From positions 102,396-166,395 of the forward strand of contig OY969565.1 in NCBI GenBank assembly GCA_963701105.1: 64,000 nucleotides of DNA, in the 5' to 3' direction. The notes beneath the pieces were generated by a model. The model had not been told where the DNA came from. It ran no database searches and saw nothing but the letters and a program-made list of their open reading frames with translations. This stretch comes from an uncultured Actinomycetota bacterium (GTDB lineage: Bacteria; Actinomycetota; Thermoleophilia; RBG-16-64-13). A program made the translations under genes and the position numbers. Below are positions 1 to 64,000 of this stretch, piece after piece. Numbering within the stretch: position 1 is the stretch's first letter; each line of letters starts with the position of its first letter.

Positions 1-911
1 TCCCGCATAATGCGCTTGACGAGTGCGTTGCCTATTATCCCGGTGAGGGAGAAGGCGGCGGTGACAACCCCGAGCAGCCACACGTAGTCGCGGCCCAGCA
101 GGTCGAGGATGTAAGGCTGCCACGAATACCAGGCGAATATGAAGAATATGCCGCTGGTGCCCGAACCCCAGAGGAGCGGACGGATCACGGGGCTGTGCCA
201 TCCGAAGGTCGCACCGGCGCGGAGGATGCGTCGAGACTCGCCTCCGAACGTGGAGAGCTTGAGCGGCCGGGGAGTGAAGCCGGCGTCTCGTATGAGGACA
301 GCCGTAACGACCAAGGCCACCCCCAGGAGGGCGGCCCGTATGATGTAGGGCCAGGACAGGCCGAATTGACCGATCACGCCCCCCAGCAGCGAACCCATGA
401 GCATCCCACCGCCGGCCGCCATCTGTCCCCAGGCGAACACCCGCTCCTTCGGCAGTTCCCATCCTGTAAAGTCGAGCGCGTCTACCAGCCACGCATCGAG
501 GGCCCCGGTCTGGAAGGTGAAACCGAGACCAAGGATGATGCTCGCTCCCAGGAATCCCCAAATCCCAAGCCCCCAGGTCGGCGTCCCAACGTAGAGCACG
601 GTCGAGATCAGCAGGGTCACCATACACAGCAGCAGGGACGCCCGGCGGCCGATGGTGTCGGCCACCACACCCGTAGGCACTTCGAAAACCATCTGCCCCA
701 CAGTGAACACCGAGTTCACGATCATGACTTCGAAGAGGCTCAGCCCGCCATTCCGGATCAGGAAGATGGTGTTGATGGCCCAGATCAGGGAAGAGGCCAA
801 GGTGAAGATGGTCTGGACGCCCAAATACCCGATGACGACCCGGCGCGACGTGTACGTCTCAGGGCCGTTCATCGCTCGTCCCCGCCAACCAAAGGTGTCT
901 CCCGTGGCCAT
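1..911 (-). CDS. MFS transporter, 3' end cut by window edge
   Basis: Absent from the ORF track because no stop lies inside the window. Reverse-strand reading from ATG at 911 gives MATGDTFGWRGRAMNGPETYTSRRVVIGYLGVQTIF...FEVPTGVVADTIGRRASLLL, with repeated hydrophobic helices and the MFS D-x-x-G-R-R loop. Alternative ATG at 872. Confidence 0.75.
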   Translation of the reverse strand, partial: MATGDTFGWRGRAMNGPETYTSRRVVIGYLGVQTIFTLASSLIWAINTIFLIRNGGLSLFEVMIVNSVFTVGQMVFEVPTGVVADTIGRRASLLLCMVTLLISTVLYVGTPTWGLGIWGFLGASIILGLGFTFQTGALDAWLVDALDFTGWELPKERVFAWGQMAAGGGMLMGSLLGGVIGQFGLSWPYIIRAALLGVALVVTAVLIRDAGFTPRPLKLSTFGGESRRILRAGATFGWHSPVIRPLLWGSGTSGIFFIFAWYSWQPYILDLLGRDYVWLLGVVTAAFSLTGIIGNALVKRIMR

Positions 912-1039
912 GGTTATCTATTCCCCGAAGGCTGTCGGGTCATTCAAGGCGGCTGAGGCGGCTCGCAGGGCCCTGTCAAAGCCGGCGGGCGCATGTAGCA
1001 CCATTTTAGAGTGCGCACACTGGGCGCCCCGCGGCGCGC

Positions 1040-1067
1040 TTGACTGACGACCGGGGTCACTTATACA
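1040..1067 (+). promoter_or_regulatory. putative sigma70-like promoter (TTGACT-16 nt-TATACA) upstream of the GNAT gene
   Basis: TTGACT at 1040-1045, 16-nt spacer, TATACA at 1062-1067, about 48 nt upstream of ATG 1116. Sequence pattern only. Confidence 0.3.
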
Positions 1068-1115
1068 GTCTGAACATCTGCCTCCACCAGCGACCTACGT
1101 ACGAGAGGAACTCCG

Positions 1116-1568
1116 ATGAGCGACGGTGCTATCCAGGTCAGACTCATGAAGCCCACGGATCTCGAGTCAATCATCAAGGTCGACGAAAGAGTCCTCAAGG
1201 TCCCACGGCGGGATTACTACTGCATGAAGTTCGAAAGGAACTTCGAACACAGGGATACCCTGCCGGCTTCAATGGTGGCGGAAGACGAAGAGGGCAATGT
1301 CGTTGGCTTTGTCATGGGGCACATCTACATGGGGGAGTATGGCATCTTCCAAGAAGAGGCGACTCTTGACACCATGGGTGTCGACCCCGATTATCAGGGC
1401 TTAGGCATCGGAGGGAAGCTGATTAGCGAATTCTTCGCCCACCTAAAGACCCTCGGTGTCCAGAAGATATACACCCTGGTCGGTTGGGATGACGCTCAAC
1501 TCGTGCGCTTCTTCAGCGCCAACGAGTTCATCCCATCAAGGACCATAAACCTTGAGAGGACTCTGTAG
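1116..1568 (+). CDS. GNAT family N-acetyltransferase
   Basis: 150 aa. Acetyl-CoA binding motif VDPDYQGLGIGGKL (Q/R-x-x-G-x-G/A) and typical GNAT length. Confidence 0.85.
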   Translation: MSDGAIQVRLMKPTDLESIIKVDERVLKVPRRDYYCMKFERNFEHRDTLPASMVAEDEEGNVVGFVMGHIYMGEYGIFQEEATLDTMGVDPDYQGLGIGGKLISEFFAHLKTLGVQKIYTLVGWDDAQLVRFFSANEFIPSRTINLERTL

Positions 1569-1637
1569 CTTCCACCTCTCCTTCCTGGCCGGCGGCTGTA
1601 GAGTCGTCGCTGTCGTCGCTGTTTTATCCGGGTGATA

Positions 1638-1665
1638 TTGACATCGTTTTCTACCCGGGTATAAT
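1638..1665 (+). promoter_or_regulatory. consensus sigma70-type promoter TTGACA-16 nt-TATAAT
   Basis: TTGACA at 1638-1643 and TATAAT at 1660-1665, both perfect hexamers, 39 nt upstream of ATG 1705. CCGGGT (1628-1633) and ACCCGG (1653-1658) form an inverted repeat bracketing the -35 element and spacer. Confidence 0.5.
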
Positions 1666-1704
1666 GCCTCGATTGATGGAGCAATCGGAGCCGAGGAGAG
1701 ATTC

Positions 1705-2328
1705 ATGGATGTCCCACAGCCACGGTCATGCACAGCCTTCGTCAACGTCGAGCGTGTCGCGTCCGGCGAACTGCAGGCCGTCGCCCTGGAGTGTAAGGCC
1801 CGTATCGACGCCGGCGAAAGCCGGCTCATACTGATCTACGACGACGCCACCGCCCAGCCCGTCGAGGTCGATCTCCGCGGCAGCGCAGACGACGTGCTGC
1901 GGCGCCTCGTCGAGGATCAAGAGCCGGATGGATTGCCGGCCGAGGCACCCGCAGGGCCGGGCACTTCGGAGAACGAGGCCGGACCTCGCGGTCCAGGGCG
2001 TCCGAGATTGGGAGTGGTGGGGCGCGAGGTGACGCTGCTGCCCCGGCATTGGGAATGGTTGAATGCGCAGCCGGGGGGAGCATCGGTCGCCCTGCGCAAG
2101 TTGGTGGAGCAGGCTCGACGCGAGAACGCGGGCAAGGACCGTGTTCGACGGGCGCAAGAGGTTGCCTTCCGGTTCATGTCTGCGATGGTGGGAAACGAGT
2201 CCGGCTTCGAAGAAGCGACGCGGGCACTCTTCGCCGGAGACAGGGAGCGCTTCGAGAGCTACTCGGCCTCGTGGCCGGTGGACCTACGGGAATACGCGCG
2301 CGCCTTGGCGGCGGATGCGTTCGCCTGA
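1705..2328 (+). CDS. DUF2239 family protein
   Basis: 207 aa. The segment GRPRLGVVGREVTLLPRHWEWLNAQPGGASVALRKLVEQARR and the C-terminal FEEATRALFAGDRERF match my recollection of DUF2239. Needs HMM confirmation. Confidence 0.6.
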   Translation: MDVPQPRSCTAFVNVERVASGELQAVALECKARIDAGESRLILIYDDATAQPVEVDLRGSADDVLRRLVEDQEPDGLPAEAPAGPGTSENEAGPRGPGRPRLGVVGREVTLLPRHWEWLNAQPGGASVALRKLVEQARRENAGKDRVRRAQEVAFRFMSAMVGNESGFEEATRALFAGDRERFESYSASWPVDLREYARALAADAFA

Positions 2329-2399
2329 GGCCGCGGGTGCCGGACCGCGGCCCGATCGGGCTGGGGTCCGGCCCAGGCTGAGTCACCCGCGCGGCGGCT

Positions 2400-3194
2400 C
2401 TACTCGCGCGCGGCGTTCGCCACGATGGCATCGCACACGTACTGCGCCATGCCGGCGTGGATCTTCTCGTAGGTGGCCGTGAAGCGCGGGTCGGCCACGT
2501 ACATGCGCCCCAGGTTCTCGTGCATCTCGCGCGAGCAGGGGTAGAACCAACGGTCTATCTGCAGGCGGTGCCGTTCCACCTGATCCATGGCGCGGGGATC
2601 ATCGGGCGGGACACCCTCGTCCATGAGCTCAGCGATAGCCGCGTTGATCTCCTCGCTCTCCGCTTTGAACCTCTCCCAATCCGCTTTCGTATAGCCCTTG
2701 GTGCGCCGCGCCGACTCCTTGTAGGCCTCGGTGTGTCCCCAGCGCTCCTTGACCTCTTCCTCGTGCTCGGCCGGGTCGAAGCCGTCGAACACCTCGAACA
2801 TCTCCTCTTTGGTCATGCCGAACCCTCCTTCCAGGGATACCAGTGTCTTGTCGATGAGACCGAGGAGCGCCCCCAAGCGGGCCATCTGCTCGTGCAGGAG
2901 GCTGCGCTGCTCGAGCAACGCCTCGCGGCGGTCGAACGCAGGGTCGGCCATGAGCTCCCGGATCTCGTCCAGCGAGAAGCCGAGCTCCTTGTAGAAGAGC
3001 ACATTCTGCAGCCGTTCCAGGTCGTCCGGCGTGTAGAGCCGGTACCCCGAATCCGAGCGTGCCGAAGGCGTCAGAAGGCCCACCTGGTCGTAGTGGTGCA
3101 GCGTGCGGACGCTCACGTGCGCCAGCCGTGCCACTTCACCCACCTTGAAGAAAGGCTCGGGCGCTGTCTGAGGTCGTGTCTTCGGTCTCACCAT
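2400..3194 (-). CDS. MerR family transcriptional regulator with TipAS-like C-terminal antibiotic-recognition domain
   Basis: 264 aa. N-terminal MerR HTH FKVGEVARLAHVSVRTLHHYDQVGLL, a coiled-coil linker, and a TipAS-like C-terminus (WGHTEAYKES...FTATYEKIHAGMAQY). Confidence 0.9.
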   Translation of the reverse strand: MVRPKTRPQTAPEPFFKVGEVARLAHVSVRTLHHYDQVGLLTPSARSDSGYRLYTPDDLERLQNVLFYKELGFSLDEIRELMADPAFDRREALLEQRSLLHEQMARLGALLGLIDKTLVSLEGGFGMTKEEMFEVFDGFDPAEHEEEVKERWGHTEAYKESARRTKGYTKADWERFKAESEEINAAIAELMDEGVPPDDPRAMDQVERHRLQIDRWFYPCSREMHENLGRMYVADPRFTATYEKIHAGMAQYVCDAIVANAARE

Positions 3195-3200
3195 GAGAAT

Positions 3201-3231
3201 AGCTTAGACCATGACGTTACGTCAGGGTCAA
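3201..3231 (-). promoter_or_regulatory. MerR-type promoter with 19-nt spacer holding a perfect palindrome; predicts leaderless merR mRNA
   Basis: On the minus strand: TTGACC (3226-3231), 19-nt spacer containing TGACGTaACGTCA (palindrome 3212-3224), TAAGCT (3201-3206), then 6 nt to ATG at 3194. Confidence 0.5.
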
Positions 3232-3387
3232 GCCCGGTCCCAAGATGGGAGGCTTGGTCTCGTTCCTGCGGTTCATGGGAGGTCTCAGCAGGACGTGGTC
3301 TGGTCTGGTCCGGATGGATACAATGTGCGGGCGTCTACGAAGAGGTGCGGGCATGGGGCCGGCCCTCAAGCACGATGGGAGTTGAGG

Positions 3388-4470
3388 ATGCGCTACGACA
3401 TCGCGGTGCTGCCCGGCGACGGCACGGGCCCGGAGGTGGTGCGGGAGGGTCTGAAAGTCCTGCGCGCCGCGGGCGAGCGGGCCGGGTTCTCCTACGATCT
3501 GCACGAGTACGACTTCGGCGCGGACCGGTACCTCCGCAGCGGTGAGACTCTTCCCGATTCAGGCGTGAAGGAGTTGGCGGGCCACGACGCCATATTCCTT
3601 GGCGCCATCGGTCATCCGGATGTGAAGCCGGGCATCCTCGAACAAGGCATATTGCTCAAAGCCCGCTTCGCTCTCGATCTCTACATCAACCTGAGGCCGG
3701 TAAAACTGTATCCAGGTGTGGAGACGCCGCTCAGAGACAAGGGTCCCGCCGACATCGACTTCGTGGTGGTACGCGAGAACACCGAGGGCCTCTACGCGTC
3801 CACGGGAGGCTTTCTCAAGAAGGGCACTCCCGACGAGATCGCCGTGCAGGAGAGCGTGAACACGCGCAAGGGGGCCGAACGCTGCATCCGGTACGCGTAC
3901 GAGTACGCCGGCCGACCCGATCGTCACGGCAAGCTCACGCTCTGCGGCAAGACGAACGTGCTCACGTACGCGTGGGATTTGTGGTGGAGAGCGTTCAACG
4001 AGGTAGGTGAAGCCGACTACCCCGGCATCACCCGTGACTACGCGCACGTGGACGCCATCGTCATGTGGTTCGTGAAGAACCCGGAGTGGTTCGACGTGAT
4101 CGTCACCGACAACATGTTCGGCGACATCATCACCGACTTGGCCGCCATGATCCAAGGCGGCCTGGGCATCGCCGCGGGAGGCAACATCAACCCCGAGGGC
4201 ACGGCCATGTTCGAGCCCATGGGCGGATCGGCCCCCAAGTACGCCGGCCAGAACGCCATCAACCCGCTGGCCGCCATCTCCGCTTTGCAGATGATGCTCG
4301 ATCACCTCGGTCAAAAAGAGGCGGCGCGCTGGGTGGAGGCGGGTATCATCCACGCCATAAGCCGTATGGACTCACTGGCCGCGGGCAAGATGGGCATGAC
4401 CACCAGCGACGTGGGCGATGTGGTGGCACGTCACGTAGCCGAGGGCGCGGTCACGGAAGCCGGGTGGTAG
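3388..4470 (+). CDS. leuB: 3-isopropylmalate dehydrogenase (isocitrate/isopropylmalate dehydrogenase family)
   Basis: Track ORF 3211-4470 trimmed to ATG 3388, which is preceded by GGAGTTGAGG. MRYDIAVLPGDGTGPEVV, NLRPVKLYPG, VVRENTEGLY and NMFGDIITDLAA are family motifs, close to actinobacterial LeuB. Adjacent to cimA. Confidence 0.85.
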   Translation: MRYDIAVLPGDGTGPEVVREGLKVLRAAGERAGFSYDLHEYDFGADRYLRSGETLPDSGVKELAGHDAIFLGAIGHPDVKPGILEQGILLKARFALDLYINLRPVKLYPGVETPLRDKGPADIDFVVVRENTEGLYASTGGFLKKGTPDEIAVQESVNTRKGAERCIRYAYEYAGRPDRHGKLTLCGKTNVLTYAWDLWWRAFNEVGEADYPGITRDYAHVDAIVMWFVKNPEWFDVIVTDNMFGDIITDLAAMIQGGLGIAAGGNINPEGTAMFEPMGGSAPKYAGQNAINPLAAISALQMMLDHLGQKEAARWVEAGIIHAISRMDSLAAGKMGMTTSDVGDVVARHVAEGAVTEAGW

Positions 4471-4568
4471 GAGCGCGAGGCCTGGTGGGCGCGCGAGGCC
4501 CAGTGCGCACGTCCGCGCGCCGTCCGTGCGCAGTCCGCGCCATGTGTTAGCGTATCCATTCTGATCGC

Positions 4569-6155
4569 ATGAACACGCCCCGAGACATAGTCCTCTACGA
4601 CACCACCTTGCGCGACGGCATGCAGCGCGAGGGCATGAGCGTGTCGGTGGAGGAGAAGATCCGTATCGCCCAGCGCCTGGCGGCCATAGGCATCCACGTG
4701 GTCGAGGGCGGTTTCCCGGGATCCAATCCCAAAGACGCCGAGTTCTTCGCCCGCATGGCCAACGTCGATCTGGGCAGCACCAGAGTGAGCGCCTTCGGCA
4801 TGACGCGGGCACGAGGCGTCTCGGCCGCCGACGACCCGGTGGTGCGCACCCTCGCCGAGAGCTGGGCACCCATCTCCTGCGTGGTGGGCAAGACCTGGGC
4901 TTTACACGTGGAGAAGGTGCTCAAGGTCGATCGCGACGAGAACCTGCGCATGATCGACGAGTCGATCCGCTTCCTGCGCGGTGAGGGCAAAGAGGTGGTC
5001 TACGACGCCGAACACTTCTTCGACGCCTACGCGGAGCATCCCGACTATGCTCTCGAGTGCGTGCGCGCCGCGGCGAACGCCGGGGCGGGCACCGTGGTCC
5101 TGTGCGACACCAACGGGGCCACGCTGCCGGTCGCCCTGGGGGAGGTAGTCGCCGAGGTGAGACGCGTCATCGGCGATACGGTCTATCTGGGCATACACGC
5201 GCACAACGACAGCGCCTGCGCGGTGGCGAACTCCCTGGTGGCGGTGGAGAAGGGCGTGACCCACGTGCAGGGCACCATCAACGGCTACGGAGAGCGCTGC
5301 GGCAACGCCGATCTCTGCGCGATCATCCCCTCTTTGAAGTTGAAGATGGGCCGCGACTGCATGACCGACGAGAATCTGGCGAGGCTCACCGATACGTCGC
5401 ACTTCGTCGCCGAACTCTGCAACGTGTCGCCGGATCCCCACCAGGCCTACGTGGGCAGGAACGCCTTCGCGCACAAGGGCGGATTGCACGTCTCCGGCAT
5501 CTCCGTGGATCCGCGCACCTTCGAGCACGTGCCGCCCAGCGCTGTGGGGAATGTGCCGCACATCCTGGTATCGGAGTTGTCGGGGAGAGGGACCGTGCGC
5601 CGGCGACTCGAGGACCTGGGCGTACAGGTGGAATCGGGCGACCAGGTGGTGGAGCGGCTGCTCCAGCGGCTCAAGCAGAAGGAGCATGAGGGCTACCACT
5701 ACGAGGCGGCCGACGCCTCGTTCGAGTTGCTCCTGCTGGCCGAGTTGGGGCAGCGCATCGAGTACTTCCGGCTGGAGAGTTTCCGCATCATCGTGGAGAA
5801 GCGCGCCGACGGCGCGGTGATGACCGAAGCCACCATCAAGGTGCACGTCGACGGTGATCGGGTTATCCAGACGGCCGAAGGGAACGGTCCCGTGAACGCC
5901 CTCGACAAGGCCCTCCGCCTGGCCATAGAGAGCAAGTATCCCCATCTAGGCGAGATCCACCTGGTGAACTTCAAGGTGCGCATCCTCGACGAGAACAAAG
6001 GCACGGGGGCCGTGACTCGGGTGCTCATCGACTCCTCCGACGGCAGCGACTCGTGGGGCAGCGTCGGGGTGAGCGAGAACCTCGTGGAAGCCTCCTGGCA
6101 GGCCTTGGTCGACTCGCTGAATTATGGCCTCTACCGCCCGCGGATGACCGACTGA
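4569..6155 (+). CDS. cimA: citramalate synthase / LeuA-related 2-alkylmalate synthase
   Basis: 528 aa. LYDTTLRDGMQREG HMGL-like N-terminus, HAHNDSACAVANSL, and a LeuA-type C-terminal dimerisation domain. The length fits the CimA subgroup. Confidence 0.75.
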   Translation: MNTPRDIVLYDTTLRDGMQREGMSVSVEEKIRIAQRLAAIGIHVVEGGFPGSNPKDAEFFARMANVDLGSTRVSAFGMTRARGVSAADDPVVRTLAESWAPISCVVGKTWALHVEKVLKVDRDENLRMIDESIRFLRGEGKEVVYDAEHFFDAYAEHPDYALECVRAAANAGAGTVVLCDTNGATLPVALGEVVAEVRRVIGDTVYLGIHAHNDSACAVANSLVAVEKGVTHVQGTINGYGERCGNADLCAIIPSLKLKMGRDCMTDENLARLTDTSHFVAELCNVSPDPHQAYVGRNAFAHKGGLHVSGISVDPRTFEHVPPSAVGNVPHILVSELSGRGTVRRRLEDLGVQVESGDQVVERLLQRLKQKEHEGYHYEAADASFELLLLAELGQRIEYFRLESFRIIVEKRADGAVMTEATIKVHVDGDRVIQTAEGNGPVNALDKALRLAIESKYPHLGEIHLVNFKVRILDENKGTGAVTRVLIDSSDGSDSWGSVGVSENLVEASWQALVDSLNYGLYRPRMTD

Positions 6156-6185
6156 TCCTCTGGTTCGGGGTGGTTTTCGAACCTC

Positions 6186-6214
6186 TTGACAGAGCAGCTC
6201 GCGAAGCGTACACT
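6186..6214 (+). promoter_or_regulatory. putative promoter TTGACA-17 nt-TACACT upstream of feoAB
   Basis: TTGACA at 6186-6191, 17-nt spacer, TACACT at 6209-6214. Pattern only. Confidence 0.4.
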
Positions 6215-6285
6215 TCTGCCTGTGATTAGGGTATCCTAAGAACTGGTTATTGGAAACCCTCCTAGTGGCTCGGGGGCATTCAGAT

Positions 6286-6609
6286 ATGACGCTTCTTCAG
6301 GCAAAGAAAGGCTGTCCGGTGCGGATCCTCGAGATCCCCGACGATCGGGCGCGCGCTCAATGCGTACGCTTCGGCATCGGTGAAGGCACGCTCGTGGATT
6401 CGGCAGAGACCCTGATGGCCGGCCCGGTTCTCGTGCGTCACTGCAACCAAGAGATCTGTGTGGGCCGCAAACTGGCTTCGAGCATCCTGGTGGAAGCCGA
6501 CACGAAAGCTGCGACCCCGAACGATACGGGGGCACCTGAGACGGCCGGCCGGCGCGCAGGGACCTTCGCGCGCCGCCGTCACCGCGGCCTTCGGGGCCGC
6601 CGGGCATGA
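6286..6609 (+). CDS. feoA: ferrous iron transport protein A (FeoA domain)
   Basis: MTLLQAKKGCPVRILEIPDDRARAQCVRFGIGEGTLVD...VGRKLASSILVE is FeoA-like. Stop overlaps the feoB ATG (ATGA at 6606-6609). Start chosen at Met13 of track ORF 6250. Confidence 0.75.
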   Translation: MTLLQAKKGCPVRILEIPDDRARAQCVRFGIGEGTLVDSAETLMAGPVLVRHCNQEICVGRKLASSILVEADTKAATPNDTGAPETAGRRAGTFARRRHRGLRGRRA

Positions 6610-8486
6610 CCCCGGAGGTCGCGTCGCACCACGCCTGCCACGGAGCTCCGGTGGTCCAGGCTCCGGAAGGCGCGCGCAAGATCGTCCTCGCCGGCAACCC
6701 CAACGTCGGCAAGTCGCTGTTCTTCAACGCTTTCACCGGGCTCTACGTCGACGTCTCGAACTTCCCCGGCACGACGGTGGCAGTGTCGAGCGGTGTCATG
6801 GGCGACGACGTGGTGCTCGATACGCCCGGCGTCTACGGCGTCTCCTCCTTCAACGACGAGGAGACGGTGGCCCGCGACATCATCACCGAGGCCGACGTGG
6901 TGCTGAACGTCGCGGACGCGGTGCACCTGGAGCGCGACCTTTTCCTCACCGTCCAACTCATCGACATGGGGCTTCCCGTGGTGGTGGCCCTCAACATGAT
7001 GGACGAGGCCGAGCAGCACGGCATGAGCATCGACGTGGAAGCCCTGTCCGCTCGCCTGGGGGTGGAAGTGATCCCCACTGTGGCCACCTCGCGCAAGGGC
7101 TTCGAAGAGGCGAAAGAGGCTCTTTTCCGGGCCCATCCGGGCGCCTTGGACCCGGTGCTGCAGGACCGCATCCTCGGCCTGCTCGACCGCGTAGGCACGA
7201 CCGCGGAGGCGCTGCTGGTGCTGGAGGGCGATCCGTTCGTGGCCGAGCGCCACGGCATCGAGCCTCTGGGAGCGCGAGACGAGATCTACATGGATCGGCG
7301 CCGTCGGGTCAACGACATCGTCGCGGCGGTGGTGCGCCAAAGAGACCGCAGTCTCGACCTGCGTACGCGTTTGGGTCACGCCCTGATGCGCCCGCTCACG
7401 GGGCTGCCCGTATTGGCCGTCGTTCTGTGGCTGATGTACGAAGTGATCGGTGTGGTGGTGGCTCAGACCGTCGTTGGTTTCACCGAGGGGACGGTCATGC
7501 AGGGCTACGTCGAACCCGCGATCCGCTCGGCGATCGAGAGCGTGGCGGGCACCGGTGTGGCCTATAAACTGCTGGCCGGCGAGTTCGGCGTGGTCACCCT
7601 CACGCTCACCTACATACTCGGGCTGCTCCTGCCGTTGGTCATCGGTTTCTACCTGCTGCTTTCGGTGCTCGAGGACTCCGGCTACCTGCCCCGCATCGCC
7701 GCCCTGACCGACCGGATGATGACCGCCATCGGCCTGAACGGTCGCGCGATCATCCCCATAATCCTCGGTTTCGGCTGCATCACCATGGCCACCATCACCA
7801 CGCGCATCTTAGGCAACGAGCGGGAGAGGAAGATCGCGACGGCCCTCATGGCCTTCGCCATCCCCTGCTCGGCGCAGCTCGGTGTGATCGTGGCCTTGCT
7901 GGCCGCGGCGGGCGGGCTGGGCATCACCATCGCCTACGGGGCCATCATGTTCCTGGTCTTCGGCCTTGTGGGACTGGGGCTTGCCCGTTACCTGCCGGGC
8001 ACATCGACCGACCTCCTGATAGACCTGCCTCCGCTGCGTCTCCCGCGGCCCGTGAACGTGCTGCAGAAGACCTACCACAAGACCGTGATGTTCGTGCGCG
8101 AGGTGTGGCTCTACTTCGCCGCCGGGGCCCTGCTGCTTGGGGTCCTGCAGGTGACGGGGATACTGGAGGCCGCTCAGGGCGCGCTAGCGCCCCTCACCGA
8201 GAACTGGCTCCACCTTCCCCGTGAGGCCGCCACCGCCTTCATCATGGGCTTCGTGCGCCGGGACTTCGGCGCTGCCGGGCTCTACGACCTCGGGCTGAGC
8301 GGCGGAGGTATCCTCGTAGCTCTGGTCACCATCACTCTGTTCGTCCCCTGCATCGCCTCGGTGCTTGTGATCATGAAGGAACGCGGCCGGGCCTTCACCG
8401 TGTTCACGTGGGTGGGGAGCGTGGCGTTGGCGTTCACGGTGGGCGGGCTCATCGCCCAGGCTATCTCCTGGCTGGGGGCGGCTTGA
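6606..8486 (+). CDS. feoB: ferrous iron transporter FeoB
   Basis: 626 aa. G-domain GNPNVGKSLFFN...FPGTTV...DTPG, followed by a polytopic membrane domain. Confidence 0.95.
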   Translation: MTPEVASHHACHGAPVVQAPEGARKIVLAGNPNVGKSLFFNAFTGLYVDVSNFPGTTVAVSSGVMGDDVVLDTPGVYGVSSFNDEETVARDIITEADVVLNVADAVHLERDLFLTVQLIDMGLPVVVALNMMDEAEQHGMSIDVEALSARLGVEVIPTVATSRKGFEEAKEALFRAHPGALDPVLQDRILGLLDRVGTTAEALLVLEGDPFVAERHGIEPLGARDEIYMDRRRRVNDIVAAVVRQRDRSLDLRTRLGHALMRPLTGLPVLAVVLWLMYEVIGVVVAQTVVGFTEGTVMQGYVEPAIRSAIESVAGTGVAYKLLAGEFGVVTLTLTYILGLLLPLVIGFYLLLSVLEDSGYLPRIAALTDRMMTAIGLNGRAIIPIILGFGCITMATITTRILGNERERKIATALMAFAIPCSAQLGVIVALLAAAGGLGITIAYGAIMFLVFGLVGLGLARYLPGTSTDLLIDLPPLRLPRPVNVLQKTYHKTVMFVREVWLYFAAGALLLGVLQVTGILEAAQGALAPLTENWLHLPREAATAFIMGFVRRDFGAAGLYDLGLSGGGILVALVTITLFVPCIASVLVIMKERGRAFTVFTWVGSVALAFTVGGLIAQAISWLGAA

Positions 8487-8487
8487 C

Positions 8488-8727
8488 ATGGCGGCCTCTC
8501 GGGCGAAACCCGTTTCTTCGGACCTCGGGGCATCGAGTCCGCGCCCAGCGGATCCCGCATCCTGTTCGGTCCACATAACCTGTCCGCGGTGCGGGCTCCA
8601 GATGGGAGTCATCGCACTCGTGTGCCCGCGCTGCCGCGAGCCGCTCTCCCTTGGCTGCGACGGGGATTGCTCCGCGTGTCACTCCAAGAGTGTGCCTTCC
8701 GACGCCTGCCTTTCCGAGGACGCTTAG
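8488..8727 (+). CDS. small Cys-rich (zinc-ribbon-like) protein downstream of feoB
   Basis: 79 aa starting 2 nt after the feoB stop. CPRCG...CPRC plus GCDGDCSAC. GC-rich third codon positions. No homology established. Confidence 0.35.
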   Translation: MAASRAKPVSSDLGASSPRPADPASCSVHITCPRCGLQMGVIALVCPRCREPLSLGCDGDCSACHSKSVPSDACLSEDA

Positions 8728-8860
8728 AGTCCTCCGCCTTCCTCCCGACGCGTCTGACCCGGCCCGTTCCGGAGCCGCTGAGAGCGGACAGAGCACCGCT
8801 GGTGGTCTTCTTCGCGCTTGAGGTCCTCGAGGGATACGGGTAGAATCGTAAGGTCGTCGC

Positions 8861-11800
8861 GTGGCCCGGCACGTTCCGACTGAGTCGCCTTCGGTACCAA
8901 TGGCAGGCGCCCCGCATCAGCCTTCGACGAGAGGAACCGAACAGTCTGTGGAATCGAGCAAGGCGACCAGCGAGCCGGCGGGTAGAGCCTCTTTCTGCCA
9001 CCTGCACGTGCACTCCGATTTCTCGGCGCTCGACGGCGCCTGCAAGATAGAAGACCTGGTGGCTCAGGCGGTGCGTAACGGCATGCCGGCCGTGGCGGTC
9101 ACCGACCACGGCGTTCTGAGCGGGGCGGTACAGCTCTACCAGAAGGCCAAAGCGGCGGGGGTGAAGCCGATCATAGGGCTGGAAGCCTACGTGGTCGAAG
9201 ACCGCTTTCGCAAGGAGACCGGCCACCGCGAAGAGCGCTGGCACCTCACCCTGCTGGCCCGCGACGACGCCGGCTACCGCAACCTGCTCGGACTCTCCAG
9301 CAAGGCCTTCCTCGAAGGCTACTACGGCAAGCCGCGGGCGGACTATGAGCTGCTCCGTGAGCACGCCGAAGGTCTGATCTGCCTCTCGGGTTGTCCTACG
9401 GGCCGCCTATCGAAGGCCCTCGAACAGGGGCGCGACCGCGACGCCGACCTGGAGATCGCGCGACTCGTTGATATCTTCGGCCGAGAGAACGTGTACATCG
9501 AGATCCAGATCACGGGCATCGACGAACTCGCGCACGTGCCCGCGCTGCTGGCCGAGTTGGCCGCCCGGGTGGACTTGCCCCTGGTAGCCACCAACGACAT
9601 CCACTATCTGCGGGCTTCCGATGCGGCCGCCCACGACGCACTCCTGTGCGTGCAGACGGGGGCACGCCTCGGGGAGGAGAAGCGCATGCGCTTCTCCTCC
9701 GAAGAGTTCTACTTCAAGACCGAGGCCGAGATGCTCGAGGCCTTCCGCGACTATCCCGAAGCCGTCAGCAACACGGTCCTGGTAGCGGAGCGCTGCAACG
9801 TGTCCATGGACTTCGACCGCATCCTGCTGCCGCAGTACACCGTGCCCGAGGGTTTCGACGGCGAGCCGGCCTACCTGCGCCATCTGTGCGAGGAGGGTCT
9901 CACCCGCCGCTATCGGGGCTCGCCGTCGCCCGAGGTGCTGGAGCGCTTGGAGATGGAACTCCGGGTCATCGAGGAGATGGGCTTCCCGCCTTACTTCCTC
10001 ATCGTGTGGGATTTCGTCTCCTTCGCCAAGCAGTCGGGCATCCCGGTGGGTCCGGGCCGCGGCTCGGCGGCGGGCTCCTTGGTGTCATACCTGCTCGGCA
10101 TAACCGATCTCGACCCGCTCGAATACGATCTGCTCTTCGAGCGCTTCCTGAATCCCGCCCGCATCAGCATGCCCGACATCGACATCGATTTCTCGGTGGA
10201 AGGGCGGGAGAAGGTCATCGACTACGTCGCCCAGAAGTACGGGCGCGACCGTGTGGCGCAGATCGCCACCTTCGGCACCATCAAGGCCCGTCAGGCCATC
10301 CGCGACGCGGCCCGGGTCATGGACGTGCCCTACAACGTAGCCGATCGCATCGCCAAACTCATCCCGGAGGGGCCGAAGGCCACGCTGGACGATTGTATGC
10401 GCGAGAAGCAGGACCTGCGCATCGAGTACGATAAGAACGACGGGGACGACACGGTGCGCCGGGTGGTGGACGTGGCCCGGACGCTCGAGGGGTTGATCCG
10501 CCAGGACTCCATCCACGCGGCCGGCGTGGTCATATCCGACAAACCGCTCACCGATTACCTGCCGCTCATGCAGAAGGGCGACGCCGAAGTGGTCACCCAG
10601 GTCCCGATGGGCGACGTGGAGAAGCTGGGCCTGCTCAAGATGGACTTCCTCGGGCTCCGTAACCTGGACGTGCTCGCCGGGGCTGAGGTCATCATCAGAG
10701 AAGCCGGTCATCCGGAGTTCGACTTGGAGGCGCTGCCCCTCGACGACATGCGCACCTACGAGATGCTCGCCGCCGGCGACTCCGAGGGCGTGTTCCAGTT
10801 CGAGTCGAGCGGCATGCGTGAGGCTCTTCGAGAAGTGGGTCCCACTCGTTTCGAGGACTTGATCGCCCTGGTGGCCCTCTACCGTCCGGGGCCCATGGAA
10901 TACATCCCTCAGTATGCCCGTAACAAGCGCAACCCCGAGGGCATCAAGTTCCCCGACGAGCGGCTCGAGCCCATCCTGCGGCCCACCTACGGGGTGGCCA
11001 TCTATCAGGAACAGCTGATGGAGATCGCGAAGCGCATCGGCGGCTTCTCGCCGGCCGAGGCCGACGATCTGCGCAAGGGCATCGGCAAGAAGATCAGAGC
11101 CGTCCTCGACCGTTTGGAGCCTCAGTTCCGCGCGGGGGCCCTGGCGGGCGGCACCAAGAAGCCGGTGGTCGATCACTTGTGGTCGCTCATGGAGAAGGCC
11201 GGCGACTACTCCTTCAACAAGAGCCACGCGGCCTGCTACGCCCTCATCGCCTACCGCACCGCCTACCTCAAAGCCAACTTCCCCGTGGAATACATGGCGG
11301 CTCTCATCTCCAGCGTCATGAACACCAAGGACAAGGTGCCGTATTACGTGGGCGTGGCCAACGACATGGGCATTGAGGTGCTGCCGCCCGACGTGAACGA
11401 ATCGGCGCTCGACTTCCGCGTGGTGGAGGGGCGCATCCGTTTCGGTCTGAACGCCGTGAAGAACGTAGGAGAGGGCGCTATCAGGCTCATCATCGCGGCG
11501 CGGGAGAGTGGCGGTCCCTTCCGCGACATCTTCGATTTCTGCGAGCGCGTCGACCCGGGCGTGGTGAACAAACGGGCGCTCGAGAGTCTGATCAAGGCCG
11601 GAGGTCTGGACTCCACGGGCTCGTCGCGCAAAGGCATGCTGCACGTGCTGGCCCAAGCCATGGCCAACGGCCAGAAGAGGCTGGCCGACGATGCCGCCGG
11701 ACAGGGCTCGATCTTCGACTTGTTGGGGTCGTCCGACGGTCTCGCTCGGGAGGCAAGTGCAGGGAGTGAGCGGGCGCAACCGGTGCCCATCCCGGAGGAG

Positions 11801-12454
11801 GATTTCACCAAGGACGAACTCTTGCGGTTGGAGAAGGAGACGCTCGGCATCTTCCTCACCTCTCATCCCTTACGCGACCTGCGCCGCCAGATCCGCGACG
11901 AAGCCGAACACATGGTGGGCGAGTTGAGTGGCCTGAGCGACGGCCAGATCACAACGATCATCGGCATGGTGGCCCGTGTCAAGAAGTTGGCCACCAAGTC
12001 AGGCGACCAGATGGCTTTCGTGATCATCCAGGGGATCGAGGACTCGATCGAACTCACCTGTTTCCCCAAGTTGTACTCCGACTCGCGCGACCTGCTGGTG
12101 GAGGATCGCTTGGTCAAGATCAAGGGTCGGGTGGAGCGGCGCGAGGAGAGCGAGGCGAAGTTCATACCCTTCACCATCGAGCGCTTCATACCGAAGACGG
12201 GCACGGAACCCGTGTGCATCAAGTTGGACGCCGTCAACCTCCAGCGCACCATCCTGGACGATCTCAAGTCCATCCTGGCCAACTTCCCGGGGCCGTGCCC
12301 GGTCGAGTTGCACCTCGACACCGAGCAGGGCCGCGTGCGCATGCAGTGCGGCAGGAACTACCAGGTGGATCCGCAGACCAGTCTGTTCGCCGAACTCCGG
12401 GTACTGCTCGGCGAAGCCGGCGTCTTCCGCTACGATCCGGCGCTGACCGCCTAG
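8861..12454 (+). CDS. dnaE: DNA polymerase III subunit alpha
   Basis: 1197 aa. PHP domain FCHLHVHSDFSALDG, then polymerase core, OB fold and C-terminal region. Exact start uncertain (GTG 8861 or ATG 8900). Confidence 0.95.
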   Translation: MARHVPTESPSVPMAGAPHQPSTRGTEQSVESSKATSEPAGRASFCHLHVHSDFSALDGACKIEDLVAQAVRNGMPAVAVTDHGVLSGAVQLYQKAKAAGVKPIIGLEAYVVEDRFRKETGHREERWHLTLLARDDAGYRNLLGLSSKAFLEGYYGKPRADYELLREHAEGLICLSGCPTGRLSKALEQGRDRDADLEIARLVDIFGRENVYIEIQITGIDELAHVPALLAELAARVDLPLVATNDIHYLRASDAAAHDALLCVQTGARLGEEKRMRFSSEEFYFKTEAEMLEAFRDYPEAVSNTVLVAERCNVSMDFDRILLPQYTVPEGFDGEPAYLRHLCEEGLTRRYRGSPSPEVLERLEMELRVIEEMGFPPYFLIVWDFVSFAKQSGIPVGPGRGSAAGSLVSYLLGITDLDPLEYDLLFERFLNPARISMPDIDIDFSVEGREKVIDYVAQKYGRDRVAQIATFGTIKARQAIRDAARVMDVPYNVADRIAKLIPEGPKATLDDCMREKQDLRIEYDKNDGDDTVRRVVDVARTLEGLIRQDSIHAAGVVISDKPLTDYLPLMQKGDAEVVTQVPMGDVEKLGLLKMDFLGLRNLDVLAGAEVIIREAGHPEFDLEALPLDDMRTYEMLAAGDSEGVFQFESSGMREALREVGPTRFEDLIALVALYRPGPMEYIPQYARNKRNPEGIKFPDERLEPILRPTYGVAIYQEQLMEIAKRIGGFSPAEADDLRKGIGKKIRAVLDRLEPQFRAGALAGGTKKPVVDHLWSLMEKAGDYSFNKSHAACYALIAYRTAYLKANFPVEYMAALISSVMNTKDKVPYYVGVANDMGIEVLPPDVNESALDFRVVEGRIRFGLNAVKNVGEGAIRLIIAARESGGPFRDIFDFCERVDPGVVNKRALESLIKAGGLDSTGSSRKGMLHVLAQAMANGQKRLADDAAGQGSIFDLLGSSDGLAREASAGSERAQPVPIPEEDFTKDELLRLEKETLGIFLTSHPLRDLRRQIRDEAEHMVGELSGLSDGQITTIIGMVARVKKLATKSGDQMAFVIIQGIEDSIELTCFPKLYSDSRDLLVEDRLVKIKGRVERREESEAKFIPFTIERFIPKTGTEPVCIKLDAVNLQRTILDDLKSILANFPGPCPVELHLDTEQGRVRMQCGRNYQVDPQTSLFAELRVLLGEAGVFRYDPALTA

Positions 12455-12760
12455 GGTCCGCTCCGAGCGGGAGCCCCGGTCGCGGCGGCCGCCTCGTCGG
12501 GGCGGCGCTGTGGGGCGGTCGATCAGGTCGAGCCGCTGTCGATCGGGGGCGCGCCGCCGCCGGCACTCCCGTGCTCAGCCGGAGCCGGTCCTTGTTGAGC
12601 GCGGCGCTCCGCTGGGATCGGGCGGGCGCGGCGATCGCGCCCGGCATCTCGCCCCGCCCTCCCGGCGCCGCGGCCCGCGCCCACTGTGCGGTCGCGAAGC
12701 CGCTCCGGCCGCGCACGCTCACCGTGCGCTACTATTGGCGTCTACCATCTGGAGGTGCTC

Positions 12761-14062
12761 GTGACCGTCTTGCGTACTCCCCCTGGGACTAAAGACGTGC
12801 TGCCCGTCGAAGCCGCTGAGCTTCGGCTCATCGAGGACGCCGTGCGCACGGTGTTCCACGAGTTCGGCTACGGAGAGGTGATCACTCCCGCCCTGGAGTA
12901 TGAGGAGGTGCTGGCCCTCTCCGAGGAGAAGGCCTTTCTCACCGGCTTCAGATTGCTCGACGAGTCGGGCAAGGTGCTGATCCTGCGCCCCGATCTCACC
13001 ACGCCCATCGCCCGCTTGGTGGGCAGCCGCCTGCGGGCGGGCGAGACCCCACACCGCGTGTTCTCTATCTCTGACATCTTCCGGCGCAACAGCCCGCAGC
13101 GCGGCCAGGAGAACGAGTTCCGGCAGGCGGGTGCCGAACTCTTGGGTTCGTCGCTGCCGCAGGCCGACGCCGAAGTGGTGGCGGTGGCCTGCCGCGCGCT
13201 GGAGCGCGCGGGCCTCGAGGACTTCCGCGTAGGCTTGGGCCAAGTGAGCTTCTTCAAGGCCCTCCTCGACGGCGTTACCGGGGACGCGGCCCTCAAGGCC
13301 CGCCTTACCACCGACTTGGTGGGCAAGGACCTCGTGGGCTATCGGGTGGCGGTGGAGCAGGCCGGACTGCAGGCGGAGGATCAGGCGGCCTTGCTCGAGG
13401 TGCCCGATCTGCGCGGGGACTCGGCCGTCCTGGAGCGGGCGGCGGAGTACGTGAGGAGTGAGCAGATGGAGGCGGCCCTGGCCCATCTTCGGGCCGTGGC
13501 CGCCGCCTTGGCCGATTACGGCTACGCCGACCGTCTGCTATTCGACCTGGGCATCTTCCGCAACCTCGATTACTACACCGGCATCGTCTTCGAGGTGTAT
13601 GCGCCCGGTCTCGGCTTCACGCTGGGCGGCGGGGGACGCTACGACGCCCTGCTCTCGGCCTACGGCGCTCCCATGCCTGCCGTGGGGGTGGGGCTCGGTC
13701 TCGACCGGGTCCACGTGGCTCTGGTCGAACAGGGCAGACCACCCGCGGCAGAGGAGCCGCTCGCGCTCCTGGTCGGCGGGCTCGACGTGCACGTCGCAGT
13801 AGCCGACCTGCTCCGCTCCGCCTGCGTCGGCGTCTTCGCCCTGCCGCTCGAGACCTCCTCGGAGTCGCTGCTGAAGCTGGCCCGTCAGAAGAGCATCCCG
13901 CTTCTGGTGGAGCCCGTCGCCGGATCCGCAGGTGAGCGCTGGATGGTCACCGACCTGCGGGGCTCGGGCGCGGTCGAGTCGTGCCCGCTCGCCGACATCG
14001 TGCGCGTCGTCTGTCACTCCGCCTTCGAACACGAGGACCCGGCCGAAGGGAGGGACCGCTGA
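12761..14062 (+). CDS. hisZ: ATP phosphoribosyltransferase regulatory subunit (HisRS paralog)
   Basis: GTG 12761 preceded by GGAGG (12751-12755). LRTPPGTKDVLP...GYGEVITPALEYEEV is HisZ/HisS-like. It lies directly upstream of a short-form hisG. Confidence 0.85.
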   Translation: MTVLRTPPGTKDVLPVEAAELRLIEDAVRTVFHEFGYGEVITPALEYEEVLALSEEKAFLTGFRLLDESGKVLILRPDLTTPIARLVGSRLRAGETPHRVFSISDIFRRNSPQRGQENEFRQAGAELLGSSLPQADAEVVAVACRALERAGLEDFRVGLGQVSFFKALLDGVTGDAALKARLTTDLVGKDLVGYRVAVEQAGLQAEDQAALLEVPDLRGDSAVLERAAEYVRSEQMEAALAHLRAVAAALADYGYADRLLFDLGIFRNLDYYTGIVFEVYAPGLGFTLGGGGRYDALLSAYGAPMPAVGVGLGLDRVHVALVEQGRPPAAEEPLALLVGGLDVHVAVADLLRSACVGVFALPLETSSESLLKLARQKSIPLLVEPVAGSAGERWMVTDLRGSGAVESCPLADIVRVVCHSAFEHEDPAEGRDR

Positions 14063-14706
14063 AGACGCTGCGTATAGCCATCTGTCGCGGAGCTATCTTC
14101 GAGGAGACCGCGCGGCTGCTCGAAGAGATCGGGTTCGACCTCGCAGAAGTGCGCGCGAACACGCGCAAGCTGATCTTCGATACCGCGGACGGCACGAGGT
14201 TCATCACCACGCGGCCCACGGACGTCCCCACCTACGTGGAGAACGGGGCGGCCGACGTGGGTTTCGTGGGCAAGGACGTGCTGCTCGAATCGGGCAAGAA
14301 CGTCTACGAAGTGCTCGATCTCGGTATCGGGCGGTGCCGCATGGTGTTCGCCACGCCGGCCGGTGTCGACCGCTCGATGGAGACGCTGCGGCACCTGGGC
14401 ACCTTCCGCGTGGCCACCAAGTACCCCAACGTCACCCGTGAGTTCTTCCAGGAGCGCGGCATCAGCCCGGAGATCATCAAGCTGCATGGATCCATCGAGC
14501 TGGCGCCGCTCGTGGGCCTGGCCGAGGGCATCGTCGACCTCACCAGCACCGGCACGACCATGCGGGAGAACCGGTTGGAAGAACGGTTCCTCCTGCACGA
14601 GTGCACCACGCGCATGATCGTGAACCGCGTCTCGCACAAGCTGCTGGGACCACAGGTGAGCGAACTCGCCCACCGGCTGCGCGCAGCGGTGGGCGCCGGC
14701 TCGTGA
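14059..14706 (+). CDS. hisG: ATP phosphoribosyltransferase, short form
   Basis: LKTLRIAICRGAIFEETARLLEEIGF...TGTTMRENRL. No ATG/GTG/TTG sits at the conserved N-terminus. CTG 14059 overlaps the hisZ stop (cTGA) after GGGAGGG. CTG 14068 is an alternative. Confidence 0.8.
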   Translation: MKTLRIAICRGAIFEETARLLEEIGFDLAEVRANTRKLIFDTADGTRFITTRPTDVPTYVENGAADVGFVGKDVLLESGKNVYEVLDLGIGRCRMVFATPAGVDRSMETLRHLGTFRVATKYPNVTREFFQERGISPEIIKLHGSIELAPLVGLAEGIVDLTSTGTTMRENRLEERFLLHECTTRMIVNRVSHKLLGPQVSELAHRLRAAVGAGS

Positions 14707-16013
14707 AGATAGCCCCGCTCACCCGGGCGGGGATCGCGGCGGCGGTCGCGTCGCTGCGCCCCAGCCGCGACCGTGACCATGAGGTGGGCCGCGCGGTCGC
14801 GCAGATACTCGACGACGTGCGGGCCGGGGGAGACGTCGCGGTGGCGGAGGTCACCGTCCGCTTGGACTGGGCCGGTGCGACGGCTGAGACGCTGCGCGTG
14901 CCGGTCTCCGAGCTGCGGGCGGCCTTCGAGGGCCTCGATCCCGGTCTGCTGGAGTCGCTCGAGTTCGCCCACCGCAACTGCACCTGGTTCCACTCGCACG
15001 AGTTGCGTGAGAGCTGGGAGGCCGAAGGTCCGAGCGGCCAGCGCTTGGGCATCCGCTACCTGCCGGTGGAGCGCGCCGGGCTGTACGTGCCCGGGGGACT
15101 GGGAGCGTACGCCTCCACGGTGATAATGAACTCGGTGCCGGCTCAGGTGGCAGGCGTGCCCAGTCTCTTCATCTGCACTCCTCCGGGCCCCGACGGCTCC
15201 GTCAACGCCTCGGTCCTGGCCGCGGCGCACCTGGTGGGTATCGACGAGGTCCACCGCGTGGGTGGCGCGCAGGCCATTGCTGCCATGGCCTTCGGCACCG
15301 AGACCATCCGGCGCGCCGACGTCATCTGCGGCCCCGGGAACGCGTTCGTCACTGAGGCCAAACGCCAAGTGTTCGGCGCCGTGGGCATCGACGGTCTGGC
15401 GGGGCCGAGCGAGGTGGTGGTGGTCGCCGACCTCGACTGCGACCCGAGGCTCGTGGCCTTGGACATGCTGGCTCAAGAGGAGCACGGCAGTGGAGCGTCG
15501 GCCGTGCTCGTGGCTCCCTCGCTGCAGGTGTGCCGGGACGTGGCCTCGGAGATCGACTCGCTGCGGTCTACGTTCGGGGGCCGGTCCGCCGGCGGCCTTT
15601 TCGCCTTCCACCCGGTCGAGGGAGAGTCGTTCCCCGCTCTCGCGGGCGGACTGGTAGAGGCATACGCCCCCGAGCACCTGGAGATCCATCTCGAGAACCC
15701 CAGAGACTTCCTGGAGAACGTCCGCTCCGCCGGGGCGATCTTTCTGGGGAGCCATACTCCGGCCGCTTTCGGCGACTACGTGGCCGGCTCGAACCACGTC
15801 CTGCCCACCGGCGGGGCTGCACGCTTCTCTTCGCCGTTGTCGGTAGACACCTTCGTGCGCCGATCGTCGGTCGTCGAGGTGGGTCCCGCAGCGGCCGGGG
15901 CGTTGGGGGGACACGCGGCCCGTATGGCCCACAGCGAAGGGTTCGACTATCATCGGCTATCGGTCGAAGCTCGGGTCCGCGCAGCTTCCGACCCGCCCGT
16001 CAGGCCGTCCTGA
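14703..16013 (+). CDS. hisD: histidinol dehydrogenase
   Basis: GTG 14703 overlaps the hisG stop (GTGA). GGAQAIAAMAFGTETI, QEEHG and GDYVAGSNHVLPT motifs. Confidence 0.95.
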   Translation: MKIAPLTRAGIAAAVASLRPSRDRDHEVGRAVAQILDDVRAGGDVAVAEVTVRLDWAGATAETLRVPVSELRAAFEGLDPGLLESLEFAHRNCTWFHSHELRESWEAEGPSGQRLGIRYLPVERAGLYVPGGLGAYASTVIMNSVPAQVAGVPSLFICTPPGPDGSVNASVLAAAHLVGIDEVHRVGGAQAIAAMAFGTETIRRADVICGPGNAFVTEAKRQVFGAVGIDGLAGPSEVVVVADLDCDPRLVALDMLAQEEHGSGASAVLVAPSLQVCRDVASEIDSLRSTFGGRSAGGLFAFHPVEGESFPALAGGLVEAYAPEHLEIHLENPRDFLENVRSAGAIFLGSHTPAAFGDYVAGSNHVLPTGGAARFSSPLSVDTFVRRSSVVEVGPAAAGALGGHAARMAHSEGFDYHRLSVEARVRAASDPPVRPS

Positions 16014-16089
16014 GCCGGCAAGACGTTATGCTATTCTGCACGGGCGGTCCGACTCCAGGCCGGAGCGGGGGCGCAACGGGGAGGGAACC

Positions 16090-16695
16090 GTGACACCAAC
16101 ATCATCAGAGAACCGCACCGCTACGGTCGAGCGTCGCACGCGGGAGACCGAGGTGTCGGTGACCCTCGGGCTGGATGGCGGCACCGTGCGCGACATCTCC
16201 ACGGGCATCGGTTTCCTCGACCACATGCTCGATCTGTTCGCGGCTCACGGTCGTTTCGACCTGCAGGTGAAGGCCGTCGGCGACCTTCAGACCGGCGGAC
16301 ACCACACGGTCGAAGACGTGGGCATCTGCCTGGGCTCTGCCCTCGCTCAAGCCTTGGGAGACAACCGAGGGATCGTCCGCTACGGCAGTGTGCAGCTGCC
16401 TATGGATGAGGCACTGGCCCTGGTGAGCATGGACATCAGCGGTCGTCCCTATCTGGCCTACAACGTCGACCTCTCGCCCGCCAATATCGGAGGATTCGAT
16501 CTCGACCTCGCGCTGGAGTTCTTCCAGGCGCTGGTGAACAACGCGCGTATCACCCTGCATGTAAGGCTCCTCGCCGGCTCGAACCCGCATCACATCATCG
16601 AAGCTGTGTTCAAAGGATTCGGCAGGGCTCTCGACCAAGCGACCCGCTTCGACACCCGAGTCCAAGACGTGCCTTCGACGAAGGGAGTGCTCTAG
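16090..16695 (+). CDS. hisB: imidazoleglycerol-phosphate dehydratase
   Basis: 201 aa. RETEVSVTLGLDG, GIGFLDHMLDLF and HHIIEAVFKGFGRAL. Confidence 0.95.
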   Translation: MTPTSSENRTATVERRTRETEVSVTLGLDGGTVRDISTGIGFLDHMLDLFAAHGRFDLQVKAVGDLQTGGHHTVEDVGICLGSALAQALGDNRGIVRYGSVQLPMDEALALVSMDISGRPYLAYNVDLSPANIGGFDLDLALEFFQALVNNARITLHVRLLAGSNPHHIIEAVFKGFGRALDQATRFDTRVQDVPSTKGVL

Positions 16696-16700
16696 TCCCC

Positions 16701-17312
16701 GTGCTGTATGTGGTGGACTACGGCTCCGGGAACCTACGCTCGGTGCAAAAGGCGTTCGAGCACGTGGGCGCGCACGCAGAGGTGGGGTCCGACGTGCGTC
16801 GGATACGCGATGCGGCCGGACTCGTATTACCCGGCGTCGGTGCCTTCGGGGCGGCCATGGCCGAATTGGAGGCACGCGGTCTCGCCGAGATCCTGCGCGA
16901 GCGGGTCGATGCCGGCGTGCCGTTCCTGGGCATCTGCCTCGGGTTGCAGCTGCTCTTCGAGGGCAGCGAGGAGAGCCCGGGGGTCGAGGGACTGGGTCTG
17001 GTGCGGGGCCAGGTGCGGCGTCTGCCGCCGGGCCCCAAGATACCGCACATCGGCTGGAACCAGGTGGAGATGGTCAAGGACTCGTACCTGTTGGAGGATG
17101 TTCCCGACATGTCGGCCTTCTACTTCGTGCACAGCTACGTCGTGGTGCCCACGCGACCGGAAGACGTGCTCACCATCACCGAATACGGTTGCACCTTCGT
17201 CTCGGGTGTGGAGCGCGAGAACGTCGCCGCCTTCCAATTCCATCCAGAGAAATCGAGTGCTCTGGGGCTGCGCATCTACGAGAACTTCGCGCGGCACGTG
17301 AGCGGAGGCTGA
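16701..17312 (+). CDS. hisH: imidazole glycerol phosphate synthase, glutamine amidotransferase subunit
   Basis: 203 aa. VVDYGSGNLRSV, GICLGLQLLF and FQFHPEKS. Confidence 0.95.
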   Translation: MLYVVDYGSGNLRSVQKAFEHVGAHAEVGSDVRRIRDAAGLVLPGVGAFGAAMAELEARGLAEILRERVDAGVPFLGICLGLQLLFEGSEESPGVEGLGLVRGQVRRLPPGPKIPHIGWNQVEMVKDSYLLEDVPDMSAFYFVHSYVVVPTRPEDVLTITEYGCTFVSGVERENVAAFQFHPEKSSALGLRIYENFARHVSGG

Positions 17313-17320
17313 GGCAGAGG

Positions 17321-18067
17321 ATGCGGCTCTTCCCCGCCATAGACATCCAGGGGGGTCGCTGCGTGCGCCTGCGGCGGGGCGACTTCGCCGACGAGACGGT
17401 CTTCAGCGACGACCCGGTGGACATGGCCCGAATCTGGGTGGCGGCCGGCGCGCGCTGGTTGCACGTGGTGGATCTCGACGGCGCGCGTTTGGGTGACATG
17501 CGTAACCTGCACCTCGTCGACGCCATAGCCGAGACGGTCCCCGTGCCGGTGCAGTTCGGGGGCGGCATACGTTCCCTCGGGGCTCTCGAGCGGATCAAGG
17601 CCACCCGGGTGGAGAGGATCGTCATCGGCACGAGCGCACTGCTCGACGATTCCTTCCTGCGCACCGCCCTGGCTGAGTGGGGCCCCCGGCTGGTCGTGGC
17701 GGTGGACGCCGCCGATGGTTACGTGAGCACGCACGGGTGGCGGGAACGGAGTGGGATGTCGGCGAAGAGTTTCGTGCGTCAGCTGGCCGAGATGGGCATC
17801 GAAGAGGTCATCTACACGGACATCGCGCGCGACGGCATGCTGGGCGGCATGAACCTTACGGCGACCGAGGAGTTGGCCCGCGAGGTGCCCGGAGTGCAGG
17901 TCATCGCCAGTGGCGGACTCACCTCGTTGGAAGATCTGCGCCGGCTGAAGAAGTTGGAGCCGCTCGGGGTCACCGGCGTGATCGCCGGCCGGGCGTTGTA
18001 CGAGAAGGCCTTCACCCTGCAGGAGGCGCTCGAAGTCCTCGACGCGCCCGACGAGACGGAGGAGTGA
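17321..18067 (+). CDS. hisA: ProFAR isomerase HisA (possibly bifunctional PriA-type)
   Basis: ATG 17321 inside track ORF 17189. [17 protein letters not shown], and [10 protein letters not shown] at the C-terminus. Confidence 0.9.
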
Positions 18068-18068
18068 C

Positions 18069-18833
18069 GTGCACCTGAAGCGCGTGATCCCCTGTCTCGA
18101 CGTCGATAAAGGGCGGGTGGTCAAGGGCACCAACTTCGTGGACATCCGTGACGCCGGCGATCCTGTGGAACTTGCCGCCTTCTACGACCGCGAAGGCGCC
18201 GACGAGTTGGTCTTCCTGGACATCACGGCCTCACACGAGCGTCGCGACACCATCGTGGAGCTGGCCCGCCGGTGCGCGGAGGAACTCTTCATACCCTTCA
18301 CCATCGGCGGAGGCATCGGCAGCGAAGACGACGTGCGCGCCCTGCTCTCCGCGGGCGCCGACAAGGTCTCGCTGAACTCGGCCGTGTTGCGCGACCCCAC
18401 CCTCATCGAAGCCTGCGCCCGACGATTCGGATCGCAGTGCGTGGTAGTTGCCATCGACGCGAAACGGATACCCGGGGACGCACCGCGCTGGGAGGTCTTC
18501 GTCAACGGCGGACGGGTCACCACGGGTTGGGACGCGGTCGACTGGGCGCGGGAGGCGGTGCGGCGCGGGGCGGGGGAGATACTCCTCACCTCCATGGACC
18601 GCGACGGCACCAAGGACGGGTATGACCTGGAACTCACCCGCGCCGTCGCGCAGGCGGTGGAGGTGCCCGTGATCGCGAGCGGAGGCGCCGGCAACCTCGA
18701 TCACCTGGCGCAGGTGATCCTCGAGACCGGCGCCGACGCCGTGCTGGCCGCGTCCATATTCCACTACGGCGAGTACACCATCAGGCAGGCCAAGGAACGG
18801 ATGGCCGCCGCCGGCGTGCCCGTCCGCCTCTAG
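18069..18833 (+). CDS. hisF: imidazole glycerol phosphate synthase cyclase subunit
   Basis: 254 aa. [27 protein letters not shown] and IASGGAG. Confidence 0.95.
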
Positions 18834-18846
18834 ACCGCCCGCTCGA

Positions 18847-20091
18847 GTGCGTCCGTCCGCGCTCTCCGGTCGTCTTACGACCATCTTCGACCGGCGCACG
18901 GCCATCTTCGGCCTCTTCACCGCCGCCTACTTCCTCTCCTACTTCTTCCGCTCAGCCAACGCGGTCATCGCTCCCGATCTGTCTCGCGACCTCCATCTAG
19001 GGGCCGAGCAGCTCGGTCTGATGACCAGCCTCTTCTACGCCGCCTTCGCCGCCGTGCAGGTCCCACTGGGGGCCGCTCTCGATCGGTTCGGACCTCGGCT
19101 GGTGACCCCCGGCTTGATGCTCGTCACCGCCGTCGGAGCCGTCGTGTTCGCGACGTCTCATTCGTTCGCTCAATTGGCTCTCGGCCGGGCCCTGATCGGC
19201 ATGGGCATGGCCGGTGTGTTCATGGGATCACTCAAGGTGTTCAGCCAGTGGTTCTCGGTGCGGAGGTTCGCCCGCGTATCGGGATACCTGGTGGGCCTCG
19301 GAGCCATGGGCGCCCTGGCCGCGGCGACTCCGCTCGCGCTGGTGGTGCAGGCCGTCGGGTGGCGCGCCGTTTTCGTTGGCGGAGCCGTCCTGGTGGGGTT
19401 GAGTTCGCTCAGCGTCTTCACATGGGCACGGAACGCTCCGGAGGGTGTGGAGTGGAAAACGAGCGGCGGACCCCGGGGCAGCGTCGCCCAGGTGTTCCGC
19501 GACGGGCGCTTCTGGCGCATCGCCGCCTTGGACTTCTTCCTGGTGGGGACCCTCCTTTCCATGCAGGGCTTGTGGGGCGGCCCGTTCCTCTACGACGTCT
19601 TCGGCCTTCCCCAGGTGCAGGCGGGCAACCTGTTGGTCTCTCTCTCCCTTGGCGGCTTCTTCGGATACATAGCGAGCGGGTCGTTCGCCGAGCGATACGG
19701 GGCGTCGCGGGTGGTGCAATGGGCGTCGGCGGTGTTCCTGGCGGCCCAGGTGGGCATGATCGTGGGAGGGCTCTCCGGACAGTTGTGGGTGGTGTGGATC
19801 GCCTACCCGGCCTTCGGCTTCGCCGGGGCCTTCAACATCCTGCTCATGGCGCACGCCCGCTCCGTCTTCCCTACATCCATGACGGGACGCGCCGTGACCG
19901 CCGTCAACCTCTTCGGTATCGGCGGCACCGCCCTGATCCAGTGGGGCATGGGAGTGGTGATCGGGTCGTTCGGGCGGGACTCGGCCGGTCACTACCCTCC
20001 GGAAGCCTACGCCACGGCGATGGCGGTGACCGTCGCGGGCGGCGTGGCGAGTCTTCTCTGGTATCGATCCTTGGCGCGTCGCGGGCCGTGA
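18847..20091 (+). CDS. MFS transporter
   Basis: 414 aa, about 12 predicted helices. LGAALDRFGPR loop motif. Confidence 0.8.
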   Translation: MRPSALSGRLTTIFDRRTAIFGLFTAAYFLSYFFRSANAVIAPDLSRDLHLGAEQLGLMTSLFYAAFAAVQVPLGAALDRFGPRLVTPGLMLVTAVGAVVFATSHSFAQLALGRALIGMGMAGVFMGSLKVFSQWFSVRRFARVSGYLVGLGAMGALAAATPLALVVQAVGWRAVFVGGAVLVGLSSLSVFTWARNAPEGVEWKTSGGPRGSVAQVFRDGRFWRIAALDFFLVGTLLSMQGLWGGPFLYDVFGLPQVQAGNLLVSLSLGGFFGYIASGSFAERYGASRVVQWASAVFLAAQVGMIVGGLSGQLWVVWIAYPAFGFAGAFNILLMAHARSVFPTSMTGRAVTAVNLFGIGGTALIQWGMGVVIGSFGRDSAGHYPPEAYATAMAVTVAGGVASLLWYRSLARRGP

Positions 20092-20361
20092 TGGGGGCCT
20101 TCCGTCTGCCCGTCCGCCGTTGTAGTGATATTCTGCGCGTATGTCCGTCTCGGTAGAAGTGCCATCCAGATGAGGGGATCAAGCGTGGAGAGCACGGGGG
20201 TGCTTCCGTGACGTCTGCGGGTGCCATGCAGGTGGTCGCGATACTCCTAGCACTCTGTGCGTTGGCGTTTGTCGCCTTCTCGACCGCCTACTACGTCCGG
20301 AATCGCAGGATGGCGATGGCGGCCCGCGAATCCGGAAAGTGTGCGGAGAAGGAGGGTCCCC

Positions 20362-21312
20362 ATGGGAGCAGGTGACGGTCGGCGCGTCGACGCCTCGCTT
20401 CGAGCGGCGCGGGCACCGAGCGCGCGCTCGGCGCGCGGGCGCCGCTCGCCCTGGTTGCCGCTGGCCGCGCTGGCCGTGGCCCTCCTGCTGCCGCTCCTTG
20501 CGGGGTGCAAGATCCAGATGAATCTGGACACGACCATAGGGTCCGACGGATCCGGGAGCGTGGGCGTGCACCTCTCCGCCGACAAAGAGATCCAGGACCT
20601 CATGGCGTCTCAAGGAGGCGGCGGAGATCTCTTCAGCGAGTTCGCGGCCGGAGTGCCGGAAGGTTGGGACTCGGATTCCGGCACGGATCCCGACGGCACC
20701 CGGTGGGTGAAAGCCTCCCGCACGTTCGACGATCCATCTGAGATCATGTCGTTCCTTCAGCAGGGAGACACCTCTCCCGCCGAAAGCCTCGGGGCCCAGG
20801 AGTTCTCGCTGACCCAGGAGAAGGGCCCGCTCTCGGTGAAGACCGTCTTCTCCGCCAAGTGGGACATGAGCTCCGCACTGGCGGCCACGGGCGAGCAGGC
20901 TCCCGAGGGGATGGACCCCGCCGCCCTGTCGAGCATCTTCGAGGTGCAGAACCGGCTGACCTTGCCCGGATCGATCAAAGAGAACAACGCCGACGAGGTC
21001 GACGGGAACACGCTGATATGGCGTCCGTCCCTGTCCGGGGCCACGGAGATGAACGCGGTCAGCGTCGCGTACAGGTGGCCCGTCATAGGAGGGATAGTCG
21101 CGGCCGTCCTCGTGCTTCTGGCCTTGATCATTGGGATAGTGCTGATTCTGCGTAGGGGAAGGCACGGGACGGTGCCCCTGCCCACCTCACCCGGCTACAC
21201 GCCTCCCACCGGGCCGCTCGAACCGAACCGGATGCCGGTTCCACCGACAGACAGTACGCCGGTCGAGACGCCGCCGTGGTCGCCGCCGCCACCCCCGGAG
21301 CAACCGAGCTAG
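20362..21312 (+). CDS. LppM/DUF3153-like lipoprotein with C-terminal membrane anchor and Pro-rich tail
   Basis: ATG 20362 after AGGAGGG. Signal peptide with lipobox LLAGC. Body resembles mycobacterial LppM (EVDGNTLIWRPSLSGATEMNAVSV). C-terminal TM helix VIGGIVAAVLVLLALIIGIVLIL. Confidence 0.55.
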   Translation: MGAGDGRRVDASLRAARAPSARSARGRRSPWLPLAALAVALLLPLLAGCKIQMNLDTTIGSDGSGSVGVHLSADKEIQDLMASQGGGGDLFSEFAAGVPEGWDSDSGTDPDGTRWVKASRTFDDPSEIMSFLQQGDTSPAESLGAQEFSLTQEKGPLSVKTVFSAKWDMSSALAATGEQAPEGMDPAALSSIFEVQNRLTLPGSIKENNADEVDGNTLIWRPSLSGATEMNAVSVAYRWPVIGGIVAAVLVLLALIIGIVLILRRGRHGTVPLPTSPGYTPPTGPLEPNRMPVPPTDSTPVETPPWSPPPPPEQPS

Positions 21313-22488
21313 GTGGGGCGACTACCAGTGCGCGTGCTAAGGACCAGGAGATACGCAGGCGCCTCTCGGCTCGGGCCGCGACGTCGGCTCTGGACGAACC
21401 CCGCCCGAGGCGCCGCGGCTCTCGGGCTGGTCGCGCTCGGCTTTCTCTCCATGTTCCCGGCCAGCGCTCAAGGCTCGAAGCTATCGGACACCCGTAGCGA
21501 CCTCGCGGCCGCCCGCAGTCAACTGGGAAGACTGCAGGCTGAAGTCGACGAGTTGGCCGGGACCTACGCGCGCTCCGAGGCGCGGCTCTACGAGTTGGAC
21601 GATGCCGTCGAGGCGGCCGAGAAAGACGAGGCCCGCTCCCGTGGGGACCTCGATCTCATGCAGGCCCAGCTGACCAAGCGTGTGGTCCATCTCTACAAGG
21701 ACAGGAGCGGGATGGTCCCCCTGTTCCTCGAGGTGCTCTTCGATTCCGGCGACTTCTCGGCCGTCATGCAGCGCTTCGGTCTGCTCAACAGGGTCGCGGC
21801 TCAAGATCGAGAGACGCTCGAACAGGTGGATACGCACTTGGCGAAGGTTCTGGTGCTCGAGAAAGATCTCGCGCAGAAGAAGCTCGAGCAGGAGCAGAAG
21901 ATGGCCGAGTTGAAGACCGCACGCCAGACCATGGAGACGCGCATGCAGGCGGTTGCGGTCGAGTACCGCAGGCTGAAGACGAGGGTCGCCACACTCGAGG
22001 AGGAGGCCCGCCGAGCGGCTGAAGCCGAGAGGGCCCGCGCCAAGGCCTCCGTGGCCTCGAGCAGGGGCGCCAGCGTCGCGGCGAAAGGTTTCGTGTTCCC
22101 CGTCGATGGGCCGCACTCATACATCAACGATTGGGGCTTCGCGCGATCGGGGGGCCGTTCGCACAAGGGCACCGACATCATGGCGCCGCGGGGCACCGCC
22201 GTCGTGGCTGTGGTGGGCGGCAGGATACGTCGCTCGGCCTACGGTTCGGGACTCGGCGGCACGATCGTGTGGCTCGACGGCAGTAACGGGTCCAGTTACT
22301 ACTTCGCACACCTGGACAGCATCGCGGGCGGCATCCGCTCGGGCGTTTCGGTCCGCGCCGGCCAACTCATCGGACGAGTAGGCAGCAGCGGCAACGCGCG
22401 GGGAGGGTCACCGCATCTGCATTTTGAGATACACCCGGGGGGCGGAGGGGCTATCAACCCCTACTTCATCCTCAGAGCCTCGGACTGA
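21313..22488 (+). CDS. M23 family metallopeptidase with N-terminal coiled coil
   Basis: 391 aa. Signal peptide, long coiled coil, then HKGTDIMAPRGTAVVAV...SPHLHFEIH (H-x-x-x-D and H-x-H motifs). Confidence 0.85.
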   Translation: MGRLPVRVLRTRRYAGASRLGPRRRLWTNPARGAAALGLVALGFLSMFPASAQGSKLSDTRSDLAAARSQLGRLQAEVDELAGTYARSEARLYELDDAVEAAEKDEARSRGDLDLMQAQLTKRVVHLYKDRSGMVPLFLEVLFDSGDFSAVMQRFGLLNRVAAQDRETLEQVDTHLAKVLVLEKDLAQKKLEQEQKMAELKTARQTMETRMQAVAVEYRRLKTRVATLEEEARRAAEAERARAKASVASSRGASVAAKGFVFPVDGPHSYINDWGFARSGGRSHKGTDIMAPRGTAVVAVVGGRIRRSAYGSGLGGTIVWLDGSNGSSYYFAHLDSIAGGIRSGVSVRAGQLIGRVGSSGNARGGSPHLHFEIHPGGGGAINPYFILRASD

Positions 22489-22565
22489 GAGCGGAGCCTC
22501 CGAGACCGACCCCGACTGCGCGGCTCGATCCCCAGCGTAGGCGCTCGATCCCTCACCGAGCTTTC

Positions 22566-23675
22566 TCAGGCGCGCAGTACGGGCGGCTGCAGAGGCGTCT
22601 CCGAGTAGAGTTCCAGCCAGACCAAGAACAGGTCTTCGGCGAGCCCCATGATGTAGTCGCGTCCTCTGGGTCCGCCTTCGAGCTGATCGAGCCAGCGGGC
22701 CGGCCAGAGCCCCGACCCGTGGTAGGCGCCGGAGAGGGCTCCGGTCATGGCTGCGATCGTGTCCGTGTCTCCCCCCAGGGAGACCGCGTGGATCAGGCTC
22801 TGTTCCGGGTAGTTCGCGTTCGCCAGGAAGCAGTAGAGGGCGGTGGGCACCGAGTGGAAGGCCCGCGCGTCGTTTCCGAGAACTGCTGAGACCTGCTCGG
22901 CGGCGGCCAGCCGTTTGTCGCTCGAGTCCCCCGGCTGGGGGGCGGGACAGTAGCGGAGCATGTGACTGACCTTCTCCAGTGATTCGCCGTAGAGACCTTC
23001 GTTCTCCTGCAACGCCAGGCGCACGAGACTCAGGAAGGCCTCCGTGTCGATGGGACCCTCCATCTCCACACCCCAACGAAGGGCCACAGCTACGCTGGTG
23101 GCCATGATGGCGGCACCGGCCCGACCCAAGGGGTGACAGTGCGTTATGTCGCTCTGTTCGCGGGCCACCTGCACGGCCCGATCGATATCCCTGTGGAAGA
23201 GGAGTCCCACGGGCGCCACGCGCATCGCCGAGCCGTTTCCAAAGGAGCCGCTGCCGTACGTGTGCGCGCCCGCACAGTCCCAAGAAACGCCGGCCGCGAT
23301 GCGCTCCAGCGCCTCGATGGTACCTCGGCCGTACCCGCGCCTCCGATCCAGCCGCGAGACGAAGGTGGAGGCGGCATGGGCGCCATCGAAGCCGCGACGC
23401 GCCACCAAGGATTCGGCCAGCGCTGCCATCATCTGCGTGTCGTCCGTGTAGGTGCCGCGGCCGAGGCGGGCTTCGAGCATGTCTTGGATGACCCCGTGCC
23501 GGTGTCGGATCGCCGCCGGGTTCATGCCTTCCACCGGCATCCCCAGGGCGTCGCCCAAGAACGTCCCCAGCATGCTGCCTACGAAGCGGTCTCGCACGGC
23601 CTCCTCGTGGTCCCGCGGGAATCGCGGGGGGACCGTGCGGAACTCTGTCTCGGCGTGTGGCGTACCGGCATTCAC
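22566..23675 (-). CDS. ADP-ribosylglycohydrolase family protein
   Basis: 369 aa. GTFLGDALGMPVEG near the N-terminus and GGDTDTIAAMTGALSGAYHG near the C-terminus. Confidence 0.85.
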   Translation of the reverse strand: MNAGTPHAETEFRTVPPRFPRDHEEAVRDRFVGSMLGTFLGDALGMPVEGMNPAAIRHRHGVIQDMLEARLGRGTYTDDTQMMAALAESLVARRGFDGAHAASTFVSRLDRRRGYGRGTIEALERIAAGVSWDCAGAHTYGSGSFGNGSAMRVAPVGLLFHRDIDRAVQVAREQSDITHCHPLGRAGAAIMATSVAVALRWGVEMEGPIDTEAFLSLVRLALQENEGLYGESLEKVSHMLRYCPAPQPGDSSDKRLAAAEQVSAVLGNDARAFHSVPTALYCFLANANYPEQSLIHAVSLGGDTDTIAAMTGALSGAYHGSGLWPARWLDQLEGGPRGRDYIMGLAEDLFLVWLELYSETPLQPPVLRA

Positions 23676-23787
23676 GTAGGATAGTCTACGCCGTCGCCCG
23701 AGTTGCGGCTACCTTCCGGCACCCCCATCGTCTGTTGGCTTGAGATTTGGTGGAAGGTCCGGCAAGAATTGAAAAAGGGGGACTAAA

Positions 23788-23814
23788 GGTACAAAATGGT
23801 CATAATAATGTACC
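23788..23814. promoter_or_regulatory. inverted repeat GGTACA-15 nt-TGTACC upstream of the antitoxin gene (candidate operator)
   Basis: GGTACA at 23788-23793 and TGTACC at 23809-23814 in an AT-rich stretch containing CATAAT/TAATAAT, 23 nt upstream of ATG 23837. Confidence 0.3.
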
Positions 23815-23836
23815 GTTTTGCCTGGGAGGGAGCGCG

Positions 23837-24091
23837 ATGACCACAGTCACCGCTAAACAGCTGAAGGAAGCTTCGGCTGATGTCTTGAGCCGCGTCCAAT
23901 ACGGACATGAACGCATCGTAGTCACGCGTCATGGCAAGGAAGTCGCAGCTGTGGTCTCGATTGAAGACGCTCGTCTGCTTGACCGCCTGCAGGACGTGCT
24001 CGACGTTCATGATGCTCTCGCAGCGATTGAAGAGGCCGAGCGCGAAGGCACAGTCAGCCTCGGCGACTTGCGCAAGAAGCTCGGCCGCTGA
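23837..24091 (+). CDS. type II antitoxin, Phd/YefM family
   Basis: 84 aa from ATG 23837 after GGGAGGG. AKQLKEASADVLSRVQYGHERIVVTRHGKEVAAVVSIED is Phd/YefM-like. Confidence 0.85.
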   Translation: MTTVTAKQLKEASADVLSRVQYGHERIVVTRHGKEVAAVVSIEDARLLDRLQDVLDVHDALAAIEEAEREGTVSLGDLRKKLGR

Positions 24092-24097
24092 CGGTCC

Positions 24098-24394
24098 GTG
24101 GCTTACGAGATACGGATAGCGCCCGCCGCAGAGCGAGCAATCGGGAAACTGTCCGCTCAGATTCAGGTTGCGGTCCTAGAAAAGCTTGAGGAACTCGCCG
24201 AAGATCCCCGACCGCCCGCCTGCGAAAAGGTGAAAGAGCTGGCGCAGTACGGTGTGTTTCGCGTGAAGGTGGGAAAGGACCATCGCATCTTGTACCAGGT
24301 GAAGGACGAGGTCGCCTTGATTCTCGTTGTGAAGGTTGCCGATCGGGAGGAAATCTACCAGCGCCTGGCTGATTTGAAGCGTCTGTTGAAGTAG
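24098..24394 (+). CDS. type II toxin, RelE/ParE family
   Basis: 98 aa, 6 nt after the antitoxin. FRVKVGKDHRILYQVKDEVALILVVKVADREEIY is RelE/StbE-like. Confidence 0.8.
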   Translation: MAYEIRIAPAAERAIGKLSAQIQVAVLEKLEELAEDPRPPACEKVKELAQYGVFRVKVGKDHRILYQVKDEVALILVVKVADREEIYQRLADLKRLLK

Positions 24395-24514
24395 CCCCCT
24401 GTCGGGCGACCCTCCTGCGCCAATGTCCGGAGCCCTCCAGGGGGACGTTCAGTCTGATATTGTCAGCCCAACGTCACCCCACGCGGCGGAGTCATCCGAA
24501 CTAGGCGAGGGATT

Positions 24515-24742
24515 ATGACTTTTGGCGAGTATGCTCTTGCTGCCCTTGTCGCGTTTGGCGATTTCCTGGTCTTCTTGGGCGCATGGCTCATGATGCTCTT
24601 CGCCTGGAGACGATTCCGGACCAGAAAGAAGCGATCCTTATCTAGTTATCTCCTGCTTTTCGCCTTCCCCGTGGGGATGATAATCATTTGGCTCACTGTC
24701 GGTCTCATGTACATCCTCTTCTTTGGAATACCGGAAGGGTAG
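24515..24742 (+). CDS. small membrane protein, two TM helices, unknown function
   Basis: 75 aa. Two hydrophobic helices flank RRFRTRKKR. Lower-GC islet. Confidence 0.45.
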   Translation: MTFGEYALAALVAFGDFLVFLGAWLMMLFAWRRFRTRKKRSLSSYLLLFAFPVGMIIIWLTVGLMYILFFGIPEG

Positions 24743-24750
24743 GTGAATGA

Positions 24751-25665
24751 GTGAGTCAATATGAGATGAATCGCATATGGAGCTGGAGGCCTTCGGTTAG
24801 AGTGAAGATCGTTCTCTTAGTGATCCCGATCGCCCTCGCGGCAGGGTTGGTGCTCGGACAGCACTCGAACGGGTCGGCGTCAGGATCACCGGAGGAGGCC
24901 GTCAGAGTGTATCTGGGTGCATTGGCGAGCGGGGACAAAGTCGCTGCGGATGCTGTGCTCTCCTCGCAAACGAGAGGTCATGCGTCCGAAGCAGAGGAAG
25001 ATGAGGCCTTCAACCTTGGGGGCATTGCAGCCTCCGGGGAGATCTCCGTCAACGGCTCCCGCCCCTTGGATGCAGTCAACGTTCTCGTCAAAGTTGGGTT
25101 CGTCGGCCGCGACGGAACTACTCAGACGCTTGAGATCCCCTCTGCGCTCGAAGACGGGTCGTGGCGGGTGAAGCCGATCACCAAGTCCATGATGACTCGT
25201 AGGCTCGAGGGGCCCTATCCGGCGGAGGCGCAGATGGCCAACGGAACACTGCGCGTCGCGGTGGGAGGGCTTGTGTTCTGGAAAGACCGGCCGTCCATCG
25301 GCCTGGACATCGAAGGAATCAATGTTGACGACAAGGTGATTCAAGTTTCGTGGCGGAAGTTCACAGCCACCCTCTCTGACGGGCAGACAACGTGGGCCGG
25401 AGACGTTTCCGTCTATTCGGACAACAACCCATATGGTCCGCGCGACCCGGCGGATGTCAGTCCTCCTCCTCTTGCTCCGGGGGGCCACATGATCATGCAT
25501 TTCGAGCTGGGCGGCGGGCAGCAACTGTCTGCCTCTGGGCCCTGGGCAGTGACCGTCCGCGACGGCGACGGAGAAACAGCCGAGATGAAGATGGAGCCTG
25601 CCATGTCGGATGCGCTGGTGATGGACCGTTGGCTCACGCTGTCCGGTGAGGAGAAGGCTTTCTGA
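24751..25665 (+). CDS. membrane-anchored hypothetical protein
   Basis: 304 aa. N-terminal TM anchor KIVLLVIPIALAAGLVLG. An EEAVRVYLGALASGD segment resembles DUF4878-type domains. The C-terminal beta-rich half is unassigned. Confidence 0.55.
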   Translation: MSQYEMNRIWSWRPSVRVKIVLLVIPIALAAGLVLGQHSNGSASGSPEEAVRVYLGALASGDKVAADAVLSSQTRGHASEAEEDEAFNLGGIAASGEISVNGSRPLDAVNVLVKVGFVGRDGTTQTLEIPSALEDGSWRVKPITKSMMTRRLEGPYPAEAQMANGTLRVAVGGLVFWKDRPSIGLDIEGINVDDKVIQVSWRKFTATLSDGQTTWAGDVSVYSDNNPYGPRDPADVSPPPLAPGGHMIMHFELGGGQQLSASGPWAVTVRDGDGETAEMKMEPAMSDALVMDRWLTLSGEEKAF

Positions 25666-25908
25666 GCGACGGCGTCTTCCGTGGTTCGGCTGCTCGGAAC
25701 CTAGGCCGGTTCCGCAGTTGGGGGCTGAGCGCTCGGAGCCGGCTGACGCCGGTCGAAAAAGAGATCATGGTGGCGCCACCTGACGGCGGCTGACTGGACG
25801 ATTAGCATCAGGCGGGGGCGCGCCGCCACGATCTGTGGGTCGTGCGGTTAGGTCGCGCCTGCGCCGGGTACCGCCAACGAGAACACAGACGAGAAGGAAG
25901 GGGTCCCG

Positions 25909-27048
25909 TTGGAGCTTCGCCAGGTCGACCACGCCGCCATCGCTCCGATGCGCGAGCAGAAGCTGCTTCACTATCACCTCCCGTTGCTCCCCGATTTCCA
26001 CACCCATCTCGCTCATCACGCCGAGGCCTGGCAGATCTGGGACGCCGAGAGCGCGGTCGGTTACGTGCTCGCTCTAAGAGAACCGCAGGGAGACCACGAG
26101 CACGTCACCCTCATCGAACTCTTCCTGACCCCGCCCTACCGCGACTCGTACGAGGACGCCGTGGCCGCGACCAGGGATCAGATCGAGCCGCGCGCTTATC
26201 TGGTACGCAGCGACGACTGCACGTACGTGACCGCCCTCCTGGCTTCGGGGTATCAGATGGAGGTGAGCATGGCGGTGATGGCGGCGAAGGTCGTAATGCG
26301 GCCTCAAGAAGAGCACGGTCTGAACCTGACGCCGCTCGACTATCCGCATCTGCGGGCGGCGCACGATCTGTATCTGCACGTGCGGGGAGTGGAGCAGGCT
26401 CCGACCTACTCCGAGTTGGAGGCCCGCATCGAGGACGACGCGCTGTGGGTGCTCACCGACCACGACCAGCCCATAGGACTGGTGGCGAGGGAGCCCAGCG
26501 AAGGGGACCGGTACTGTCTGCTCGATATCATCGCGCCGCACGCCAGGAGGGAAGCGCAGCTGTGGGGACTGCTCACTGCCGGCATCATGATCGACGAGGA
26601 AGGTCGCACGGCGGCGGCGCTCCTGGACATGCGCGATATGGACAAGATCGACGTCTATCGGCTTGCTGGATACTACACGGCTGCGACCTACTTGGTCTTC
26701 TACGACGCGGAGGCCGGCCGCCCCAGCGTGCCCATCATCGAACGAGCCGAGCTGTGGGAGATGATCCAAGCGGACGAGCCCTTCCACCTCATCGACGTGC
26801 TTGGCAAAGAACACTGGGCTGAGGGTCATCTGCCCGGCGCCGAATGGGCGGACTTCAAGAGTCTCGTGAAGAAGATGCGCCGCTACAAGAAGGACGAGAA
26901 GATCGTCCTCTACTGTAACGACTACATATGAGAGGCTTCAGGCATCGCAGCCGATAAGCTGCGACAGTTAGGCTACACCGACGTGTCAGAATACAGGGCC
27001 GGGCTGGACGACTGGGTGAGGGCAGGCCTGCCTGTGGAGAGGGGCTGA
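25909..27048 (+). CDS. selenoprotein: tandem GNAT-like repeats fused to a rhodanese domain with C-x4-U active-site loop (TGA 26929-26931 read as Sec)
   Basis: Track ORF 25909-26931 stops at TGA inside a rhodanese domain. Reading through in frame gives ...HLIDVLGKEHWAEGHLPGAEW...KIVLYCNDYI-U-EASGIAADKLRQLGYTDVSEYRAGLDDWVRAGLPVERG*, the intact C-terminal half of the rhodanese fold. Hairpin 13 nt downstream. The same window carries a Sec-type selD. TTG 25909 start is tentative (ATG 25948 alternative). Confidence 0.7.
26945..26964 (+). promoter_or_regulatory. candidate SECIS hairpin for the rhodanese selenoprotein
   Basis: TCGCAGC-CGATAA-GCTGCGA, a 7-bp perfect stem with 6-nt loop, starting 13 nt after UGA 26929-26931. 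Confidence 0.45.
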
Positions 27049-27423
27049 ATGGGACTCTTTGAGCGCATACTGGGGCGGCGGCCTGCAGATTCGGTCGTCC
27101 TCTACCATTCCCCCACCTGAGGGGACTGCCACGAAGCCAGAAGGTTCTTCTCGGCACATGGAGTACAGGTGGTGGCCCACGACGTCACCGCGGGCGAGGA
27201 GGTGCGACGTCGCATGGAGGCGCAACTCGGGCGGGTGGCCACGCCCGCCATCGTGATCGGGCAGCGCGTGTTCTGGGGATTCGAAGACAACAAGCGTGAT
27301 ATCGCCCAACTCCTGGGAGTCGGCATGGACGCCGACGGGAGCGAGTCTGCGCCCGACGCCGCCGCCTCCGACGTAGCCGGGGCGTCCGATGCCGCGGCCT
27401 CCGATCCTGGGGCACCGTCGTGA
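27049..27423 (+). CDS. selenoprotein: glutaredoxin/NrdH-like protein with U-x-x-C redox motif (TGA 27118-27120 read as Sec)
   Basis: ATG 27049 directly abuts the upstream stop (TGAATG). MGLFERILGRRPADSVVLYHSPT-U-GDCHEARRFFSAHGVQVVAHDVTAGEEVRRRMEAQLGRVATPAIVIGQRVFWGFEDNK has the Grx fold pattern: beta1-CxxC position, cis-Pro TP, GF. Track ORF 27169-27423 is only its C-terminal part. Confidence 0.75.
27136..27155 (+). promoter_or_regulatory. candidate SECIS hairpin for the Grx-like selenoprotein
   Basis: GCCAGAAG-GUU-CUUCU(C)GGC, an 8-bp stem with one bulged C and a 3-nt loop, starting 15 nt after UGA 27118-27120. Confidence 0.4.
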
Positions 27424-28410
27424 CTTCCCTCGTCGACCGTCGCGAGGTGGAGAAACTGCTGGTGCTTGGCGCTGCTCTCCGGGCGGGGCTCGTAGATGCC
27501 ATAGACGTGCCAGGGGGTCGCACTGCGGAGCAGGTCGCGGCGACTGTGGGAGGCGACGTCCACGCGTGCGGGGTCTTGCTTCATGCACTCACCTCGCTGG
27601 GCGTCGCTGAGGAAACAGAGGGATCGTTCAGGTTGACCCCCTTGGGGCGCCTCCATCTCGTCGAGCCACCTCCCGGCGATCCCGTGCCACCGGAGTTAGA
27701 ACGCTCCTCGCTCTTGCACCAACTCCACAAGTTCGGAGGGTGGTTGCGCCTGCCGGAGATCGTGGCCGGCGACCGCGGGCAGTCGCGCGTCAAAGAGCCG
27801 GAACGCCTCCGTTCTTTCGTGCGCACGATGGGGGAGGGCGGTCCCGCCGTGCCGGAGGAAGTGGTCGACGTGGTGTCTGGCGTACGCGAAGGAAGGAAAC
27901 GACCAGCGCGAGCCCAGGGACATGATCGACGTTGGCGGCGCCGTGGGCCATATGGCCCGGGCCTTCGCCGACCGGGGCCTGCGAGCCACGCTCTTCGACC
28001 GGCCCGATGTGCTTCCCGAGGCCCGCGAGTTCCTGGGCGCGGGTGCCGAGGACATAGCCATGGAAGGCGGGGATTTCAACGTCTCTCTGCCCGCGGGCCC
28101 CTTCGACTTGGCCTACCTCGGTAACGTGTACCACATCTACGGGCCTGAGAAGCTTCAGGCGCTCACCCTCCGCGTGTTCCAGGCGCTCCGCCCGGGTGGC
28201 GTGATCTGCGTGCGTGACTACGTGTGGGGGCGGAGCCCGCGGGCAGCCATGTTCGCCGTCAACATGTTGCAGGCGACCGCGGACGGGGGCGTATGGCGTG
28301 ACGACCAGTATCGTGCTTGGTTCGAGGCCGCGGGATTCGAAGACGTGCGCGTCGTCGACTTGGAGCGCTCTCCGAATCAGCTGATCCTGGGTCGGCGTCC
28401 GCCTGCGTGA
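27420..28410 (+). pseudogene. O-methyltransferase (family 2 type: wHTH dimerisation domain + class I SAM MTase), apparent +1 frameshift near 27874
   Basis: Track ORF 27420 (frame 0) encodes the N-terminal domain up to ...PEEVVDVV. Track ORF 27922 (frame +1) extends upstream as ...LAYAKEGNDQREPRDMIDVGGAVGHMARAF...DRPDVL...LRPGGVICVRD (SAM-binding motif). Deleting one nt in GTGTCTG near 27874 restores one ~330-aa protein. GTG 27420 overlaps the Grx-like stop (GTGA). Confidence 0.65.
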
Positions 28411-28536
28411 CCTCGGCGTGGAGCCCTACCGTTCTGTTAGACTGGACTGGGCCCGAAGAGCGGGCCCGCGCCAATTCTCGATGGCCGGCTCCGCACGGGA
28501 GGGTCGCGATTCGAACGCACCGAAAGGAGATCATCT

Positions 28537-29034
28537 GTGGCCGACACAATGACGAACCTCGCTGATGCTTTTGCCGGGGAATCCCAGGCGAATCGGAAGT
28601 ATCTGGCCTTTGCGAAGAAGGCCGAGGAAGAGGGAATGCCGCAAGTCGCCAAGCGCTTTCGCGTGGCGGCATCTTCGGAGACCATTCATGCCCATGAGCA
28701 CCTCAAGGCGATGGGCGAGTTGAAGGATACGAGCGCCAATCTGGCTGCTGCGATCGGCGGCGAGAACTACGAACACAGCGCGATGTATCCGGAGTTCATG
28801 GAGATCGCAGTGAAGGAAGACAATGAGGATGCGAGGTTTTCGTTCTTCGCGGCCAACATGGCCGAGAAGTTCCACGAGAACATGTTCAGAGAGGCCGCCG
28901 AGAAGATGTCGGACCTTCAAGACAGTCGCTTTTTCGTGTGCCAGGTGTGCGGGATGACGTATGAACACGAAACGCCCGACGCATGCGTGGTCTGCTCCTC
29001 ACCGAAGCACCGCATCGAAGAGTTCGTCGAGTAG
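28537..29034 (+). CDS. rbr: rubrerythrin
   Basis: 165 aa. Diiron ferritin-like domain (E-x-x-H pairs: ESQANRKY, ETIHAHEH, ENYEHSAMY) and a C-terminal rubredoxin-like CQVCG...CVVCS. Confidence 0.9.
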   Translation: MADTMTNLADAFAGESQANRKYLAFAKKAEEEGMPQVAKRFRVAASSETIHAHEHLKAMGELKDTSANLAAAIGGENYEHSAMYPEFMEIAVKEDNEDARFSFFAANMAEKFHENMFREAAEKMSDLQDSRFFVCQVCGMTYEHETPDACVVCSSPKHRIEEFVE

Positions 29035-29041
29035 GGCGACT

Positions 29042-29251
29042 GTGCCGGCGGTCCCCGACACCCTCGAAGACGCCGCCCGCTGTGTCTGTGGCAGTTGTCC
29101 CAGTAAGCCGGAGGAGCTGAAGGGCTTCTATTGTGCGCGCGGTGCGAGCAGGAGCACGGTGCTGCGTCGAGGTTGCCTCTGCAATCAGTGCGACGTGCAG
29201 CTCGACTTCGATCTCACGACCGAGTACTACTGCGAGGGCAACGCGTCCTAG
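29042..29251 (+). CDS. DUF2769-like small Cys-rich protein
   Basis: 69 aa from GTG 29042. CVCGSCPSKPEELKGFYCARG...GCLCNQCDVQLDFDLTTEYYCEG matches the DUF2769 Cys pattern as I recall it. Confidence 0.55.
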   Translation: MPAVPDTLEDAARCVCGSCPSKPEELKGFYCARGASRSTVLRRGCLCNQCDVQLDFDLTTEYYCEGNAS

Positions 29252-29389
29252 GCGGGTGTGGCCGGCGCCCAAGGTGGTCGGGGTCGGCATCTCGACCGTG
29301 TAGCGTACATCCGCGTTGCGTATACTGTGAGCCGGCGGCCCCATCGGGCCGCCGGTCCCACGTAGAGCGCATGGAATCCGAGGTGCTTC

Positions 29390-30598
29390 ATGGAGCGGTA
29401 TCTACTGAAGGAAAACATATGGTGGGTGGGGGCGATCGACTGGAACTGCCGTGACTTCCATGGTTACGAGACACCACGAGGCACCACCTACAATTCGTAC
29501 CTGATCACCGATCAGAAGACCGTCTTGGTCGACGGGGTCCGCTCGGGCTTCGGCTCGGAAACGCTGCGGCGCATCAACAGCTGTTGCGACCCGCGTGGAA
29601 TCGACTACTTGGTCATCAATCACGTGGAGATGGATCACTCCGGGGCCATCCCGGGACTCGTCCGCGAGATGTCGCCGGTCAAGATCTTCTGCTCCAAACG
29701 GGCGAAAGACGCACTCGCTATCCTTTATGCCGAGGAAGGCTTCGGGGAGTGGGATATCGAGGTGGTGGCCACGGGCGACGAGATCTCACTCGGCACCTAC
29801 ACGCTCACCTTCCTGGAAGTACCCATGCTTCATTGGCCGGACAGCATGCTTACCTACATCAAAGAGGCCAAGGTGCTACTGGCCAACGACGGCTTCGGCC
29901 AGCACTTGGCCACATCGAAGCGATTCGCCGACGAGGTCGATCTGTCCGTGGCGATGGATGAGGCGGCCAAGTACTACGCCAACATCCTCATGCCTTTCGG
30001 TGCCCAGGTGCAGAAACTAGTGAAGACGGTGGGCGAGATGGGTCTGGAACTGGATGTCATCGCCCCCAGCCACGGAGTCATCTGGCGGCGTCCGCAGGAC
30101 GTGCAGGCCATCATCCAGTCATACGTCGATTGGAGCTCCTTCAAGGCGGAGCCGTCGGTGGCCTTGATCTTCGACACCATGTGGCATTCGACGGAGAAGA
30201 TGACGCGGGCCATCGAAGACGGCGTGGCGCAAGAGGGAGTCGCCTGCTCGGTCATCAAGCTCAGCAAGACCCCGCTGGCGGACGCCATTCAGACCATACA
30301 GGCCTGCCGCGGCTTCTTCGTGGGCACTCCCACGCTCAACAACACCATGTTGCCGTCGGTAGGTGCGTTCATGACCTACATCAAGGGGCTCCGTCCCAAG
30401 CAGCGCGTGACGGGTGCTTACGGTTCCTTCGGCTGGGGCGGCGGCGGCGTGAAGCAGGTAGACGCCGGGCTGCGCGAGCTTGGGCTCGAGGTGGTCGATC
30501 CGCTCGAGTTCAAGTACGTGCCCTCGAGCGCGGATCTGGCCGCCTGTGAAGAATACGGGCGCGAGATCGCCCGCCGCGTCAAGGCCTGGGAGGCCTGA
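29390..30598 (+). CDS. FprA-type flavodiiron protein (A-type flavoprotein)
   Basis: 402 aa. Metallo-beta-lactamase-like diiron domain (NSYLI, INHVEMDHSGA) plus a C-terminal flavodoxin-like domain. Confidence 0.9.
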   Translation: MERYLLKENIWWVGAIDWNCRDFHGYETPRGTTYNSYLITDQKTVLVDGVRSGFGSETLRRINSCCDPRGIDYLVINHVEMDHSGAIPGLVREMSPVKIFCSKRAKDALAILYAEEGFGEWDIEVVATGDEISLGTYTLTFLEVPMLHWPDSMLTYIKEAKVLLANDGFGQHLATSKRFADEVDLSVAMDEAAKYYANILMPFGAQVQKLVKTVGEMGLELDVIAPSHGVIWRRPQDVQAIIQSYVDWSSFKAEPSVALIFDTMWHSTEKMTRAIEDGVAQEGVACSVIKLSKTPLADAIQTIQACRGFFVGTPTLNNTMLPSVGAFMTYIKGLRPKQRVTGAYGSFGWGGGGVKQVDAGLRELGLEVVDPLEFKYVPSSADLAACEEYGREIARRVKAWEA

Positions 30599-30637
30599 GG
30601 GCACAGTAGGACCGGACCTAGTAGGACCGAAGCGGCA

Positions 30638-30677
30638 GAATTCAGAACGGGGGCCCAGTGGCCCCCGTTCTGAATTC
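30638..30677. terminator. perfect 18-bp stem / 4-nt loop hairpin between convergent genes (bidirectional terminator candidate)
   Basis: GAATTCAGAACGGGGGCC-CAGT-GGCCCCCGTTCTGAATTC lies between the fprA stop (30598) and the convergent gene stop (30721). No U-tract. Confidence 0.5.
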
Positions 30678-30720
30678 GTACTGGTTCGCCGGGTGCTCCG
30701 GCGTGCTTCCTCTGCGTGTC

Positions 30721-31368
30721 TTAGCGTTCTCCGCGCATAACGCCAGGACGTTGGATCGCCGAGTGGTTCTTGGGAGGCCTGATCTCGCGGAACTTGTCCA
30801 ACTCGTCGAGGGAGTCGAGGCGGTTGTAGATCTCGACCCAGATGCAGGGCTTCTCGCTGTCCACCTCGCACATGCCGTGGTTGGTGCCTCCGCATGGACC
30901 GTTCAGCAACCCCTTGGGGCAGCGGGTCACCGGGCAGATGCCCCCGGTCCAGTCGAGGATGCACTCTCCGCAGGTGGAACACTTCTCTTCGAAGTTCATG
31001 TGCCGCTGGGAGTTGCCCAGGAACAGACTGTCGTTCGACGGGTAGACTGGGAGATCGGTGGCCTCGACGACGGACTGCACGCCGGCGCCGCAACTCATGA
31101 CTACGACCGCGTCGGCCTTGGCCAGCTGCTCCTTATGCTTGCGGAAGTGGCGTTTGACGTCCAGTTCGTGGCAGGGGGCATAGACCACCGAGGACCCAAC
31201 GGTATGGTGTCCGTCTTCCTCGAGGATCTTGCCGAGTTCCTCGACCTCCCACTCACCGCCGGTTTGGCACTGAGAGGAGCACTGTCCGCAGCCCACGAAG
31301 AAGATGTTCTTGTGCTTCTCAAGCATCTGCGAGATCTCTTCGATGGGCTTCTGCTTGGTGATGATCAT
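30721..31368 (-). CDS. methylenetetrahydrofolate reductase C-terminal domain-containing protein (MetV-like, Cys-rich)
   Basis: ATG 31368 after GGAGG. FFVGCGQCSSQCQTGG and CPKGLLNGPCGG are typical of the MTHFR_C family. No metF is adjacent. Confidence 0.75.
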   Translation of the reverse strand: MIITKQKPIEEISQMLEKHKNIFFVGCGQCSSQCQTGGEWEVEELGKILEEDGHHTVGSSVVYAPCHELDVKRHFRKHKEQLAKADAVVVMSCGAGVQSVVEATDLPVYPSNDSLFLGNSQRHMNFEEKCSTCGECILDWTGGICPVTRCPKGLLNGPCGGTNHGMCEVDSEKPCIWVEIYNRLDSLDELDKFREIRPPKNHSAIQRPGVMRGER

Positions 31369-32141
31369 GCGTCGTCCTCCGAGTTGTTGCTGCCCGTATC
31401 CGTCTGTGCCGCTTCTGACCGGAGCCGCTCGGCGGCGCCGTTTGTTACTGCTTCGAAAACAAGAGTGCATACGTCATGCTCGCCGCGACGCTTGTGCTCC
31501 GCCAGGGCGAAGGGGCGGTCGCCGTTGGAGAGCAGACCGGCCACGATGGCCTTGTCGAGGAGACACACCAGGCGCGGCTGCCGGGTGGCGACCTCACGGA
31601 ACAGGCAGTTGCCGGTGTGCACCGTCACGCGATCAGCCTCTACCTCGAAATGGATGTCGGCCCCCGCTTGAGAGAGCGGAGCCAGCCGTTCCTCGACCGA
31701 GCCGTCGTTGGGCGCGGTAGAGGCGAGTTGACGTCCGAAGTCGCGCCCGATCTCGCCCACCAAGATCTCGCCGGCCTCTCCGAACCGTTCAAGAGTATTC
31801 AGCAGGAGTTCCGCCAGCATCTGGTACTGCCGCACGGGTTCCTGCAGATCGAGCCGCGTATCGCTCCGCCGGTAGACCTTAGGGGGTCGCCCGCCCTCCG
31901 CTCGGTGCAGGAAATCCGACACAAGTAGGCCCGTGTCGGTGAGCTTCTCGAGGTGAGCCCTCGCGACCGTCCGGTGCACCCCGAACGTGGCTCCCACATC
32001 CGCGGCGGTGACGGGTTCGGCAGAATCTGCAACGTACTTGAAGATGCCTCTGCGCGTTGGATCGCCGAGCGCGTCCGCAAGCACATCCAATTGAGAGTCG
32101 GCCGGCAGAGACAGAGATGTGTTGAGTCGTGGCCTCTTCAT
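31365..32141 (-). CDS. ArsR-like winged-helix transcriptional regulator with extended C-terminal domain
   Basis: 258 aa. LADALGDPTRRGIFKYV...VTAADVGATFGVHRTVARAHLEKLTDTGLL is an ArsR-type wHTH. Stop overlaps the downstream ATG (ATGA). Confidence 0.7.
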   Translation of the reverse strand: MKRPRLNTSLSLPADSQLDVLADALGDPTRRGIFKYVADSAEPVTAADVGATFGVHRTVARAHLEKLTDTGLLVSDFLHRAEGGRPPKVYRRSDTRLDLQEPVRQYQMLAELLLNTLERFGEAGEILVGEIGRDFGRQLASTAPNDGSVEERLAPLSQAGADIHFEVEADRVTVHTGNCLFREVATRQPRLVCLLDKAIVAGLLSNGDRPFALAEHKRRGEHDVCTLVFEAVTNGAAERLRSEAAQTDTGSNNSEDDA

Positions 32142-32314
32142 GCAGGTAGTCTAGCCTATGGTGACCGTCCGCACAAGGGTTTTGTGTGTGGATATGCACG
32201 TAACCTCGCGCGCAGGAGTGGCGCACCCCGGCCGTGGGCGTCGCTTTGGGTCTACTGGTACAATGGCTCCGCTGCTGGCGAAGGCCGCGAACGGTGCATG
32301 GAAGGAGTCATGGG

Positions 32315-33673
32315 ATGGCGAAGTACGTGATCGTCGGGAACGGTGTCACAGGTACACGGGCCGCAGAAGTGATCAGGCGCACGGATGAGTCGGCCGACGT
32401 GACCATCCTCACGGAAGAGCCGCACCCGTTCTATCGCCGTCCCCAGTTGGCGGACTTCGCCTCCGGCGACATCGGTGAGGCGCGTATGTGGGCCCGCAAG
32501 ACCTCCTTCTACGACGATAACCGGCTGGATCTGAGGCTCTCGACGAAGGTCGTGGGCCTAGATGTCGATGCGCACACGCTTGCGCTGGCCGACGGAGGCT
32601 CCGTCCCCTACGACCGGCTGTTGGTGGCCACGGGACGCGACGTCACCTCGGCGGGGCTATCGGGCGGCGACCTCGCCGGCGTCAACCATTTCAAGACCCT
32701 GGACGAAGCTCGGGCGATCCGCGACCTTGATGGCTCCGGCAAGACGGGGGTGGTGTTCGGCAACGGCATGGTCGCCCTGGAGTTGGTGCGCGCCCTTACC
32801 GCGTCCGGCTTCTCGACCACCTATCTTGTCCCCACCGATAGCCTCTGGCCGGAGGTGCTCGACAAGGATGCAGCGGACATAGCCCTCAGTCGCCTGCATG
32901 CGGCGGGCGCGCGGGTGGTCTTCGGCGCCGGGATCGAGACGGCGCGCTCCTCCGACGGGTGCGCCGGAGAGGTCGTCCTCGCTGGTGGGGATGTGCTGCG
33001 CGCCGACGTGTTGGGCCTCTGCTCGGGATACACTCCCGCCATCGGCTTTCTGCCCGACGGCGGTGCCGGCTTGGTTGCGGGCGCCGGGTTCGCAAGCCCG
33101 TGGGCCGATGTGTTCGTGGCCGGCGACGTGACGGTCGACGCCGGGAAGAACTACTTCAACTGGCTGCGTTCGTGGCGGCAGGGAGCAGCGGCCGGAACCC
33201 TCATGGCAGGCGGCGCCGGGGCTGACGAGCCGGCTGCCATAGACACCTTGAACATGCAGGTCCTCGGTCTCAGTCTCGTGACGCTGGGGCGTACCATCGC
33301 CCCCTACCGCTCGGGCTATTCCGAGATGCGCGGGGATTACCCGTACGGGGAGTTCTACAAGAAGTTGGTCTTCTCATCTGACGACGTGCTGGTGGGGGCA
33401 CTGCTGCTCGGCAATGTGGCAGAAGCCGCGGCTCTCGAGCAGGCCATCCGCGCGGGGACGAAGAAGGCCGATCTCCCCGATGACCTGCTCCACCAGATGT
33501 TCGACGTGACCTACAAGACGACGTACGTGGGTGTGCAGTGTCCGGTGTGCCGTCACGAGATGCAGTTGGCGAAAGGTGCCGTGGCAGGCGACCTGGTGAC
33601 GTGCCCGGTGTGCGGCACTGATTTCAACCTCGTGCAGGGCGACGTGGGCTTCAAAGCCCGCATCGCCAGGTGA
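32315..33673 (+). CDS. NAD(P)/FAD-dependent oxidoreductase (pyridine nucleotide-disulfide oxidoreductase fold) with C-terminal CxxC...CxxC zinc-ribbon/rubredoxin-like tail
   Basis: ATG 32315 after GAAGGAG. KYVIVGNGVTGTRAAE (FAD GxGxxG), GVVFGNGMVALE (NAD GxGxxA) and a C-terminal QCPVCRHEMQL...TCPVCGTDF. Confidence 0.8.
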   Translation: MAKYVIVGNGVTGTRAAEVIRRTDESADVTILTEEPHPFYRRPQLADFASGDIGEARMWARKTSFYDDNRLDLRLSTKVVGLDVDAHTLALADGGSVPYDRLLVATGRDVTSAGLSGGDLAGVNHFKTLDEARAIRDLDGSGKTGVVFGNGMVALELVRALTASGFSTTYLVPTDSLWPEVLDKDAADIALSRLHAAGARVVFGAGIETARSSDGCAGEVVLAGGDVLRADVLGLCSGYTPAIGFLPDGGAGLVAGAGFASPWADVFVAGDVTVDAGKNYFNWLRSWRQGAAAGTLMAGGAGADEPAAIDTLNMQVLGLSLVTLGRTIAPYRSGYSEMRGDYPYGEFYKKLVFSSDDVLVGALLLGNVAEAAALEQAIRAGTKKADLPDDLLHQMFDVTYKTTYVGVQCPVCRHEMQLAKGAVAGDLVTCPVCGTDFNLVQGDVGFKARIAR

Positions 33674-33680
33674 TGATCGC

Positions 33681-34265
33681 ATGGCTGTGACCGTCCTCGG
33701 CCTCGCGGGCAGTCCCCGGAGGAAGGGCAACACCGAGACCCTCCTGGACTGGACCCTGGCCGCCGCCGAGGCGGCGGGTGCCGAGGTGTTGAAGTTCCGC
33801 CTGCGTGAATTGGATGTGGGATGCTGCATAGCCTGCGACGGCTGCGCGGACACGGGCCAGTGCATCGTGGATGACGGGATGGACGCCATCTTCCCTCACC
33901 TCCGGTCGGCGGACAGCATCGTTCTCGCGGCCCCGATCTTCTCCATGGGCTTGGCCGCGCAGGCCAAGGCGATGGTAGACCGGTGCCAACCGTTCTGGGC
34001 CCTGAAGTACGTCCTCAAGCAACCGGTGCGCCCCGAGGGTTCCATGGAGCGTCGAGGCGCCTTCCTGTCGTGCGCCGGCACCACCTACAAGACCGTCTTC
34101 GACGGAGCCAGGCAGGTCGTCAGCTACTTCTGGCACGTGCTCGACGTGCACCCCGTCGGGGATCTTCTCTGCCCCGGCGTGGACGCCAAAGGTGAGATCT
34201 TCGACCATCCCTCCGCCAAGGAGATAGCCGAGGACATCGGGCGCCGCCTGGCGGAGCCTCGGTAG
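33681..34265 (+). CDS. flavodoxin-like fold FMN reductase / iron-sulfur flavoprotein-like
   Basis: 194 aa. VLGLAGSPRRKGNTETL (NADPH-dependent FMN reductase signature) and Cys cluster CCIACDGCADTGQC as in Isf-type proteins. Confidence 0.8.
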   Translation: MAVTVLGLAGSPRRKGNTETLLDWTLAAAEAAGAEVLKFRLRELDVGCCIACDGCADTGQCIVDDGMDAIFPHLRSADSIVLAAPIFSMGLAAQAKAMVDRCQPFWALKYVLKQPVRPEGSMERRGAFLSCAGTTYKTVFDGARQVVSYFWHVLDVHPVGDLLCPGVDAKGEIFDHPSAKEIAEDIGRRLAEPR

Positions 34266-34302
34266 GCCGAGAGAGGGCCGCGTCTGCGGCTTCGGAGGCG
34301 GC

Positions 34303-35001
34303 ATGGCGGCACCGATACGCATCCTGGTCGTCGACGACGACGACAACGTCCGTCGCCTGGTGGCCGCCTATCTTGAGCGCGAGGGCTACGACGTCTCCCA
34401 GGCAGCGGACGGCAACGCCGCCATCAGGTCGGTCGAGACCGCGGCGCCCGACCTGCTCATCCTCGATCTCATGCTGCCCGGCCCGGGCGGACTCCAGGTC
34501 GCCCGTCGGCTGAAAGACTCCGTAGGAGTGCCGGTGATCATGCTCACCGCCCGCGGCGAGGAAGACGACGTCCTGCGGGGTTTCGAGGCCGGGGCCGACG
34601 ATTACCTGGTGAAGCCGTTCAGCCCCAAGGTTCTGGTGGCCCGCGTGCGCGCCGTGCTGCGGCGCGCCGGTATCGGCACCGACGACGACACCGCCCCTCT
34701 GGTGCGAGGACCGCTGGTCATGGACGAGCGTAGCCGCATGGTGACGGTCGACGAGACTCCCATCGAACTCACGGCCATCGAGTTCGACCTCTTACGCGCC
34801 CTCGCCGACCATCCCGGCTGGGTGTACTCACGCGAGCAGCTGCTCGAGCGCGTCTGGGGCTACGACCATCTGGGCGATTCGCGCGTCGTGGACGTGCATG
34901 TGGCGAATCTCCGCAAGAAGATCGGCGACGATCCCTCCCAACCCCGTTTCATCCGCACCGTGCGGGGCGTCGGCTACAAATTCCTGGTGCCCGAGGAATG
35001 A
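34303..35001 (+). CDS. OmpR/PhoB family response regulator
   Basis: 232 aa. ILVVDDD...DLLILDLMLPG receiver domain plus a winged-helix C-terminus (RTVRGVGYKF). Confidence 0.9.
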   Translation: MAAPIRILVVDDDDNVRRLVAAYLEREGYDVSQAADGNAAIRSVETAAPDLLILDLMLPGPGGLQVARRLKDSVGVPVIMLTARGEEDDVLRGFEAGADDYLVKPFSPKVLVARVRAVLRRAGIGTDDDTAPLVRGPLVMDERSRMVTVDETPIELTAIEFDLLRALADHPGWVYSREQLLERVWGYDHLGDSRVVDVHVANLRKKIGDDPSQPRFIRTVRGVGYKFLVPEE

Positions 35002-36134
35002 AGCTGCGGGCGAAGCTCTTCTTTGCCTTTCTCGGGGTGATCGCCGTGGTCGTCGTGGTCGTGGCCGCTCTGGTGCGGAGCATCGCCGTGGGAGCCGTCT
35101 CCTCTCACATGGGCTCCGGCATGAGCGGGATGATGGGCGGGATGATGAGCGATCTGGAGACGGCGGTTGCGCGCGGAGTGAACGAAGCCCTGCTGTGGGG
35201 AGCGTTGGCGGCGGTGGTGGTGGCGGCGGCGGCCAGCTACGTGCTGTCAGGCGTCATCACGGGGACGATCGGTGACATGGCCGCCGCCGCCCGGCGGATC
35301 GCGGCGGGCGAATACGGCCAGCGCGTCGCCCACCCCGCCGACGACGAGATCGGAGAGTTCGCGGACGCCTTCAACGAGATGGCCTCGCGCCTGGAGGCGA
35401 CCGAACGCGTGAGGCGCGAACTCCTGGCCACCATCTCGCACGAGCTTAGGACGCCGCTCACGAGCATCCAGGGCTACATGGAGGGACTGCTCGACGGGGT
35501 GATCTCCGAGGAGCCCGAGACCTACCAATTGGTTCACCGAGAAGCGGCCCGCCTCTCTCGTTTGGTGGCCGACATCGAGAATCTGTCACGCATCGAAGCA
35601 GGGGCCGAGCGCATCGCCCCGGTCGACTTGGAGGTAGCTCCCGTTCTCGAAGGTGTGGCCGACCGCGTGCGTCCTCAATTCGAGCAGAAGCCGATCGCGC
35701 TCAGCGTGGTCGTGGAACCTCTGACGCCGGCCGTCAGGGCCGACGAGGACCGCCTGCTGCAGGTGTTGCTCAACGTCGTGGGCAATGCCTTCAAGTACAC
35801 ACCGCCGGGCGGAGAGGTGACCCTGCGGGCTTCACCTGCGCCCGCCACCCCAACAGACGCTCTCCGGGGTTCGCCTCCCGCGGAACGGATCCTCATTCGG
35901 GTTGAAGACAGCGGTATCGGCATCCCGGCGGCCGATCTCCCTCACGTCTTCGAGCGCTTCTACCGCGTGGATAAGTCGCGGTCGGCTACCGGAGGCGGTC
36001 TGGGTATCGGGCTGGCGGTCGCACGCAGCCTGGTTGAACAGATGGGCGGGTCCATGACCATCGCGAGCGCCCCCGGGCGCGGGACCACCGTCTCCCTCAC
36101 CCTGCCCGCCGCCCGCCCCGCCACGGACAGTTGA
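34998..36134 (+). CDS. sensor histidine kinase (TM-HAMP-HisKA-HATPase)
   Basis: 378 aa. Overlaps the regulator stop. H-box ISHELRTPLTSI, N-box LLNVVGNAFKYTP, G-boxes DSGIGI and GGLGIGLAV. Confidence 0.9.
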   Translation: MKLRAKLFFAFLGVIAVVVVVVAALVRSIAVGAVSSHMGSGMSGMMGGMMSDLETAVARGVNEALLWGALAAVVVAAAASYVLSGVITGTIGDMAAAARRIAAGEYGQRVAHPADDEIGEFADAFNEMASRLEATERVRRELLATISHELRTPLTSIQGYMEGLLDGVISEEPETYQLVHREAARLSRLVADIENLSRIEAGAERIAPVDLEVAPVLEGVADRVRPQFEQKPIALSVVVEPLTPAVRADEDRLLQVLLNVVGNAFKYTPPGGEVTLRASPAPATPTDALRGSPPAERILIRVEDSGIGIPAADLPHVFERFYRVDKSRSATGGGLGIGLAVARSLVEQMGGSMTIASAPGRGTTVSLTLPAARPATDS

Positions 36135-36260
36135 CGACGGAACCCGTGCGGCGGTGGTGTCCGGGGGGCTCGTGGGGCCCGCGCGGCCGGTAGGGTCGTT
36201 GCGGCCGCGGAGCCCGCGCAGCCGGTCGGGCCCGCCGGGCCTGGGAGCCTGGCTGACCCT

Positions 36261-36995
36261 CTAAGCCCGTCCCCGGCGGCCGTGGGGGCAGACCGCCACG
36301 CAGACGCCGCAGATCTCGGTGCCGCTTTCCTGCTTGGCCTCTTCTCGGTAGCGCCTGCAGGCCGCGACGTCCATACGCGACTCGATAGGTTCCGTCGGAT
36401 CGAACGGGCGACCGGTAAAGGCTCGAGCCGGACAGGCGTCCACGCAGAGCGTGCAGGCCCCGCAGTCGCGCGCAAGAGGGGCTCCCGCCTCGAGTGGGGC
36501 GTCCGTGAGCACCGTCACCAGCCGCACTCGGGGGCCGGCCTCCGGGGTCACGAGCAGGCAGCTCCTCCCGATCCAGCCGAGCCCGGCCCTGCCGGCAACC
36601 AGCTTGTGTGAGAGGGGGCCTCGATAACCGGCCGCGTCGATAGCGAGTGAGGTGGGGATGGACATGGCGGCGTGACCTGCCTCCTGCAGAGCTGCCGCCA
36701 CCAGGGTCGCCGCCTGGTCGAGCAGCCCGTTGACGATCTTGTAGATGTGGAAGCCGTAAGTCTTGGCCACCAGGGGCGCTCTGTGTTCCTCGGGGAGGCG
36801 GTCCACCACCGTGTCCTGGAGGCGGAAGACGATGGATACGGCGCGTGGGAAGGCGGCCAGCTCCTCGTCTCCCTGGGCGCGCACCGCGGCCGAGACGGCA
36901 TCGTCTTCGAGCGAGGCTATCCCCACGCGGTGCGCGCCTAGTTGCACAGCGATGCGCGTCACGCGCGCGGTGAGATCGTGTGGGTCCGGTGTCAC
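36261..36995 (-). CDS. 4Fe-4S dicluster protein, QueG/reductive-dehalogenase-related fold
   Basis: 244 aa. LGWIGRSCLLVTPEAGPRVRL, CGACTLCVDACP and CGVCVAVCP motifs. Confidence 0.65.
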   Translation of the reverse strand: MTPDPHDLTARVTRIAVQLGAHRVGIASLEDDAVSAAVRAQGDEELAAFPRAVSIVFRLQDTVVDRLPEEHRAPLVAKTYGFHIYKIVNGLLDQAATLVAAALQEAGHAAMSIPTSLAIDAAGYRGPLSHKLVAGRAGLGWIGRSCLLVTPEAGPRVRLVTVLTDAPLEAGAPLARDCGACTLCVDACPARAFTGRPFDPTEPIESRMDVAACRRYREEAKQESGTEICGVCVAVCPHGRRGRA

Positions 36996-37053
36996 GATCC
37001 CCCTCCGACGATTCCCCCTCCGACAGTGCCCCCTCCGACGACGAGCACGATCA

Positions 37054-37632
37054 TCAGGTCTCGACTCCGGTCCCGAACGACTTCCACATGCGCGATTCCG
37101 TGGGCCCTTCTTGTCCTTGGTACTTGCTCTCCATGGCCTCGCAACCGTACGGTCGCGCGGCCGGCGAGGAGAGGCGCGCGAACGAGAGCTGGCCGATGGG
37201 CATGCCCGGGTAGATGCGGATGGGAAGGTTGGCCACGTTGGAGAGTTCCAGCGTGATGTGGCCGGAGAAGCCCGGGTCTATCCACCCGGCGGTGGCATGG
37301 CACATGAGGCCCAGGCGGCCGAGCGAACTCTTCCCTTCCAACCTGGCGACGTAGGCCGACCCCAAGGTGACCCGCTCGACCGTGGATCCCAGCACGAACT
37401 CGCCGGGATGGAGCACGAACGAGCCGGTGTCGGATATCTGCACGAGCTCGGTGAGATCGTCCTGGCGCTCCCGCGGGTCGATGCAGGTATAGAGGTGGTT
37501 AGAGAAGATCCTGAAGCGGGCATCTACTCGGATATCGATGCTCGCAGGCTGAAGCATGCTCTGCTCGAAGGGTTCGAGGGAGATGTCTCCGGCCTCGAGT
37601 GCGGCTAAGATGTCCGAGTCCGAGAGGATCAG
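37054..37632 (-). CDS. dcd: dCTP deaminase
   Basis: (L)[20 protein letters not shown]...ASIDIRVD...[17 protein letters not shown]. No ATG/GTG/TTG at the conserved N-terminus. CTG at 37632 follows GGAAGG, so the start is uncertain. Confidence 0.8.
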
Positions 37633-37819
37633 GAGCTTCTGCCTTCCATCGCTGTCTGGTAGCCTGCATGGTGTGGCGGGTGGCAGCGAGCGGCGGTGAC
37701 GCGGAACTGAACCGCCGCTGACGGCCCCGTCGCTGACGATTCTATCGTGGCGGCCGTGCAGGGGCCAGACGGTTGGGTGCGGGTTCTCGAGAGAACCGCC
37801 TTGGCGAGGCCTCAGACGA

Positions 37820-38023
37820 ATGGAGAACGCGGTGACGAACACCCTTAAGACGTGTATAGAGTGCGGCAAGCCCATGGTGGATCGGGTCGAGGAAGAGGAG
37901 CGCACTGGGACCGGTGGCAGTCTGTCGACGGGAGAGTGTGACACGTACCGCATCTGGTCCTGCCAGAACAAGGACTGCGTGTTCTACGGGAGCGATATGT
38001 ACCGGGAGCAGATAGCACAGTAG
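37820..38023 (+). CDS. small zinc-ribbon-like protein, unknown function
   Basis: 67 aa. CIECG...C...CQNKDC. GC-rich third codon positions support coding. No homology established. Confidence 0.35.
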
Positions 38024-38115
38024 AATCGAGCAGCTGAAGTGACAGCCCAGCCGGGCGCCGGGTCCGGTGGCGCCGGAGTCGGTCGCGACGGTCCCATTTA
38101 CAGGAGGTCCATAAG

Positions 38116-38352
38116 ATGGTCGAGATACACTATTGCGAGAACTGCGACGAGCACGCTGCTGAAGTCGTGCTCAGCGGACCAGGGGGAGAGTCAACCTACC
38201 TCTGCACGTCCCCGGAATGCATGATGGCCGCCGGTATCTGTCCGAGCTGTCAGATAGATCTGGAAGTGCACGATTCTGAGACGGGAGAGAAACTCTACTC
38301 CTGTCCACAGTGTGACTATGAACGCACCTACGAGGAGATCGGGCAGCCGTAG
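38116..38352 (+). CDS. small Cys-rich protein (two CxxC pairs), unknown function
   Basis: 78 aa. AGGAGG 8 nt upstream. YCENC...CTSPEC...CPSCQ...CPQC. Confidence 0.4.
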   Translation: MVEIHYCENCDEHAAEVVLSGPGGESTYLCTSPECMMAAGICPSCQIDLEVHDSETGEKLYSCPQCDYERTYEEIGQP

Positions 38353-38369
38353 CGGGAAAGGAGTTATCG

Positions 38370-38558
38370 ATGGCCGGCAAGAGGTTGTACAGGTCACGCA
38401 CTGAGAAGATGCTGGGCGGCGTATGCGGCGGGCTGGCGGACTACCTGGATATCGACGTCACCATCATACGAGTGCTCTGGGTGCTCGCGAGTATCCTGGG
38501 CGGCAGTGGCGCCCTTGCCTACCTCGTCCTGTGGATCGTCATACCGCGGGAGCCGTGA
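38370..38558 (+). CDS. PspC domain-containing membrane protein
   Basis: 62 aa. LYRSRTEKMLGGVCGGLADYLDIDVTIIRVLWVL is the PspC domain signature. Confidence 0.8.
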   Translation: MAGKRLYRSRTEKMLGGVCGGLADYLDIDVTIIRVLWVLASILGGSGALAYLVLWIVIPREP

Positions 38559-39090
38559 CGGCGGCAAGCGGTTGCTGCACCTGCACGTGCATGAGTCCCG
38601 CGGCCAATGTGCCGGGCTCGGCGAGGTAGATCTCGCGGGGCGGACCCTGCGGTTCATAGCCGGCCAGCTCGATCCACGATCGCAGACGTTCGTAGACTTC
38701 GGGAGAATCCGCGCTCGGACCCTCGTATTCCACGACGGCGGCGGGCACTGCTGAGAACTCCACCAGCGAGATGAGGTCGCCTGACGCTGGGGCCCGCGCC
38801 GCCGCCTCGGTGGGGGCTAGTGCATCCGTCGACCCGAGCGCCCGCTGCGCGTCCGCGAGTGCCGCAGGGTCGAGGGGGTAGCAGATGCTGTAGCGGGTCT
38901 CGGCGGAGGGCACGGAGGCGGGGTCGTCGTAGAAGAGCCCCAGAGCCGCTCCGCTCGGCTCCAGACCGGCGTCGGCCAGCCAGGTACGTATCCGTGTGAA
39001 GGCCGGGGACAGCTTCCAGTAGGGGCCTCGAGTGGTGAGACCCACGGCGGTGAAGGCGTCTATGTCTTTTCTCTCGATGGCGCCGATCAT
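38539..39090 (-). CDS. GyrI-like small-molecule-binding domain protein
   Basis: 183 aa. Duplicated beta-alpha-beta-beta pattern (FTAVGLTTRGPYW...LGLFYDDP... / AAVVEYEGP...REIYL), as in GyrI/SbmC-like effector-binding domains. Confidence 0.65.
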   Translation of the reverse strand: MIGAIERKDIDAFTAVGLTTRGPYWKLSPAFTRIRTWLADAGLEPSGAALGLFYDDPASVPSAETRYSICYPLDPAALADAQRALGSTDALAPTEAAARAPASGDLISLVEFSAVPAAVVEYEGPSADSPEVYERLRSWIELAGYEPQGPPREIYLAEPGTLAAGLMHVQVQQPLAAVTAPAV

Positions 39091-39265
39091 GTCCCCGTGA
39101 ATCTAGTGCCGCTGGGTATGTGTGTCAAGCAGGAGTGGCAGCCCGCGAGTGAGCATCGGTGGCGCGCTGAGGCGGCCGCCTTGACGGCCCGACTCTACGC
39201 CCGGCTCGACGTCCCGTCTTGACGCCCCGCCTTGGCGGCCCGCCCGCTTGTCTGGTAGCTTTGTC

Positions 39266-39289
39266 CACCGGCTCATGTGGGAGCCGGTG
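39266..39289 (+). promoter_or_regulatory. strong hairpin in the selD 5' region
   Basis: CACCGGCTC-ATGTGG-GAGCCGGTG, a 9-bp perfect stem ending 32 nt before ATG 39322. Function unknown. Confidence 0.3.
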
Positions 39290-39321
39290 CCCTGTGTCCG
39301 CATCTCGAGGAAGGAGGGTCG

Positions 39322-40389
39322 ATGCCGCAGAAGCCACCACGGTTGACTACGCTTTCGCACGGTTCCGGCTGAGCGTGCAAGATCGGCCCCAAGGACTTGG
39401 GGCGAATCATAGCCCAGCTGCCCCCGGCTGATGACCCTGCGCTACTGGTGGGCACCAACACGGCGGACGATGCCGCGGTCTACCGTCTTAGCGACGAATT
39501 GGCCCTGGTGCAGACCGTGGACTTCTTCACCCCGGTGGTGGACGACCCATACGACTTCGGGCGTATTGCCGCGGTGAACGCACTCTCGGACATATACGCG
39601 ATGGGCGCCACGCCCCTCATAGCCCTGAACATCGTCGCGTTTCCGGTGGACATCCTGCCCCTCGACCACCTGGCGCAGATCCTGCGGGGCGGAGCAGACG
39701 TGGCTCGAGATGCGGGCATGACCATCGTGGGGGGGCACACCATCGACGACCGCGAACCCAAGTATGGGCTCGCGGTCACAGGGACGGTGCACCCCTCGGC
39801 TTACGTCACGAACGCGACGGCGAAACCCGGCAACGTGTTGGTCCTGACCAAACCCTTGGGCACGGGCATCGTGGCCACCGCCATCAAACGAGGAGTGGCC
39901 GACCCCGAGGTCGTGGCGGCGGCCACGCGTTCCATGACCGAGTTGAATCGCGACGCGGCCGCGGCCGCCCTGACGGCGGCCGCGGATTCCATGACCGACG
40001 TCACCGGCTTCGGCCTGCTGGGGCACCTTCTGGAGATGTGCGACGGCAGCGCTTTGACCGCCGAGTTGTGGTTCGAGGCCCTGCCTTGGCTCCCCGGAGC
40101 CGTGGACTTGGCCATAAGCGGGGCCGTGCCCGGTGGCACCCGGAGGAATCTGGACTACGTCTCCCCCCGCGTCGAGTGGGGCGACGGCTTCCAGGAGCAC
40201 GAGAAGCTCCTTGCCGCCGATGCGCAGACCTCCGGGGGAATGCTCATAGCAGTGCCGGAGGAGCGGCTGGACTCGCTCCTCGCCGACCTGAAAGCGCGAG
40301 GGACGTCGGCGTGCGCGGTCGTGGGTCGCATGCGCGAGAGGATCGACCCCGCGATCGTGGTGCGTCGCTCCTCCGGCGGGGGAGAATGA
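39322..40389 (+). CDS. selD: selenide, water dikinase (selenophosphate synthetase), selenocysteine-containing form (TGA 39370-39372 = U17)
   Basis: The track starts at TTG 39397, but the frame is open upstream apart from one TGA. ATG 39322 after AAGGAGGG gives MPQKPPRLTTLSHGSG-U-ACKIGPKDLGRII..., which aligns with E. coli SelD RLTQYSHGAGC17GC19K20. Hairpin 13 nt after the UGA. Confidence 0.9.
39386..39403 (+). promoter_or_regulatory. candidate SECIS hairpin for selD
   Basis: GCCCCAA-GGAC-TTGGGGC, a 7-bp perfect stem with 4-nt loop, starting 13 nt after UGA. Confidence 0.5.
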
Positions 40390-41927
40390 AACCGGCCCCT
40401 GGGGCCCCTGTCGATCCCCGGTCCCTCGTGCCGGATGCATCCACTCGAAGATTGGCCAAGTGGTGGGTACTCGCCACCGTGATGGTGGGCACGTTCATGG
40501 GGCCGCTCGACAGCAGCGTGGTCAACATCGCGCTGCCTACGCTCACCCGCCATTTCGGTGTGCCGATCACCTCGGTGGAGTGGGTAGTGTTGGCCTACCT
40601 GCTCACTATCAGCACCCTGCTCCTCACCTTCGGCCGCTTGGGCGACATCATCGGCCTCAAGCCCCTCTACCTCACCGGATTCGCCATCTTCGTGGTGGGG
40701 TCGGCCACCTGCGCTCTCGCGTGGGACATCTGGGCGTTGGTGGCCTCTCGCGCAGTCCAGGGCATCGGGGCGGGCATGCTCTTCGCCGTGGGCCCGGCGA
40801 TCATCACCCAGACCTTCCCGCCCACGGAGAGGGGAAAGGCTCTCGGATTGGTGGGAATATCCGTGTCGGCAGGGCTGGCCGTGGGCCCCACCCTCGGCGG
40901 CCTCTTGATCGCGGCCGGCGGGTGGCGGCTGGTGTTCCTCATCAACCTTCCTATCGGTATCGCGGCCTTCTCGCTTGCTCTGCGGGTGCTCGATCTAGAG
41001 AAGCCGCGCGCCCAGCGCTTCGATCCCTACGGAGCCGTACTCTCGTTCCTCGCCTTGTTCCCGCTGCTACTCGCGCTTTCTGAGGGTGACAGCTGGGGTT
41101 GGGGGTCACCGTTGGTCCTCGGCCTTCTCGGGGCCGCGCTGGCAGGCGCGGTTCTCTTCGTCGTCGCTGAGACGAACGTCGCGCAGCCGGTCCTGGACCT
41201 CACCCTGTTCCGCAACCGTCTCTTCAGCGCGGCGACGTCGAGCGCACTCGCGAGTTACGTGGTCGTGGCGTCGGTCATCTTCCTCATGCCCTTCTACTTC
41301 ACCGAGACGAGGGGCTTCACGGTGGCTCACGCCGGACTGTTGCTTACGCCCATCCCGGCTGCCATGGCGCTGTTGGGGCCCGTATCCGGGGCTGTGTCCG
41401 ATCGCATAGGTTCGCGTCTGCTGAGCACTACTGGGCTGCTCGTGAGCGCGGGCGGACTGGTGGCACTCACGCGCCTGAGCGTGGACACCGGCGTGATGGG
41501 CATTCTTCTGCGGTTGTTGACGGTGGGCGTGGGCATGGCCCTCTTCCAATCCCCGAACTCCAGCGCCTTGATGGGTTCCGTGCCTCGCCACCGGCTGGGC
41601 ATAGCCTCGGGGATGGTGGCCATGGCCCGCAACGTGGGGATGGTGCTCGGCGTGTCGCTGGCCGCCGTAGTGCTCGCCGTTCGGGAGCCCGGCTACCTGC
41701 AGCAGCCGTCGATCGCCGCCCTGGGACCCGAACAGGCCGCGAGGCAGGCCTTCCTGAGCGCCGCCCACGACGTCTTCTGGATAGCAGTGATCATTTGCCT
41801 TCTGGGAGCCGTGGCCTCTCTAGTGCGAGGGCCCACTGTAGGGGCGCAGGGGCCGGGAGCCGCGCCACCTCCGGATCCGGCGAGGGCCGTCCGGGCGGGG
41901 TCCACCACCGAGGTGAGCCGCGATTGA
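40386..41927 (+). CDS. MFS transporter, DHA2 (EmrB/QacA, 14-TMS) type
   Basis: ATG 40386 overlaps the selD stop (ATGA). WWVLATVMVGTFMGPLDSSVVNIALPTL is the DHA2 N-terminal signature. About 14 helices. Confidence 0.85.
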   Translation: MKPAPGAPVDPRSLVPDASTRRLAKWWVLATVMVGTFMGPLDSSVVNIALPTLTRHFGVPITSVEWVVLAYLLTISTLLLTFGRLGDIIGLKPLYLTGFAIFVVGSATCALAWDIWALVASRAVQGIGAGMLFAVGPAIITQTFPPTERGKALGLVGISVSAGLAVGPTLGGLLIAAGGWRLVFLINLPIGIAAFSLALRVLDLEKPRAQRFDPYGAVLSFLALFPLLLALSEGDSWGWGSPLVLGLLGAALAGAVLFVVAETNVAQPVLDLTLFRNRLFSAATSSALASYVVVASVIFLMPFYFTETRGFTVAHAGLLLTPIPAAMALLGPVSGAVSDRIGSRLLSTTGLLVSAGGLVALTRLSVDTGVMGILLRLLTVGVGMALFQSPNSSALMGSVPRHRLGIASGMVAMARNVGMVLGVSLAAVVLAVREPGYLQQPSIAALGPEQAARQAFLSAAHDVFWIAVIICLLGAVASLVRGPTVGAQGPGAAPPPDPARAVRAGSTTEVSRD

Positions 41928-41930
41928 GCT

Positions 41931-42335
41931 TCAGAGAAGGAGCGAGAGAGCGACTTTGGTGCCGCCGCGTGCGGTCTTCGAGATGCACACCTCGTCCATG
42001 AGCGCCACCATGAGGGGGAGGCCGAGCCCCCGATTGTCCCGGCCGGAGCGGAGCTGAGCGGCCGGTACGCGGAAGTCACCGCTGTCACTGACCTCAAAGA
42101 CGATCCGGTCGGAGTATATGAACGCGCAGACCTCGAGAGGTTCGTGGTCACCGCCGGAGTGCTCGACCGCGTTGGCGCAGGCTTCGGAGACCGCCACCTT
42201 GAGGTCGAAGATCTTCTCATCGCCGAGGACCGCCTCCGCCGCCGTCTCCTCGACGAAGCGTCGAATCTCTGCGAGTCGGACCGGGTCGGGCGCTACGGAG
42301 ATCATGCGGCAGCGCGAAGTGTGACTCATATTCAA
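41931..42335 (-). CDS. anti-sigma regulatory factor (RsbW/SpoIIAB-like Ser/Thr kinase, HATPase_c_2)
   Basis: 134 aa. KVAVSEACANAVEH...NRGLGLPLM. Overlaps the STAS gene stop. Confidence 0.75.
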   Translation of the reverse strand: MNMSHTSRCRMISVAPDPVRLAEIRRFVEETAAEAVLGDEKIFDLKVAVSEACANAVEHSGGDHEPLEVCAFIYSDRIVFEVSDSGDFRVPAAQLRSGRDNRGLGLPLMVALMDEVCISKTARGGTKVALSLLL

Positions 42336-42706
42336 CGTTCCGTCTGCTTCTGGACAGCAGCTGCAGCTGCTTCTCTGTCGTCGAACAGCCGGAAACCCTG
42401 ATCCACCTGGAGCCCCACTATCTCGAAGAGTCTGCGCACGTTCGCATTCGGGTTGACGGCCGCCAGCCAGCCTTCGTCACGCAGCCGACGGACGGTGGAT
42501 AGCAGTACCGAGATTCCTCCGGAGTCGATGTAGGTGACGTCGCTGAGGTCAAGTAGGATCGTCTTCGCCCCCTCGTCGAGGATGGGATCCAGTTCTGCCT
42601 GGAGGGTCCCCGAACTCCCGTGGTCGATCTCTCCGCTCACAATGACCAACGGCAGGCCGTCCAGACTCTCGGTCGAAACCAGCATCTCACTCCTTCTGTA
42701 GCCCAC
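42332..42706 (-). CDS. STAS domain anti-sigma-factor antagonist
   Basis: 124 aa. ILLDLSDVTYIDSGGISVLL carries the phosphorylatable Ser motif. Confidence 0.85.
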   Translation of the reverse strand: MGYRRSEMLVSTESLDGLPLVIVSGEIDHGSSGTLQAELDPILDEGAKTILLDLSDVTYIDSGGISVLLSTVRRLRDEGWLAAVNPNANVRRLFEIVGLQVDQGFRLFDDREAAAAAVQKQTER

Positions 42707-42800
42707 TCCCCCGCAACGACCCGCTTGGGCCGCGTCATTCGGACTGTCTATTTCCCGGACGGTGTGAGTCCAAACTCGACACCATCGGTACGTAAGATAT

Positions 42801-43964
42801 TCAATCTGTAAGGTGTTGCACGGTGGTCAGGGCGTAGCCCTCGTTCAGCAGCCAATCGATGACCGTGGGTAGAGCTGCGACCGTTTGCGATCTGTCGCCC
42901 CCACCATCGTGCATCAGTATCACGGCTCCGGGGCGGACCGCCGCCTGCACGCGCGACACGATGGAGGATGCCTCGCGGATCTTCCAATCGAGCGTGTCCA
43001 CATCCCACAGCACCAATCGTTGCCCGAGCGCGCTCGCCTGTTCCGCGACGGTCGTGTTATAGGCGCCGTAGGGGGGCCGCAGGAAGCGGGTGCCGCCAAG
43101 CGTCTGCTCGGCACGGGAGATCTCGGACTTGATGGCCTCTGGGCTGAGCTTGGTGAGGTCGGCGTGGCTCCACGAATGGTTCTCGACCTCGTGCCCGGCA
43201 TTGCGGGCGGTGCCGATCATCCCGGGCCGGCCGGCGGCGACGTTGCCCACCCAGAAGAAGGTGGCGGAGACGCCCTTCTCGGCCAGCACCGCCAAGATCT
43301 GGGGAGTGTAGGTGCTGGGGCCGTCGTCGAAGGTCAAAGCGACTGTTTTTTGGCCGGCCGTCACCCCGGGACTGCGCCGCAACACCGCGTCCACGGGTTG
43401 GCGGGTGACGAACTCCGCCACCTTGCGATTCGTCGTGTCTCCCACGAACGTCTCGCGCTCGCCGTCGGAGCCCTTCTGTACCAAGGCAACCACGACCCCG
43501 CTGCCTTCCGAGCGCGACTCGTGGGGGATGGCGGCGGTCTCTCTGACTAAGCGTTCGAAGCGGTCGCCTCCGCGCCGGGTGGTTATCACCGACCCGTCGA
43601 GGAGGGCCAGATCGAGCGGGGCCACCGATGAATCCACCTCGACCGTACCCGGGCCGCCCCCGCCGAGAACGATCACGTCGCCGGCCACGTCGAGCTTCGC
43701 GCCTTGCGCCGGGGCGACGTGGCGCGCCTCGGCCACCTGTGCCACCGTCGTCCCCGGGCCCACCATCACGGGCGTGCCGTCGACGAGCAAGAATCGGGCC
43801 GAGCCCAGGCCCGGCGCCGGCCACGCGACGGTCAGGATCAGGGCCAGCACGATGGCGGTGATCAGCACTCTGAGGCCGGCGCGCCACCAGGCGCCCGACC
43901 TCGGCGCCCGGCGGCGCCGCGCGTCTTCGCCGGCGGCGCGGCGGTATGCCGGGTCCGTGGTCAC
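42801..43964 (-). CDS. membrane-anchored polysaccharide deacetylase (NodB homology domain) with N-terminal DUF348-like region
   Basis: 387 aa. TM anchor, VALTFDDGPSTYTPQIL, HEVENHSWSH and ILMHDGGGDR. GTG 43964 overlaps the nuoI-fusion stop (GTGA). Confidence 0.85.
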   Translation of the reverse strand: MTTDPAYRRAAGEDARRRRAPRSGAWWRAGLRVLITAIVLALILTVAWPAPGLGSARFLLVDGTPVMVGPGTTVAQVAEARHVAPAQGAKLDVAGDVIVLGGGGPGTVEVDSSVAPLDLALLDGSVITTRRGGDRFERLVRETAAIPHESRSEGSGVVVALVQKGSDGERETFVGDTTNRKVAEFVTRQPVDAVLRRSPGVTAGQKTVALTFDDGPSTYTPQILAVLAEKGVSATFFWVGNVAAGRPGMIGTARNAGHEVENHSWSHADLTKLSPEAIKSEISRAEQTLGGTRFLRPPYGAYNTTVAEQASALGQRLVLWDVDTLDWKIREASSIVSRVQAAVRPGAVILMHDGGGDRSQTVAALPTVIDWLLNEGYALTTVQHLTD

Positions 43965-45931
43965 GGAAGGCCGTCCTTGTTCGGCATCTCGTCGGGCTTG
44001 TCGAAAGGCCGGAGCATCTTCTCCCGGTCGTAGAAGAGATCGCGTCGTCCTCTCTCGGCATAGTCGAAGTCAGCGGCCAAGCTCAACGTCTGAGTGGGGC
44101 ACGCGTCCTGGCAGAATCCGCAGAAGCAGCACCACTCCATCATGAAGTCGTAACGCTCTACGCGACGCTCGAACCCGGTGTCGTAGCCGGCCACGTCGAT
44201 GCAGTTGTCGGGGCACACCCGTGCGCACAGGGTGCATGCCACGCACACGTGCGTCTGGCAGCGCATGCAGCGTATGGCTTCACGGTGTCCGTCACCTTTG
44301 GGCCATCCCAGTTCCACCTGTTCACCCGTGCGGACGCGGGTACGGGGGTTCGATTCGGGCATGTGGACCCGGCGGCCACCCGGCCCAAAATGCTCGAAAT
44401 CAGGCGGGTTGGGAGCATAGGGTTGCTGTAGGTAGTACTCAGGCGGGTGTACCGGCGGGCGCCGATCTTCCGTGAGGGGCAGCCCCTGGATATGACGGTG
44501 CACGGACAGCGCCGTCTCGTGCGCTTGGCCGATGGCGATGATGATGGTGCGGGGACCGGTGGCGAGGTCGCCCGCGAGGAAGACTCCGTCGAGCGCCGTG
44601 GCTCCGGTGCTCTGGTCGCACACGGGCCGACCCAGTGCGTCGAACTCCACGCCCGATCCCTGCAGGAAACCCACGTCCAGCCTCTGGCCGACGGCGAAGA
44701 TCACACTCTGGCAGGCGATCTCCGTGACCTCATCGGAGTACTTGAGATTCCACTTGCCGCTGGCATCGAAACGCGAGGCCACCTTCCGGAGGCGTATGCC
44801 CGCCACCTTGCCCTTCTCCACGAGGATCTCGTCTGGTCCCCACTCGGACAGGAGCACGACGCCCTCCTCGATCGCGCCTGAGACCTCCACGTCCTGAGCG
44901 GGCATGCCCTCTCGATCCTCCACGTGCGCCTGCAGGGACAGGCTGGCTCCGCACCTGAGAGCACTGCGTGAGCAATCGCATCCCACATCGCCTCCGCCGA
45001 TGATCACCGCCTCCGGACCCACCTTCGGATCCTCGCCCATGCAGTAGGCGTAGAGGAAGTCGATCGCCGACCATACGCCTTCGGCCTCGTGGCCGGGTAT
45101 GGGGAGTATGCGGCCGCCCGAGTAACCGACGGCGACGACCACCGCGTCATGCTCGGCTCGGAGTCGTTCGAAGGTAATGTCGACACCCACCTTGACCCCG
45201 AACTTGAACTCGACGCCCAGTTCGGCGATGTCGGCGATCTCTCGGGCCACGACACTCCGGTCGAGACGGTACAGGGGCACGCTCGTGACCAGCAACCCCC
45301 CAGGCAGCCGTTCACGTTCATAGACGGTGACGCGGTAGCCCATCTGGACTAAGTCGTAAGCGGCAGCGATGCCGGCCGGCCCCGCGCCGATGACGGCCAC
45401 GTGCTCCTGGCGATGCACGAGGTTCTCGAGGTGTCCCGGGAAGCGCGCCTCGCGATCGTAGACTTCGTAGCAATCCCGGTGGAGTTGTCTGATGGCGATG
45501 GGGTCGTCGAGATAGGATCGACGGCACACGTCCTCGCACGGGTTGTTGCACACATAGCCGAGGACCGCGGGCAGGACGTTCCGGCGGCGCACGAGGTTAT
45601 AGGCCTCGATGTATCGCCCGGCAGCGACCAGAGCGTTCTGGCCGCGGGCGTCCACGTTGGCCGGGCAGCCGCCCTGGCACGGGGCGATCCGGCGTTGCTC
45701 GTGCAACTCGGTCATGAGGTCGTTGAATTCGAGCGGTTCGGCATCGGTCACGGGGGGCGGTTCGTCGTCCATGACGCCACGCAGACGCAGTGGTCCGCGC
45801 CAGCGGGGCGAAAGCTGCGCCGGTTCCTTCGGATACATGCGGGTGACCGGAGGGGAGACCATCTGTTTCAGGGTCTCCATGTGGCCGCGGGCCATACCCA
45901 CCCAAGGTTTCAGCAGGCTTTCCCAGCTCAC
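43961..45931 (-). CDS. nuoI: NuoI (complex I 2x[4Fe-4S] subunit) carrying an internal GltD-like NAD(P)H/FAD oxidoreductase insertion
   Basis: 656 aa from GTG 45931, which overlaps the nuoD stop. The N-terminal 50 aa, VSWESLLKPWVGMARGHMETLKQMVSPPVTRMYPKEPAQLSPRWRGPLRL, are NuoI-like. The C-terminal ~104 aa, CMRC..CVACTLCARVCP...YDFMMEWCCFCGFCQDACPTQTLSLAADFDYAERGRRDLFYDREKML, are the NuoI ferredoxin core. Between them (about nt 44297-45775) lies PCQGGCPANVD...GYVCNNPCEDVC (GltD Fe-S region), VAVIGAGPAGIAAAYDL (FAD), VIIGGGDVGCDCS (NAD(P)H) and VFLAGDLATGPRTII. Confidence 0.8.
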   Translation of the reverse strand: MSWESLLKPWVGMARGHMETLKQMVSPPVTRMYPKEPAQLSPRWRGPLRLRGVMDDEPPPVTDAEPLEFNDLMTELHEQRRIAPCQGGCPANVDARGQNALVAAGRYIEAYNLVRRRNVLPAVLGYVCNNPCEDVCRRSYLDDPIAIRQLHRDCYEVYDREARFPGHLENLVHRQEHVAVIGAGPAGIAAAYDLVQMGYRVTVYERERLPGGLLVTSVPLYRLDRSVVAREIADIAELGVEFKFGVKVGVDITFERLRAEHDAVVVAVGYSGGRILPIPGHEAEGVWSAIDFLYAYCMGEDPKVGPEAVIIGGGDVGCDCSRSALRCGASLSLQAHVEDREGMPAQDVEVSGAIEEGVVLLSEWGPDEILVEKGKVAGIRLRKVASRFDASGKWNLKYSDEVTEIACQSVIFAVGQRLDVGFLQGSGVEFDALGRPVCDQSTGATALDGVFLAGDLATGPRTIIIAIGQAHETALSVHRHIQGLPLTEDRRPPVHPPEYYLQQPYAPNPPDFEHFGPGGRRVHMPESNPRTRVRTGEQVELGWPKGDGHREAIRCMRCQTHVCVACTLCARVCPDNCIDVAGYDTGFERRVERYDFMMEWCCFCGFCQDACPTQTLSLAADFDYAERGRRDLFYDREKMLRPFDKPDEMPNKDGLP

Positions 45932-47118
45932 CTGTCCACGTCTCCCATCACCGGGTCGAGAGTCCCCACGATGTTGATGAGGTCCGACAAGGTGTATCCC
46001 ACCGCCAGGGCTGGCAGCATGGCTACGTTGTGGAACGAGGCTCCCCGCCACTTCATGCGGTAGGGCTTCGGACCCCCGTCGCTCACCAGGTAGCACCCGA
46101 TCTCTCCTCGGGGCGACTCCAGGCGGGCGTAGGCTTCCCCAGGCGCCGGTGTGGGGATGCGCGGGATGCGATCTGCCAGGAAAGGGCCTTCGGGGATATC
46201 GTCGATGGCCTGTTGAATGATCTTGGCGCTCTCGATCATCTCGTCGACACGGACTTCGGTGCGGTCGTAGACGTCGCCGGTGGTCCCCACGGGTACGTCG
46301 AAGTCGAAACGGTCGTAGATGGAGTAGGGCATGTCTTTGCGCAGATCCCAGCGGTATCCGGTGGCCCGCAGCACCGGGCCCTGCGCTCCGATGCGCAGGG
46401 CCTCCTCGGGCGTCAAGGTGCTTATGCCCTTCGAGCGCTCGTGCCAGATGTAGTTGTCGTGGAAGAGCCTGCGGTACGAGGGGAACTCGTCGATCACGGA
46501 GCGCAGCGCGCCCCTCACTCGTTCGAACCAGCCCGGAGGCGCGTCATAGATGACGCCGCCCAGCCTCATGTACACGTAGGTGAGGCGCGCTCCGCAGATC
46601 TCCTCCAAGAGACGCACCAGGCGTTCGCGGGCCTCGAAGCACCAGAGGAAGTAGGTCGGGGCGCCTGTGTCGAGACCGAGGGCTCCGATGGAGATCAGGT
46701 GACTCGCCATGCGGTTGATCTCGGCCACGATCACACGCAGATATTCTGCGCGCTCCGGAACGGTGATGCCCAGGAGACGCTCGGCCGCCAAGCAGTACAC
46801 CCAATCGTTGTGCATGGCCGCCAGATAGTCGGCAGTGCGGTCAGTGAAAGCGATGACCTGGGGATAGGTGCGGTTTTCGACGATCTTCTCCAAGGAGCGG
46901 TGCATATAGCCGATGCGTACGTCCAGGCCCGCGACCTTCTCGCCGTCGAGACGGGTGACAAGCCGCATGACGCCGTGGGTGCCCGGGTGGTGGGGGCCGA
47001 TGTTGATGAGGAAATCCTGGACGTCGTCCGCAGCCTGGGAATCCCCCTCGGGAACCGCCCTTTCGGGGATATCGGGAGGCATCTGCCGGTTGGGTCCCAT
47101 CGGGGTCTCCATAGGCAT
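45928..47118 (-). CDS. nuoD: NADH-quinone oxidoreductase subunit D
   Basis: ATG 47118 (MPMETPMG...) overlaps the frame-corrected nuoC stop. INIGPHHPGTHGVMRL, ESPRGEIGCY and C-terminal DPVMGDVDR. The NiFe-hydrogenase Cys ligands are absent, so this is NuoD-type. Confidence 0.9.
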   Translation of the reverse strand: MPMETPMGPNRQMPPDIPERAVPEGDSQAADDVQDFLINIGPHHPGTHGVMRLVTRLDGEKVAGLDVRIGYMHRSLEKIVENRTYPQVIAFTDRTADYLAAMHNDWVYCLAAERLLGITVPERAEYLRVIVAEINRMASHLISIGALGLDTGAPTYFLWCFEARERLVRLLEEICGARLTYVYMRLGGVIYDAPPGWFERVRGALRSVIDEFPSYRRLFHDNYIWHERSKGISTLTPEEALRIGAQGPVLRATGYRWDLRKDMPYSIYDRFDFDVPVGTTGDVYDRTEVRVDEMIESAKIIQQAIDDIPEGPFLADRIPRIPTPAPGEAYARLESPRGEIGCYLVSDGGPKPYRMKWRGASFHNVAMLPALAVGYTLSDLINIVGTLDPVMGDVDR

Positions 47119-47664
47119 CAGAAGTACTGGGGCCGGGATATCGCCACTCGGTCCACGTAGTCTTTCCGCAGCGGGTGCCCTTCCCAGCCGTCCGGGTTCA
47201 GGATGCGTCGCAGATCCGGATGGCCGGCAAAAGACGAGGCCGAACTGGTCGTATGTCTCCCGCTCCTCCCAATCGGCCAGCGCCCACAGATCCGTCACGG
47301 TGGCGACTTCCTCCCCGTCACGAGCCACGCGTGTGCTCAGTCGCACCTGCAGTCGGTTCTCGATGCCGTAGGCCTGCAACGTGAGCGTCAGGTGGTGGCG
47401 CCAATCCACGCAGGTGATGAAATCGAGCCGATCGATCCCCTGTTCCCGCACTATCTCCGCGGCGTGCCGATAACCTGAGAGCTGCACCCGCAGGCACACC
47501 ACGCCGTCGTCGCCGTCGTGGTAGCCGATCAGGCCCGCGCCCAACTGCGTGCGGAGGGACTCGAGCAGCCTCTCCCGGCCGGCCTGAGTGGGGGAAGGCG
47601 GGACCGTCCCTGGCGGCATGACAGTGGGGTCGCCGGCTGCGGGTGGCGTGGCTGGTCCGCTCAC
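47118..47664 (-). pseudogene. nuoC: NADH-quinone oxidoreductase subunit C with 1-nt insertion in a T4 run (plus-strand AAAA 47229-47232)
   Basis: The track shows a single 578-aa NuoC-NuoD ORF. After ...[15 protein letters not shown] it reads [19 protein letters not shown]..., which is not NuoC-like. Skipping one T gives [36 protein letters not shown], the canonical NuoC C-terminus, ending at TGA 47118-47120 and overlapping the nuoD ATG. Confidence 0.75.
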
Positions 47665-48128
47665 GTCCAGTCCACCTCCGCCTTCTCGGTGATGATGCGC
47701 TCGAGTTCAAGGATACCGTCGATGAGCGCCTCCGGGCGGGGCGGGCAGCCCGACACGTAGACGTCTACCGGCACGATCTGGTCTACGCCCTTCACCACGC
47801 TGTACCCGTCGTGGTAGTAGAGACTGCCGGCCGTGGCGCAGTTGCCCATGGCGATGACCCAGCGGGGTTCCGGCATCTGCCGGTAGACGCGTTCTACCAT
47901 GCCGGCCACCTTGTAGGTGACCGTCCCCGAGACGATGAGCAGATCCGATTGCCTTGGTGACCCACGTGGCATGACGCCGAAGCGGTCGAGGTCGTAACGA
48001 GAAGCGTTCGCAGCCATCATCTCGATGGCGCAGCAGGCGAGGCCGAACATCATCTGCCACAATGATCGAGAACGAGCCAAGGAGATGGCGTGCTGGGCCG
48101 CCCCCAAGATGACCCCGGGGGCCACCAA
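47661..48128 (-). CDS. nuoB: NADH-quinone oxidoreductase subunit B
   Basis: 155 aa. [22 protein letters not shown] and GCPPRPE (N2 cluster ligands). Stop overlaps the nuoC GTG. Confidence 0.9.
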
Positions 48129-48418
48129 GAGCGGGCCGAACTCCCGATGCTCGGGTCGATCGAGCGGGACCAGGACCCCCCGGTCGATCCAGGGACGGGC
48201 GGGTATAGAGGGCGGACCGGTGCTGTTGGATTCTGCTATGTTGCCAACCTCCGTGGGCCGGGAGTCGTCTCGGGGCCGCGTTCGACCTCCGCAGGGTGCA
48301 GTGCCCGTTCAGGGCGCGGACGAAACCCGGGCCCTGCGGCCGTGACGTTGATTATGCCGTCGGCCATCAGGGTAAGCAACCCATGGTCGTCGAAGCGGGG
48401 AGGGTGGTATTGGCCGGG

Positions 48419-48778
48419 ATGTATCTTTCGGACGTGGTGTTCTTGCTGGGGTTCGCCCTTGCCGTTGTCTCCCTTCCAATACTGACACTCGCCTTTTTCA
48501 GCCTCCTCCGCCCGCGCCACGCCGAGTCGTTGAAGGGTGAGGCCTACGAGTCGGGTATGCCCCAGGCGAGCATCCCGCGCCGCCCCTTCCACATGGCCTA
48601 CTACAACTTCTCACTGGTCTTCATCGTGTTCGAGGTCGAGACGTTGCTGATCTTCGCCATCGCCCCGGTCCTGCGCGACGCGGGCTGGTGGGGACTGGCC
48701 GAAGTAGCGGTGTTCGTCGTCATGGTGACTCTCGGCCTTGCCTACGCCTGGCGTAAAGGAGCTCTGGTCTGGAAGTGA
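48419..48778 (+). CDS. nuoA: NADH-quinone oxidoreductase subunit A
   Basis: MYLSDVVFLLGFALAVVSLPILT...YESGMP...FIVFEVETLLIF...WRKGALVW. Start ATG 48419, or GTG 48404. Transcribed divergently from nuoB. Confidence 0.85.
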   Translation: MYLSDVVFLLGFALAVVSLPILTLAFFSLLRPRHAESLKGEAYESGMPQASIPRRPFHMAYYNFSLVFIVFEVETLLIFAIAPVLRDAGWWGLAEVAVFVVMVTLGLAYAWRKGALVWK

Positions 48779-49737
48779 GTCATCTGCTCACCTTCGCGCT
48801 CGGCCTTCTGCTGGGAGTGGTCGCATTCACCATCGTGGGCGCCCTGACTGCGATCTTGGTGCTCACAGAACGCAAGGTGGGCGCACGCATCCAGGGCCGC
48901 GTGGGACCCATGCACACCGGCCCGCAGGGTTCGCTGCAGACCATCGCCGACATGGTCAAACTGGTGATGAAGGAGGATGTGCGCCCGGCGCGGGCAGATG
49001 CCGTGGCGTTCAGAGTGGGCCCGTTGCTGGTGGCGGTGCCTGCCATCCTGTCCCTGGCCGTCATCCCCTTCGGCGGCCCCCTCATCATGCGCGACCTGAA
49101 CGTCGGCGTGCTCTACTTCCTCGCCGTTCCGGGAGTCACGGTGGTGGGCCTCCTTCTCGCCGGGTGGGCGAGCTACGACAACTACTCGTTCCTCGGCGGC
49201 CTGCGTTCATCGGCACAGTTCATCAGCTACGAGATCCCCCGCGGCCTGGCCGTAGTCACCGTGGTGATGCTGGCGGGCTCTTTGAGTACGGTCGACCTTC
49301 TGGAGGCTCAGAGCCGTGTCCCCTACATCCTGCTGCTGCCGCTCAGTTTCCTCATATACGCGATCACGTCGCTGGCGGAGGTCAACCGGATCCCGTTCGA
49401 CATCCCCGAGGCCGAATCCGAGTTGGTGGCCGGCTACCACACCGAATACTCGGGGTTCCGCTGGGCCCTCTTCTTCCTGGCCGAGTATGCCGGACTGTTC
49501 GCCGCCTCGGCCTTCGGCGCCTTGCTGTTCTTCGGCGGCGGGAACGGCCCGCTGCTGCCTCCGGTGGTCTGGCTCCTCCTCAAGACGTCCGCGCTCATGT
49601 TCGTGGGCATCTGGATCCGTTTCACACTCCCTCGATTCCGCGCTGATCAACTCATGAGGCTGGCTTGGAAGTTCTTTCTTCCGCTTTCGCTCGTGAACCT
49701 CGTGATCGCCGCCCTCGTGATGAAGGCAGTGGCGTGA
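48775..49737 (+). CDS. nuoH: NADH-quinone oxidoreductase subunit H
   Basis: 320 aa. LTERKVGARIQGRVGP, GSLQTIADMVKL and EAESELVAGYHTEYSG. Confidence 0.95.
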   Translation: MSHLLTFALGLLLGVVAFTIVGALTAILVLTERKVGARIQGRVGPMHTGPQGSLQTIADMVKLVMKEDVRPARADAVAFRVGPLLVAVPAILSLAVIPFGGPLIMRDLNVGVLYFLAVPGVTVVGLLLAGWASYDNYSFLGGLRSSAQFISYEIPRGLAVVTVVMLAGSLSTVDLLEAQSRVPYILLLPLSFLIYAITSLAEVNRIPFDIPEAESELVAGYHTEYSGFRWALFFLAEYAGLFAASAFGALLFFGGGNGPLLPPVVWLLLKTSALMFVGIWIRFTLPRFRADQLMRLAWKFFLPLSLVNLVIAALVMKAVA

Positions 49738-50225
49738 GTCTCCAGGACTCGCTCTTCGTCGGCTTCGGGCTGATCGCGGTGGCCGGGGCGCTGTACGCCG
49801 TGCTCACGCGTTCTTTGCTGCGCGCCATCGTGGCCCTCGGTGCTTTCCTCACGGCCGTGGCCGGGGAGTTCTACCTGCTGTCCGCCGACTTCGTCGCCGT
49901 CGTGCAGATCTTCGTGTACGTGGGAGGCGTGCTGGTCCTCATGCTGTTCGCGCTGATGCTCTCCGCTTCCGGAGTGCGTCATCCTCTTGCCGCCATCGAT
50001 CGCCCGGGGCTGGGGGCCGTACTCGCGTACGTCATCGGTGGCGGGCTGGTGTGGGCCTCGTTGACCGCCGGCACCTTCGTGCCGGCCGAGTTGCCCGAGG
50101 ATGCGGTGGGCGCCCTGGGGCGGGCCCTGCTGGGAGCGCAACTCGGCCCCTTCGAACTCATAGGCGTGATACTCCTCGCCTCGGTCATCGCCGCGCTCTC
50201 GATCGCGCGCAGGGAGCAGCCATGA
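49734..50225 (+). CDS. nuoJ: NADH-quinone oxidoreductase subunit J
   Basis: GTG 49734 overlaps the nuoH stop. FVAVVQIFVYVGGVLVLMLF. Confidence 0.85.
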   Translation: MSLQDSLFVGFGLIAVAGALYAVLTRSLLRAIVALGAFLTAVAGEFYLLSADFVAVVQIFVYVGGVLVLMLFALMLSASGVRHPLAAIDRPGLGAVLAYVIGGGLVWASLTAGTFVPAELPEDAVGALGRALLGAQLGPFELIGVILLASVIAALSIARREQP

Positions 50226-50524
50226 CCACCGCGGCCCTGGTGCTCTCCTCCGTACTCTTTGCCGTCGGGGTGTTCGGCGTGCTGACGCGCAGGAACGCCA
50301 TAACCCTGCTGGTGTCGGTGGAGATCATGATGAACGCCGCGAACATCAATTTCGTGGCGTTCTCGCGCGTCCACGAACCCGCGGCGATGACCGGGCAGGT
50401 CTTCGCGCTGCTCGGTATAGGCATCGCCGCCTGCGAGGCCGCCGTGGGGTTGGCCTTGATCTTGGCGGTGCGCCGCCGCTTCGGCGGCACCGACGTCCAT
50501 TCCATCGATCTGTTGAAGGGCTGA
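50222..50524 (+). CDS. nuoK: NADH-quinone oxidoreductase subunit K
   Basis: 100 aa. ATG 50222 overlaps the nuoJ stop. LLVSVEIMMNAANINFV and AACEAAVGLAL. Confidence 0.9.
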   Translation: MTTAALVLSSVLFAVGVFGVLTRRNAITLLVSVEIMMNAANINFVAFSRVHEPAAMTGQVFALLGIGIAACEAAVGLALILAVRRRFGGTDVHSIDLLKG

Positions 50525-50528
50525 CCGG

Positions 50529-52445
50529 GTGTCCGCCGTGCTCGTAGCCGTCTTCGCCGTTCCCCTGCTCGTGTGCCTGGCCCTGTTCGTGGGAGCGGCG
50601 GTCGCGTCCCGTCGGGGAGAGGGCCCCACACGCGAGTGGGGTCGCCTGGCCGGATGGATATCGTCCGCCGGCGCGCTCACCGCTCTCATCCTGGCGGTCA
50701 TCGCGTTCCTCTCCTACCGCGCGGGCACCGACGTATCGGTGAGCGCCGTATGGTTCCACGTGGGAGATCTGGAGGTACCGTTCAGCCTTAGACTCGACGG
50801 TCTGCAGGCGGTCATGGCCGTGGTGGTGGCCGCGGTCGCCTTCCTCGTGCACCTCTACTCCGTGGGATACATGCACGGCGACCGCGACGTCTCCGTGTAC
50901 TTCGCGGAGTTGTCCTTGTTCACAGCGGCCATGCTGCTCCTGGTGCTCTCGTCCAACTTCTTCTTGCTCTACCTGGCCTGGGAACTCGTCGGCGCGAGTT
51001 CCTACCTGCTGATCTCCTTCTACTTCGAGCGCCCGGCGGCCGCCGCCGCGGGCAAGAAGGCCTTTCTCACTACCAGGATCGGCGATCTGGGCCTGCTCAT
51101 CGCTCTGTTTTCCATCGTGTGGCAGACGGGCTCGCTGGACTACGACACGGTGTTCGCCTGGGCCGCGACTCCCGGCTTCCAGGGCGCGTGGGCGGTGGCC
51201 ATCCCCTTGTTGGTGTTCGCCGGTGCCGTGGGCAAGTCGGCGCAGTTCCCGCTGCACGTGTGGCTCCCGGACGCCATGGAGGGTCCCACGCCGGTCTCGG
51301 CCCTCATCCACGCCGCTACCATGGTGGCGGCCGGCGTGTATCTGGTGGCCCGAGCCTACCCTCTGTTCGAAGCGGCCCCCGCAGCCCTCGATGTGGTCGC
51401 CTACATAGGCGCCTTCACGGCGCTGATGTCGGCGACGGTGGCCGTCACCCAGAGCGACATCAAGAAGGTGCTCGCGTACTCCACCATCAGTCAACTGGGT
51501 TTCATGATGGCGGCGCTGGGCGCAGGCGCTCCGGAAGCGGGGGTCTTTCACCTCTTCACGCACGCGTGGTTCAAGGCCCTCCTGTTCCTGGGCGCGGGCA
51601 GCGTCATACACGCCACCGGGAGGCAGACGGTGCAGGAATTGGGGGGACTGGTGAGGACCATGCCGGTGACCGCGTGGACCTTTGCGGTGGGCGGCCTGGC
51701 CCTCGCCGGCATCCCGCCCTTCGCCGGCTTCTGGAGCAAGGAAGAGGTGCTCGGGTCGTTACTCGCACATCAGCCGGTGCTCGCCGTGGCCCTGCTGCTG
51801 GCGAGCTTCCTCACCGCCGTCTATATCGGGCGGCTGTTCCTCCTTGTGTTCTTGGGCCGGCCCCGTCTCGCGGATGACGCCCGCGCGAGGGGGCATGAGT
51901 CACCCTGGGTCATGACCGTGCCGCTGCTGGTGTTGGCCACGGCCTCGCTGGTCTCCGGCTTCTTCGGAGCCGGCTTCCTCGGGCAGCGCCTACAACACTT
52001 CCTCTCCATCGGGGCGGCCGGGGCCGAGGCTCAGGGCACCCCCGTGTGGTTCACAGCCCTGGCCATCACCGTGGGGTTCGCCGGTCTCGCCGCGGCGTGG
52101 CTCGGCTACGGGCGGTCCCCGGAGCGAGCGGGCGATGCCCTCGGTTTCGACATCCAACTGCGGGAGACACTGGGTCGCGCATACGGTGTCGTCGAGCGTG
52201 CCTACCTGGTGAACGAGTTCTACGGGCGGACGGTGGTGGGTCCGTTGGTGGCCGCGGGCCGTTTCCTGTGGTCGGGAGTCGACGGCCGGGTGATAGACCG
52301 CGCCGTCGACGGTCTGGCGCGCGTCATTCCCGGCCTCGGCGGCCTCGTCCGCCGCGTGCAGTCGGGTGAGGTCCGGGATTACCTCGCGGCGGTGGCTCTC
52401 GGCGTGATCCTGCTGGTGGCCCTGGCTCTGGGAGGGCTGAGGTGA
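50529..52445 (+). CDS. nuoL: NADH-quinone oxidoreductase subunit L
   Basis: 638 aa. WELVGASSYLLISF, GKSAQFPLHVWLPDAMEGPTPVSALIHAATMV, and a C-terminal lateral-helix region. Confidence 0.9.
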   Translation: MSAVLVAVFAVPLLVCLALFVGAAVASRRGEGPTREWGRLAGWISSAGALTALILAVIAFLSYRAGTDVSVSAVWFHVGDLEVPFSLRLDGLQAVMAVVVAAVAFLVHLYSVGYMHGDRDVSVYFAELSLFTAAMLLLVLSSNFFLLYLAWELVGASSYLLISFYFERPAAAAAGKKAFLTTRIGDLGLLIALFSIVWQTGSLDYDTVFAWAATPGFQGAWAVAIPLLVFAGAVGKSAQFPLHVWLPDAMEGPTPVSALIHAATMVAAGVYLVARAYPLFEAAPAALDVVAYIGAFTALMSATVAVTQSDIKKVLAYSTISQLGFMMAALGAGAPEAGVFHLFTHAWFKALLFLGAGSVIHATGRQTVQELGGLVRTMPVTAWTFAVGGLALAGIPPFAGFWSKEEVLGSLLAHQPVLAVALLLASFLTAVYIGRLFLLVFLGRPRLADDARARGHESPWVMTVPLLVLATASLVSGFFGAGFLGQRLQHFLSIGAAGAEAQGTPVWFTALAITVGFAGLAAAWLGYGRSPERAGDALGFDIQLRETLGRAYGVVERAYLVNEFYGRTVVGPLVAAGRFLWSGVDGRVIDRAVDGLARVIPGLGGLVRRVQSGEVRDYLAAVALGVILLVALALGGLR

Positions 52446-53904
52446 TCGGCCTACTCCTGCTCCTGCCCAAGGCGACCATCGGCATCGCCGCGCTGCTTGC
52501 CCTCCTGCTCGATTCGATCACGGGCGGGCGGGCGCGCCGCCGCGTGGTCCTCGCGGTCGTGGTGCTGCTCTCGGTCGGAGCGGTGGTTGCGATCGTAGGC
52601 ATAGGCCGGACCGGAGTGTTCTTGGAAGGTACGCTCGTGGTCGATCGCTTCTCCATCTTCGCCGACATCGTGCTCTTGGTCCTCGGCGCCGTAGTGGCGC
52701 TCGCGGCGCTTAACGGGGTGGGGTCGGAGAAAGAAGCCGGCGACTTCTACACCCTGTTCTTCCTCTCTCTTGCCGGAGCCTCGGTCCTCGCGTCCGCCGG
52801 CAGCCTCATCATGGTGTTCCTCGCCATCGAGCTCGCCCTCATCCCCACCTTCGCCCTCGTGGCGTTCAGGGCCGAAGACCGCCGAAGCTTCGAAGCGGCC
52901 CTCAAGTACTTCCTGCTCAGCGTCTTCGCGTCGGCCATCATGCTCTTCGGTTTCTCGCTCGTGTACGCCGCCGTGGGCACCGTCGCCCTCCCTCTTCCGG
53001 GCGACGCGCCTCCTCCGGCCTCCTCTTGGCCGGGATAGGACTGACGCTGGCCGGTTTCGGGTTCAAGATCGCCGCCTTTCCCTTCCACCAGTGGCTGCCC
53101 GACGCGTTCGAGGTGTCGCATCCGGAGGTAGCCGCCTTCCTTGCCGTGGGGCCGAAACTGGCGGCCATCGTGGCCCTCGTCCGGATCCTGGAGGGTCTGG
53201 CGGCCCAGAACGGTGCCTGGACGTCGGCCGTCGCCGCCATCGCGGTCCTGAGCATGGTGTGGGGGAATCTTGGCGCGTTCCGACAGCGGCGTCTCCCCAG
53301 ACTGCTCGCATACTCCGCGATCGCGCACGCCGGCTACGCGCTCGTGGGCCTTGCCGGGGGCGGCCCTCGGGGCATGGAGGGTGCCGTGGTGTACTTCGCG
53401 GCCTACAGCGCGGCTGCCGTGGGGGCCTTCCTGGTCGTAGGGATCCTGTCCCGTGGAGGCATCGGCGACAGCCTGGGCGACGTAGTCGGGCTGGGGCGGA
53501 GACGCCCCCTGGTGGCGGCCGCCATGACCGTCTTCATGATCTCACTGGTGGGCGTGCCTCTGTTCGCCGGCTTCTGGGGGAAGTTCTCGGTGTTCCTCGG
53601 GGCGGTGGAGGGTGGAGTGGTGTGGTTGGCGGTGGTGGGCGTGCTGAACAGCGCCATGTCCTTCGGATACTACGGTAACGTGATCCGCATCATGTACCTC
53701 GAGGGTGGCACCGACGCGGCGTCTGCGCGGTCCGCCGCCGGCGTGCCGGCCGGCGGGGTCTCGGCGCACGGTCAGACAGTCGTGGCCGGCGCTGAAGGTT
53801 GGGGCATCCGCGTCGCGCTGGGAGTCGCCGTAGCGCTCACGATGCTGCTGGGGATCGTGCCGGGAATACTCTTCGGAGCCCTGGGAGTGAGCGCGGGTCC
53901 TTGA
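52442..53904 (+). pseudogene. nuoN: NADH-quinone oxidoreductase subunit N, split by an apparent -1 frameshift around 52990-53030
   Basis: Track ORFs 52442-53038 and 53026-53904 are the N- and C-terminal parts of one NuoN: ...FLAIELALIPTFALVAF... then ...FGFKIAAFPFHQWLPDAFEVSHPEVAAFLAV.... The second frame reads ...SSGLLLAGIGLTLAGF upstream of its nominal start. The junction is a C/T-rich repetitive stretch (CCCTCCCTCTTCC...CCTCCTCC). Confidence 0.75.
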
Positions 53905-55087
53905 GCCTCTGCCTCGCCGGTCTGGTGTCCGGCACTTTGAGCCTCGAGCCCCTACCCACGTGCAGGCGCGTGCTGCGCCACGTGATGGTCCGGGTACGGT
54001 AGCCGGCCGCCCATATATACAGGAGCAGCAGATCGCGCAGCGGGGTCAGCAGCACGTGACGCGCCCGCAGCGGAGCGCCCATGAGTATCTGGCTCCCGGC
54101 GTCGAAGGCCATCTTCAGCCCCACGGCCGCGCCGGCGACAGCGATGGTGGGGTTCGCCGGCCCCCAGCCCGCGACGGCCGCCGCCGCGAGCGCCACGGCG
54201 ATGGCGGTAGGGTTGGCCAAAGGCTCGAGCAGATACATGGGGCCCGAGATGGTGCGGCGCATGGCGCTCCAACGCGTATACCGTCGCAGAAAGGTGAGGA
54301 CGCCGGTGTAAATCGCCACCCGATCGACCGGAGAGGGGGAGATGACCACCCGGAGACCAGCCCGCGCGAAGCGCGCGGCGAGGGCGAAATCCTCGGCCAG
54401 GTAGTCCTGCACGACTTCCAAGCCCCCCAGCGCCTCCAGGTCGCGCCGGCGCATGAGCATGGACTTGCCGATGACGCAACTGATGCCCAATCGATCGAAC
54501 AGCGCCACGGACCCCACTATGAACGAGTTGAGGTAGCCGTTGTCGAGATCGGCACCGAGAGTGGCCCCTTGGGCCCCGCGCACGACGTGACTCACCAGGC
54601 CTACACCGGGGTCGCGCATGTGCGAGACGGCCTCGCGTAGGTAACCGGCGTGCACACTGACGTTGGCGTCACTGATGAGCACAAGATCGTTGCGGGCGCG
54701 CCGGTATCCCGGGATGAGATTGCATATCTTCGGGTTCAGACCCTGGGAATAGTCGCCCACCACGATGCTCAGCGAGCGCGCAGGGTGGCGCAGTTGGAGC
54801 TCCCGCAGCAGAGTCACCGCGGGATCGTCCGCATCCTGCAGACAGAAGATGATCTCGTAGTCGGGATAGTCCTGGTGGATGAAGGTCTCGAGGTTGGCCT
54901 GGAGTCCGTCCTCCCACCCGGTAATGGGCTTCAGTATCGACACCGGGGGAGTCCATTCCCGGCCCGGGGTCCGCGCCGGCGTCCCCTTGGATCGCGTGGG
55001 AACGGCCAGGTGTCTCCAGGTGGCCACGAACTGCACGACGACGAATGTCATCGAGATGAGTAGGAGGATCTCGAGCGCAGCGATCAC
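53837..55087 (-). CDS. glycosyltransferase family 21-like (ceramide glucosyltransferase / HpnI-related)
   Basis: GTG 55087 overlaps the upstream stop (GTGA). N-terminal TM, VSILKPITGWEDGLQANLETF, LISDANV and CVIGKSMLMRRRDLEALGG (D-x-D / Q-x-x-R-W-type region). The 3' end overlaps convergent nuoN by 68 nt. Confidence 0.75.
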   Translation of the reverse strand: MIAALEILLLISMTFVVVQFVATWRHLAVPTRSKGTPARTPGREWTPPVSILKPITGWEDGLQANLETFIHQDYPDYEIIFCLQDADDPAVTLLRELQLRHPARSLSIVVGDYSQGLNPKICNLIPGYRRARNDLVLISDANVSVHAGYLREAVSHMRDPGVGLVSHVVRGAQGATLGADLDNGYLNSFIVGSVALFDRLGISCVIGKSMLMRRRDLEALGGLEVVQDYLAEDFALAARFARAGLRVVISPSPVDRVAIYTGVLTFLRRYTRWSAMRRTISGPMYLLEPLANPTAIAVALAAAAVAGWGPANPTIAVAGAAVGLKMAFDAGSQILMGAPLRARHVLLTPLRDLLLLYIWAAGYRTRTITWRSTRLHVGRGSRLKVPDTRPARQRLKDPRSLPGLRRVFPARSPAAS

Positions 55088-56436
55088 TGTTCTGCTCGCA
55101 TCTGCGGGGATGGGGGCGAGGCCCGCGGTGGGTGGGAGGGAACGTCCGTCCCGGCCTGCATTGTAGCAATTCCGGCCGCGGCCAGTCGCGCGAACTCGGC
55201 GGCGGCCCTCGTCGGGCGGCGTTCCAGGGTGTCGAAATCCACGTGGTAGAGACCGAATCTCGGACCAAGACCGACCAGCCACTCGAAGTTGTCCAGAAGC
55301 GACCACCAGAAGTAGCCGCGCACGTCTATCCCCTGTGCGCGGCAGCGCGCGACCTCAGCGACGTGCTTCCGGAGATAGGAGATCTTGCGTTCGTCGCTCG
55401 ACTCGGCGGTGCCGTTCTCGGTGATCACCAGGGGCACTCCCAGCGATGACACCCGGCGCAACATTTCCGTGAGTCCTTGCGGATACGTCTCCCAGCCCAT
55501 CTCGCTGAGGCCGTTGCCGGTGCGGTCGTCCCAGAAGTAGCGATGCCGTACGCGTTGAAACGGAGACAGGGTCACGAACGCACGGGTGTAGTAGTTCACA
55601 CCGAGGAAATCAAGCTTCCCCCGGAGCGGGAGGCCGCTGACCCTCGTGAAGGGGAACACCCGGAACCCCAGCATGCCGGTTCGGAACGCTTCGATCACCG
55701 CATCGTTGTAGAGGCGGTCGGCGACGCCCGTCGCCCAGCGGTCCAATCGGGAGCGTTCTCTATCGGGCGAGAAGCACAGCGTGTTGAGCGCGATGCCCAC
55801 CTGTGCCCCGGGCGTCACCGCGTGGATCACACCGAAGAGCCGTGCGTGAGCTCGGAGCATGTTGGCGAGCGCGCGGTGAGCCGCCAAGAACCCCCGTCTC
55901 CCGGGAGGGGTGAGCCCGGCGATGAACCCTCCGGCCACCTGTACGTTCGGCTCGTTGAGCGTGATCCACACTCGTACGTGACCCGCCAAGGCCTTAACGA
56001 TGGCCGTGGCGAAGCGCACGAACTCCTCGAGGAAGGCGTCGTGGGTCCAATCCAGTCCTTCGCGCGCGAGCCACGCCGGACTGGTGAAGTGGTGCAGGGT
56101 CACAACGGGCTCGATACCTCGTGCACGCAGCCCGGCAGCGATGCGCACGTAGCGCTCTACCTCGGGCGCGCTCCACAGGCCTCGGGCGGGCTCTACTCTG
56201 CTCCACTCCACCGAGAAACGGTAGGCGTTGCTCCCGATCTCATCGAGGAGGGCGAGGTCCTCTTGCTCATGCGTGCGGTGGTCCACGCCGCGGAGTCTGG
56301 CCGCCCGATCCCGGGAGTCTATTACCCCCCAGTCCGTCCAATCAGCGGTAGGCGAGCCTTCGATCTGAAAAGCCGACGTGGAGACGCCCCAGAGAAATCT
56401 TTGTGGATCGAGGGGGGAGGGCGTGTCGGGCGACAC
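55084..56436 (-). CDS. GH1 family beta-glucosidase
   Basis: GTG 56436 chosen 5 nt downstream of the upstream gene's stop. FLWGVSTSAFQIEG, YRFSVEWSRVEP, TLNEPN (acid/base Glu) and ITENG (nucleophile Glu). The upstream part of track ORF 55084-56997 is Arg-rich non-homologous sequence overlapping the neighbour. Confidence 0.9.
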   Translation of the reverse strand: MSPDTPSPLDPQRFLWGVSTSAFQIEGSPTADWTDWGVIDSRDRAARLRGVDHRTHEQEDLALLDEIGSNAYRFSVEWSRVEPARGLWSAPEVERYVRIAAGLRARGIEPVVTLHHFTSPAWLAREGLDWTHDAFLEEFVRFATAIVKALAGHVRVWITLNEPNVQVAGGFIAGLTPPGRRGFLAAHRALANMLRAHARLFGVIHAVTPGAQVGIALNTLCFSPDRERSRLDRWATGVADRLYNDAVIEAFRTGMLGFRVFPFTRVSGLPLRGKLDFLGVNYYTRAFVTLSPFQRVRHRYFWDDRTGNGLSEMGWETYPQGLTEMLRRVSSLGVPLVITENGTAESSDERKISYLRKHVAEVARCRAQGIDVRGYFWWSLLDNFEWLVGLGPRFGLYHVDFDTLERRPTRAAAEFARLAAAGIATMQAGTDVPSHPPRASPPSPQMRAEQ

Positions 56437-56441
56437 CGTCG

Positions 56442-57983
56442 CTACGACTGTGCCTGGTCGTGAACGCGGTCGCGCACGGCCTTGGCGGGAGGCCACCCCA
56501 TCCGCAGGTTCGGGTAGCGTCGGACGGCAGGCGTCGTTTCGCCGGGTGCACGGGTCGGCCCGTCGCCGGGGGGCTCGAGCCGTTCGTCGCCGCCGGACGC
56601 GGGCTGTCCATCGTCCCCCGGCTCGGCCTGCACTTCGTCGGCGCGGGCCGACCCGCCGCCCTGACGGGCGCAGCGATCGGCACGCATCCTCTCGATGACT
56701 GTGCGCATGGTGGCGCCGTCGACCGAGATCGCCTCGATGTCCGAGGGTGCGTCCTCGGCGACGAGGCCGTCCATCAGCCCGTCGAGCGCCTGCTGGGCGT
56801 CCGGCACGAATTCCGAGGTGAGCTCGTCGTCTGAGGCGCAGGCGAGGTCGGTGGCCGAGTGCGGCCACCAGGGATCCAGCTCCCCGCCACGCGCGATCTC
56901 CGCTGCCTCGGCAGTGTCGGGTATCCGGACCATGGTCGTGGCGGCGTGAACCAGTTGAGCCGTCTCGCCCCGCGAGATGGCGGCCGTGGCGTCCCATCCG
57001 CCGCCGAACCCCAACAACCCGGAGAGGAGCCCGCAGTACTCGGCCACGCGCAGGGCTCGGCTGCGCGCCGCGGCACCCTCACCCAACAGAGAGGCCACCT
57101 CGAACGACGAGACGAAATCCTGGGGAGGCAGGTCAAGCGTCCCGGGAGAGGACGATGTCAAGGCCTCGACGACCGCCTCGACCGCGGCCACCCTGGATAT
57201 CAGCCGTTCTCCGATCCCATCAGTCTGAGCACGCGCTTTGGGTGCCTGCGCGTGCCACAGGGTGGGGGAAGCGCGCGACAGGAAGTGAGTGCGGGTATGG
57301 GAGCTCGGCAACCGTGACAGAGCGTGCTCGAAATCCGCTATCCACACGGGAAGATCGGGAGCGAACAGGGCCTGCTTGCCGTTGGCGCTAACTGAGAATA
57401 CCCCGGCATCGGTCAACGACTGGATGGCGTCGCGGTAGGGATGCCAGAGGGGTACGTCGGCGAACTCGGCGTGAGCGGGTTTCGCGGGGTCTGCGCCGGC
57501 GATCGAGGAGGGACCGGCGATGCTGAGCCTGTACCGCTGAGGGAGCCCTCCGTCGCCACCTGCGACCCGGACATGCAGTAGGTGGAGTCCGCCGGCGTGA
57601 GCCAGCCGGGAGAGAGCGGCGCGTCCCTGAGCGTCCGTACGGGCCTCGGCGCAAGGGTGGCCGGGGTCGTCGGGGGAGAACAGGGTCAACTCGAGCGCAG
57701 AGCCCGGCACCGACGCCTCTGCCTCCACCTGTATCGGCTGCCACGCCAGCGCGTCGAAGCTGAACCAGGAGTGCCAATCCGACTCCGGGGAGTTGCTCAC
57801 CGAGAGGTCGTAGGTGTCCCAGGTGAGGCTGCTCTGCCACGGCGGTTCCACTCGTCGCGCGTAACCCCGCCCGTCAAGTTCCACCGTCCCGGCAGGGGGC
57901 TCCACCGGCCTTCTCTTCGCACGCGTCACCGACTCGACGGCCAGTCGCCAGGCTCTGTGCAGTCCCCAGAGGCGCACGGTCAT
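56442..57983 (-). CDS. hypothetical protein with SLH-like repeat segments
   Basis: 513 aa. FADVPLWHPYRDAIQSLTDAGVFS resembles an S-layer homology motif. The rest is unassigned. Confidence 0.45.
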   Translation of the reverse strand: MTVRLWGLHRAWRLAVESVTRAKRRPVEPPAGTVELDGRGYARRVEPPWQSSLTWDTYDLSVSNSPESDWHSWFSFDALAWQPIQVEAEASVPGSALELTLFSPDDPGHPCAEARTDAQGRAALSRLAHAGGLHLLHVRVAGGDGGLPQRYRLSIAGPSSIAGADPAKPAHAEFADVPLWHPYRDAIQSLTDAGVFSVSANGKQALFAPDLPVWIADFEHALSRLPSSHTRTHFLSRASPTLWHAQAPKARAQTDGIGERLISRVAAVEAVVEALTSSSPGTLDLPPQDFVSSFEVASLLGEGAAARSRALRVAEYCGLLSGLLGFGGGWDATAAISRGETAQLVHAATTMVRIPDTAEAAEIARGGELDPWWPHSATDLACASDDELTSEFVPDAQQALDGLMDGLVAEDAPSDIEAISVDGATMRTVIERMRADRCARQGGGSARADEVQAEPGDDGQPASGGDERLEPPGDGPTRAPGETTPAVRRYPNLRMGWPPAKAVRDRVHDQAQS

Positions 57984-58059
57984 CCCCGCTCGGTCAAAGT
58001 CCTCGACTCACAGTTGAATAGTACCACCCGACCACCCTGTCGAGTGCCTCATACGGGTC

Positions 58060-59685
58060 CTAATCCGTCGGAGCCGAGGGTGGCCCGCCACTGCCTTCCG
58101 GGTGCCAGCGGAGAACCGGGTGGCGGGCCGCCCGGGTCTCGTCAGGTCTGCGCACCGGCGTCGTATGCGGTGCGCTCGAGACCACGTCCGGATCCTCTCG
58201 GGCCTCGCGGTCGATGTCGAGCAGGATCTGGACGAAGCCGTCGAGGCTCTCCAGGCTCTCGGTCTCGGTGGGCTCGATCATGAGCGCTTCGGGAACGATG
58301 AGGGGAAAGTAGACGGTGGGCGCGTGGACGCCGAAATCCAGGATGCGTTTCGCGACGTCCCCGGCTTTGACGCCGGTTTCTTTCTTCAAGCGTGCGGCTG
58401 AGGCCACGAACTCGTGCATGCAGACGCGATCGTACGGCACGGGGTAGGTGTCCCCGATGCGGACCCTCAGGTAGTTCGCGTTGGTCACGGCGTCTTCAGA
58501 GGCCTGAGTGAGCCCGTCTCCGCCCATGCTGAGGATGTAGGCATACGCCCGTACCAGGACGCCCACGTTCCCGTAGAAGCCCCGCACGCGGCCGATGCTC
58601 GCAGGGCGATCGTACTCGAGGAAGAAGCGGTGCTTGTCGGGGTCGTCGGGCGCGCCTCCGCCGCTCCGGCCCACGGCGCTGCTCTTACTCTGGGCGCCGC
58701 CCGGGTTCTCCCCGCCGCTCCGGCCCTCCGCGCCGGCCTCGTCAGCGGACCGGAGCGACACCAACGGGGAGGGGAGGTAGGGCTCTAGCCTGGGGCATAC
58801 GGCCACCGGCCCGGCCCCGGGTCCTCCTCCTCCGTGGGGAGTGGAGAAGGTCTTGTGCAGATTCATGTGCACCACGTCCATGCCCATGTCTCCTGGACGG
58901 GCCTTGCCCATGATGGCGTTCAGGTTGGCGCCGTCGTAATAGACCAGAGCTCCGGCATCGTGTGCGAGCCGGGTTATCTCCAACACATCCTCTTCGAAGA
59001 GACCCAGGGTGTTCGGGTTCGTGAGCATGATGGCGGCCGTCTTCTCCGACAGAGCCGAGCGGAGAGTCTCTAGGTCTATGAGACCGCGTTCGGAGCTCTT
59101 GAGCTCCAGCACCCGGTAGCCGGCCATCGTCGCCGTGGCGAGATTCGTGCCGTGAGCCGAGTCGGGGACGATCACCGTGTCCCGGGACGATCCGCCGTGG
59201 TCGCGATGGAACGCCCGGATCATGAGGATCCCCACGAACTCTCCGTGCGCCCCGGCGGCCGGCTGCAGGGTGGCACGGCACATGCCTGTGACCGTCAGGA
59301 GAGCCTGCTCGAGGTCCCACATGAGCTCCAGCGTCCCCTGGACGTCCTCCTCAGCCTGATAGGGGTGCAGGGCGGTGAAACCAGGCACCGCGGCCAATTC
59401 GTCGTTGACCTTCGGGTTGTACTTCATCGTGCACGAGCCCAACGGATAGATGCCTAGGTCTATGGAGTGATTGAGTCGGGAGAGGCGCGTGTAGTAGCGC
59501 ACGATCTCGGGCTCGGAGAGTTCCGGCAGAGCGGGGGGGCGGTCACGCGGGGTCACCCCTGCCAGGAGTCCGGTCGTGGAGGCTGTCTCCACGCCCGCCT
59601 GAGGCACTGCCGCGCCCCGATGCCCGGCCCGCGATCTCTCGAAGGAGAGGGGTTCCAGTCTCGATACGCAGCCTTCATCGCCCAT
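58060..59685 (-). CDS. gcvPB: glycine dehydrogenase (aminomethyl-transferring) subunit 2
   Basis: 541 aa. PELSEPEIVRYYTRLS, NLHKTFSTPHGGGGPG (PLP-Lys region). Contains a Gly/Ser-rich insertion. Confidence 0.95.
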   Translation of the reverse strand: MGDEGCVSRLEPLSFERSRAGHRGAAVPQAGVETASTTGLLAGVTPRDRPPALPELSEPEIVRYYTRLSRLNHSIDLGIYPLGSCTMKYNPKVNDELAAVPGFTALHPYQAEEDVQGTLELMWDLEQALLTVTGMCRATLQPAAGAHGEFVGILMIRAFHRDHGGSSRDTVIVPDSAHGTNLATATMAGYRVLELKSSERGLIDLETLRSALSEKTAAIMLTNPNTLGLFEEDVLEITRLAHDAGALVYYDGANLNAIMGKARPGDMGMDVVHMNLHKTFSTPHGGGGPGAGPVAVCPRLEPYLPSPLVSLRSADEAGAEGRSGGENPGGAQSKSSAVGRSGGGAPDDPDKHRFFLEYDRPASIGRVRGFYGNVGVLVRAYAYILSMGGDGLTQASEDAVTNANYLRVRIGDTYPVPYDRVCMHEFVASAARLKKETGVKAGDVAKRILDFGVHAPTVYFPLIVPEALMIEPTETESLESLDGFVQILLDIDREAREDPDVVSSAPHTTPVRRPDETRAARHPVLRWHPEGSGGPPSAPTD

Positions 59686-61036
59686 GAGGGTCTCCTCCCG
59701 ACGAGAGGAAGTCTGTTGTGGCCTCGATGTACGCGTCGAGGTCGGCGGGGGCGTTCATCTCGGTCGCCGCTACGAGGAGTACGTCACTCCAGGCGGGATC
59801 GAATCGTCCAAGGGGGACCCCCGGGTCCACACCTCGGGCCCGTAACTCTGTGGCAAAGACGCCCGCGTCCACGGGGAGGCGGATGGCGAACTCATTGAAG
59901 AAGGGTGAGTCGTATGCCGGAGCGACTCCCGTGAGATCGACCAGACCTCGCTGCAGGTAATGGGCGCGCTGGACGCAGGTGGAGCCCAACTCCAAAAGAC
60001 CGCGTGGACCGAGCAGAGAGAGGTGTATCGTCGCGGCCAGGGCGACGAGGGCCTGATTCGAGCAGATGTTCGACGTGGCTTTGGCCCGGCGGATGTGTTG
60101 CTCGCGGGCCTGCATGGTGAGCGCAAAGCACCTGCGACCGTCCGCGTCTACGGTCTCGCCCACCAGGCGCCCGGGCAGTTCGTGTAGGTAGGCACTCTCG
60201 CAGGCCACGAACCCGGCCGAAGGACCGCCGAAACTAGACGGGGTGCCGAAGGGCTGCACGTCACCCACGGCCACGTCGGCCCCCACCTGACCCGGCGGAG
60301 CGAGCAGCCCGGCGGTGACGAGGTTCTGCCACACCACGAGGAGTGCGCCGGCGGCATGCGCCGCCTCGGCGAGCGGCCCGAGATCTTCTATCACTCCGAA
60401 GAAGTTGGGCTGCTGGACCAGGAGCGCCGCCGCGCCCTGCAGGTGTTCTTCCTCAGGAACCGCGGTCCGGCCCGAGGAGGGCTCGAGCGGTACGTCCGAG
60501 ACGGGGAGTCCGGGGCCGGACGCATATGTCTGCACCACTTCCCGCCCCTCCGGGTGCACACCCGCAGACACTAGTATCCGGTCTCGGGACGTGTGACGGA
60601 CGGCCAAGAAGGCGCCCTCCGCCAGGGCCGAGGCGGCGTCGTACATGGAGGCGTTCGCCACCGGCAGACCCGTGAGCTCCGAGATGGTCGTCTGGAACTC
60701 GAAGATGTGTTGGAGCGTGCCCTGGCTCACTTCGGCTTGGTAGGGCGTATACGACGTGGCGAATTCGCTCCGCCCAACCAGCGCGCGCACCGCCGCCGGC
60801 ACGTAGTGGTTGTAGCTCCCTGCTCCCAGGAAACTGCGTGATCCCCAGATGCGATTGCGCTCCGCGAGGGCAGACACGCGTGAGACCGTTTCACTCTCAG
60901 GCAATCCCGGGGGCAGATCAAGCCCTACCGTGCGCAATTCGGGCGGGATGGCCGCGAAGAGATCTTCGACGGAGTCCACCCCGATGACACTCAGCATCGC
61001 CGCACGGTCGGCGTCGGTGTGGATGGAGTAGCTCAT
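59675..61036 (-). CDS. gcvPA: glycine dehydrogenase (aminomethyl-transferring) subunit 1
   Basis: 453 aa. FLGAGSYNHYVPAAV and TSYTPYQAEVSQGTLQ. Confidence 0.95.
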   Translation of the reverse strand: MSYSIHTDADRAAMLSVIGVDSVEDLFAAIPPELRTVGLDLPPGLPESETVSRVSALAERNRIWGSRSFLGAGSYNHYVPAAVRALVGRSEFATSYTPYQAEVSQGTLQHIFEFQTTISELTGLPVANASMYDAASALAEGAFLAVRHTSRDRILVSAGVHPEGREVVQTYASGPGLPVSDVPLEPSSGRTAVPEEEHLQGAAALLVQQPNFFGVIEDLGPLAEAAHAAGALLVVWQNLVTAGLLAPPGQVGADVAVGDVQPFGTPSSFGGPSAGFVACESAYLHELPGRLVGETVDADGRRCFALTMQAREQHIRRAKATSNICSNQALVALAATIHLSLLGPRGLLELGSTCVQRAHYLQRGLVDLTGVAPAYDSPFFNEFAIRLPVDAGVFATELRARGVDPGVPLGRFDPAWSDVLLVAATEMNAPADLDAYIEATTDFLSSGGDPHGR

Positions 61037-62262
61037 GGTTCCACGTGGGCACGGCCGGCGCCCGCGGCGCCTGCGCCGCCGCGGCCCGCCGTGCGCCTCT
61101 TGCGATCCGGTATGGGAGTCACGCCCCGCTTGTAGAAGGGGCGGTCAACGATACGGGCGGGCGTGGCCTTGGACGATGCGATGATCGACACCTCCGATCC
61201 GCTCTGCGCGAGGTCGGCTTCGACGTAGCCGAGCGCGATGGGGTGGCCGAGGACCGGGCTGAGCGACCCGGAGGTGATCTTACCCACCGGGCGACCCGCG
61301 ATGTGCACGGTGTCCCCCGGTCGGGGAATGGTGTGGGCCTCGGTGGCGAAGCCCACCAGCAGGCGCGCCGGACCGCGGGCGGCCGCCCGGGCCAGAGCTT
61401 CGCGCCCCACGAAATCGGAGCCGTCCTTGCGCTCAAGATCCACCAACCAATCGAGGCGGGCCTCGTAGGGGGTGGTGTGTGCGTCGATGTCTCGGCCGTG
61501 GAGCAGAAGGGCCGCCTCCAACCTCAAGGTGTCACGGGCCCCGAGGCCACACGGCGTCACGGCGTCTCCGATGCCGCAGGCGAGGAGAGACCTCCACAGG
61601 CGGACGGCGTCCGCCTGATCCACGAGGAGTTCCACTCCCTGCTCGCCGGTGTAGCCGGTGCGCATGATGGTGGCCTCCACTCCGGCCACGTTGGCGGCGG
61701 TGAAAGTGAAGGGGGCGAGACGGGAGGCGCTCTCGGAGGAGACGGAATCCACGAGATCCAAGGCTGCCGGACCCTGCAGAGCGAACAGGCCGGTGATGTC
61801 GGTGAGGTCGTCCAGGACCGTGTCCCCCACCAGGTGATCTTGGATCCATTCTCGGTCGGCATCGGCGTTGCCGGCGTTGACGATCAGGAGCAGGCCGTCG
61901 TCGCGACGATACACGATGAGGTCGTCGAGGATACCGCCTTCGGGGGTGAGGAACAGAGTGTACTGCGCCAGCCCTGGATCGAGCCCGGAGATATCGGTTG
62001 CGACCAGACGCTGCACGGTGCGCACCGCGTCGAGGCCGCGCAGTAGGAGGCGCCCCATGTGCGAGACGTCGAAGAGTCCCGCCCCAGTGCGCACCCGCAA
62101 ATGCTCGTCGATGATGGACGTGTAGAAGGTGGGCATGCGCCACCCACCGAACGAGGCGAAGCGGGCGCCTAAGAGAGCGTGGTCGTTCTCCAGGAACAGG
62201 TGGCGCAGCCCGTCGCCTGCCGGTTCATACGTTCCCGTGTTGTCTTCATCGGGGGGGATCAC
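61033..62262 (-). CDS. gcvT: glycine cleavage system aminomethyltransferase T
   Basis: GTG 62262 preceded by AAGGAGG plus 4 nt. LLGARFASFGGWRMPTFY and GLFDVSHMGRL. Stop overlaps the gcvPA start. Confidence 0.9.
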   Translation of the reverse strand: MIPPDEDNTGTYEPAGDGLRHLFLENDHALLGARFASFGGWRMPTFYTSIIDEHLRVRTGAGLFDVSHMGRLLLRGLDAVRTVQRLVATDISGLDPGLAQYTLFLTPEGGILDDLIVYRRDDGLLLIVNAGNADADREWIQDHLVGDTVLDDLTDITGLFALQGPAALDLVDSVSSESASRLAPFTFTAANVAGVEATIMRTGYTGEQGVELLVDQADAVRLWRSLLACGIGDAVTPCGLGARDTLRLEAALLLHGRDIDAHTTPYEARLDWLVDLERKDGSDFVGREALARAAARGPARLLVGFATEAHTIPRPGDTVHIAGRPVGKITSGSLSPVLGHPIALGYVEADLAQSGSEVSIIASSKATPARIVDRPFYKRGVTPIPDRKRRTAGRGGAGAAGAGRAHVEP

Positions 62263-62432
62263 GCAGCCTCCTTGTTTGGTCACACCGTTCCTACCCTTGG
62301 CGGCCTTCCATCCATGCATCCGCGTTCTTGGCGACATCCTGCCTCTTCCCTAATAGTCTCATCATCTTCGACCTGCACACTGAGTAAGGCAACAGGTCCA
62401 ACGATCCCCCGAAGGGGGAAGGAGGAGTGCAT

Positions 62433-62999
62433 ATGAGGACACTAGCAGGTCACAGGTGGGCAGTCGGAGCGGCGGCCCTTATGCTCGTCTTCGCGCTCGG
62501 CGCGATTTCGTGGGCTGCGACGGGGGATGCAACGGCCGTCGATCCCACCCCCGACTCGGCTCTCGTACCTCCGGGCCCGGGATTCGGCATGCCCGGTCCT
62601 GGCGGGAACGCCCCCGAGGGCGACTTCGCGGCCTTCGGCCGATTGGGCGGCCACGGACGGATGGGCGGACCGCTCACCGACGAGATGAAGGCGCAGATAG
62701 AAGAGCGCCGCACGCAGATGGAAGCCCAGCGCAAAGCCTTCAACGATCTCATCCGCGAGAAGATGTCGGCCGATGACCAGGCCGCGTTCGATTCTCTGCT
62801 CGCGACCGCCCAGACGCAGCGAGACGAACTACAGAAGGCACAAGAGGCATTGCAGGGTACGACTTCCAAGATCCGAGACCTCGTCGGCAAGTACTTCCCG
62901 TTGGCCGACGCCGCAAGCGGGGCCACGAGCAGCACCACCGGCAGCACCGACACCACGGGCACGTCCGGCACGACCGGGACGACGAGCCTAGGACTCTGA
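62433..62999 (+). CDS. secreted Spy/CpxP-like (LTxxQ-type) protein with Thr/Ser/Gly-rich tail
   Basis: ATG 62433 lies 7 nt after GGAGG, whereas the track start GTG 62427 is too close to the RBS. Signal peptide AVGAAALMLVFALGAISWA. LTDEMKAQIEERR resembles the LTXXQ motif. Helical, Gln/Glu-rich. Sits next to a response regulator. Confidence 0.5.
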   Translation: MRTLAGHRWAVGAAALMLVFALGAISWAATGDATAVDPTPDSALVPPGPGFGMPGPGGNAPEGDFAAFGRLGGHGRMGGPLTDEMKAQIEERRTQMEAQRKAFNDLIREKMSADDQAAFDSLLATAQTQRDELQKAQEALQGTTSKIRDLVGKYFPLADAASGATSSTTGSTDTTGTSGTTGTTSLGL

Positions 63000-63016
63000 C
63001 AACGAAGGACTCCGGA

Positions 63017-63056
63017 GGGGAGCGCGCGGCAGGCCATCGCCTGCCGCGCGCTCCCC
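63017..63056 (+). terminator. 18-bp perfect stem / 4-nt loop hairpin after the Spy/CpxP-like gene
   Basis: GGGGAGCGCGCGGCAGGC-CATC-GCCTGCCGCGCGCTCCCC, 17 nt after the stop. No U-tract. Confidence 0.5.
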
Positions 63057-63212
63057 ACTTGGCGCCGAATCCGGCCGTCGTCATGGACACGCCTCCCCCC
63101 ATGCCTCTAAGATGGCCGGGTGGAGGCGTTCGGCGCGGTCGGTCGGGTGGACCCCGTCGCAGGCGGGCTCGGTCTGCGGAACGCGATAGATACTTACGAG
63201 AAGGAGGCCGCC

Positions 63213-63932
63213 GTGGTAGGGAGACGTGAAGGTGAACTCGGCACCATCGTCGTGGTCGAGGATGATCCTTCCATCTCCGAACTCCTAGAGCTGTACCTGG
63301 ATAACGAGGGCTACCTGGTGGTCTCCACATCGAGTGCCGTAGCCGCGCCCGAGCTGGTCAGAGCGAATTCGCCGGTGCTCGTGATACTCGATCTCATGCT
63401 GCCCGACGGCTCGGGGCTACGGGTGCTGAAGGATGTACGCGCGTTCTCTTCGGTGCCGGTGATCATCCTTACGGCGAAAGACGCCGACCAGGACAAGATC
63501 TTGGGCTTGGAGCTCGGGGCCGATGACTACATCACGAAGCCGTTCAACCCCGGCGAACTCGTCGCCCGCGTGCGGGCCGTCCTCCGACGCGCGGCACCGG
63601 CGGGCGAATCGGGAGTCCAGGTGTTGGGCGGGGTGGAGGTGCTGGTCGACGAGAGGGTGGTCAAAGTCGACGGCGTGCGGGTGGAGCTGACTCCTCGGGA
63701 GTTCGATCTGCTGCACTACCTCTTCGTGAACCGCGGCATCGCCCTGTCGCGAGAGCGGCTCCTTGAAGAAGTGTGGGGCTATTCGTTCTACGGCGACGCG
63801 CGGACCGTAGACGTGCACATACGGCAGGTGCGCAAGAAGATCGGGCGTTGGGCCGTGGTCATCCAGACAGTGTGGGGCGTCGGCTACCGTGCCGACGCCA
63901 CGGCCGTCCCGACTGAGGCCGTCCACGACTGA
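63213..63932 (+). CDS. OmpR/PhoB family response regulator
   Basis: GTG 63213 after GAAGGAGG plus 5 nt. VVVEDDPSISELL...VILDLMLPDG receiver domain plus a winged helix (VWGVGYR). Confidence 0.9.
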   Translation: MVGRREGELGTIVVVEDDPSISELLELYLDNEGYLVVSTSSAVAAPELVRANSPVLVILDLMLPDGSGLRVLKDVRAFSSVPVIILTAKDADQDKILGLELGADDYITKPFNPGELVARVRAVLRRAAPAGESGVQVLGGVEVLVDERVVKVDGVRVELTPREFDLLHYLFVNRGIALSRERLLEEVWGYSFYGDARTVDVHIRQVRKKIGRWAVVIQTVWGVGYRADATAVPTEAVHD

Positions 63933-64000
63933 GGACGCTCCGACTGAGGACGCCCCGCCCGGGGCAGCCGAGGGAGATGACGGGGACTGATGACGGAGTC

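Follow-up and report, generated by a model that had tools for sequence, protein, structure and literature searches.

Selenoproteins of the rhodanese and glutaredoxin (Grx) types, bSECIS hairpins and Sec/Cys pairs among orthologs are all well established, and nothing reported below overturns this picture. In a 2026 review (PMC13188914), forms 1, 2 and 4 of a "rhodanese-like domain-containing protein" appear with the motifs UxxS or UxxG, and UxxC glutaredoxin selenoproteins are known as well, e.g. the Grx of Clostridium oremlandii (Kim et al. 2011, as cited in that review). Two further rhodanese-type selenoproteins are represented in NCBIfam, namely rhodanese_LYCAU (NF041203; form 3, motif CxU) and TsoB (NF045694; form 5, motif UxxxxU), the latter with two Sec residues and a DsbD-like fusion. 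TsoB was reportedly described by Haft and Tolstoy in 2025. Selenophosphate synthetase SelD (TIGR00476), when itself a selenoprotein, shows the classic N-terminal G-U-x-C-K motif.

Here we describe a locus from an uncultured member of the poorly studied actinobacterial class Thermoleophilia, in which two adjacent genes very probably encode genuine selenoproteins, the internal UGAs at codons 341 and 24 being recoded as selenocysteine; this conclusion is drawn from comparative sequence analysis. The first of them is most likely a new fusion form of the already catalogued rhodanese selenoprotein type. In our best overall explanation, to which we give a probability of about 0.8, genes 1 and 2 are recoded, gene 1 encodes a rhodanese fusion, the system most likely serves in the defence against, or repair after exposure to, O2, NO or peroxide, and the broken frame of the neighboring methyltransferase is most likely an assembly indel. 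The window, that is, the whole stretch of DNA analysed, is 64 kb long, and its relevant features are as follows.

25909..27048, + strand: gene 1, predicted 379-aa selenoprotein with a TTG start and a normal TGA stop; N-terminal tandem GNAT-fold module plus rhodanese domain
26929..26931, + strand: putative Sec-UGA of gene 1 (codon 341, U341), motif Y-C-N-D-Y-I-U-E-A-S
26945..26964, + strand: SECIS-like hairpin of gene 1, UCGCAGC-CGAUAA-GCUGCGA, 7-bp stem, 20 nt past the UGA
27049..27423, + strand: gene 2, predicted 124-aa glutaredoxin-like selenoprotein (Pfam Glutaredoxin), its start overlapping the gene 1 stop (TGAATG)
27118..27120, + strand: putative Sec-UGA of gene 2 (codon 24, U24), first position of the U24-G-D-C27 redox motif
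27136..27155, + strand: SECIS-like hairpin of gene 2, GCCAGAAG-GUU-CUUCU(C)GGC, 23 nt past the UGA
27420..28410, + strand: gene 3, family-2 SAM-dependent O-methyltransferase (OMT; Dimerisation + Methyltransf_2), frame broken by an extra base at about 27868
28537..29034, + strand: rubrerythrin, on the same strand as genes 1 to 3 and found in a subset of the related loci
29390..30598, + strand: class-A flavodiiron protein (FDP; O2/NO reductase type), downstream of the OMT
39322..40389, + strand: selD (selenophosphate synthetase), itself a selenoprotein gene; Sec-TGA at 39370-39372 in SHGSG-U-ACKIG, hairpin at 39386-39403, 20 nt past the UGA

A first-pass annotation, made from the letters of the window, had proposed that both genes encode selenoproteins, and the proposal is borne out by conserved TGA codons, Cys homologs, SECIS-like hairpins and the Sec-containing selD in the window. 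Codon 341 of gene 1 is TGA in 26 of 27 species-level relatives (GTDB loci) and TGT (Cys) in the remaining one (L023), with neither TAA nor TAG at this position in any of the 27. The same pattern is seen for codon 24 of gene 2, which is TGA in 15 of 17 loci, TGT or TGC (Cys) in two (L004 and L034), and never TAA or TAG. The 38 codons 3' of the gene 1 TGA stay conserved in frame, with the consensus EA[SGA]xIAADKLRQLG[FY]. Such retention of one particular stop codon, together with in-frame conservation behind it, argues for recoding and not for chance. Both predicted active-site motifs, C336-x4-U341 and U24-x-x-C27 (here U24-G-D-C27), lie within Pfam domains that run across the respective TGA: Rhodanese (PF00581) covers residues 280-371 of gene 1 with 54.6 bits (cut-off 22.2), and Glutaredoxin (PF00462) covers residues 16-74 of gene 2 with 51.4 bits (cut-off 22.9). 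The alignment of Cys homologs at the Sec columns, suggested earlier as a check, was found for both genes: at U341 in the database proteins P0032, P0041 and P0044 and in locus L023, and at U24 in the full-length Cys-form homologs P0121, P0123, P0124 and P0126 and in loci L004 and L034.

The selD gene scores 373 bits against TIGR00476 (cut-off 125) and is an ordinary member of that family. It lies 12 kb from genes 1 and 2 and has a Sec-TGA of its own, so the organism very probably uses selenocysteine; the 64 kb of the window contain none of selA, selB and selC, and a tRNA-Sec was likewise not found. Recoding of the two UGAs would be carried out by SelB and tRNA-Sec, guided by the stem-loop located 20-23 nt downstream. 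The candidate hairpins of gene 1, gene 2 and selD all satisfy the published bSECIS constraints (PMC13188914), with minimum free energies of -16.3, -11.9 and -16.4 kcal/mol, respectively, all at or below -7.5 kcal/mol, and with the loops CGAUAA, GUU and GGAC; the gene 1 loop starts with GA, not with the commoner G[G/U]. In single-sequence folding the shuffle z-scores (-1.8 for gene 1, -0.03 for gene 2, and -1.3 for selD) are not significant, and we therefore relied on comparative evidence. Over the gene 1 hairpin the synonymous codons ATC, GAT, AAG and CGA are invariant in 24/24 sequences, unlike those of the flanking invariant residues, which are free to vary; among the window genes CGA makes up 8% of the Arg codons and GAT 26% of the Asp codons, so both are rare choices. 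Because this stem is invariant, it contains no compensatory changes, and the hairpin is lost in the Cys-form locus L023. The gene 2 hairpin has one compensatory CG<->GC pair (in four sequences), uses the rare Arg codons AGA and AGG, and changes register between clades; it is weaker evidence than the gene 1 hairpin, since its single-sequence energy is not above that of the shuffles. A scan of positions 25000-41000 against Rfam at E<=5 returned no SECIS family and no other credible RNA.

When the rhodanese domain of gene 1 is aligned with the solved rhodaneses 6mxv and 3tp9, C336 falls on their catalytic Cys, and it thereby takes the canonical, predicted persulfide-carrying position. The active-site loop exceeds that of the solved (classical) rhodaneses by two residues, and Sec341 sits on this loop, five residues past Cys336. 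The domain is of the Y-C-x4-[C/U]-x-x-S subfamily, and gene 1 shares with the stand-alone rhodanese-like selenoproteins both PF00581 and the Y-C-x4-[C/U]-x-x-[S/G] loop (U-E-A-S in gene 1). Among the stand-alone proteins about 13 representatives end exactly four residues past YC, 37 Cys forms have YCxxxxCxxS, and one locus (L036) has TGA at the same codon with in-frame continuation (UPAG). Likening of gene 1 to review forms 1, 2 and 4 (PMC13188914) goes by the listed motif, and we infer from it the equivalence of the Sec column. The best NCBIfam matches fall far below the cut-offs (NF041203, 48.6 vs 115 bits; NF045694, 35.2 vs 805 bits). In rhodanese_LYCAU, also a rhodanese-domain selenoprotein, Sec is at C+2, in contrast to C+5 in gene 1; in TsoB the U-x4-U spacing equals the C-x4-U spacing of gene 1, which has only one Sec and no DsbD-like fusion. 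A homologous-protein search with the gene 1 rhodanese domain alone gave no matches.

As the Sec position of gene 1 (C-x4-U-x-x-S) matches that of the stand-alone rhodanese selenoproteins, the gene most likely represents a new fusion of a known type, and the novelty of the cluster is lower than first implied: UxxC glutaredoxin selenoproteins and rhodanese selenoproteins with, most probably, this Sec position had already been catalogued. Gene 1 differs from the stand-alone forms by its fusion to a 270-residue tandem GNAT-fold module, by its restriction to Actinomycetota of the Thermoleophilia/Gaiellales type, and by its conserved OMT-FDP neighborhood. The literature searched describes no fusion between a tandem GNAT module devoid of the cofactor motif and a C-x4-U rhodanese, and it gave nothing relevant on Thermoleophilia selenoproteins, GNAT-rhodanese selenoproteins or a rhodanese-OMT-flavodiiron linkage.

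The N-terminal module (residues ~1-270), with no Pfam GNAT match, was recognized as a tandem GNAT fold in an AF2 model (pLDDT 91.6) by Foldseek, which matched it to the tandem GNAT protein 3iwg (E=2e-15), MshD and VipF. The two-domain fold is common to 3iwg, the mycothiol synthase MshD (1ozp), VipF and MAB_4324, with E values from 2e-15 to 2e-9. Motif A (R/Q-x-x-G-x-G/A), which binds the acyl-CoA pyrophosphate, is absent from both GNAT halves of gene 1, whereas the stand-alone GNAT relatives P0164, P0169 and P0174 keep it; H65 and C104, both invariant, and H63, nearly so, are gains of the fused family in comparison with the tandem GNAT proteins. Acetyltransferase activity of gene 1 was rejected on the loss of motif A, and given the loss of this acetyl-CoA-binding motif the module probably binds a ligand or a partner. 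Homologs of gene 1 begin with MELR.

The gene 2 product resembles the known UxxC glutaredoxin selenoproteins in the PF00462 fold, in Sec taking the place of the first Cys of CxxC and in the existence of Cys-form orthologs, but differs from them in a low-complexity acidic/Ala-rich tail and in its location between a rhodanese fusion and an OMT. It stays below the NCBIfam cut-offs for YruB (TIGR02196, 53.7 vs 88.55) and Uxx-star (NF041212, 33.9 vs 66), and reaches 19.2 bits against the mycoredoxin model TIGR02200 (cut-off 89.5).

The third gene had been described as a family-2-type SAM O-methyltransferase. The family assignment is supported, as the frame-corrected product matches PF00891 (55.7 vs 22.3 bits) and PF08100 (29.4 vs 25.6 bits). 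In the window, however, the gene is not one intact reading frame: the Dimerisation part follows the frame of 27420, and the Methyltransf_2 part that of 27922-28410. The extra base at about 27868 is the sole indel relative to three close relatives. In L028 and L029, where the gene 1 product is 96% identical, the OMT is a single intact gene of 329 aa (at 7584-8573 in L028), and it is intact in the loci of other relatives too. Programmed frameshifting was rejected, all relatives having the gene in a single frame. Most likely, the frameshift is a long-read assembly indel. A real one-nucleotide insertion, which would make the OMT a true pseudogene in a strain that has lost this pathway step, agrees with a single frame-breaking base outside any obvious homopolymer, but we consider it unlikely: both halves are otherwise free of stops, have high GC3 and are 91% identical to intact orthologs, a second conserved gene of the window (nuoN-like) is also split, and split FDP genes occur on related long contigs, as is typical of long-read indel noise.

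The junctions TGAATG (27046-27051, the overlap of gene 1 stop and gene 2 start) and GTGA (27420-27423) are present as first described; a consensus scan gave no promoters, and its terminator-like hits were confined to the minus strand, at chance level. As a conserved unit, on the other hand, the proposed three-gene operon did not survive comparison. The glutaredoxin gene occurs in only 8 of 27 GTDB loci, all of the closer clade, and hence it cannot be an obligatory partner. Gene 1 adjoins the OMT in 27/27 loci, and in 24/27 an FDP gene with the same orientation follows downstream of the OMT, so that the conserved core comprises gene 1, OMT and FDP (in all or nearly all loci), often with rubrerythrin. 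A core of this composition suggests a response to O2/NO stress and not chalcogen detoxification. From the co-inheritance of gene 1 with OMT and FDP, often also with rubrerythrin, the most likely role of the system is defence against, or repair after, exposure of an anaerobe to O2, NO or peroxide.

A mechanism for such a role can be proposed from the motif geometry and the gene neighborhood. Cys336 would first take up sulfane sulfur or become oxidised; Sec341 would then attack Cys336 to form a selenenylsulfide or an S-S-Se species, making the rhodanese a fast redox-active or sulfur-releasing center; and the UxxC glutaredoxin-like selenoprotein would, in the clade with gene 2, reduce the Cys336/Sec341 bond. 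Taken as a whole, this scheme is tentative, and we would put it at somewhat less than even odds. Rather improbable, in our view, is the more far-reaching idea that the fusion of a pseudo-GNAT module with a Sec rhodanese forms, together with OMT and FDP, an undescribed selenium-dependent pathway of anaerobic Actinomycetota; in one form of it, the MshD-like module would bind a low-molecular-weight thiol (e.g. mycothiol), the C-x4-U site would make or resolve a persulfide or S-nitroso adduct, and the OMT would cap the product. If true, the pathway would connect O2/NO reduction with the chemistry of sulfane sulfur or RSNO. The strict linkage to OMT and FDP in any case offers a concrete route to the function of the widespread C-x4-[C/U]-x-x-S rhodaneses.

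The first-pass annotation had suggested, speculatively, that genes 1 to 3 form a chalcogen (S/Se/Te/As) relay or a detoxification/methylation pathway. Spelled out, this would be a chalcogen or metalloid relay with methylation and volatilisation as its last steps, in which the rhodanese would carry a persulfide or a perselenide, with the OMT as S- or Se-methyltransferase. The adjacency of gene 1 and OMT in all loci, the presence of selD in the same window, the ability of rhodaneses to carry perselenide (Ogasawara et al. 2001, as cited in PMC5877670) and the occurrence of S-methylating DsyB/DSYB-type enzymes (7wdq, 7wdw) among the weak PDB relatives of the OMT are consistent with it. Nevertheless, we find this relay very doubtful, since neither the window nor the conserved gene set of the related loci includes ars, tellurite, selenium-methylation or sulfide-oxidation genes. 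The conserved third partner is instead the FDP, and rubrerythrin and an NADH:rubredoxin-oxidoreductase-like gene lie close by, all pointing to O2/NO/H2O2 stress. Moreover, the best PDB matches of the OMT are low-scoring small-molecule O-, C- and N-methyltransferases, and the NCBIfam search assigned it to no family.

Much less probable still is that the two TGAs are genuine stops, so that gene 1 would give a 340-aa protein whose rhodanese lacks its C-terminal part, and gene 2 an 84-aa protein with a truncated N-terminus, the conserved flanks being untranslated or regulatory. Public gene calls give exactly these 340-aa and 84-aa products, and 64 of the 67 database homologs of gene 1 stop exactly at the TGA position, the other three having Cys. 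Termination of homologs at the TGA positions had been named beforehand as grounds for abandoning the selenoprotein reading; it is true of the predicted proteins but not of the DNA, which continues in frame. These protein ends are an artefact of gene calling, and so they mislead as a refutation. A rhodanese cut in its active-site loop and a glutaredoxin devoid of CxxC would be non-functional, both Pfam domains extend across the TGAs, the 38 codons after the gene 1 TGA evolve as coding sequence, with conserved amino acids and freely varying flanking synonymous sites, and some orthologs have Cys in place of a stop that is otherwise always TGA. Finally, the reading of UGA as a standard amino acid (Trp/Gly reassignment or leaky read-through), or of the TGAs as sequencing errors, finds some ground in the indel errors or frameshifts that the window does carry but is highly improbable, as the gene 1 TGA is conserved in 26 independently assembled species and is therefore no sequencing error, homologs align a Cys there, which makes the hallmark Sec/Cys pair, SHGSG-U-ACK in selD shows the Sec trait, and TGA is the main stop, ending 28 of 37 window genes, on which genome-wide reassignment was rejected.

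A GC3-based scan for additional in-frame TGAs yielded nothing but antisense artefacts; as its thresholds also passed over the three true cases, its result is no valid negative. The expectation that standard gene callers would cut both selenoproteins short was confirmed, the database versions being truncated as predicted. For gene 1, each of the 64 Sec-type database entries breaks off within the active-site loop; the Sec-type glutaredoxin entries begin at internal start codons and miss the redox motif. Two systematically mis-annotated selenoproteins and a Sec-containing SelD are thereby added for the Thermoleophilia.

The three genes lie as the first-pass annotation had placed them, with the same TGAATG and GTGA junctions and in-frame TGA triplets at codons 341 and 24.

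Features of the three-gene locus
25909-27048, forward strand, gene 1 (TTG start preceded by GAAGGAAGGGG ribosome-binding site)
26929-26931, forward strand, in-frame TGA of gene 1, codon 341 (...IVLYCNDYI-U-EASGIAADKLRQLGY...)
27049, forward strand, start of gene 2, the ATG within TGAATG at the junction with gene 1
27118-27120, forward strand, in-frame TGA of gene 2, codon 24 (...YHSPT-U-GDC...)
27420, forward strand, start of gene 3, the GTG within GTGA at the junction with gene 2

Pfam domains run uninterrupted over both TGA codons, Rhodanese at residues 280-371 of gene 1 and Glutaredoxin at residues 16-74 of gene 2, which upholds the reading of a rhodanese with C336-x4-U341 and a glutaredoxin-like (Grx) protein with U24-x-x-C27.

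The gene 1 family comprises 67 members in the protein-database search. As predicted for conventional gene calling, 64 of them stop right at the TGA, exactly four residues past a conserved Tyr-Cys; the other three read on with Cys in the TGA column (YCNG[LF][AR]-C-EA..IAADKLRQLGF). At the DNA level gene 1 is present in 27 species-representative genomes, all of them Thermoleophilia, Gaiellales or unclassified Actinomycetota MAGs. The codon is TGA in 26 and TAA or TAG in none, and the sole exception, locus L023, has TGT. The Cys-aligned homologs sought at U341 are therefore represented by three proteins and one locus. Homologs terminating at the TGA had been proposed as a refutation of selenocysteine (Sec); the proteins do end there, yet the DNA carries on in frame, with 38 conserved codons 3' of the TGA.

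A stem of 7 bp (UCGCRGC/GCUGCGA) with a (N)GAUA(A) loop is found 20 nt 3' of the gene 1 UGA in every Sec-type locus. Over this stem the codons ATC, GAT, AAG, and CGA are invariant in 24/24 sequences and CTG and CAG in 23/24; equally invariant residues just outside it (Leu+13, Gly+14, Val+18, Gly+24, and Gly+32) use three to five different codons. Among the window genes CGA accounts for just 8% of Arg codons and GAT for just 26% of Asp codons. Locus L023, the single Cys type, uses GCC GCC GAC AAG CTG AGG CAA for the same peptide and has lost the stem. The predicted stem is held by frozen synonymous sites, and the two together match what a bacterial SECIS would be expected to show. No compensatory changes are seen because the stem is invariant, and the folding energy of the hairpin alone is not significantly better than that of shuffles (z = -1.8).

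Gene 2, the Grx gene, is carried by 17 loci; the codon that opens the xxC motif is TGA in 15 of them and TGT or TGC in two. Four full-length homologs in the protein database read SP[TIS]-C-[LI]DC, so that Cys counterparts of U24 exist among both proteins and loci. A fifth, P0122, has Arg in this column (SPT-R-LDC), which may stem from a change of TGA to CGA or mark an inactive variant. All remaining database homologs are N-terminally truncated calls starting 3' of the TGA, as had been anticipated. The gene 2 UGA is followed after 23 nt by a stem-loop (GCCAGAAG-GUU-CUUCU(C)GGC); in it the rare Arg codons AGA (3.7% of Arg codons) and AGG (8.4%) pair with Phe-Phe codons, and one CG<->GC compensatory pair is present. 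Its energy is no better than that of shuffles (z = -0.03) and its register differs between clades; we regard it as supportive, not strong, evidence for Sec. The 380-aa database protein P0146 is a frameshift chimera in which gene 1 sequence leads over into Grx sequence, ending ...VIYHSPT just 5' of the Grx Sec-TGA, an example of how such loci get mis-called.

The window also encodes a selenophosphate synthetase, itself a predicted selenoprotein.

Features of selD
39322-40389, forward strand, selD (TIGR00476, 373 bits)
39370-39372, forward strand, in-frame TGA within the classic SHGSG-U-ACKIG motif
39386-39403, forward strand, hairpin GCCCCAA-GGAC-UUGGGGC, 20 nt 3' of the TGA

The window ORF list gives selD only as a truncated 330-aa version from 39397. 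No selA, selB or tRNA-Sec was found within the 64-kb window. Genome-wide reassignment of UGA is ruled out, since TGA is the normal stop in 28 of the 37 window genes. Position-specific UGA conservation, Sec/Cys pairs, RNA-level constraint 3' of the gene 1 UGA and selD are all present, and at the sequence level the assignment as a selenoprotein locus is solidly supported.

The fold of the gene 1 product was compared using the AlphaFold model of its Cys-form ortholog P0032 (pLDDT 91.6). Residues 1-270 match the tandem GNAT proteins 3iwg (E=2e-15), VipF, MAB_4324 and mycothiol synthase MshD, and the part beyond residue 270 matches rhodaneses; Pfam gives no GNAT match for this module. When the corresponding stretch (25909-26718) was compared with the stand-alone tandem-GNAT relatives P0164, P0169, P0174, and P0203, the R-G-x-G-x-G acyl-CoA motif, kept in the second GNAT domain of these relatives, proved to be lost from the rhodanese-fused family, which has gained invariant His65 and Cys104 and a nearly invariant His63. 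The module is therefore read as a probable pseudo-acetyltransferase that would bind a ligand or partner.

In solved rhodaneses the catalytic Cys aligns with Cys336 and the loop is two residues shorter; the Sec of gene 1 sits in its longer loop. The fused family is small, with 15 representatives at E<=1e-30 among 1.84 billion in an exhaustive profile search. The same search returned 37 representatives of stand-alone rhodaneses of ~110 aa with YCxxxxCxxS, and ~13 more that end exactly four residues past YC. At one such locus (L036, 535-900) a TGA stands four residues past YC (VVYCGAFT-U-PAGERAARALQKLGY...) with the remainder of the domain in frame. Thus the Sec position of gene 1 is probably that of the stand-alone rhodanese selenoproteins catalogued with the motifs 'UxxS' and 'UxxG' (PMC13188914). 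It is unlike that of the CxU (NF041203) and TsoB (NF045694) types, and gene 1 scores far below both cut-offs.

The identification of gene 3 as a family-2 O-methyltransferase stands, but not as a single ORF in the window: Dimerisation lies in the frame of 27420 and Methyltransf_2 in that of 27922-28410. The only indel relative to three close relatives (L001, L028, and L029) is one extra, window-specific base at ~27868, and relatives with 96% identity in the gene 1 product carry the methyltransferase as one unbroken gene of 329 aa. Judged by eye, the methyltransferase retains its SAM motif (DVGG) and its catalytic-His region (YHIY). A nuoN-like Proton_antipo_M gene (52442-53904, forward strand) is likewise split between two frames at ~53000-53030, one ORF covering profile positions 1-65 and another 84-294, and this second apparent frameshift suggests assembly indel noise; flavodiiron protein genes are split in related long contigs, and the contig of the window is 1.34 Mb long. 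An assembly error is the likeliest cause of the extra base, and we hold it quite probable; in the less probable alternative the base is real and the methyltransferase a true pseudogene. The best PDB matches of the methyltransferase are weak (<=52 bits) and range over enzymes that methylate O, C, N or S.

In 27/27 loci the methyltransferase directly neighbours gene 1 in the same orientation, so this part of the proposed three-gene unit holds, but Grx is not a constant member, being confined to a closer clade (8/27 loci). A class-A flavodiiron protein comes next in 24/27 loci, with gaps of ~20-350 nt, and rubrerythrin is intercalated in some.

Features of the downstream region
28537-34265, redox-stress island with rubrerythrin, flavodiiron protein, FMN reductase and the three genes below
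within it, reverse strand, DUF5981 (MTHFR C-terminal-like)
within it, reverse strand, ArsR-type HTH gene
within it, Pyr_redox_2 flavoprotein with LysW-like zinc ribbon tail, NADH:rubredoxin-oxidoreductase (NROR)-like

The first-pass annotation had suggested chalcogen detoxification or methylation. This is disfavoured, since linked genes for arsenic, tellurite or the methylation of selenium were not found in the window and the neighbours are those of redox defence; a putative role in O2/NO/peroxide stress is favoured instead.

SelB-dependent Sec insertion at the UGAs is very probable. In a possible mechanism, Cys336 may serve as a persulfide or redox Cys, which Sec341 in the same cradle loop would attack to form a selenenylsulfide; in loci having Grx, its UxxC centre could recycle the rhodanese. 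The gene 1 system may work beside the flavodiiron protein and rubrerythrin under oxidative or nitrosative stress.

Rhodanese selenoproteins, Grx selenoproteins and Sec-containing SelD are kinds already known, and the truncated products are named at NCBI 'rhodanese-like domain-containing protein' or 'hypothetical protein'. The pseudo-GNAT fusion to rhodanese and the strict O-methyltransferase/flavodiiron neighbourhood in Thermoleophilia appear to be new, neither being described in the literature searched.

ARAGORN places a tRNA-Val (12189-12269, reverse strand) within the 3'-terminal part of the dnaE ORF (8861-12454, forward strand), whose Pfam C-terminal domain extends to ~12413; either the two genes overlap or the tRNA call is false. 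The region upstream of gene 1 holds a toxin-antitoxin pair of the Phd/YefM-ParE type (23747-24394) and a 304-aa ORF without family match (24751-25665). The genes of 23747-25665 are missing from L028, a locus with 96% identity in the gene 1 product, and they therefore look like a recent insertion.

Follow-up and report, generated by a model that had tools for sequence, protein, structure and literature searches.

Gene Organization of the Locus

As shown in Table 1, the window, that is, the whole stretch of 64,000 nucleotides that was analysed, carries a gene in which two GNAT-like domains are followed by a C-terminal rhodanese domain with an in-frame UGA codon, together with the genes of a glutaredoxin-like selenoprotein, a methyltransferase and the selenophosphate synthetase SelD. 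The frame of the fusion gene is open apart from this single in-frame TGA, which corresponds to residue 341. The TTG start is preceded by the purine-rich Shine-Dalgarno sequence GAAGGAAGGGG, and the start site is conserved, with homologues beginning MELRQV or VELRQV; the gene is present in one copy in its own genome. A protein search returned approximately 65 full-length homologues, nearly all of which are annotated as proteins of about 341 aa ending in ...YCN[DG][YF][TI]. A systematic annotation error is thus exposed, because the public records end the gene at the UGA.

Table 1. Features of the fusion gene and of the associated genes in the window.
Feature	Position	Strand	Characteristics
Whole gene	25909..27048	+	379-aa selenoprotein on TGA read-through; start TTG; final stop TGA 27046-48
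GNAT domain 1 (residues 1-126)	25909..26286	+	β1-α1-α2-β2-β3-β4-α3-β5-α4-β6; AlphaFold, Foldseek, weak Acetyltransf_19
GNAT domain 2 (residues 138-265), degenerate	26320..26703	+	IAPHARREAQLW in place of RGxGxG loop; AlphaFold, Foldseek
Rhodanese domain (residues ~279-371)	26743..27021	+	Pfam PF00581; PDB matches 1yt8, 6mxv, 3tp9
Catalytic Cys336 codon (TGT)	26914..26916	+	Invariant; aligns with catalytic Cys of solved rhodaneses
Sec codon UGA (U341)	26929..26931	+	TGA in 31/32 species loci, TGT in one; Cys homologues
SECIS upper hairpin UCGCAGC-CGAUAA-GCUGCGA	26945..26964	+	7-bp stem, 6-nt loop, G second, loop start 20 nt past UGA
Glutaredoxin-like selenoprotein, 124 aa, SPT-U-GDC	27049..27423	+	UGA 27118-20, hairpin 27136-55; Pfam Glutaredoxin 51.4 bits, NCBIfam
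Family-2 (COMT/ASMT-type) SAM methyltransferase	27420..28410	+	Overlaps glutaredoxin-like stop (GTGA); split by 1-nt insertion
selD (selenophosphate synthetase)	39322..40380	+	Sec in GSG-U-ACK, UGA 39370-72; TIGR00476 407 bits vs cut-off 125

Rhodanese Domain and Active-Site Loop

The first-pass annotation had placed a rhodanese domain at the C-terminus, with the TGA five positions after the usual catalytic Cys and at a point that related C-x4-C rhodaneses fill with Cys, and each of these statements agrees with the results obtained here. The Pfam Rhodanese model PF00581 covers residues 280-371 (E 1.7e-14, 54.6 bits against a cut-off of 22.2); HMMER alignment with the solved rhodaneses 6mxv and 3tp9 matches C336 to their catalytic Cys, and the TGA falls inside, not outside, the active-site loop, which is two residues longer than theirs. 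Within the family, C336 is invariant, and Sec and Cys alternate at position +5, where Cys is found in three full-length relatives (P0034, P0043 and P0046, with the pattern YCNG..CEA). The loop reads ...IVLYC(336)NDYIU(341)EASGIAADKLRQLGY... and does not match the canonical six-residue cationic loop C-x-x-G-x-[RT]; it is acidic (C336-N-D-Y-I-U341-E, family pattern N-D/G-x-x-U-E) and contains no Arg or Lys.

C-x4-C loops also occur in unrelated rhodaneses, namely, P0082 and P0097 (CBS fusion and ArsR fusion) and the stand-alone P0154; these share the YC-x4-C spacing and a similar helix after it, but Cys takes the place of Sec in them, their partner domains differ or, in P0154, are absent, and they are only ~30-40% identical over the domain. 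A word search with the domain only, for stand-alone rhodanese relatives, gave two matches.

Rhodanese-like selenoproteins have been reported previously, as the first-pass annotation had stated; a 2026 selenoproteome review lists five forms, UxxS, UxxG, CxU (NF041203 'LYCAU'), UxxG and UxxxxU (TsoB) (PMC13188914). The fusion protein resembles them in its PF00581 domain and in having Sec in or beside the active-site loop, but it retains the catalytic Cys and has Sec at +5 (C-x4-U), and neither this motif nor a GNAT fusion is found in any of the five forms (PMC13188914), in line with the earlier statement that no such fusion was known to have been described. The best NCBIfam match is NF041203, with 48.6 bits against a cut-off of 115 and a CxU motif in place of C-x4-U; TsoB (NF045694) scores 35.2 bits against a cut-off of 805, and its UxxxxU motif shares only the x4 spacing with the fusion protein, in which the DsbD-like part of TsoB is absent. 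Membership of NF041203 or TsoB was rejected on these scores, and the protein lies below the cut-off of every NCBIfam selenoprotein model. Since the five listed forms contain no GNAT fusion and no C-x4-U, and the NCBIfam models score the protein far under their cut-offs, the fusion is, as far as its sequence indicates, a sixth and architecturally distinct form of rhodanese-like selenoprotein.

Selenocysteine Codon and SECIS Hairpin

Scanning one genome per species gave 32 loci, all of which belong to Thermoleophilia, Gaiellales or unclassified Actinomycetota MAGs. The single TGT at the aligned codon is that of L044, and in every locus the frame continues past the codon with the pattern EAS.IAADKLRQLG[FY]...GG...W, completing the rhodanese fold.

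The hairpin begins 13 nt 3' of the UGA and overlaps the codons for I-A-A-D-K-L-R, with a possible lower stem formed by 26934-37 pairing with 26971-74; the hairpin by itself has a minimum free energy (MFE) of -10.9 kcal/mol, and a 47-nt stretch has one of -16.3 kcal/mol. An Rfam scan of the window at the gathering threshold gave no match, and the element was therefore judged by published structural criteria. The bacterial SECIS model specifies a loop of 3-9 nt, a stem of 4-16 bp, a G in loop positions 1-2, a distance of 16-37 nt from the UGA and an MFE of -7.5 or lower (PMC13188914), and the hairpin at 26945-26964 agrees with four of the four published bSECIS criteria. The form common to the family is UCGCNGC(N)-GAUA-(A)GCUGCGA, with a stem of 7-8 bp and a loop starting 20-21 nt past the UGA; the window has the loop CGAUAA (6 nt, G second), and most homologues have GAUA (4 nt, G first).

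Synonymous sites are frozen in codons +5 to +12, where Asp+8 is GAT in 28/28 genes, Lys+9 AAG in 28/28, Leu+10 CTG in 27/28 and Arg+11 CGA in 28/28; in the rest of the same genes, by comparison, Asp is mostly GAC and the Arg codons are mixed, and the frozen codons persist although the proteins share only 35% identity. No compensatory covariation was found in the hairpin helix because the helix is too conserved.

In a maximum-likelihood tree, the three Cys forms are each nested separately among Sec forms; this position shows that Sec is the ancestral state, with three independent replacements by Cys. The hairpin is still complete in the Cys form L054, has two changes in L055 and is lost in L044. 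A Cys-x4-Sec loop with three Cys variants, one of which keeps a 'fossil' SECIS, offers a clean natural experiment on the retention of Sec at a resolving position beside a catalytic Cys.

Sec Decoding and Distribution of the Family

tRNA-Sec and SelB were not found in the genome's own assembly, a single 1.34-Mb contig. As this assembly is only 51% complete, the Sec machinery was assessed from related genomes and from the SelD encoded in the window. The selD gene in the window itself carries Sec, which indicates that the genome decodes Sec. Among the eight relatives that carry the fusion gene, SelB scores above the cut-off in six, including the closest relative (G007), and is split in the other two; tRNA-Sec was detected in seven of the eight, and more broadly in 43 of the 61 genomes of the GTDB family, three genomes of the same genus among them. 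To our knowledge, Sec use is little documented in this phylum. The module is carried by 31 of the 301 genomes sampled across the class, and all 31 lie in the GTDB family of the window; the fusion family is confined to this one GTDB family of Thermoleophilia.

These data bear on whether the TGA is a true stop, so that the protein is cut short at 340 aa or the gene is a pseudogene, and the frame beyond it is open by chance. Such a reading would fit the automatic annotations, which end the gene at about 341 aa, and the lack of tRNA-Sec and SelB in the half-complete assembly, but it would cut off half of the rhodanese domain just after the catalytic Cys. It would also leave aside the 38 codons past the TGA that are conserved in 31 species and give a complete rhodanese fold, the Cys homologues, the conserved SECIS with its frozen synonymous sites and the Sec-containing SelD in the same window, and it is regarded as extremely improbable. 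The fusion gene very probably encodes a genuine selenoprotein, of a family previously uncatalogued.

Structure of the Tandem GNAT Module

The first-pass annotation had called residues 1-280 GNAT-like by eye, and the structure prediction bears this out for residues 1-268. The AlphaFold model, built on a 44-sequence alignment (pLDDT 91, pTM 0.71), contains two complete GNAT topologies followed by the rhodanese domain. The top Foldseek matches in the PDB are tandem-GNAT proteins, namely, 3iwg (E 7e-14, target TM 0.78), VipF, glucosamine N-acetyltransferase, MshD and 2wpx, and a Foldseek probability of 1.00 is reached with many tandem GNATs. Of these, 3iwg is a Colwellia protein, MshD is mycothiol synthase (1ozp/2c27) and 2wpx is the clavulanic-acid tandem GNAT. 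The module shares two GNAT folds per chain with 3iwg, MshD, VipF and 2wpx (Foldseek E up to 2e-8), but the identity is 10-14%, and the fused family differs in lacking the Gly-rich loop and in the appended rhodanese domain. The internal duplication claimed earlier holds at the level of structure, where the paired segments 50-78 and 189-214 are the β3-β4-α3 units of the two GNATs, but not at the level of sequence, since hhalign of the two halves gives only E 0.23, with a best alignment that consists of exactly these two segments.

On the fusion protein the Pfam GNAT model is sub-threshold (Acetyltransf_19, residues 29-118, 13.8 bits against 23.8, E 0.068), and only 31 proteins out of 1.84 billion representatives matched a profile of the module. 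They include distant stand-alone relatives of 270-290 aa that score above the Pfam cut-offs for Acetyltransf_19 and Acetyltransf_1, and of these P0137, P0141 and P0145 retain the CoA loop RGxGxG (RGRGYG or RGRGVG); the gene context of P0137 held nothing informative. The Gly-rich acyl-CoA loop Q/R-x-x-G-x-G/A after β4 is absent from both fused GNAT domains; in the protein of the window, the two loops read LTPPYRDSY and IAPHARREAQ and contain no Gly. The model thus supports the term 'GNAT-like fold' for residues 1-268, and the acyltransferase label is putative only, because neither domain retains this loop.

The residues that are invariant in the fused family are R15, F30, H60, H63, H65, E70, R100, D102, C104 and E118. 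They are predicted to line the cleft of GNAT domain 1, since the GNAT topology and the order of the secondary structures place them there, in α1/α2, β4, the β5-α4 turn and β6. Only the fused family has the conserved HxGHxH...E and RSDDC cluster, which distinguishes it from the tandem GNATs.

A redox-regulated acyltransferase, with a catalytic tandem GNAT and the Cys/Sec rhodanese domain acting as a redox sensor switch, would make use of the GNAT fold with its conserved cleft; the stand-alone relatives look active (Acetyltransf_1 above the cut-off, RGxGxG loop), and the gene lies in a redox-stress neighbourhood. However, the acyl-CoA loop is missing from both fused domains, the Pfam GNAT score is below its cut-off, and Sec as a mere sensor residue would be unusual, so this function is considered improbable.

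Conserved Gene Neighbourhood

The ATG of the glutaredoxin-like gene abuts the stop of the fusion gene, and on this arrangement the two genes are predicted to be co-transcribed and translationally coupled. The glutaredoxin-like gene occurs in 11 of the 33 loci and only in the window's own clade, one of two major clades; eight of the 11 have TGA with a hairpin, and three have TGY (Cys) without one.

A family-2 methyltransferase lies immediately downstream in 33 of the 34 loci with sequence at that position, and the stop and start codons at its junctions often overlap; the exception is the Cys form L054. As assembled, the copy in the window is frameshifted by a 1-nt insertion near 27866-27868 relative to the intact orthologue L018:1822-2811. 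The SAM motifs and the catalytic His238 are invariant in the methyltransferase family, and several Arg are conserved; no invariant Cys was found in it. The solved structures closest to it are those of natural-product and hydroxyindole O-methyltransferases, and the similarity is low. Because all members come from one bacterial family, shared ancestry could explain part of the methyltransferase linkage.

In most loci a flavodiiron protein comes next, in many cases accompanied by rubrerythrin, a DUF2769 protein and an NAD(P)H oxidoreductase; rubrerythrin, the flavodiiron protein and the NAD(P)H oxidoreductase mark the neighbourhood as a cluster for defence against O2 and peroxide, to which the operon belongs. 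An arsenate reductase (Acr2-type) acting with the glutaredoxin and an ArsM-like enzyme was also considered for this gene set and rejected; the loop contains no Arg, and the methyltransferase is of OMT family 2, not of the ArsM type, and has no conserved Cys.

A precedent for neighbouring selenoproteins of this kind comes from Clostridium, where a Sec-containing UxxC glutaredoxin encoded beside the selenoprotein MsrA was proposed as its reductant (Kim et al. 2011, as cited in PMC13188914). As far as that citation describes it, the Clostridium pair is similar in that a UxxC selenoprotein glutaredoxin lies beside another selenoprotein, and different in that the rhodanese fusion takes the place of MsrA as the partner and the pairing is seen in one clade only.

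Proposed Catalytic Mechanism

The fusion protein is most likely a redox or sulfur-relay enzyme that works through a Cys/Sec selenenylsulfide, and a GNAT-GNAT-rhodanese selenoprotein with such a function is the explanation that we consider probable for the data as a whole. The UGA is very probably recoded to U341 under the direction of the hairpin 13 nt downstream. In the proposed mechanism, C336 and U341 would form a redox pair that cycles between the thiol/selenol and an intramolecular selenenylsulfide. C336 would be oxidised by taking up either sulfane sulfur, to give a persulfide, or the oxidising equivalent of a peroxide, to give a sulfenate, and U341 would then resolve the oxidised C336. 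The S-Se bond may be re-reduced by the UxxC glutaredoxin-like selenoprotein where it is present and by another thiol system elsewhere; this protein cannot be the universal reductant, since the other major clade lacks it. The GNAT module, with its conserved His/Glu/Asp/Cys cluster in the first cleft, would most likely be a substrate- or metal-binding part rather than an acetyltransferase, and the downstream methyltransferase probably acts on the same small molecule.

A redox pair is the simplest reading because an invariant catalytic Cys is followed in the same loop, five residues on, by Sec or Cys, and because C-x4-C occurs in other rhodaneses. The x4 spacing shared with TsoB, the lack of cationic residues in the loop, the UxxC selenoprotein encoded next to the fusion, the Clostridium precedent of a Sec-containing glutaredoxin and the O2/peroxide-defence neighbourhood together point to a thiol/selenol oxidoreductase or an enzyme that resolves persulfides, not to a classical thiosulfate sulfurtransferase.

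The position of the methyltransferase, directly downstream and often with overlapping stop and start codons, would also suit a sulfur or selenium carrier, in which a persulfide or perselenide on the loop is passed to a small molecule in the GNAT cleft and the methyltransferase then S- or Se-methylates it, either to make a metabolite with a methylthio or methylseleno group or to remove surplus sulfide or selenide in volatile form. Rhodaneses are known as selenium carriers. Two of the tandem GNAT relatives, MshD and glucosamine N-acetyltransferase, have amino-sugar or thiol metabolites as ligands; the invariant His238 and SAM motifs of the methyltransferase favour the same idea, and its conserved Arg could suit an anionic substrate. 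The selD gene lies about 12 kb from the fusion gene in the window, but it is not adjacent to it in other loci; the acidic loop offers no Arg or Lys for thiosulfate or selenite-type anions, the locus L054 has no methyltransferase, and the methyltransferase, unlike ArsM-type metalloid methylases, has no conserved Cys. A carrier function is the chief alternative to the selenenylsulfide mechanism but is considered rather unlikely.

A more far-reaching reading, speculative and rather unlikely as it stands, is a new kind of selenoenzyme in which the Cys/Sec loop of the rhodanese domain would bring sulfur, selenium or oxidising equivalents to a metal or substrate site, or take them from it; a repurposed GNAT cleft (HxGHxH...E, RSDDC) would provide this site, and the enzyme and its obligately linked methyltransferase would make up a pathway hitherto undescribed. 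If this were true, the operon could, for example, make or break down a metabolite with a methylated thiol or selenol that anaerobic Thermoleophilia use for defence against oxygen. The fixed methyltransferase linkage and the second selenoprotein in one clade make this a small operon that is open to biochemistry.

Selenoprotein genes and their hairpins

In a related genome, the homologue of the rhodanese fusion at locus L054 is a Cys form; although a Cys codon replaces Sec, the complete SECIS hairpin is still present. This "fossil" SECIS suggests that the change from Sec to Cys was recent. The methyltransferase gene is absent at this locus. The glutaredoxin-like selenoprotein gene of the operon has its own hairpin at window 27136-55; its orthologues at 10 other loci carry TGA (seven loci) or TGY (three), and, across the window and these loci, the hairpin is seen in Sec forms only.

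Features in the window and in related genomes
Feature	Position	Strand	Details
Glutaredoxin-like selenoprotein	window 27049-27423	+	U24 in SPT-U-GDC; TGA 27118-20
Family-2 methyltransferase of the operon	window 27420-28410	+	split, break near 27866-27868
selD, Sec-containing selenophosphate synthetase	window 39322-40380	+	GSG-U-ACK, UGA 39370-72; TIGR00476 407 bits
Rhodanese-fusion family, Cys form	L054:2951-4087		TGC at Sec site
Sec peroxiredoxin	L015:2503-3219 (also L016)	+	in-frame TGA, FTFV-U-PTE

In a related genome (loci L015 and L016), two neighbouring "AhpC-TSA" ORFs are one peroxiredoxin with the TGA at the peroxidatic position. This Sec-Prx is of a known type, and its gene precedes that of the rhodanese fusion by 3 kb. 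The window's genome, whose assembly is only about half complete, yielded no copy.

Interrupted reading frames and the upstream region

A 1-nt insertion, absent from the intact orthologue (L018:1822-2811), interrupts the methyltransferase of the window; it may be a sequencing error or mark a real pseudogene. Frameshifts are also found in the GNAT part of the rhodanese-fusion orthologues L027, L043, L045, L047, and L048, all from MFD long-read MAGs, where they are probably assembly indel errors; the single-contig genome of the window may contain errors of the same kind.

The ORFs at window 23747-25665 have a clearly lower GC3 than their neighbours (0.56-0.70 versus about 0.8), and a 304-aa ORF among them has no Pfam match. 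This stretch may represent an inserted islet, with the ADP-ribosylglycohydrolase gene on one side of it and the selenoprotein operon on the other; at the equivalent place, the related locus L013 carries a BrnT toxin gene.

Follow-up and report, generated by a model that had tools for sequence, protein, structure and literature searches.

A NuoI protein carrying a GltD/NfnB-type flavin and iron-sulfur cassette in NuoEFG-less complex I operons of Actinomycetota

The gene designated here as nuoI* (43961..45931, minus strand; 656 amino acids and a stop) encodes a NuoI that carries a GltD/NfnB-type cassette, and it lies in a 64,000-nucleotide stretch of DNA of an uncultured actinobacterium, the whole of which was analysed and is referred to below as the window. 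With a probability of roughly 0.7, we consider this protein to be the NuoI of a menaquinone-reducing complex I that lacks NuoEFG, its surface loop interrupted by a complete NAD(P)H dehydrogenase cassette that is wired as proposed below. Because the cassette sits on NuoI itself and the operon is devoid of the genes that normally oxidise NADH, electrons most likely enter the pump, as judged from its sequence, through a built-in site that evolved differently. Proteins of this type are named only "FAD-dependent oxidoreductase" at NCBI.

Anatomy of the NuoI protein and its cassette

The plus-strand translation of 43961-45931 is riddled with stops, and the coding strand is minus, where the open reading frame (45931..43961) runs through 656 codons to its stop; the coordinates and the uninterrupted frame described in an earlier note on this DNA are thus confirmed. 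Translation starts at a GTG that shares bases with the TGA stop of nuoCD (GTGA), with GGAGA 9 nt upstream. The databases contain a protein identical to the product in the window, encoded on a 1.34-Mb contig, and in a sister strain (98.8% DNA identity, separate assembly) the 656-aa frame is equally intact, with 5 substitutions, so that in neither frame does a stop or frameshift separate the GltD-like part. The chance that the gene is an assembly chimera or a read-through of neighbouring genes is negligible. Indel errors do occur in the source assembly, where nuoN is frameshifted, and several nuo genes are broken in the sister assembly, but the uninterrupted architecture, besides being shared with the sister strain, recurs, with identical junctions and at identities as low as 39%, in 34 species-representative genomes and in 119 protein clusters drawn from assemblies of NCBI, JGI, ENA and Logan. 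These independent assemblies refute an artefact, since the 119 full-length homologues keep all cofactor ligands, and they bear out the earlier view that a domain has been inserted.

Both ends of the protein are those of NuoI. Residues 1-52 (45776..45931, minus strand) align to the N-termini of NuoI/TYKY and consist of an amphipathic helix (residues 3-25 in the model) and the motif T30..Y33-P34..R43-x-R45-G46-x-L48, of which T30, Y33, P34, R43, R45, G46 and L48 are invariant among the 119 homologues. The linker that leads into the cassette, residues 53-79 (45695..45775, minus strand), is variable in sequence and fairly constant in length in the alignment. At the other end, residues 561-656 (43964..44251, minus strand) comprise the 2x[4Fe-4S] core and the C-terminal tail of NuoI; the two CxxCxxCxxxCP motifs supply the ligands C563, C566, C569, C573-P574 and C601, C604, C607, C611-P612, all eight cysteines are invariant, Pfam Fer4_7 matches 563-614 in the numbering of the 656-aa protein, and the best PDB matches are NuoI/TYKY chains (E 1e-20), with other ferredoxins far behind. 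The NCBIfam model for NuoI (TIGR01971) matches the native protein in two stretches with a score of 96.5, against a cut-off of 113.05. When the insert is removed in silico and residues 1-56 are joined to 559-656, the remaining sequence passes the same model with 118 bits against 113.05, in a single stretch that runs from profile position 3 to the last one, 121, and it is collinear with solved NuoI/TYKY chains except for one 1-residue gap, which falls at the junction (E 3e-27). The flanks are therefore those of NuoI and not of a generic ferredoxin, and the junctions previously placed near 45775 and 44297, which correspond to residues ~52 and ~545, are correct.

The body of the cassette, residues 80-482 (44486..45694, minus strand), is delimited by Pfam, by PDB alignments to NfnB, StnC and NfnA, by invariance and by Foldseek. 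Fer4_20 matches 83-156, Pyr_redox_2 matches 177-470 (E 1.3e-26), and GltD-type NCBIfam models extend over 78-619 (E 8.5e-121). The iron-sulfur ligands of the body are C85, C89, C128, C132, C136 and H151, the FAD site is G182-x-G184-x-x-G187, and the NAD(P)H site is G312-G313-G314. It is followed by a second linker, residues 483-520 (44372..44485, minus strand), a low-confidence loop (pLDDT 56-78) that is variable in the alignment, and then by residues 521-560 (44252..44371, minus strand), which represent the element that would be N-terminal in an unpermuted Fe-S domain of GltD and contain R554-C555-x-R557-C558. This element aligns to residues 8-50 of Pyrococcus furiosus NfnB (5jca_L) and to the segment that follows the flavoprotein domains in StnC and in 9bov_A. 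The cassette is thus circularly permuted, and the CxxC that is usually N-terminal sits 5 residues before the first NuoI cysteine. The ligand set for two [4Fe-4S] clusters of a Fer4_20 domain (7 Cys and 1 other) is complete, although its chain order is permuted, and both Rossmann domains, for FAD and NAD(P)H, and the overall fold are present. The non-cysteine cluster ligand is replaced by an invariant His151, which aligns with Lys170 of StnC and with the Glu of NfnB. Throughout the 119 full-length homologues (39-95% identity), C85, C89, C128, C132, C136, H151, C555 and C558 are all kept, as are the glycine motifs for FAD and NAD(P)H (G182/G184/G187 and G312/G314 being invariant), R222 and the eight NuoI cysteines.

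A full GltD-like NAD(P)H/FAD/Fe-S module, as claimed earlier, is therefore present with all of its cofactor motifs conserved. The wording that GltD has been inserted is nevertheless a simplification, because the cassette is permuted and belongs to the insertable type found in StnC and NfnA. It is GltD-like in fold only: the models for the glutamate synthase small subunit proper score below their cut-offs (TIGR01317, 198 against 447; TIGR01318, 172 against 483), and there is no gltB neighbour near nuoI*. The AF2 model of the whole protein is confident as one body (pLDDT 88, pTM 0.87). According to Foldseek, this body resembles StnC and NfnA, which can be superposed on it over 617-633 of the 656 positions with the downstream ferredoxin domain included (TMq 0.66-0.67), and TMt reaches 0.77-0.80 to NfnB and GltD.

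The complex I operon and its homologues

The neighbours of nuoI* in the window encode the remainder of a complex I. The nuoCD gene (45928..47664, minus strand), a NuoC-NuoD fusion recognised by the NCBIfam NuoD and NuoC models, is translationally coupled to nuoI* and is preceded by nuoB (47661..48128, minus strand), which encodes the N2 cluster subunit with its CC...C...CP cysteines (NCBIfam NuoB, E 3e-67, above cut-off). The divergent membrane-arm operon on the plus strand begins with nuoA (48296..48778), whose true start is probably further in, the NCBIfam NuoA match beginning at residue 42. It continues with nuoH (48775..49737; E 4.6e-101, above cut-off), nuoJ (49665-50225), nuoK (50225-50524), nuoL (50529..52445; E 3.6e-193, above cut-off) and nuoN (52442..53904), the matches of nuoH and nuoL likewise being to NCBIfam models. 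In the last of these genes a 1-nt deletion near 53006/53007 divides the coding sequence between two frames, and if this frameshift is real, the complex of this particular strain could be defective. There is no nuoM in the nuo cluster of the window.

The quinone end is of the complex I type. The NuoD part finds its best matches in the 49-kDa/Nqo4 subunit of complex I (E 1e-92), has the quinone-site His and Tyr aligned in HPGTHGV and DY, ends in GDVDR and lacks the NiFe cysteines, while NuoB has the cysteines for N2. The match of NuoD to the MBS subunit (6u8y_L) is far weaker (E 4.5e-63). An Mbx or mbx-like complex of the Mrp type was rejected on these grounds: the partners are NuoA/H/J/K/L/N, their best NCBIfam matches are Nuo models, and NuoD is closer to complex I.

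The same architecture recurs in many independent assemblies. Its carriers include Actinomycetota (Thermoleophilia-like, Coriobacteriia/Anaerosomatales and relatives), and in all loci examined (34 species representatives together with L001, L003 and L084) nuoI* is the only nuoI-like gene of the operon. It always occupies the nuoI slot, either after nuoH (A-B-C-D-H-I*-J-K-L-M-N) or after nuoD in a divergent arrangement (B-C-D-I* / A-H-J-K-L-N). The genes nuoE, nuoF and nuoG are absent from the operon in every one of these loci and from the 64-kb window, where there is also no second, canonical nuoI; the gap of ~70 nt between nuoD and nuoH leaves no room for nuoEFG. Outside this Nuo-type set, relatives of the cassette are without either NuoI flank and do not lie next to nuo genes.

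Proposed electron path and alternatives to it

The insertion site would be the surface loop of NuoI directly before the first cluster-binding cysteine. With the occupancy of the cofactor sites, the distances from cluster to cluster, the direction of the electrons and proton pumping presumed, NADH (predicted, rather than NADPH) would reduce the FAD of the cassette, which would pass single electrons to the two [4Fe-4S] clusters of the cassette, the proximal one held by three cysteines and His151 and the distal one by four cysteines, two of them from the permuted C555-x-x-C558. From the distal cluster electrons could move to N6a, the NuoI cluster on C563/C566/C569/C611, then to N6b, to N2 in NuoB and finally to menaquinone at the NuoD/NuoH site, and protons would be translocated through NuoH/A/J/K, NuoL and NuoN. 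That the cysteines of motif 1 bind N6a is most likely by analogy, given the ferredoxin-fold rule, the cluster environments of Escherichia coli NuoI and the contact of Mycobacterium smegmatis His42 with N6b. The former environments have been tabulated (PMC8357420), and the latter contact has been described (PMC10068793). The cassette, with FAD and two clusters in cis, would thereby do the job of NuoE/NuoF/NuoG with their FMN and six or seven clusters. The earlier suggestion of a self-contained electron input that replaces NuoEFG gains support from the nuoI slot in operons without nuoEFG, such a function being predicted from the sequence.

The preference for the nucleotide is suggested by the position of the YRR motif, which serves in recognition of the 2'-phosphate of NADPH and is missing from the nuoI* protein. 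The triplet there is H-V-E in the window and x-(L/V)-E in the family, and Glu338, which takes the place of an arginine, is invariant (119 of 119 homologues). In Rossmann folds an acidic side chain at this point usually repels the 2'-phosphate and makes NADH the preferred nucleotide. The replacement of YRR by x-L-E makes NADH more likely than NADPH, and NADH is the predicted substrate. In NfnB the 2'-phosphate is bound by YRR, and NADH is preferred by those DsrL enzymes in which the motif is missing (PMC7596348). Among non-Nuo relatives of the cassette most loci, 40 of 46, keep YRR (the mis-binned L046 being counted with the Nuo-type set). It is rather improbable that the cassette uses NADPH like NfnB, StnC and GltD, which would make the enzyme an NADPH:menaquinone oxidoreductase. 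The closest solved relatives do bind NADPH (PMC10482914), and YRR is retained in one Nuo-type relative, L030, so that the preference varies within the family; the second arginine of the motif is, on the other side, the one replaced throughout by a carboxylate that normally speaks for NADH (PMC7596348).

The direction of the electrons, which nothing in the sequence sets, allows for an unlikely reading, namely that the proton-motive force drives electrons from menaquinol, reduced by a membrane hydrogenase or formate dehydrogenase, to NAD(P)+ and so provides anaerobic lithotrophs with NAD(P)H for biosynthesis. Complex I is reversible, and many of the carriers belong to subsurface Coriobacteriia/Anaerosomatales. 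H2 or formate supports the growth of cultured relatives from that group, which have neither complex II nor complex III (PMC9686372), and the related DsrL-1A is biased towards NAD+ reduction (PMC7596348). The window itself points the other way with heterotroph-type genes that generate NADH for oxidation (isocitrate/isopropylmalate dehydrogenase family, glycine cleavage, glycoside hydrolase). Bifurcation or confurcation by the flavin on the NfnB pattern, with NAD(P)H oxidation coupled both to menaquinone through the NuoI chain and to a low-potential ferredoxin, or the reverse, is highly doubtful. The cassette is NfnB-like and R222, equivalent to R201 of NfnB and R239 of StnC, is invariant, but the FAD of StnC does not bifurcate despite the conserved arginine (PMC10482914), the clusters of the low-potential branch of NfnB are those wired to NuoI here, and a second branch is missing, no NfnA-like [2Fe-2S]/FAD partner having been found in any operon examined. 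Just as little, or marginally less, can be expected of a soluble GltD-ferredoxin oxidoreductase that merely resides in the nuo operon, the complex being fed by ferredoxin. Ferredoxin was assumed as donor by the authors of the Anaerosomatales genomes (PMC9686372) and has been proposed for other enzymes without NuoEFG, and the model PRK12771 (GltD with a C-terminal dicluster) covers 78-619 with E 8.5e-121. Its score is, however, below the cut-off (404 against 516), neither the N-terminal anchor segment of NuoI nor the tail specific to NuoI varies, the non-Nuo relatives of the cassette have neither NuoI flanks nor nuo neighbours, and with no other nuoI in any operon examined there would be no relay through N6a/N6b to N2 if the nuoI* protein did not provide it.

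Related systems and evolutionary meaning

The closest relatives in structure are StnC of the Sporomusa ovata StnABC transhydrogenase and NfnA of the Bfu-type NfnABC (8oh5_C, 9bov_A, 9n5u_A), which are the best matches of the nuoI* protein both in sequence (E 1e-66 to 1e-75) and in fold. They share the GltD/NfnB-type cassette and its permutation, with a body that starts with PCxxxCP and a CxxC after the flavoprotein domains, and in them, too, the cassette lies in a complex-I-related Fe-S subunit and is followed by a 2x[4Fe-4S] ferredoxin-like domain. In StnC the FAD feeds a linear chain of clusters, and cryo-EM has Lys170 as ligand of the cluster adjoining FAD (PMC10482914). Their host, however, is NuoG-like and part of a soluble, bifurcating transhydrogenase, whereas that of nuoI* is the NuoI of a membrane proton pump; they have YRR (NADPH) and Lys170 where the nuoI* protein has x-L-E and His151, and the latter lacks their [2Fe-2S] and molybdopterin-like domains.

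The absence of the N-module from a complex-I-type Q-module and membrane arm is shared with the '11-subunit' enzymes of Desulfitobacterium, Chlorobi, cyanobacterial NDH-1 and archaeal Fpo, for which the identity of the electron donor is likewise a question (PMC11238625). Where their donor is known, it is a separate protein (ferredoxin via NdhS/O/V, or FpoF in the case of F420H2), whereas here the input is part of NuoI covalently; the operon in the window also differs in its lack of nuoM and in the fusion of nuoC to nuoD. The nearest published precedent for the idea is a gltD-related flavoprotein that replaces NuoI in mbx-like operons of Thermotoga and proteobacteria (Degli Esposti 2015, PMC4758237), likewise a GltD-type NAD(P)-binding flavoprotein at the place of NuoI. 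By description those operons stand apart as Mrp/Mbx-type: their NuoD homologues have kept vestiges of the NiFe cysteines, and the complexes are interpreted as ferredoxin:NAD(P)+ enzymes; the partners of nuoI* are NuoA/H/J/K/L/N and a quinone-type NuoD. The earlier opinion that the architecture is undescribed holds for the Nuo-type form with the cassette inside NuoI, for which no description was found in the literature, but has to be qualified by the precedents in mbx-like operons (PMC4758237) and in StnC (PMC10482914).

Compared with the canonical N-module (NuoE/NuoF/NuoG), the predicted job is the same, a hydride from NADH being taken up at a flavin and passed as single electrons to N6a of NuoI. 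The folds are unrelated: on the one hand, FMN and the clusters N1a, N3, N1b, N4, N5 (and N7) are distributed over three subunits; on the other hand, FAD and two [4Fe-4S] clusters would be carried on an insert of NuoI, which would make the cassette an independent evolutionary solution. We give somewhat better than even odds to the proposal that this lineage of Actinomycetota independently invented NADH oxidation by complex I, through the insertion of a permuted FAD/[4Fe-4S] cassette in NuoI, and that the result is an NADH:menaquinone proton pump of 9-11 genes with a wire of five clusters and no NuoE/F/G. If this is true, the cassette would count as a second N-module that arose by convergence, and no smaller self-sufficient complex I would be known.

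Gene borders and anatomy of the inserted cassette

The gene nuoI* (43961-45931, minus strand) is a single unbroken frame of 656 codons and a stop, running from 45931 to 43961; a plus-strand reading of this interval was rejected owing to its many stops. The start was placed at the GTG at 45931 because it shares bases with the nuoCD stop (GTGA), has GGAGA 9 nt upstream and is where the homologues begin, and for this last reason, together with a 170-nt overlap with nuoCD, the GTG at 46096 that opens the longest ORF was rejected. Neither promoter-like sites nor a terminator above chance were found in the scan of 42500-48900, the one terminator-like site being inside the next gene.

By Pfam, the protein has Fer4_20 (residues 83-156), Pyr_redox_2 (177-470) and Fer4_7 (563-614) domains. 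In NCBIfam, the NuoI model TIGR01971 matches in two separate stretches, and GltD-type models span residues 78-619. When residues 1-56 were joined to 559-656, the resulting 154-residue construct aligned with solved NuoI/TYKY chains over residues 12-143 with one 1-residue gap at the joint (E 3e-27), and it scored 118 bits against the curated NuoI cut-off of 113.05 in one stretch (profile positions 3-121 of 121). The insert thus divides an otherwise normal NuoI in two, at the loop that leads from the 'R-x-R-G-x-L-x-L' strand to the first cluster cysteine. The earlier note had read the gene as a NuoI with an inserted GltD-like module, with HMM domain borders as one check; the Pfam borders, the divided NuoI match, the single frame, the collinear flanks and the score reached once the insert is removed all confirm that reading.

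The insert resembles NfnB, GltD and DPD in sequence, and its closest solved relatives (E 1e-66 to 1e-75) are NfnA of the Bfu-type NfnABC (9bov_A, 9n5u_A) and StnC (8oh5_C), the NuoG-like subunit of the Sporomusa ovata StnABC transhydrogenase. In residue-level alignments the cassette body begins at 'PCQGGCP', without the CxxC that normally precedes this point in a Fer4_20 domain; the counterpart of the N-terminal part of P. furiosus NfnB (its residues 8-50) comes much later, at residues 521-563 ('RVHMPESNPRTRVRTGEQVELGWPKGDGHREAIRCMRCQTHVC'). This order amounts to a circular permutation, which StnC and 9bov_A share: their alignments continue through NuoI* residue 569. It is insertable because the permutation puts both its ends near the distal cluster.

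The Fe-S ligands are C85, C89, C128, C132 and C136 in the cassette body and C555 and C558 in the permuted element, and the non-cysteine ligand position is His151, which aligns with StnC Lys170 and with the Glu of the NfnB 'LER'. By cryo-EM, StnC Lys170 ligates the cluster next to FAD (PMC10482914). As far as can be read from the sequence, the ligand set of the cassette is complete. Motif 2 of the NuoI core (43964-44251, minus strand) reads W-C-C-F-C-G-F-C, with an extra cysteine, C602, after the first ligand; this site is Ile or Val in canonical NuoI and Cys in most members of the NuoI* family.

An AlphaFold2 model made with a 119-sequence alignment is a confident single body (mean pLDDT 88.1, pTM 0.87); its weak parts are confined to a linker at residues 490-520, some of the N-terminal segment and the very end of the C-terminus. 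In a Foldseek search of the PDB, StnC and two NfnA chains rank first (TMq 0.66-0.67), and with 617-633 of the 656 columns aligned the match therefore takes in the ferredoxin domain after the cassette; NfnB and GltD follow (TMt 0.77-0.80). The NuoI* architecture itself was absent among the solved structures searched.

Conservation, distribution and operon context

Searching protein databases for the same architecture and mapping its taxonomic spread, as the earlier note had proposed, bore out a natural family. More than 120 matches among 5.8 billion proteins cover 95-100% of the query, under names such as 'FAD-dependent oxidoreductase' or 'glutamate synthase beta subunit-like'; Thermoleophilia-type MAGs supply the full-length matches at 64-95% identity, and Coriobacteriia MAGs most of those at 39-50%. 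With each GTDB species represented by a single genome, 34 loci had the full architecture, nearly all labelled Actinomycetota (Coriobacteriia, Anaerosomatales, 'Candidatus Geothermocultor' and unclassified Actinomycetes), and a few MAG labels among them, Eubacteriales and Elusimicrobia UBA5214, look doubtful. In a profile-free search of 1.84 billion representatives, the junction-spanning first 100 residues matched only 19 clusters at 50% identity, including three further distant full-length members with the same motifs; a 619-aa match to this N-terminal query (P0133) was dismissed as a frame-shifted gene call. In the 24- and 119-sequence alignments the invariant positions are the NuoI N-terminal motif residues, the seven cassette cysteines, His151, the FAD and NAD(P)H glycine motifs, R222, E338 and the eight NuoI cysteines. 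Judged by these sequences, the family is real, strongly constrained and narrow.

A protein identical to the window NuoI* is on record from a 1.34-Mb contig, and its cluster mate MHB9150684.1 comes from a Thermoleophilia MAG. The separately assembled sister strain L086, 98.8% identical in DNA, carries this ORF too, changed by five substitutions. The recurrence of the architecture in other assemblies, with this intact ORF among them, excludes an assembly chimera. No cultured carrier of nuoI* was found in the supplement of the Anaerosomatales paper (PMC9686372) or among the cluster-member names.

In the window, nuoI* is the last gene of a minus-strand nuoB-nuoCD-nuoI* unit that is divergent from plus-strand nuoA-H-J-K-L-N, and this nuo cluster has no nuoE, nuoF, nuoG or nuoM. 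Mapping the window Nuo proteins onto all fetched loci revealed two layouts: the divergent one in the Thermoleophilia-like group, and the canonical order A-B-C-D-H-I*-J-K-L-M-N in the Coriobacteriia-type group, which includes a complete 2.5-Mb genome. In the latter order nuoD adjoins nuoH, so that no nuoEFG is present there. In every mapped locus nuoI* is the sole nuoI-like gene of its cluster, and nuoEFG is missing from that cluster.

The operons vary in other respects. NuoC and NuoD are fused in one 578-residue ORF (45928-47664, minus strand) in the window and in one relative (L004), and separate in the 66%-identical relatives L001 and L005 and in Coriobacteriia-type operons. Thermoleophilia-type operons (window 48296-53904, plus L001, L004 and L005) encode two antiporter-like subunits, NuoL and one NuoN/M-like protein, and lack nuoM; Coriobacteriia-type operons have L, M and N. 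Having one proton channel less might, speculatively, suit the smaller driving force from NADH to menaquinone. The locus L021, from a MAG labelled Elusimicrobia UBA5214, has extra NuoL-like antiporter genes upstream and downstream of the core operon. In the window, nuoN (52442-53904, plus strand) is split over two frames (52442-53038 and 53026-53904) with the break near 53006/53007, where one extra T in L086 ('GGCGACGTCGCC' versus 'GGCGACG-CGCC') restores the frame; other nuo genes are broken in L086. Assembly indel errors are the likely source of the split, and a real strain-specific frameshift is possible.

Elsewhere in the 64-kb window lie housekeeping genes and other, unrelated ones. A flavodiiron protein with beta-lactamase-like and flavodoxin domains (best NCBIfam match: anaerobic NO reductase flavorubredoxin) and a NorW/ferredoxin-reductase-like Pyr_redox_2 protein are encoded close to each other (29390-30598 and 32234-33673, both plus strand), a pair suggesting that O2 and NO are detoxified, as is typical of anaerobes or microaerophiles. 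The Rfam scan of the window gave no matches, hence the tRNA-Val (GAC) called by ARAGORN at 12189-12269 (minus strand), inside the opposite-strand dnaE ORF (8861-12454, plus strand), is probably a false positive.

Putative electron path and nucleotide preference

At its quinone end the enzyme resembles a true complex I. The best matches of NuoD are 49-kDa/Nqo4 subunits (E 1e-92), the MBS subunit being much more distant, and the 'HPGTHGV' and 'DY' of NuoD align with the His38 and Tyr87 positions of Thermus Nqo4, which by established structural work bind the quinone head group. NuoB has the CC...C...CP pattern of cluster N2, and NuoB, NuoH and NuoL score above the curated NCBIfam cut-offs.

At the other end of the path, C555-x-x-C558 is only five residues ahead of C563, the first NuoI cluster ligand. 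As C555-x2-C558-x4-C563 is one contiguous peptide, the distal cassette cluster and the motif-1 NuoI cluster must be neighbours. In canonical complex I, N6a takes electrons from NuoG, and in 2x[4Fe-4S] ferredoxin folds the residues before one motif pack against the cluster of the other motif. For E. coli NuoI, the listed N6a environment includes Phe92, seven residues before the first motif-2 cysteine, and the listed N6b environment includes Leu48, Cys74 and Leu116 (PMC8357420); His42 of M. smegmatis NuoI, the equivalent of NuoI* L48, touches N6b (PMC10068793). These published environments and the ferredoxin-fold rule argue for the first three cysteines of motif 1 being N6a ligands.

In NfnB, Y310-R311-R312 binds the 2'-phosphate of NADPH, and DsrL enzymes without this motif favour NADH (PMC7596348). 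The window NuoI* has H-V-E at the aligned position, and among 119 full-length homologues the third residue is Glu in all 119 and the second is Leu or Val. Nuo-type genes of the fetched loci, that is, those with NuoI flanks, have C/S/M/A/H-L/V-E with L030 as the sole exception, and YRR is found in 40 of 46 cassette relatives of non-Nuo type, a count in which the mis-binned L046 goes to the Nuo-type side. Because a carboxylate is conserved at the Rossmann position of the YRR arginine, NADH rather than NADPH is predicted for NuoI*; use of NADPH is the alternative. The exception, L030:4903-6798 ('unidentified bacterium isolate 10', 38% identity), is a Nuo-type NuoI* with the NADPH-type YRR instead of x-L-E, and the nucleotide preference may have switched within the family.

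Electrons would pass from NADH to FAD, then to the [4Fe-4S](3Cys,His) and [4Fe-4S](4Cys) clusters of the cassette, and from there through N6a, N6b and N2 to menaquinone. We infer the whole of this path; directly observed are the sequence anatomy, its conservation, the gene context and the model. We give the proposed mechanism as a whole a probability of roughly two-thirds (0.68), and the earlier note's idea of a self-contained input device replacing NuoEFG is supported as far as computation allows. The flavin could alternatively bifurcate, but by analogy with StnC (PMC10482914) it would be a plain two-to-one-electron converter and not a bifurcating centre. Further alternatives are that the complex runs in the reverse direction and that NuoI* is a soluble protein.

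Precedents and significance

Neither the two components nor the general idea is without precedent. The permuted GltD cassette is known inside StnC (PMC10482914) and in NfnA (PDB 9bov, 9n5u), and the donors of known NuoEFG-less complex I-like enzymes are either separate proteins or unknown (PMC11238625). In mbx-like complexes of Thermotoga a gltD-related flavoprotein replaces NuoI (Degli Esposti 2015, PMC4758237), but the NuoI* enzyme falls outside that definition because of its Nuo-type membrane subunits and quinone-type NuoD. A C-terminal 174-aa query aimed at Thermotoga mbx-type proteins gave 6 matches only in a word-index search. For cultured Anaerosomatales, nuoNMLKJIHDCBA is listed with NuoEFG absent and ferredoxin as the suggested donor, and an unusual NuoI is not mentioned (PMC9686372). 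No description of a Nuo-type NuoI with this cassette was found in open-access papers and preprints, an absence that is not proof. What appears undescribed is the combination, a built-in, probably NADH-specific, FAD-based input module on the NuoI of a true complex I, and in the sequences compared it is restricted to one group of Actinomycetota.

In the non-Nuo relatives of the cassette the match is limited to residues ~83-579; they have no nuo neighbours and mostly carry YRR. In Deltaproteobacterium NaphS2 (L053:8788-12972), the permuted cassette with YRR is part of a 1394-residue ferredoxin-GltD-HdrA fusion adjoining MetF/MetV-like genes, another use of the cassette as a plug-in NAD(P)H module. 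A minority of non-Nuo proteins have C-L-E instead of YRR, namely those of Dehalococcoidia (L040, L041, L044, L045) and of Desulfobacterales and other Deltaproteobacteria (L037, L038, L043). With 33-38% identity over residues 79-579, these proteins, which have no nuo genes nearby, rank among the nearest non-Nuo relatives, and the NuoI insert could have come from their lineage.

Which donor reduces the widespread NuoEFG-less '11-subunit' complex I-like enzymes is a recognised gap in knowledge (PMC11238625), and genome papers on nuoI*-carrying clades simply assume ferredoxin (PMC9686372). For one lineage, nuoI* offers a testable answer within the NuoI gene itself, in the form of a predicted covalent flavin/NAD(H) module. 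If confirmed, reconstructions of subsurface Actinomycetota, in which the protein now figures as an 'FAD-dependent oxidoreductase' or the enzyme as a complex I without an NADH site, would be corrected, and a minimal single-operon FAD-based complex I, in some operons with two antiporter-like subunits, would become available for structural and mechanistic work. The permuted GltD cassette would then be a portable 'NAD(P)H plug' in NuoG-like, HdrA-like and now NuoI proteins. NuoI* points to convergent evolution of the complex I NADH site: if confirmed, NADH oxidation by complex I would have arisen at least twice, from unrelated parts.
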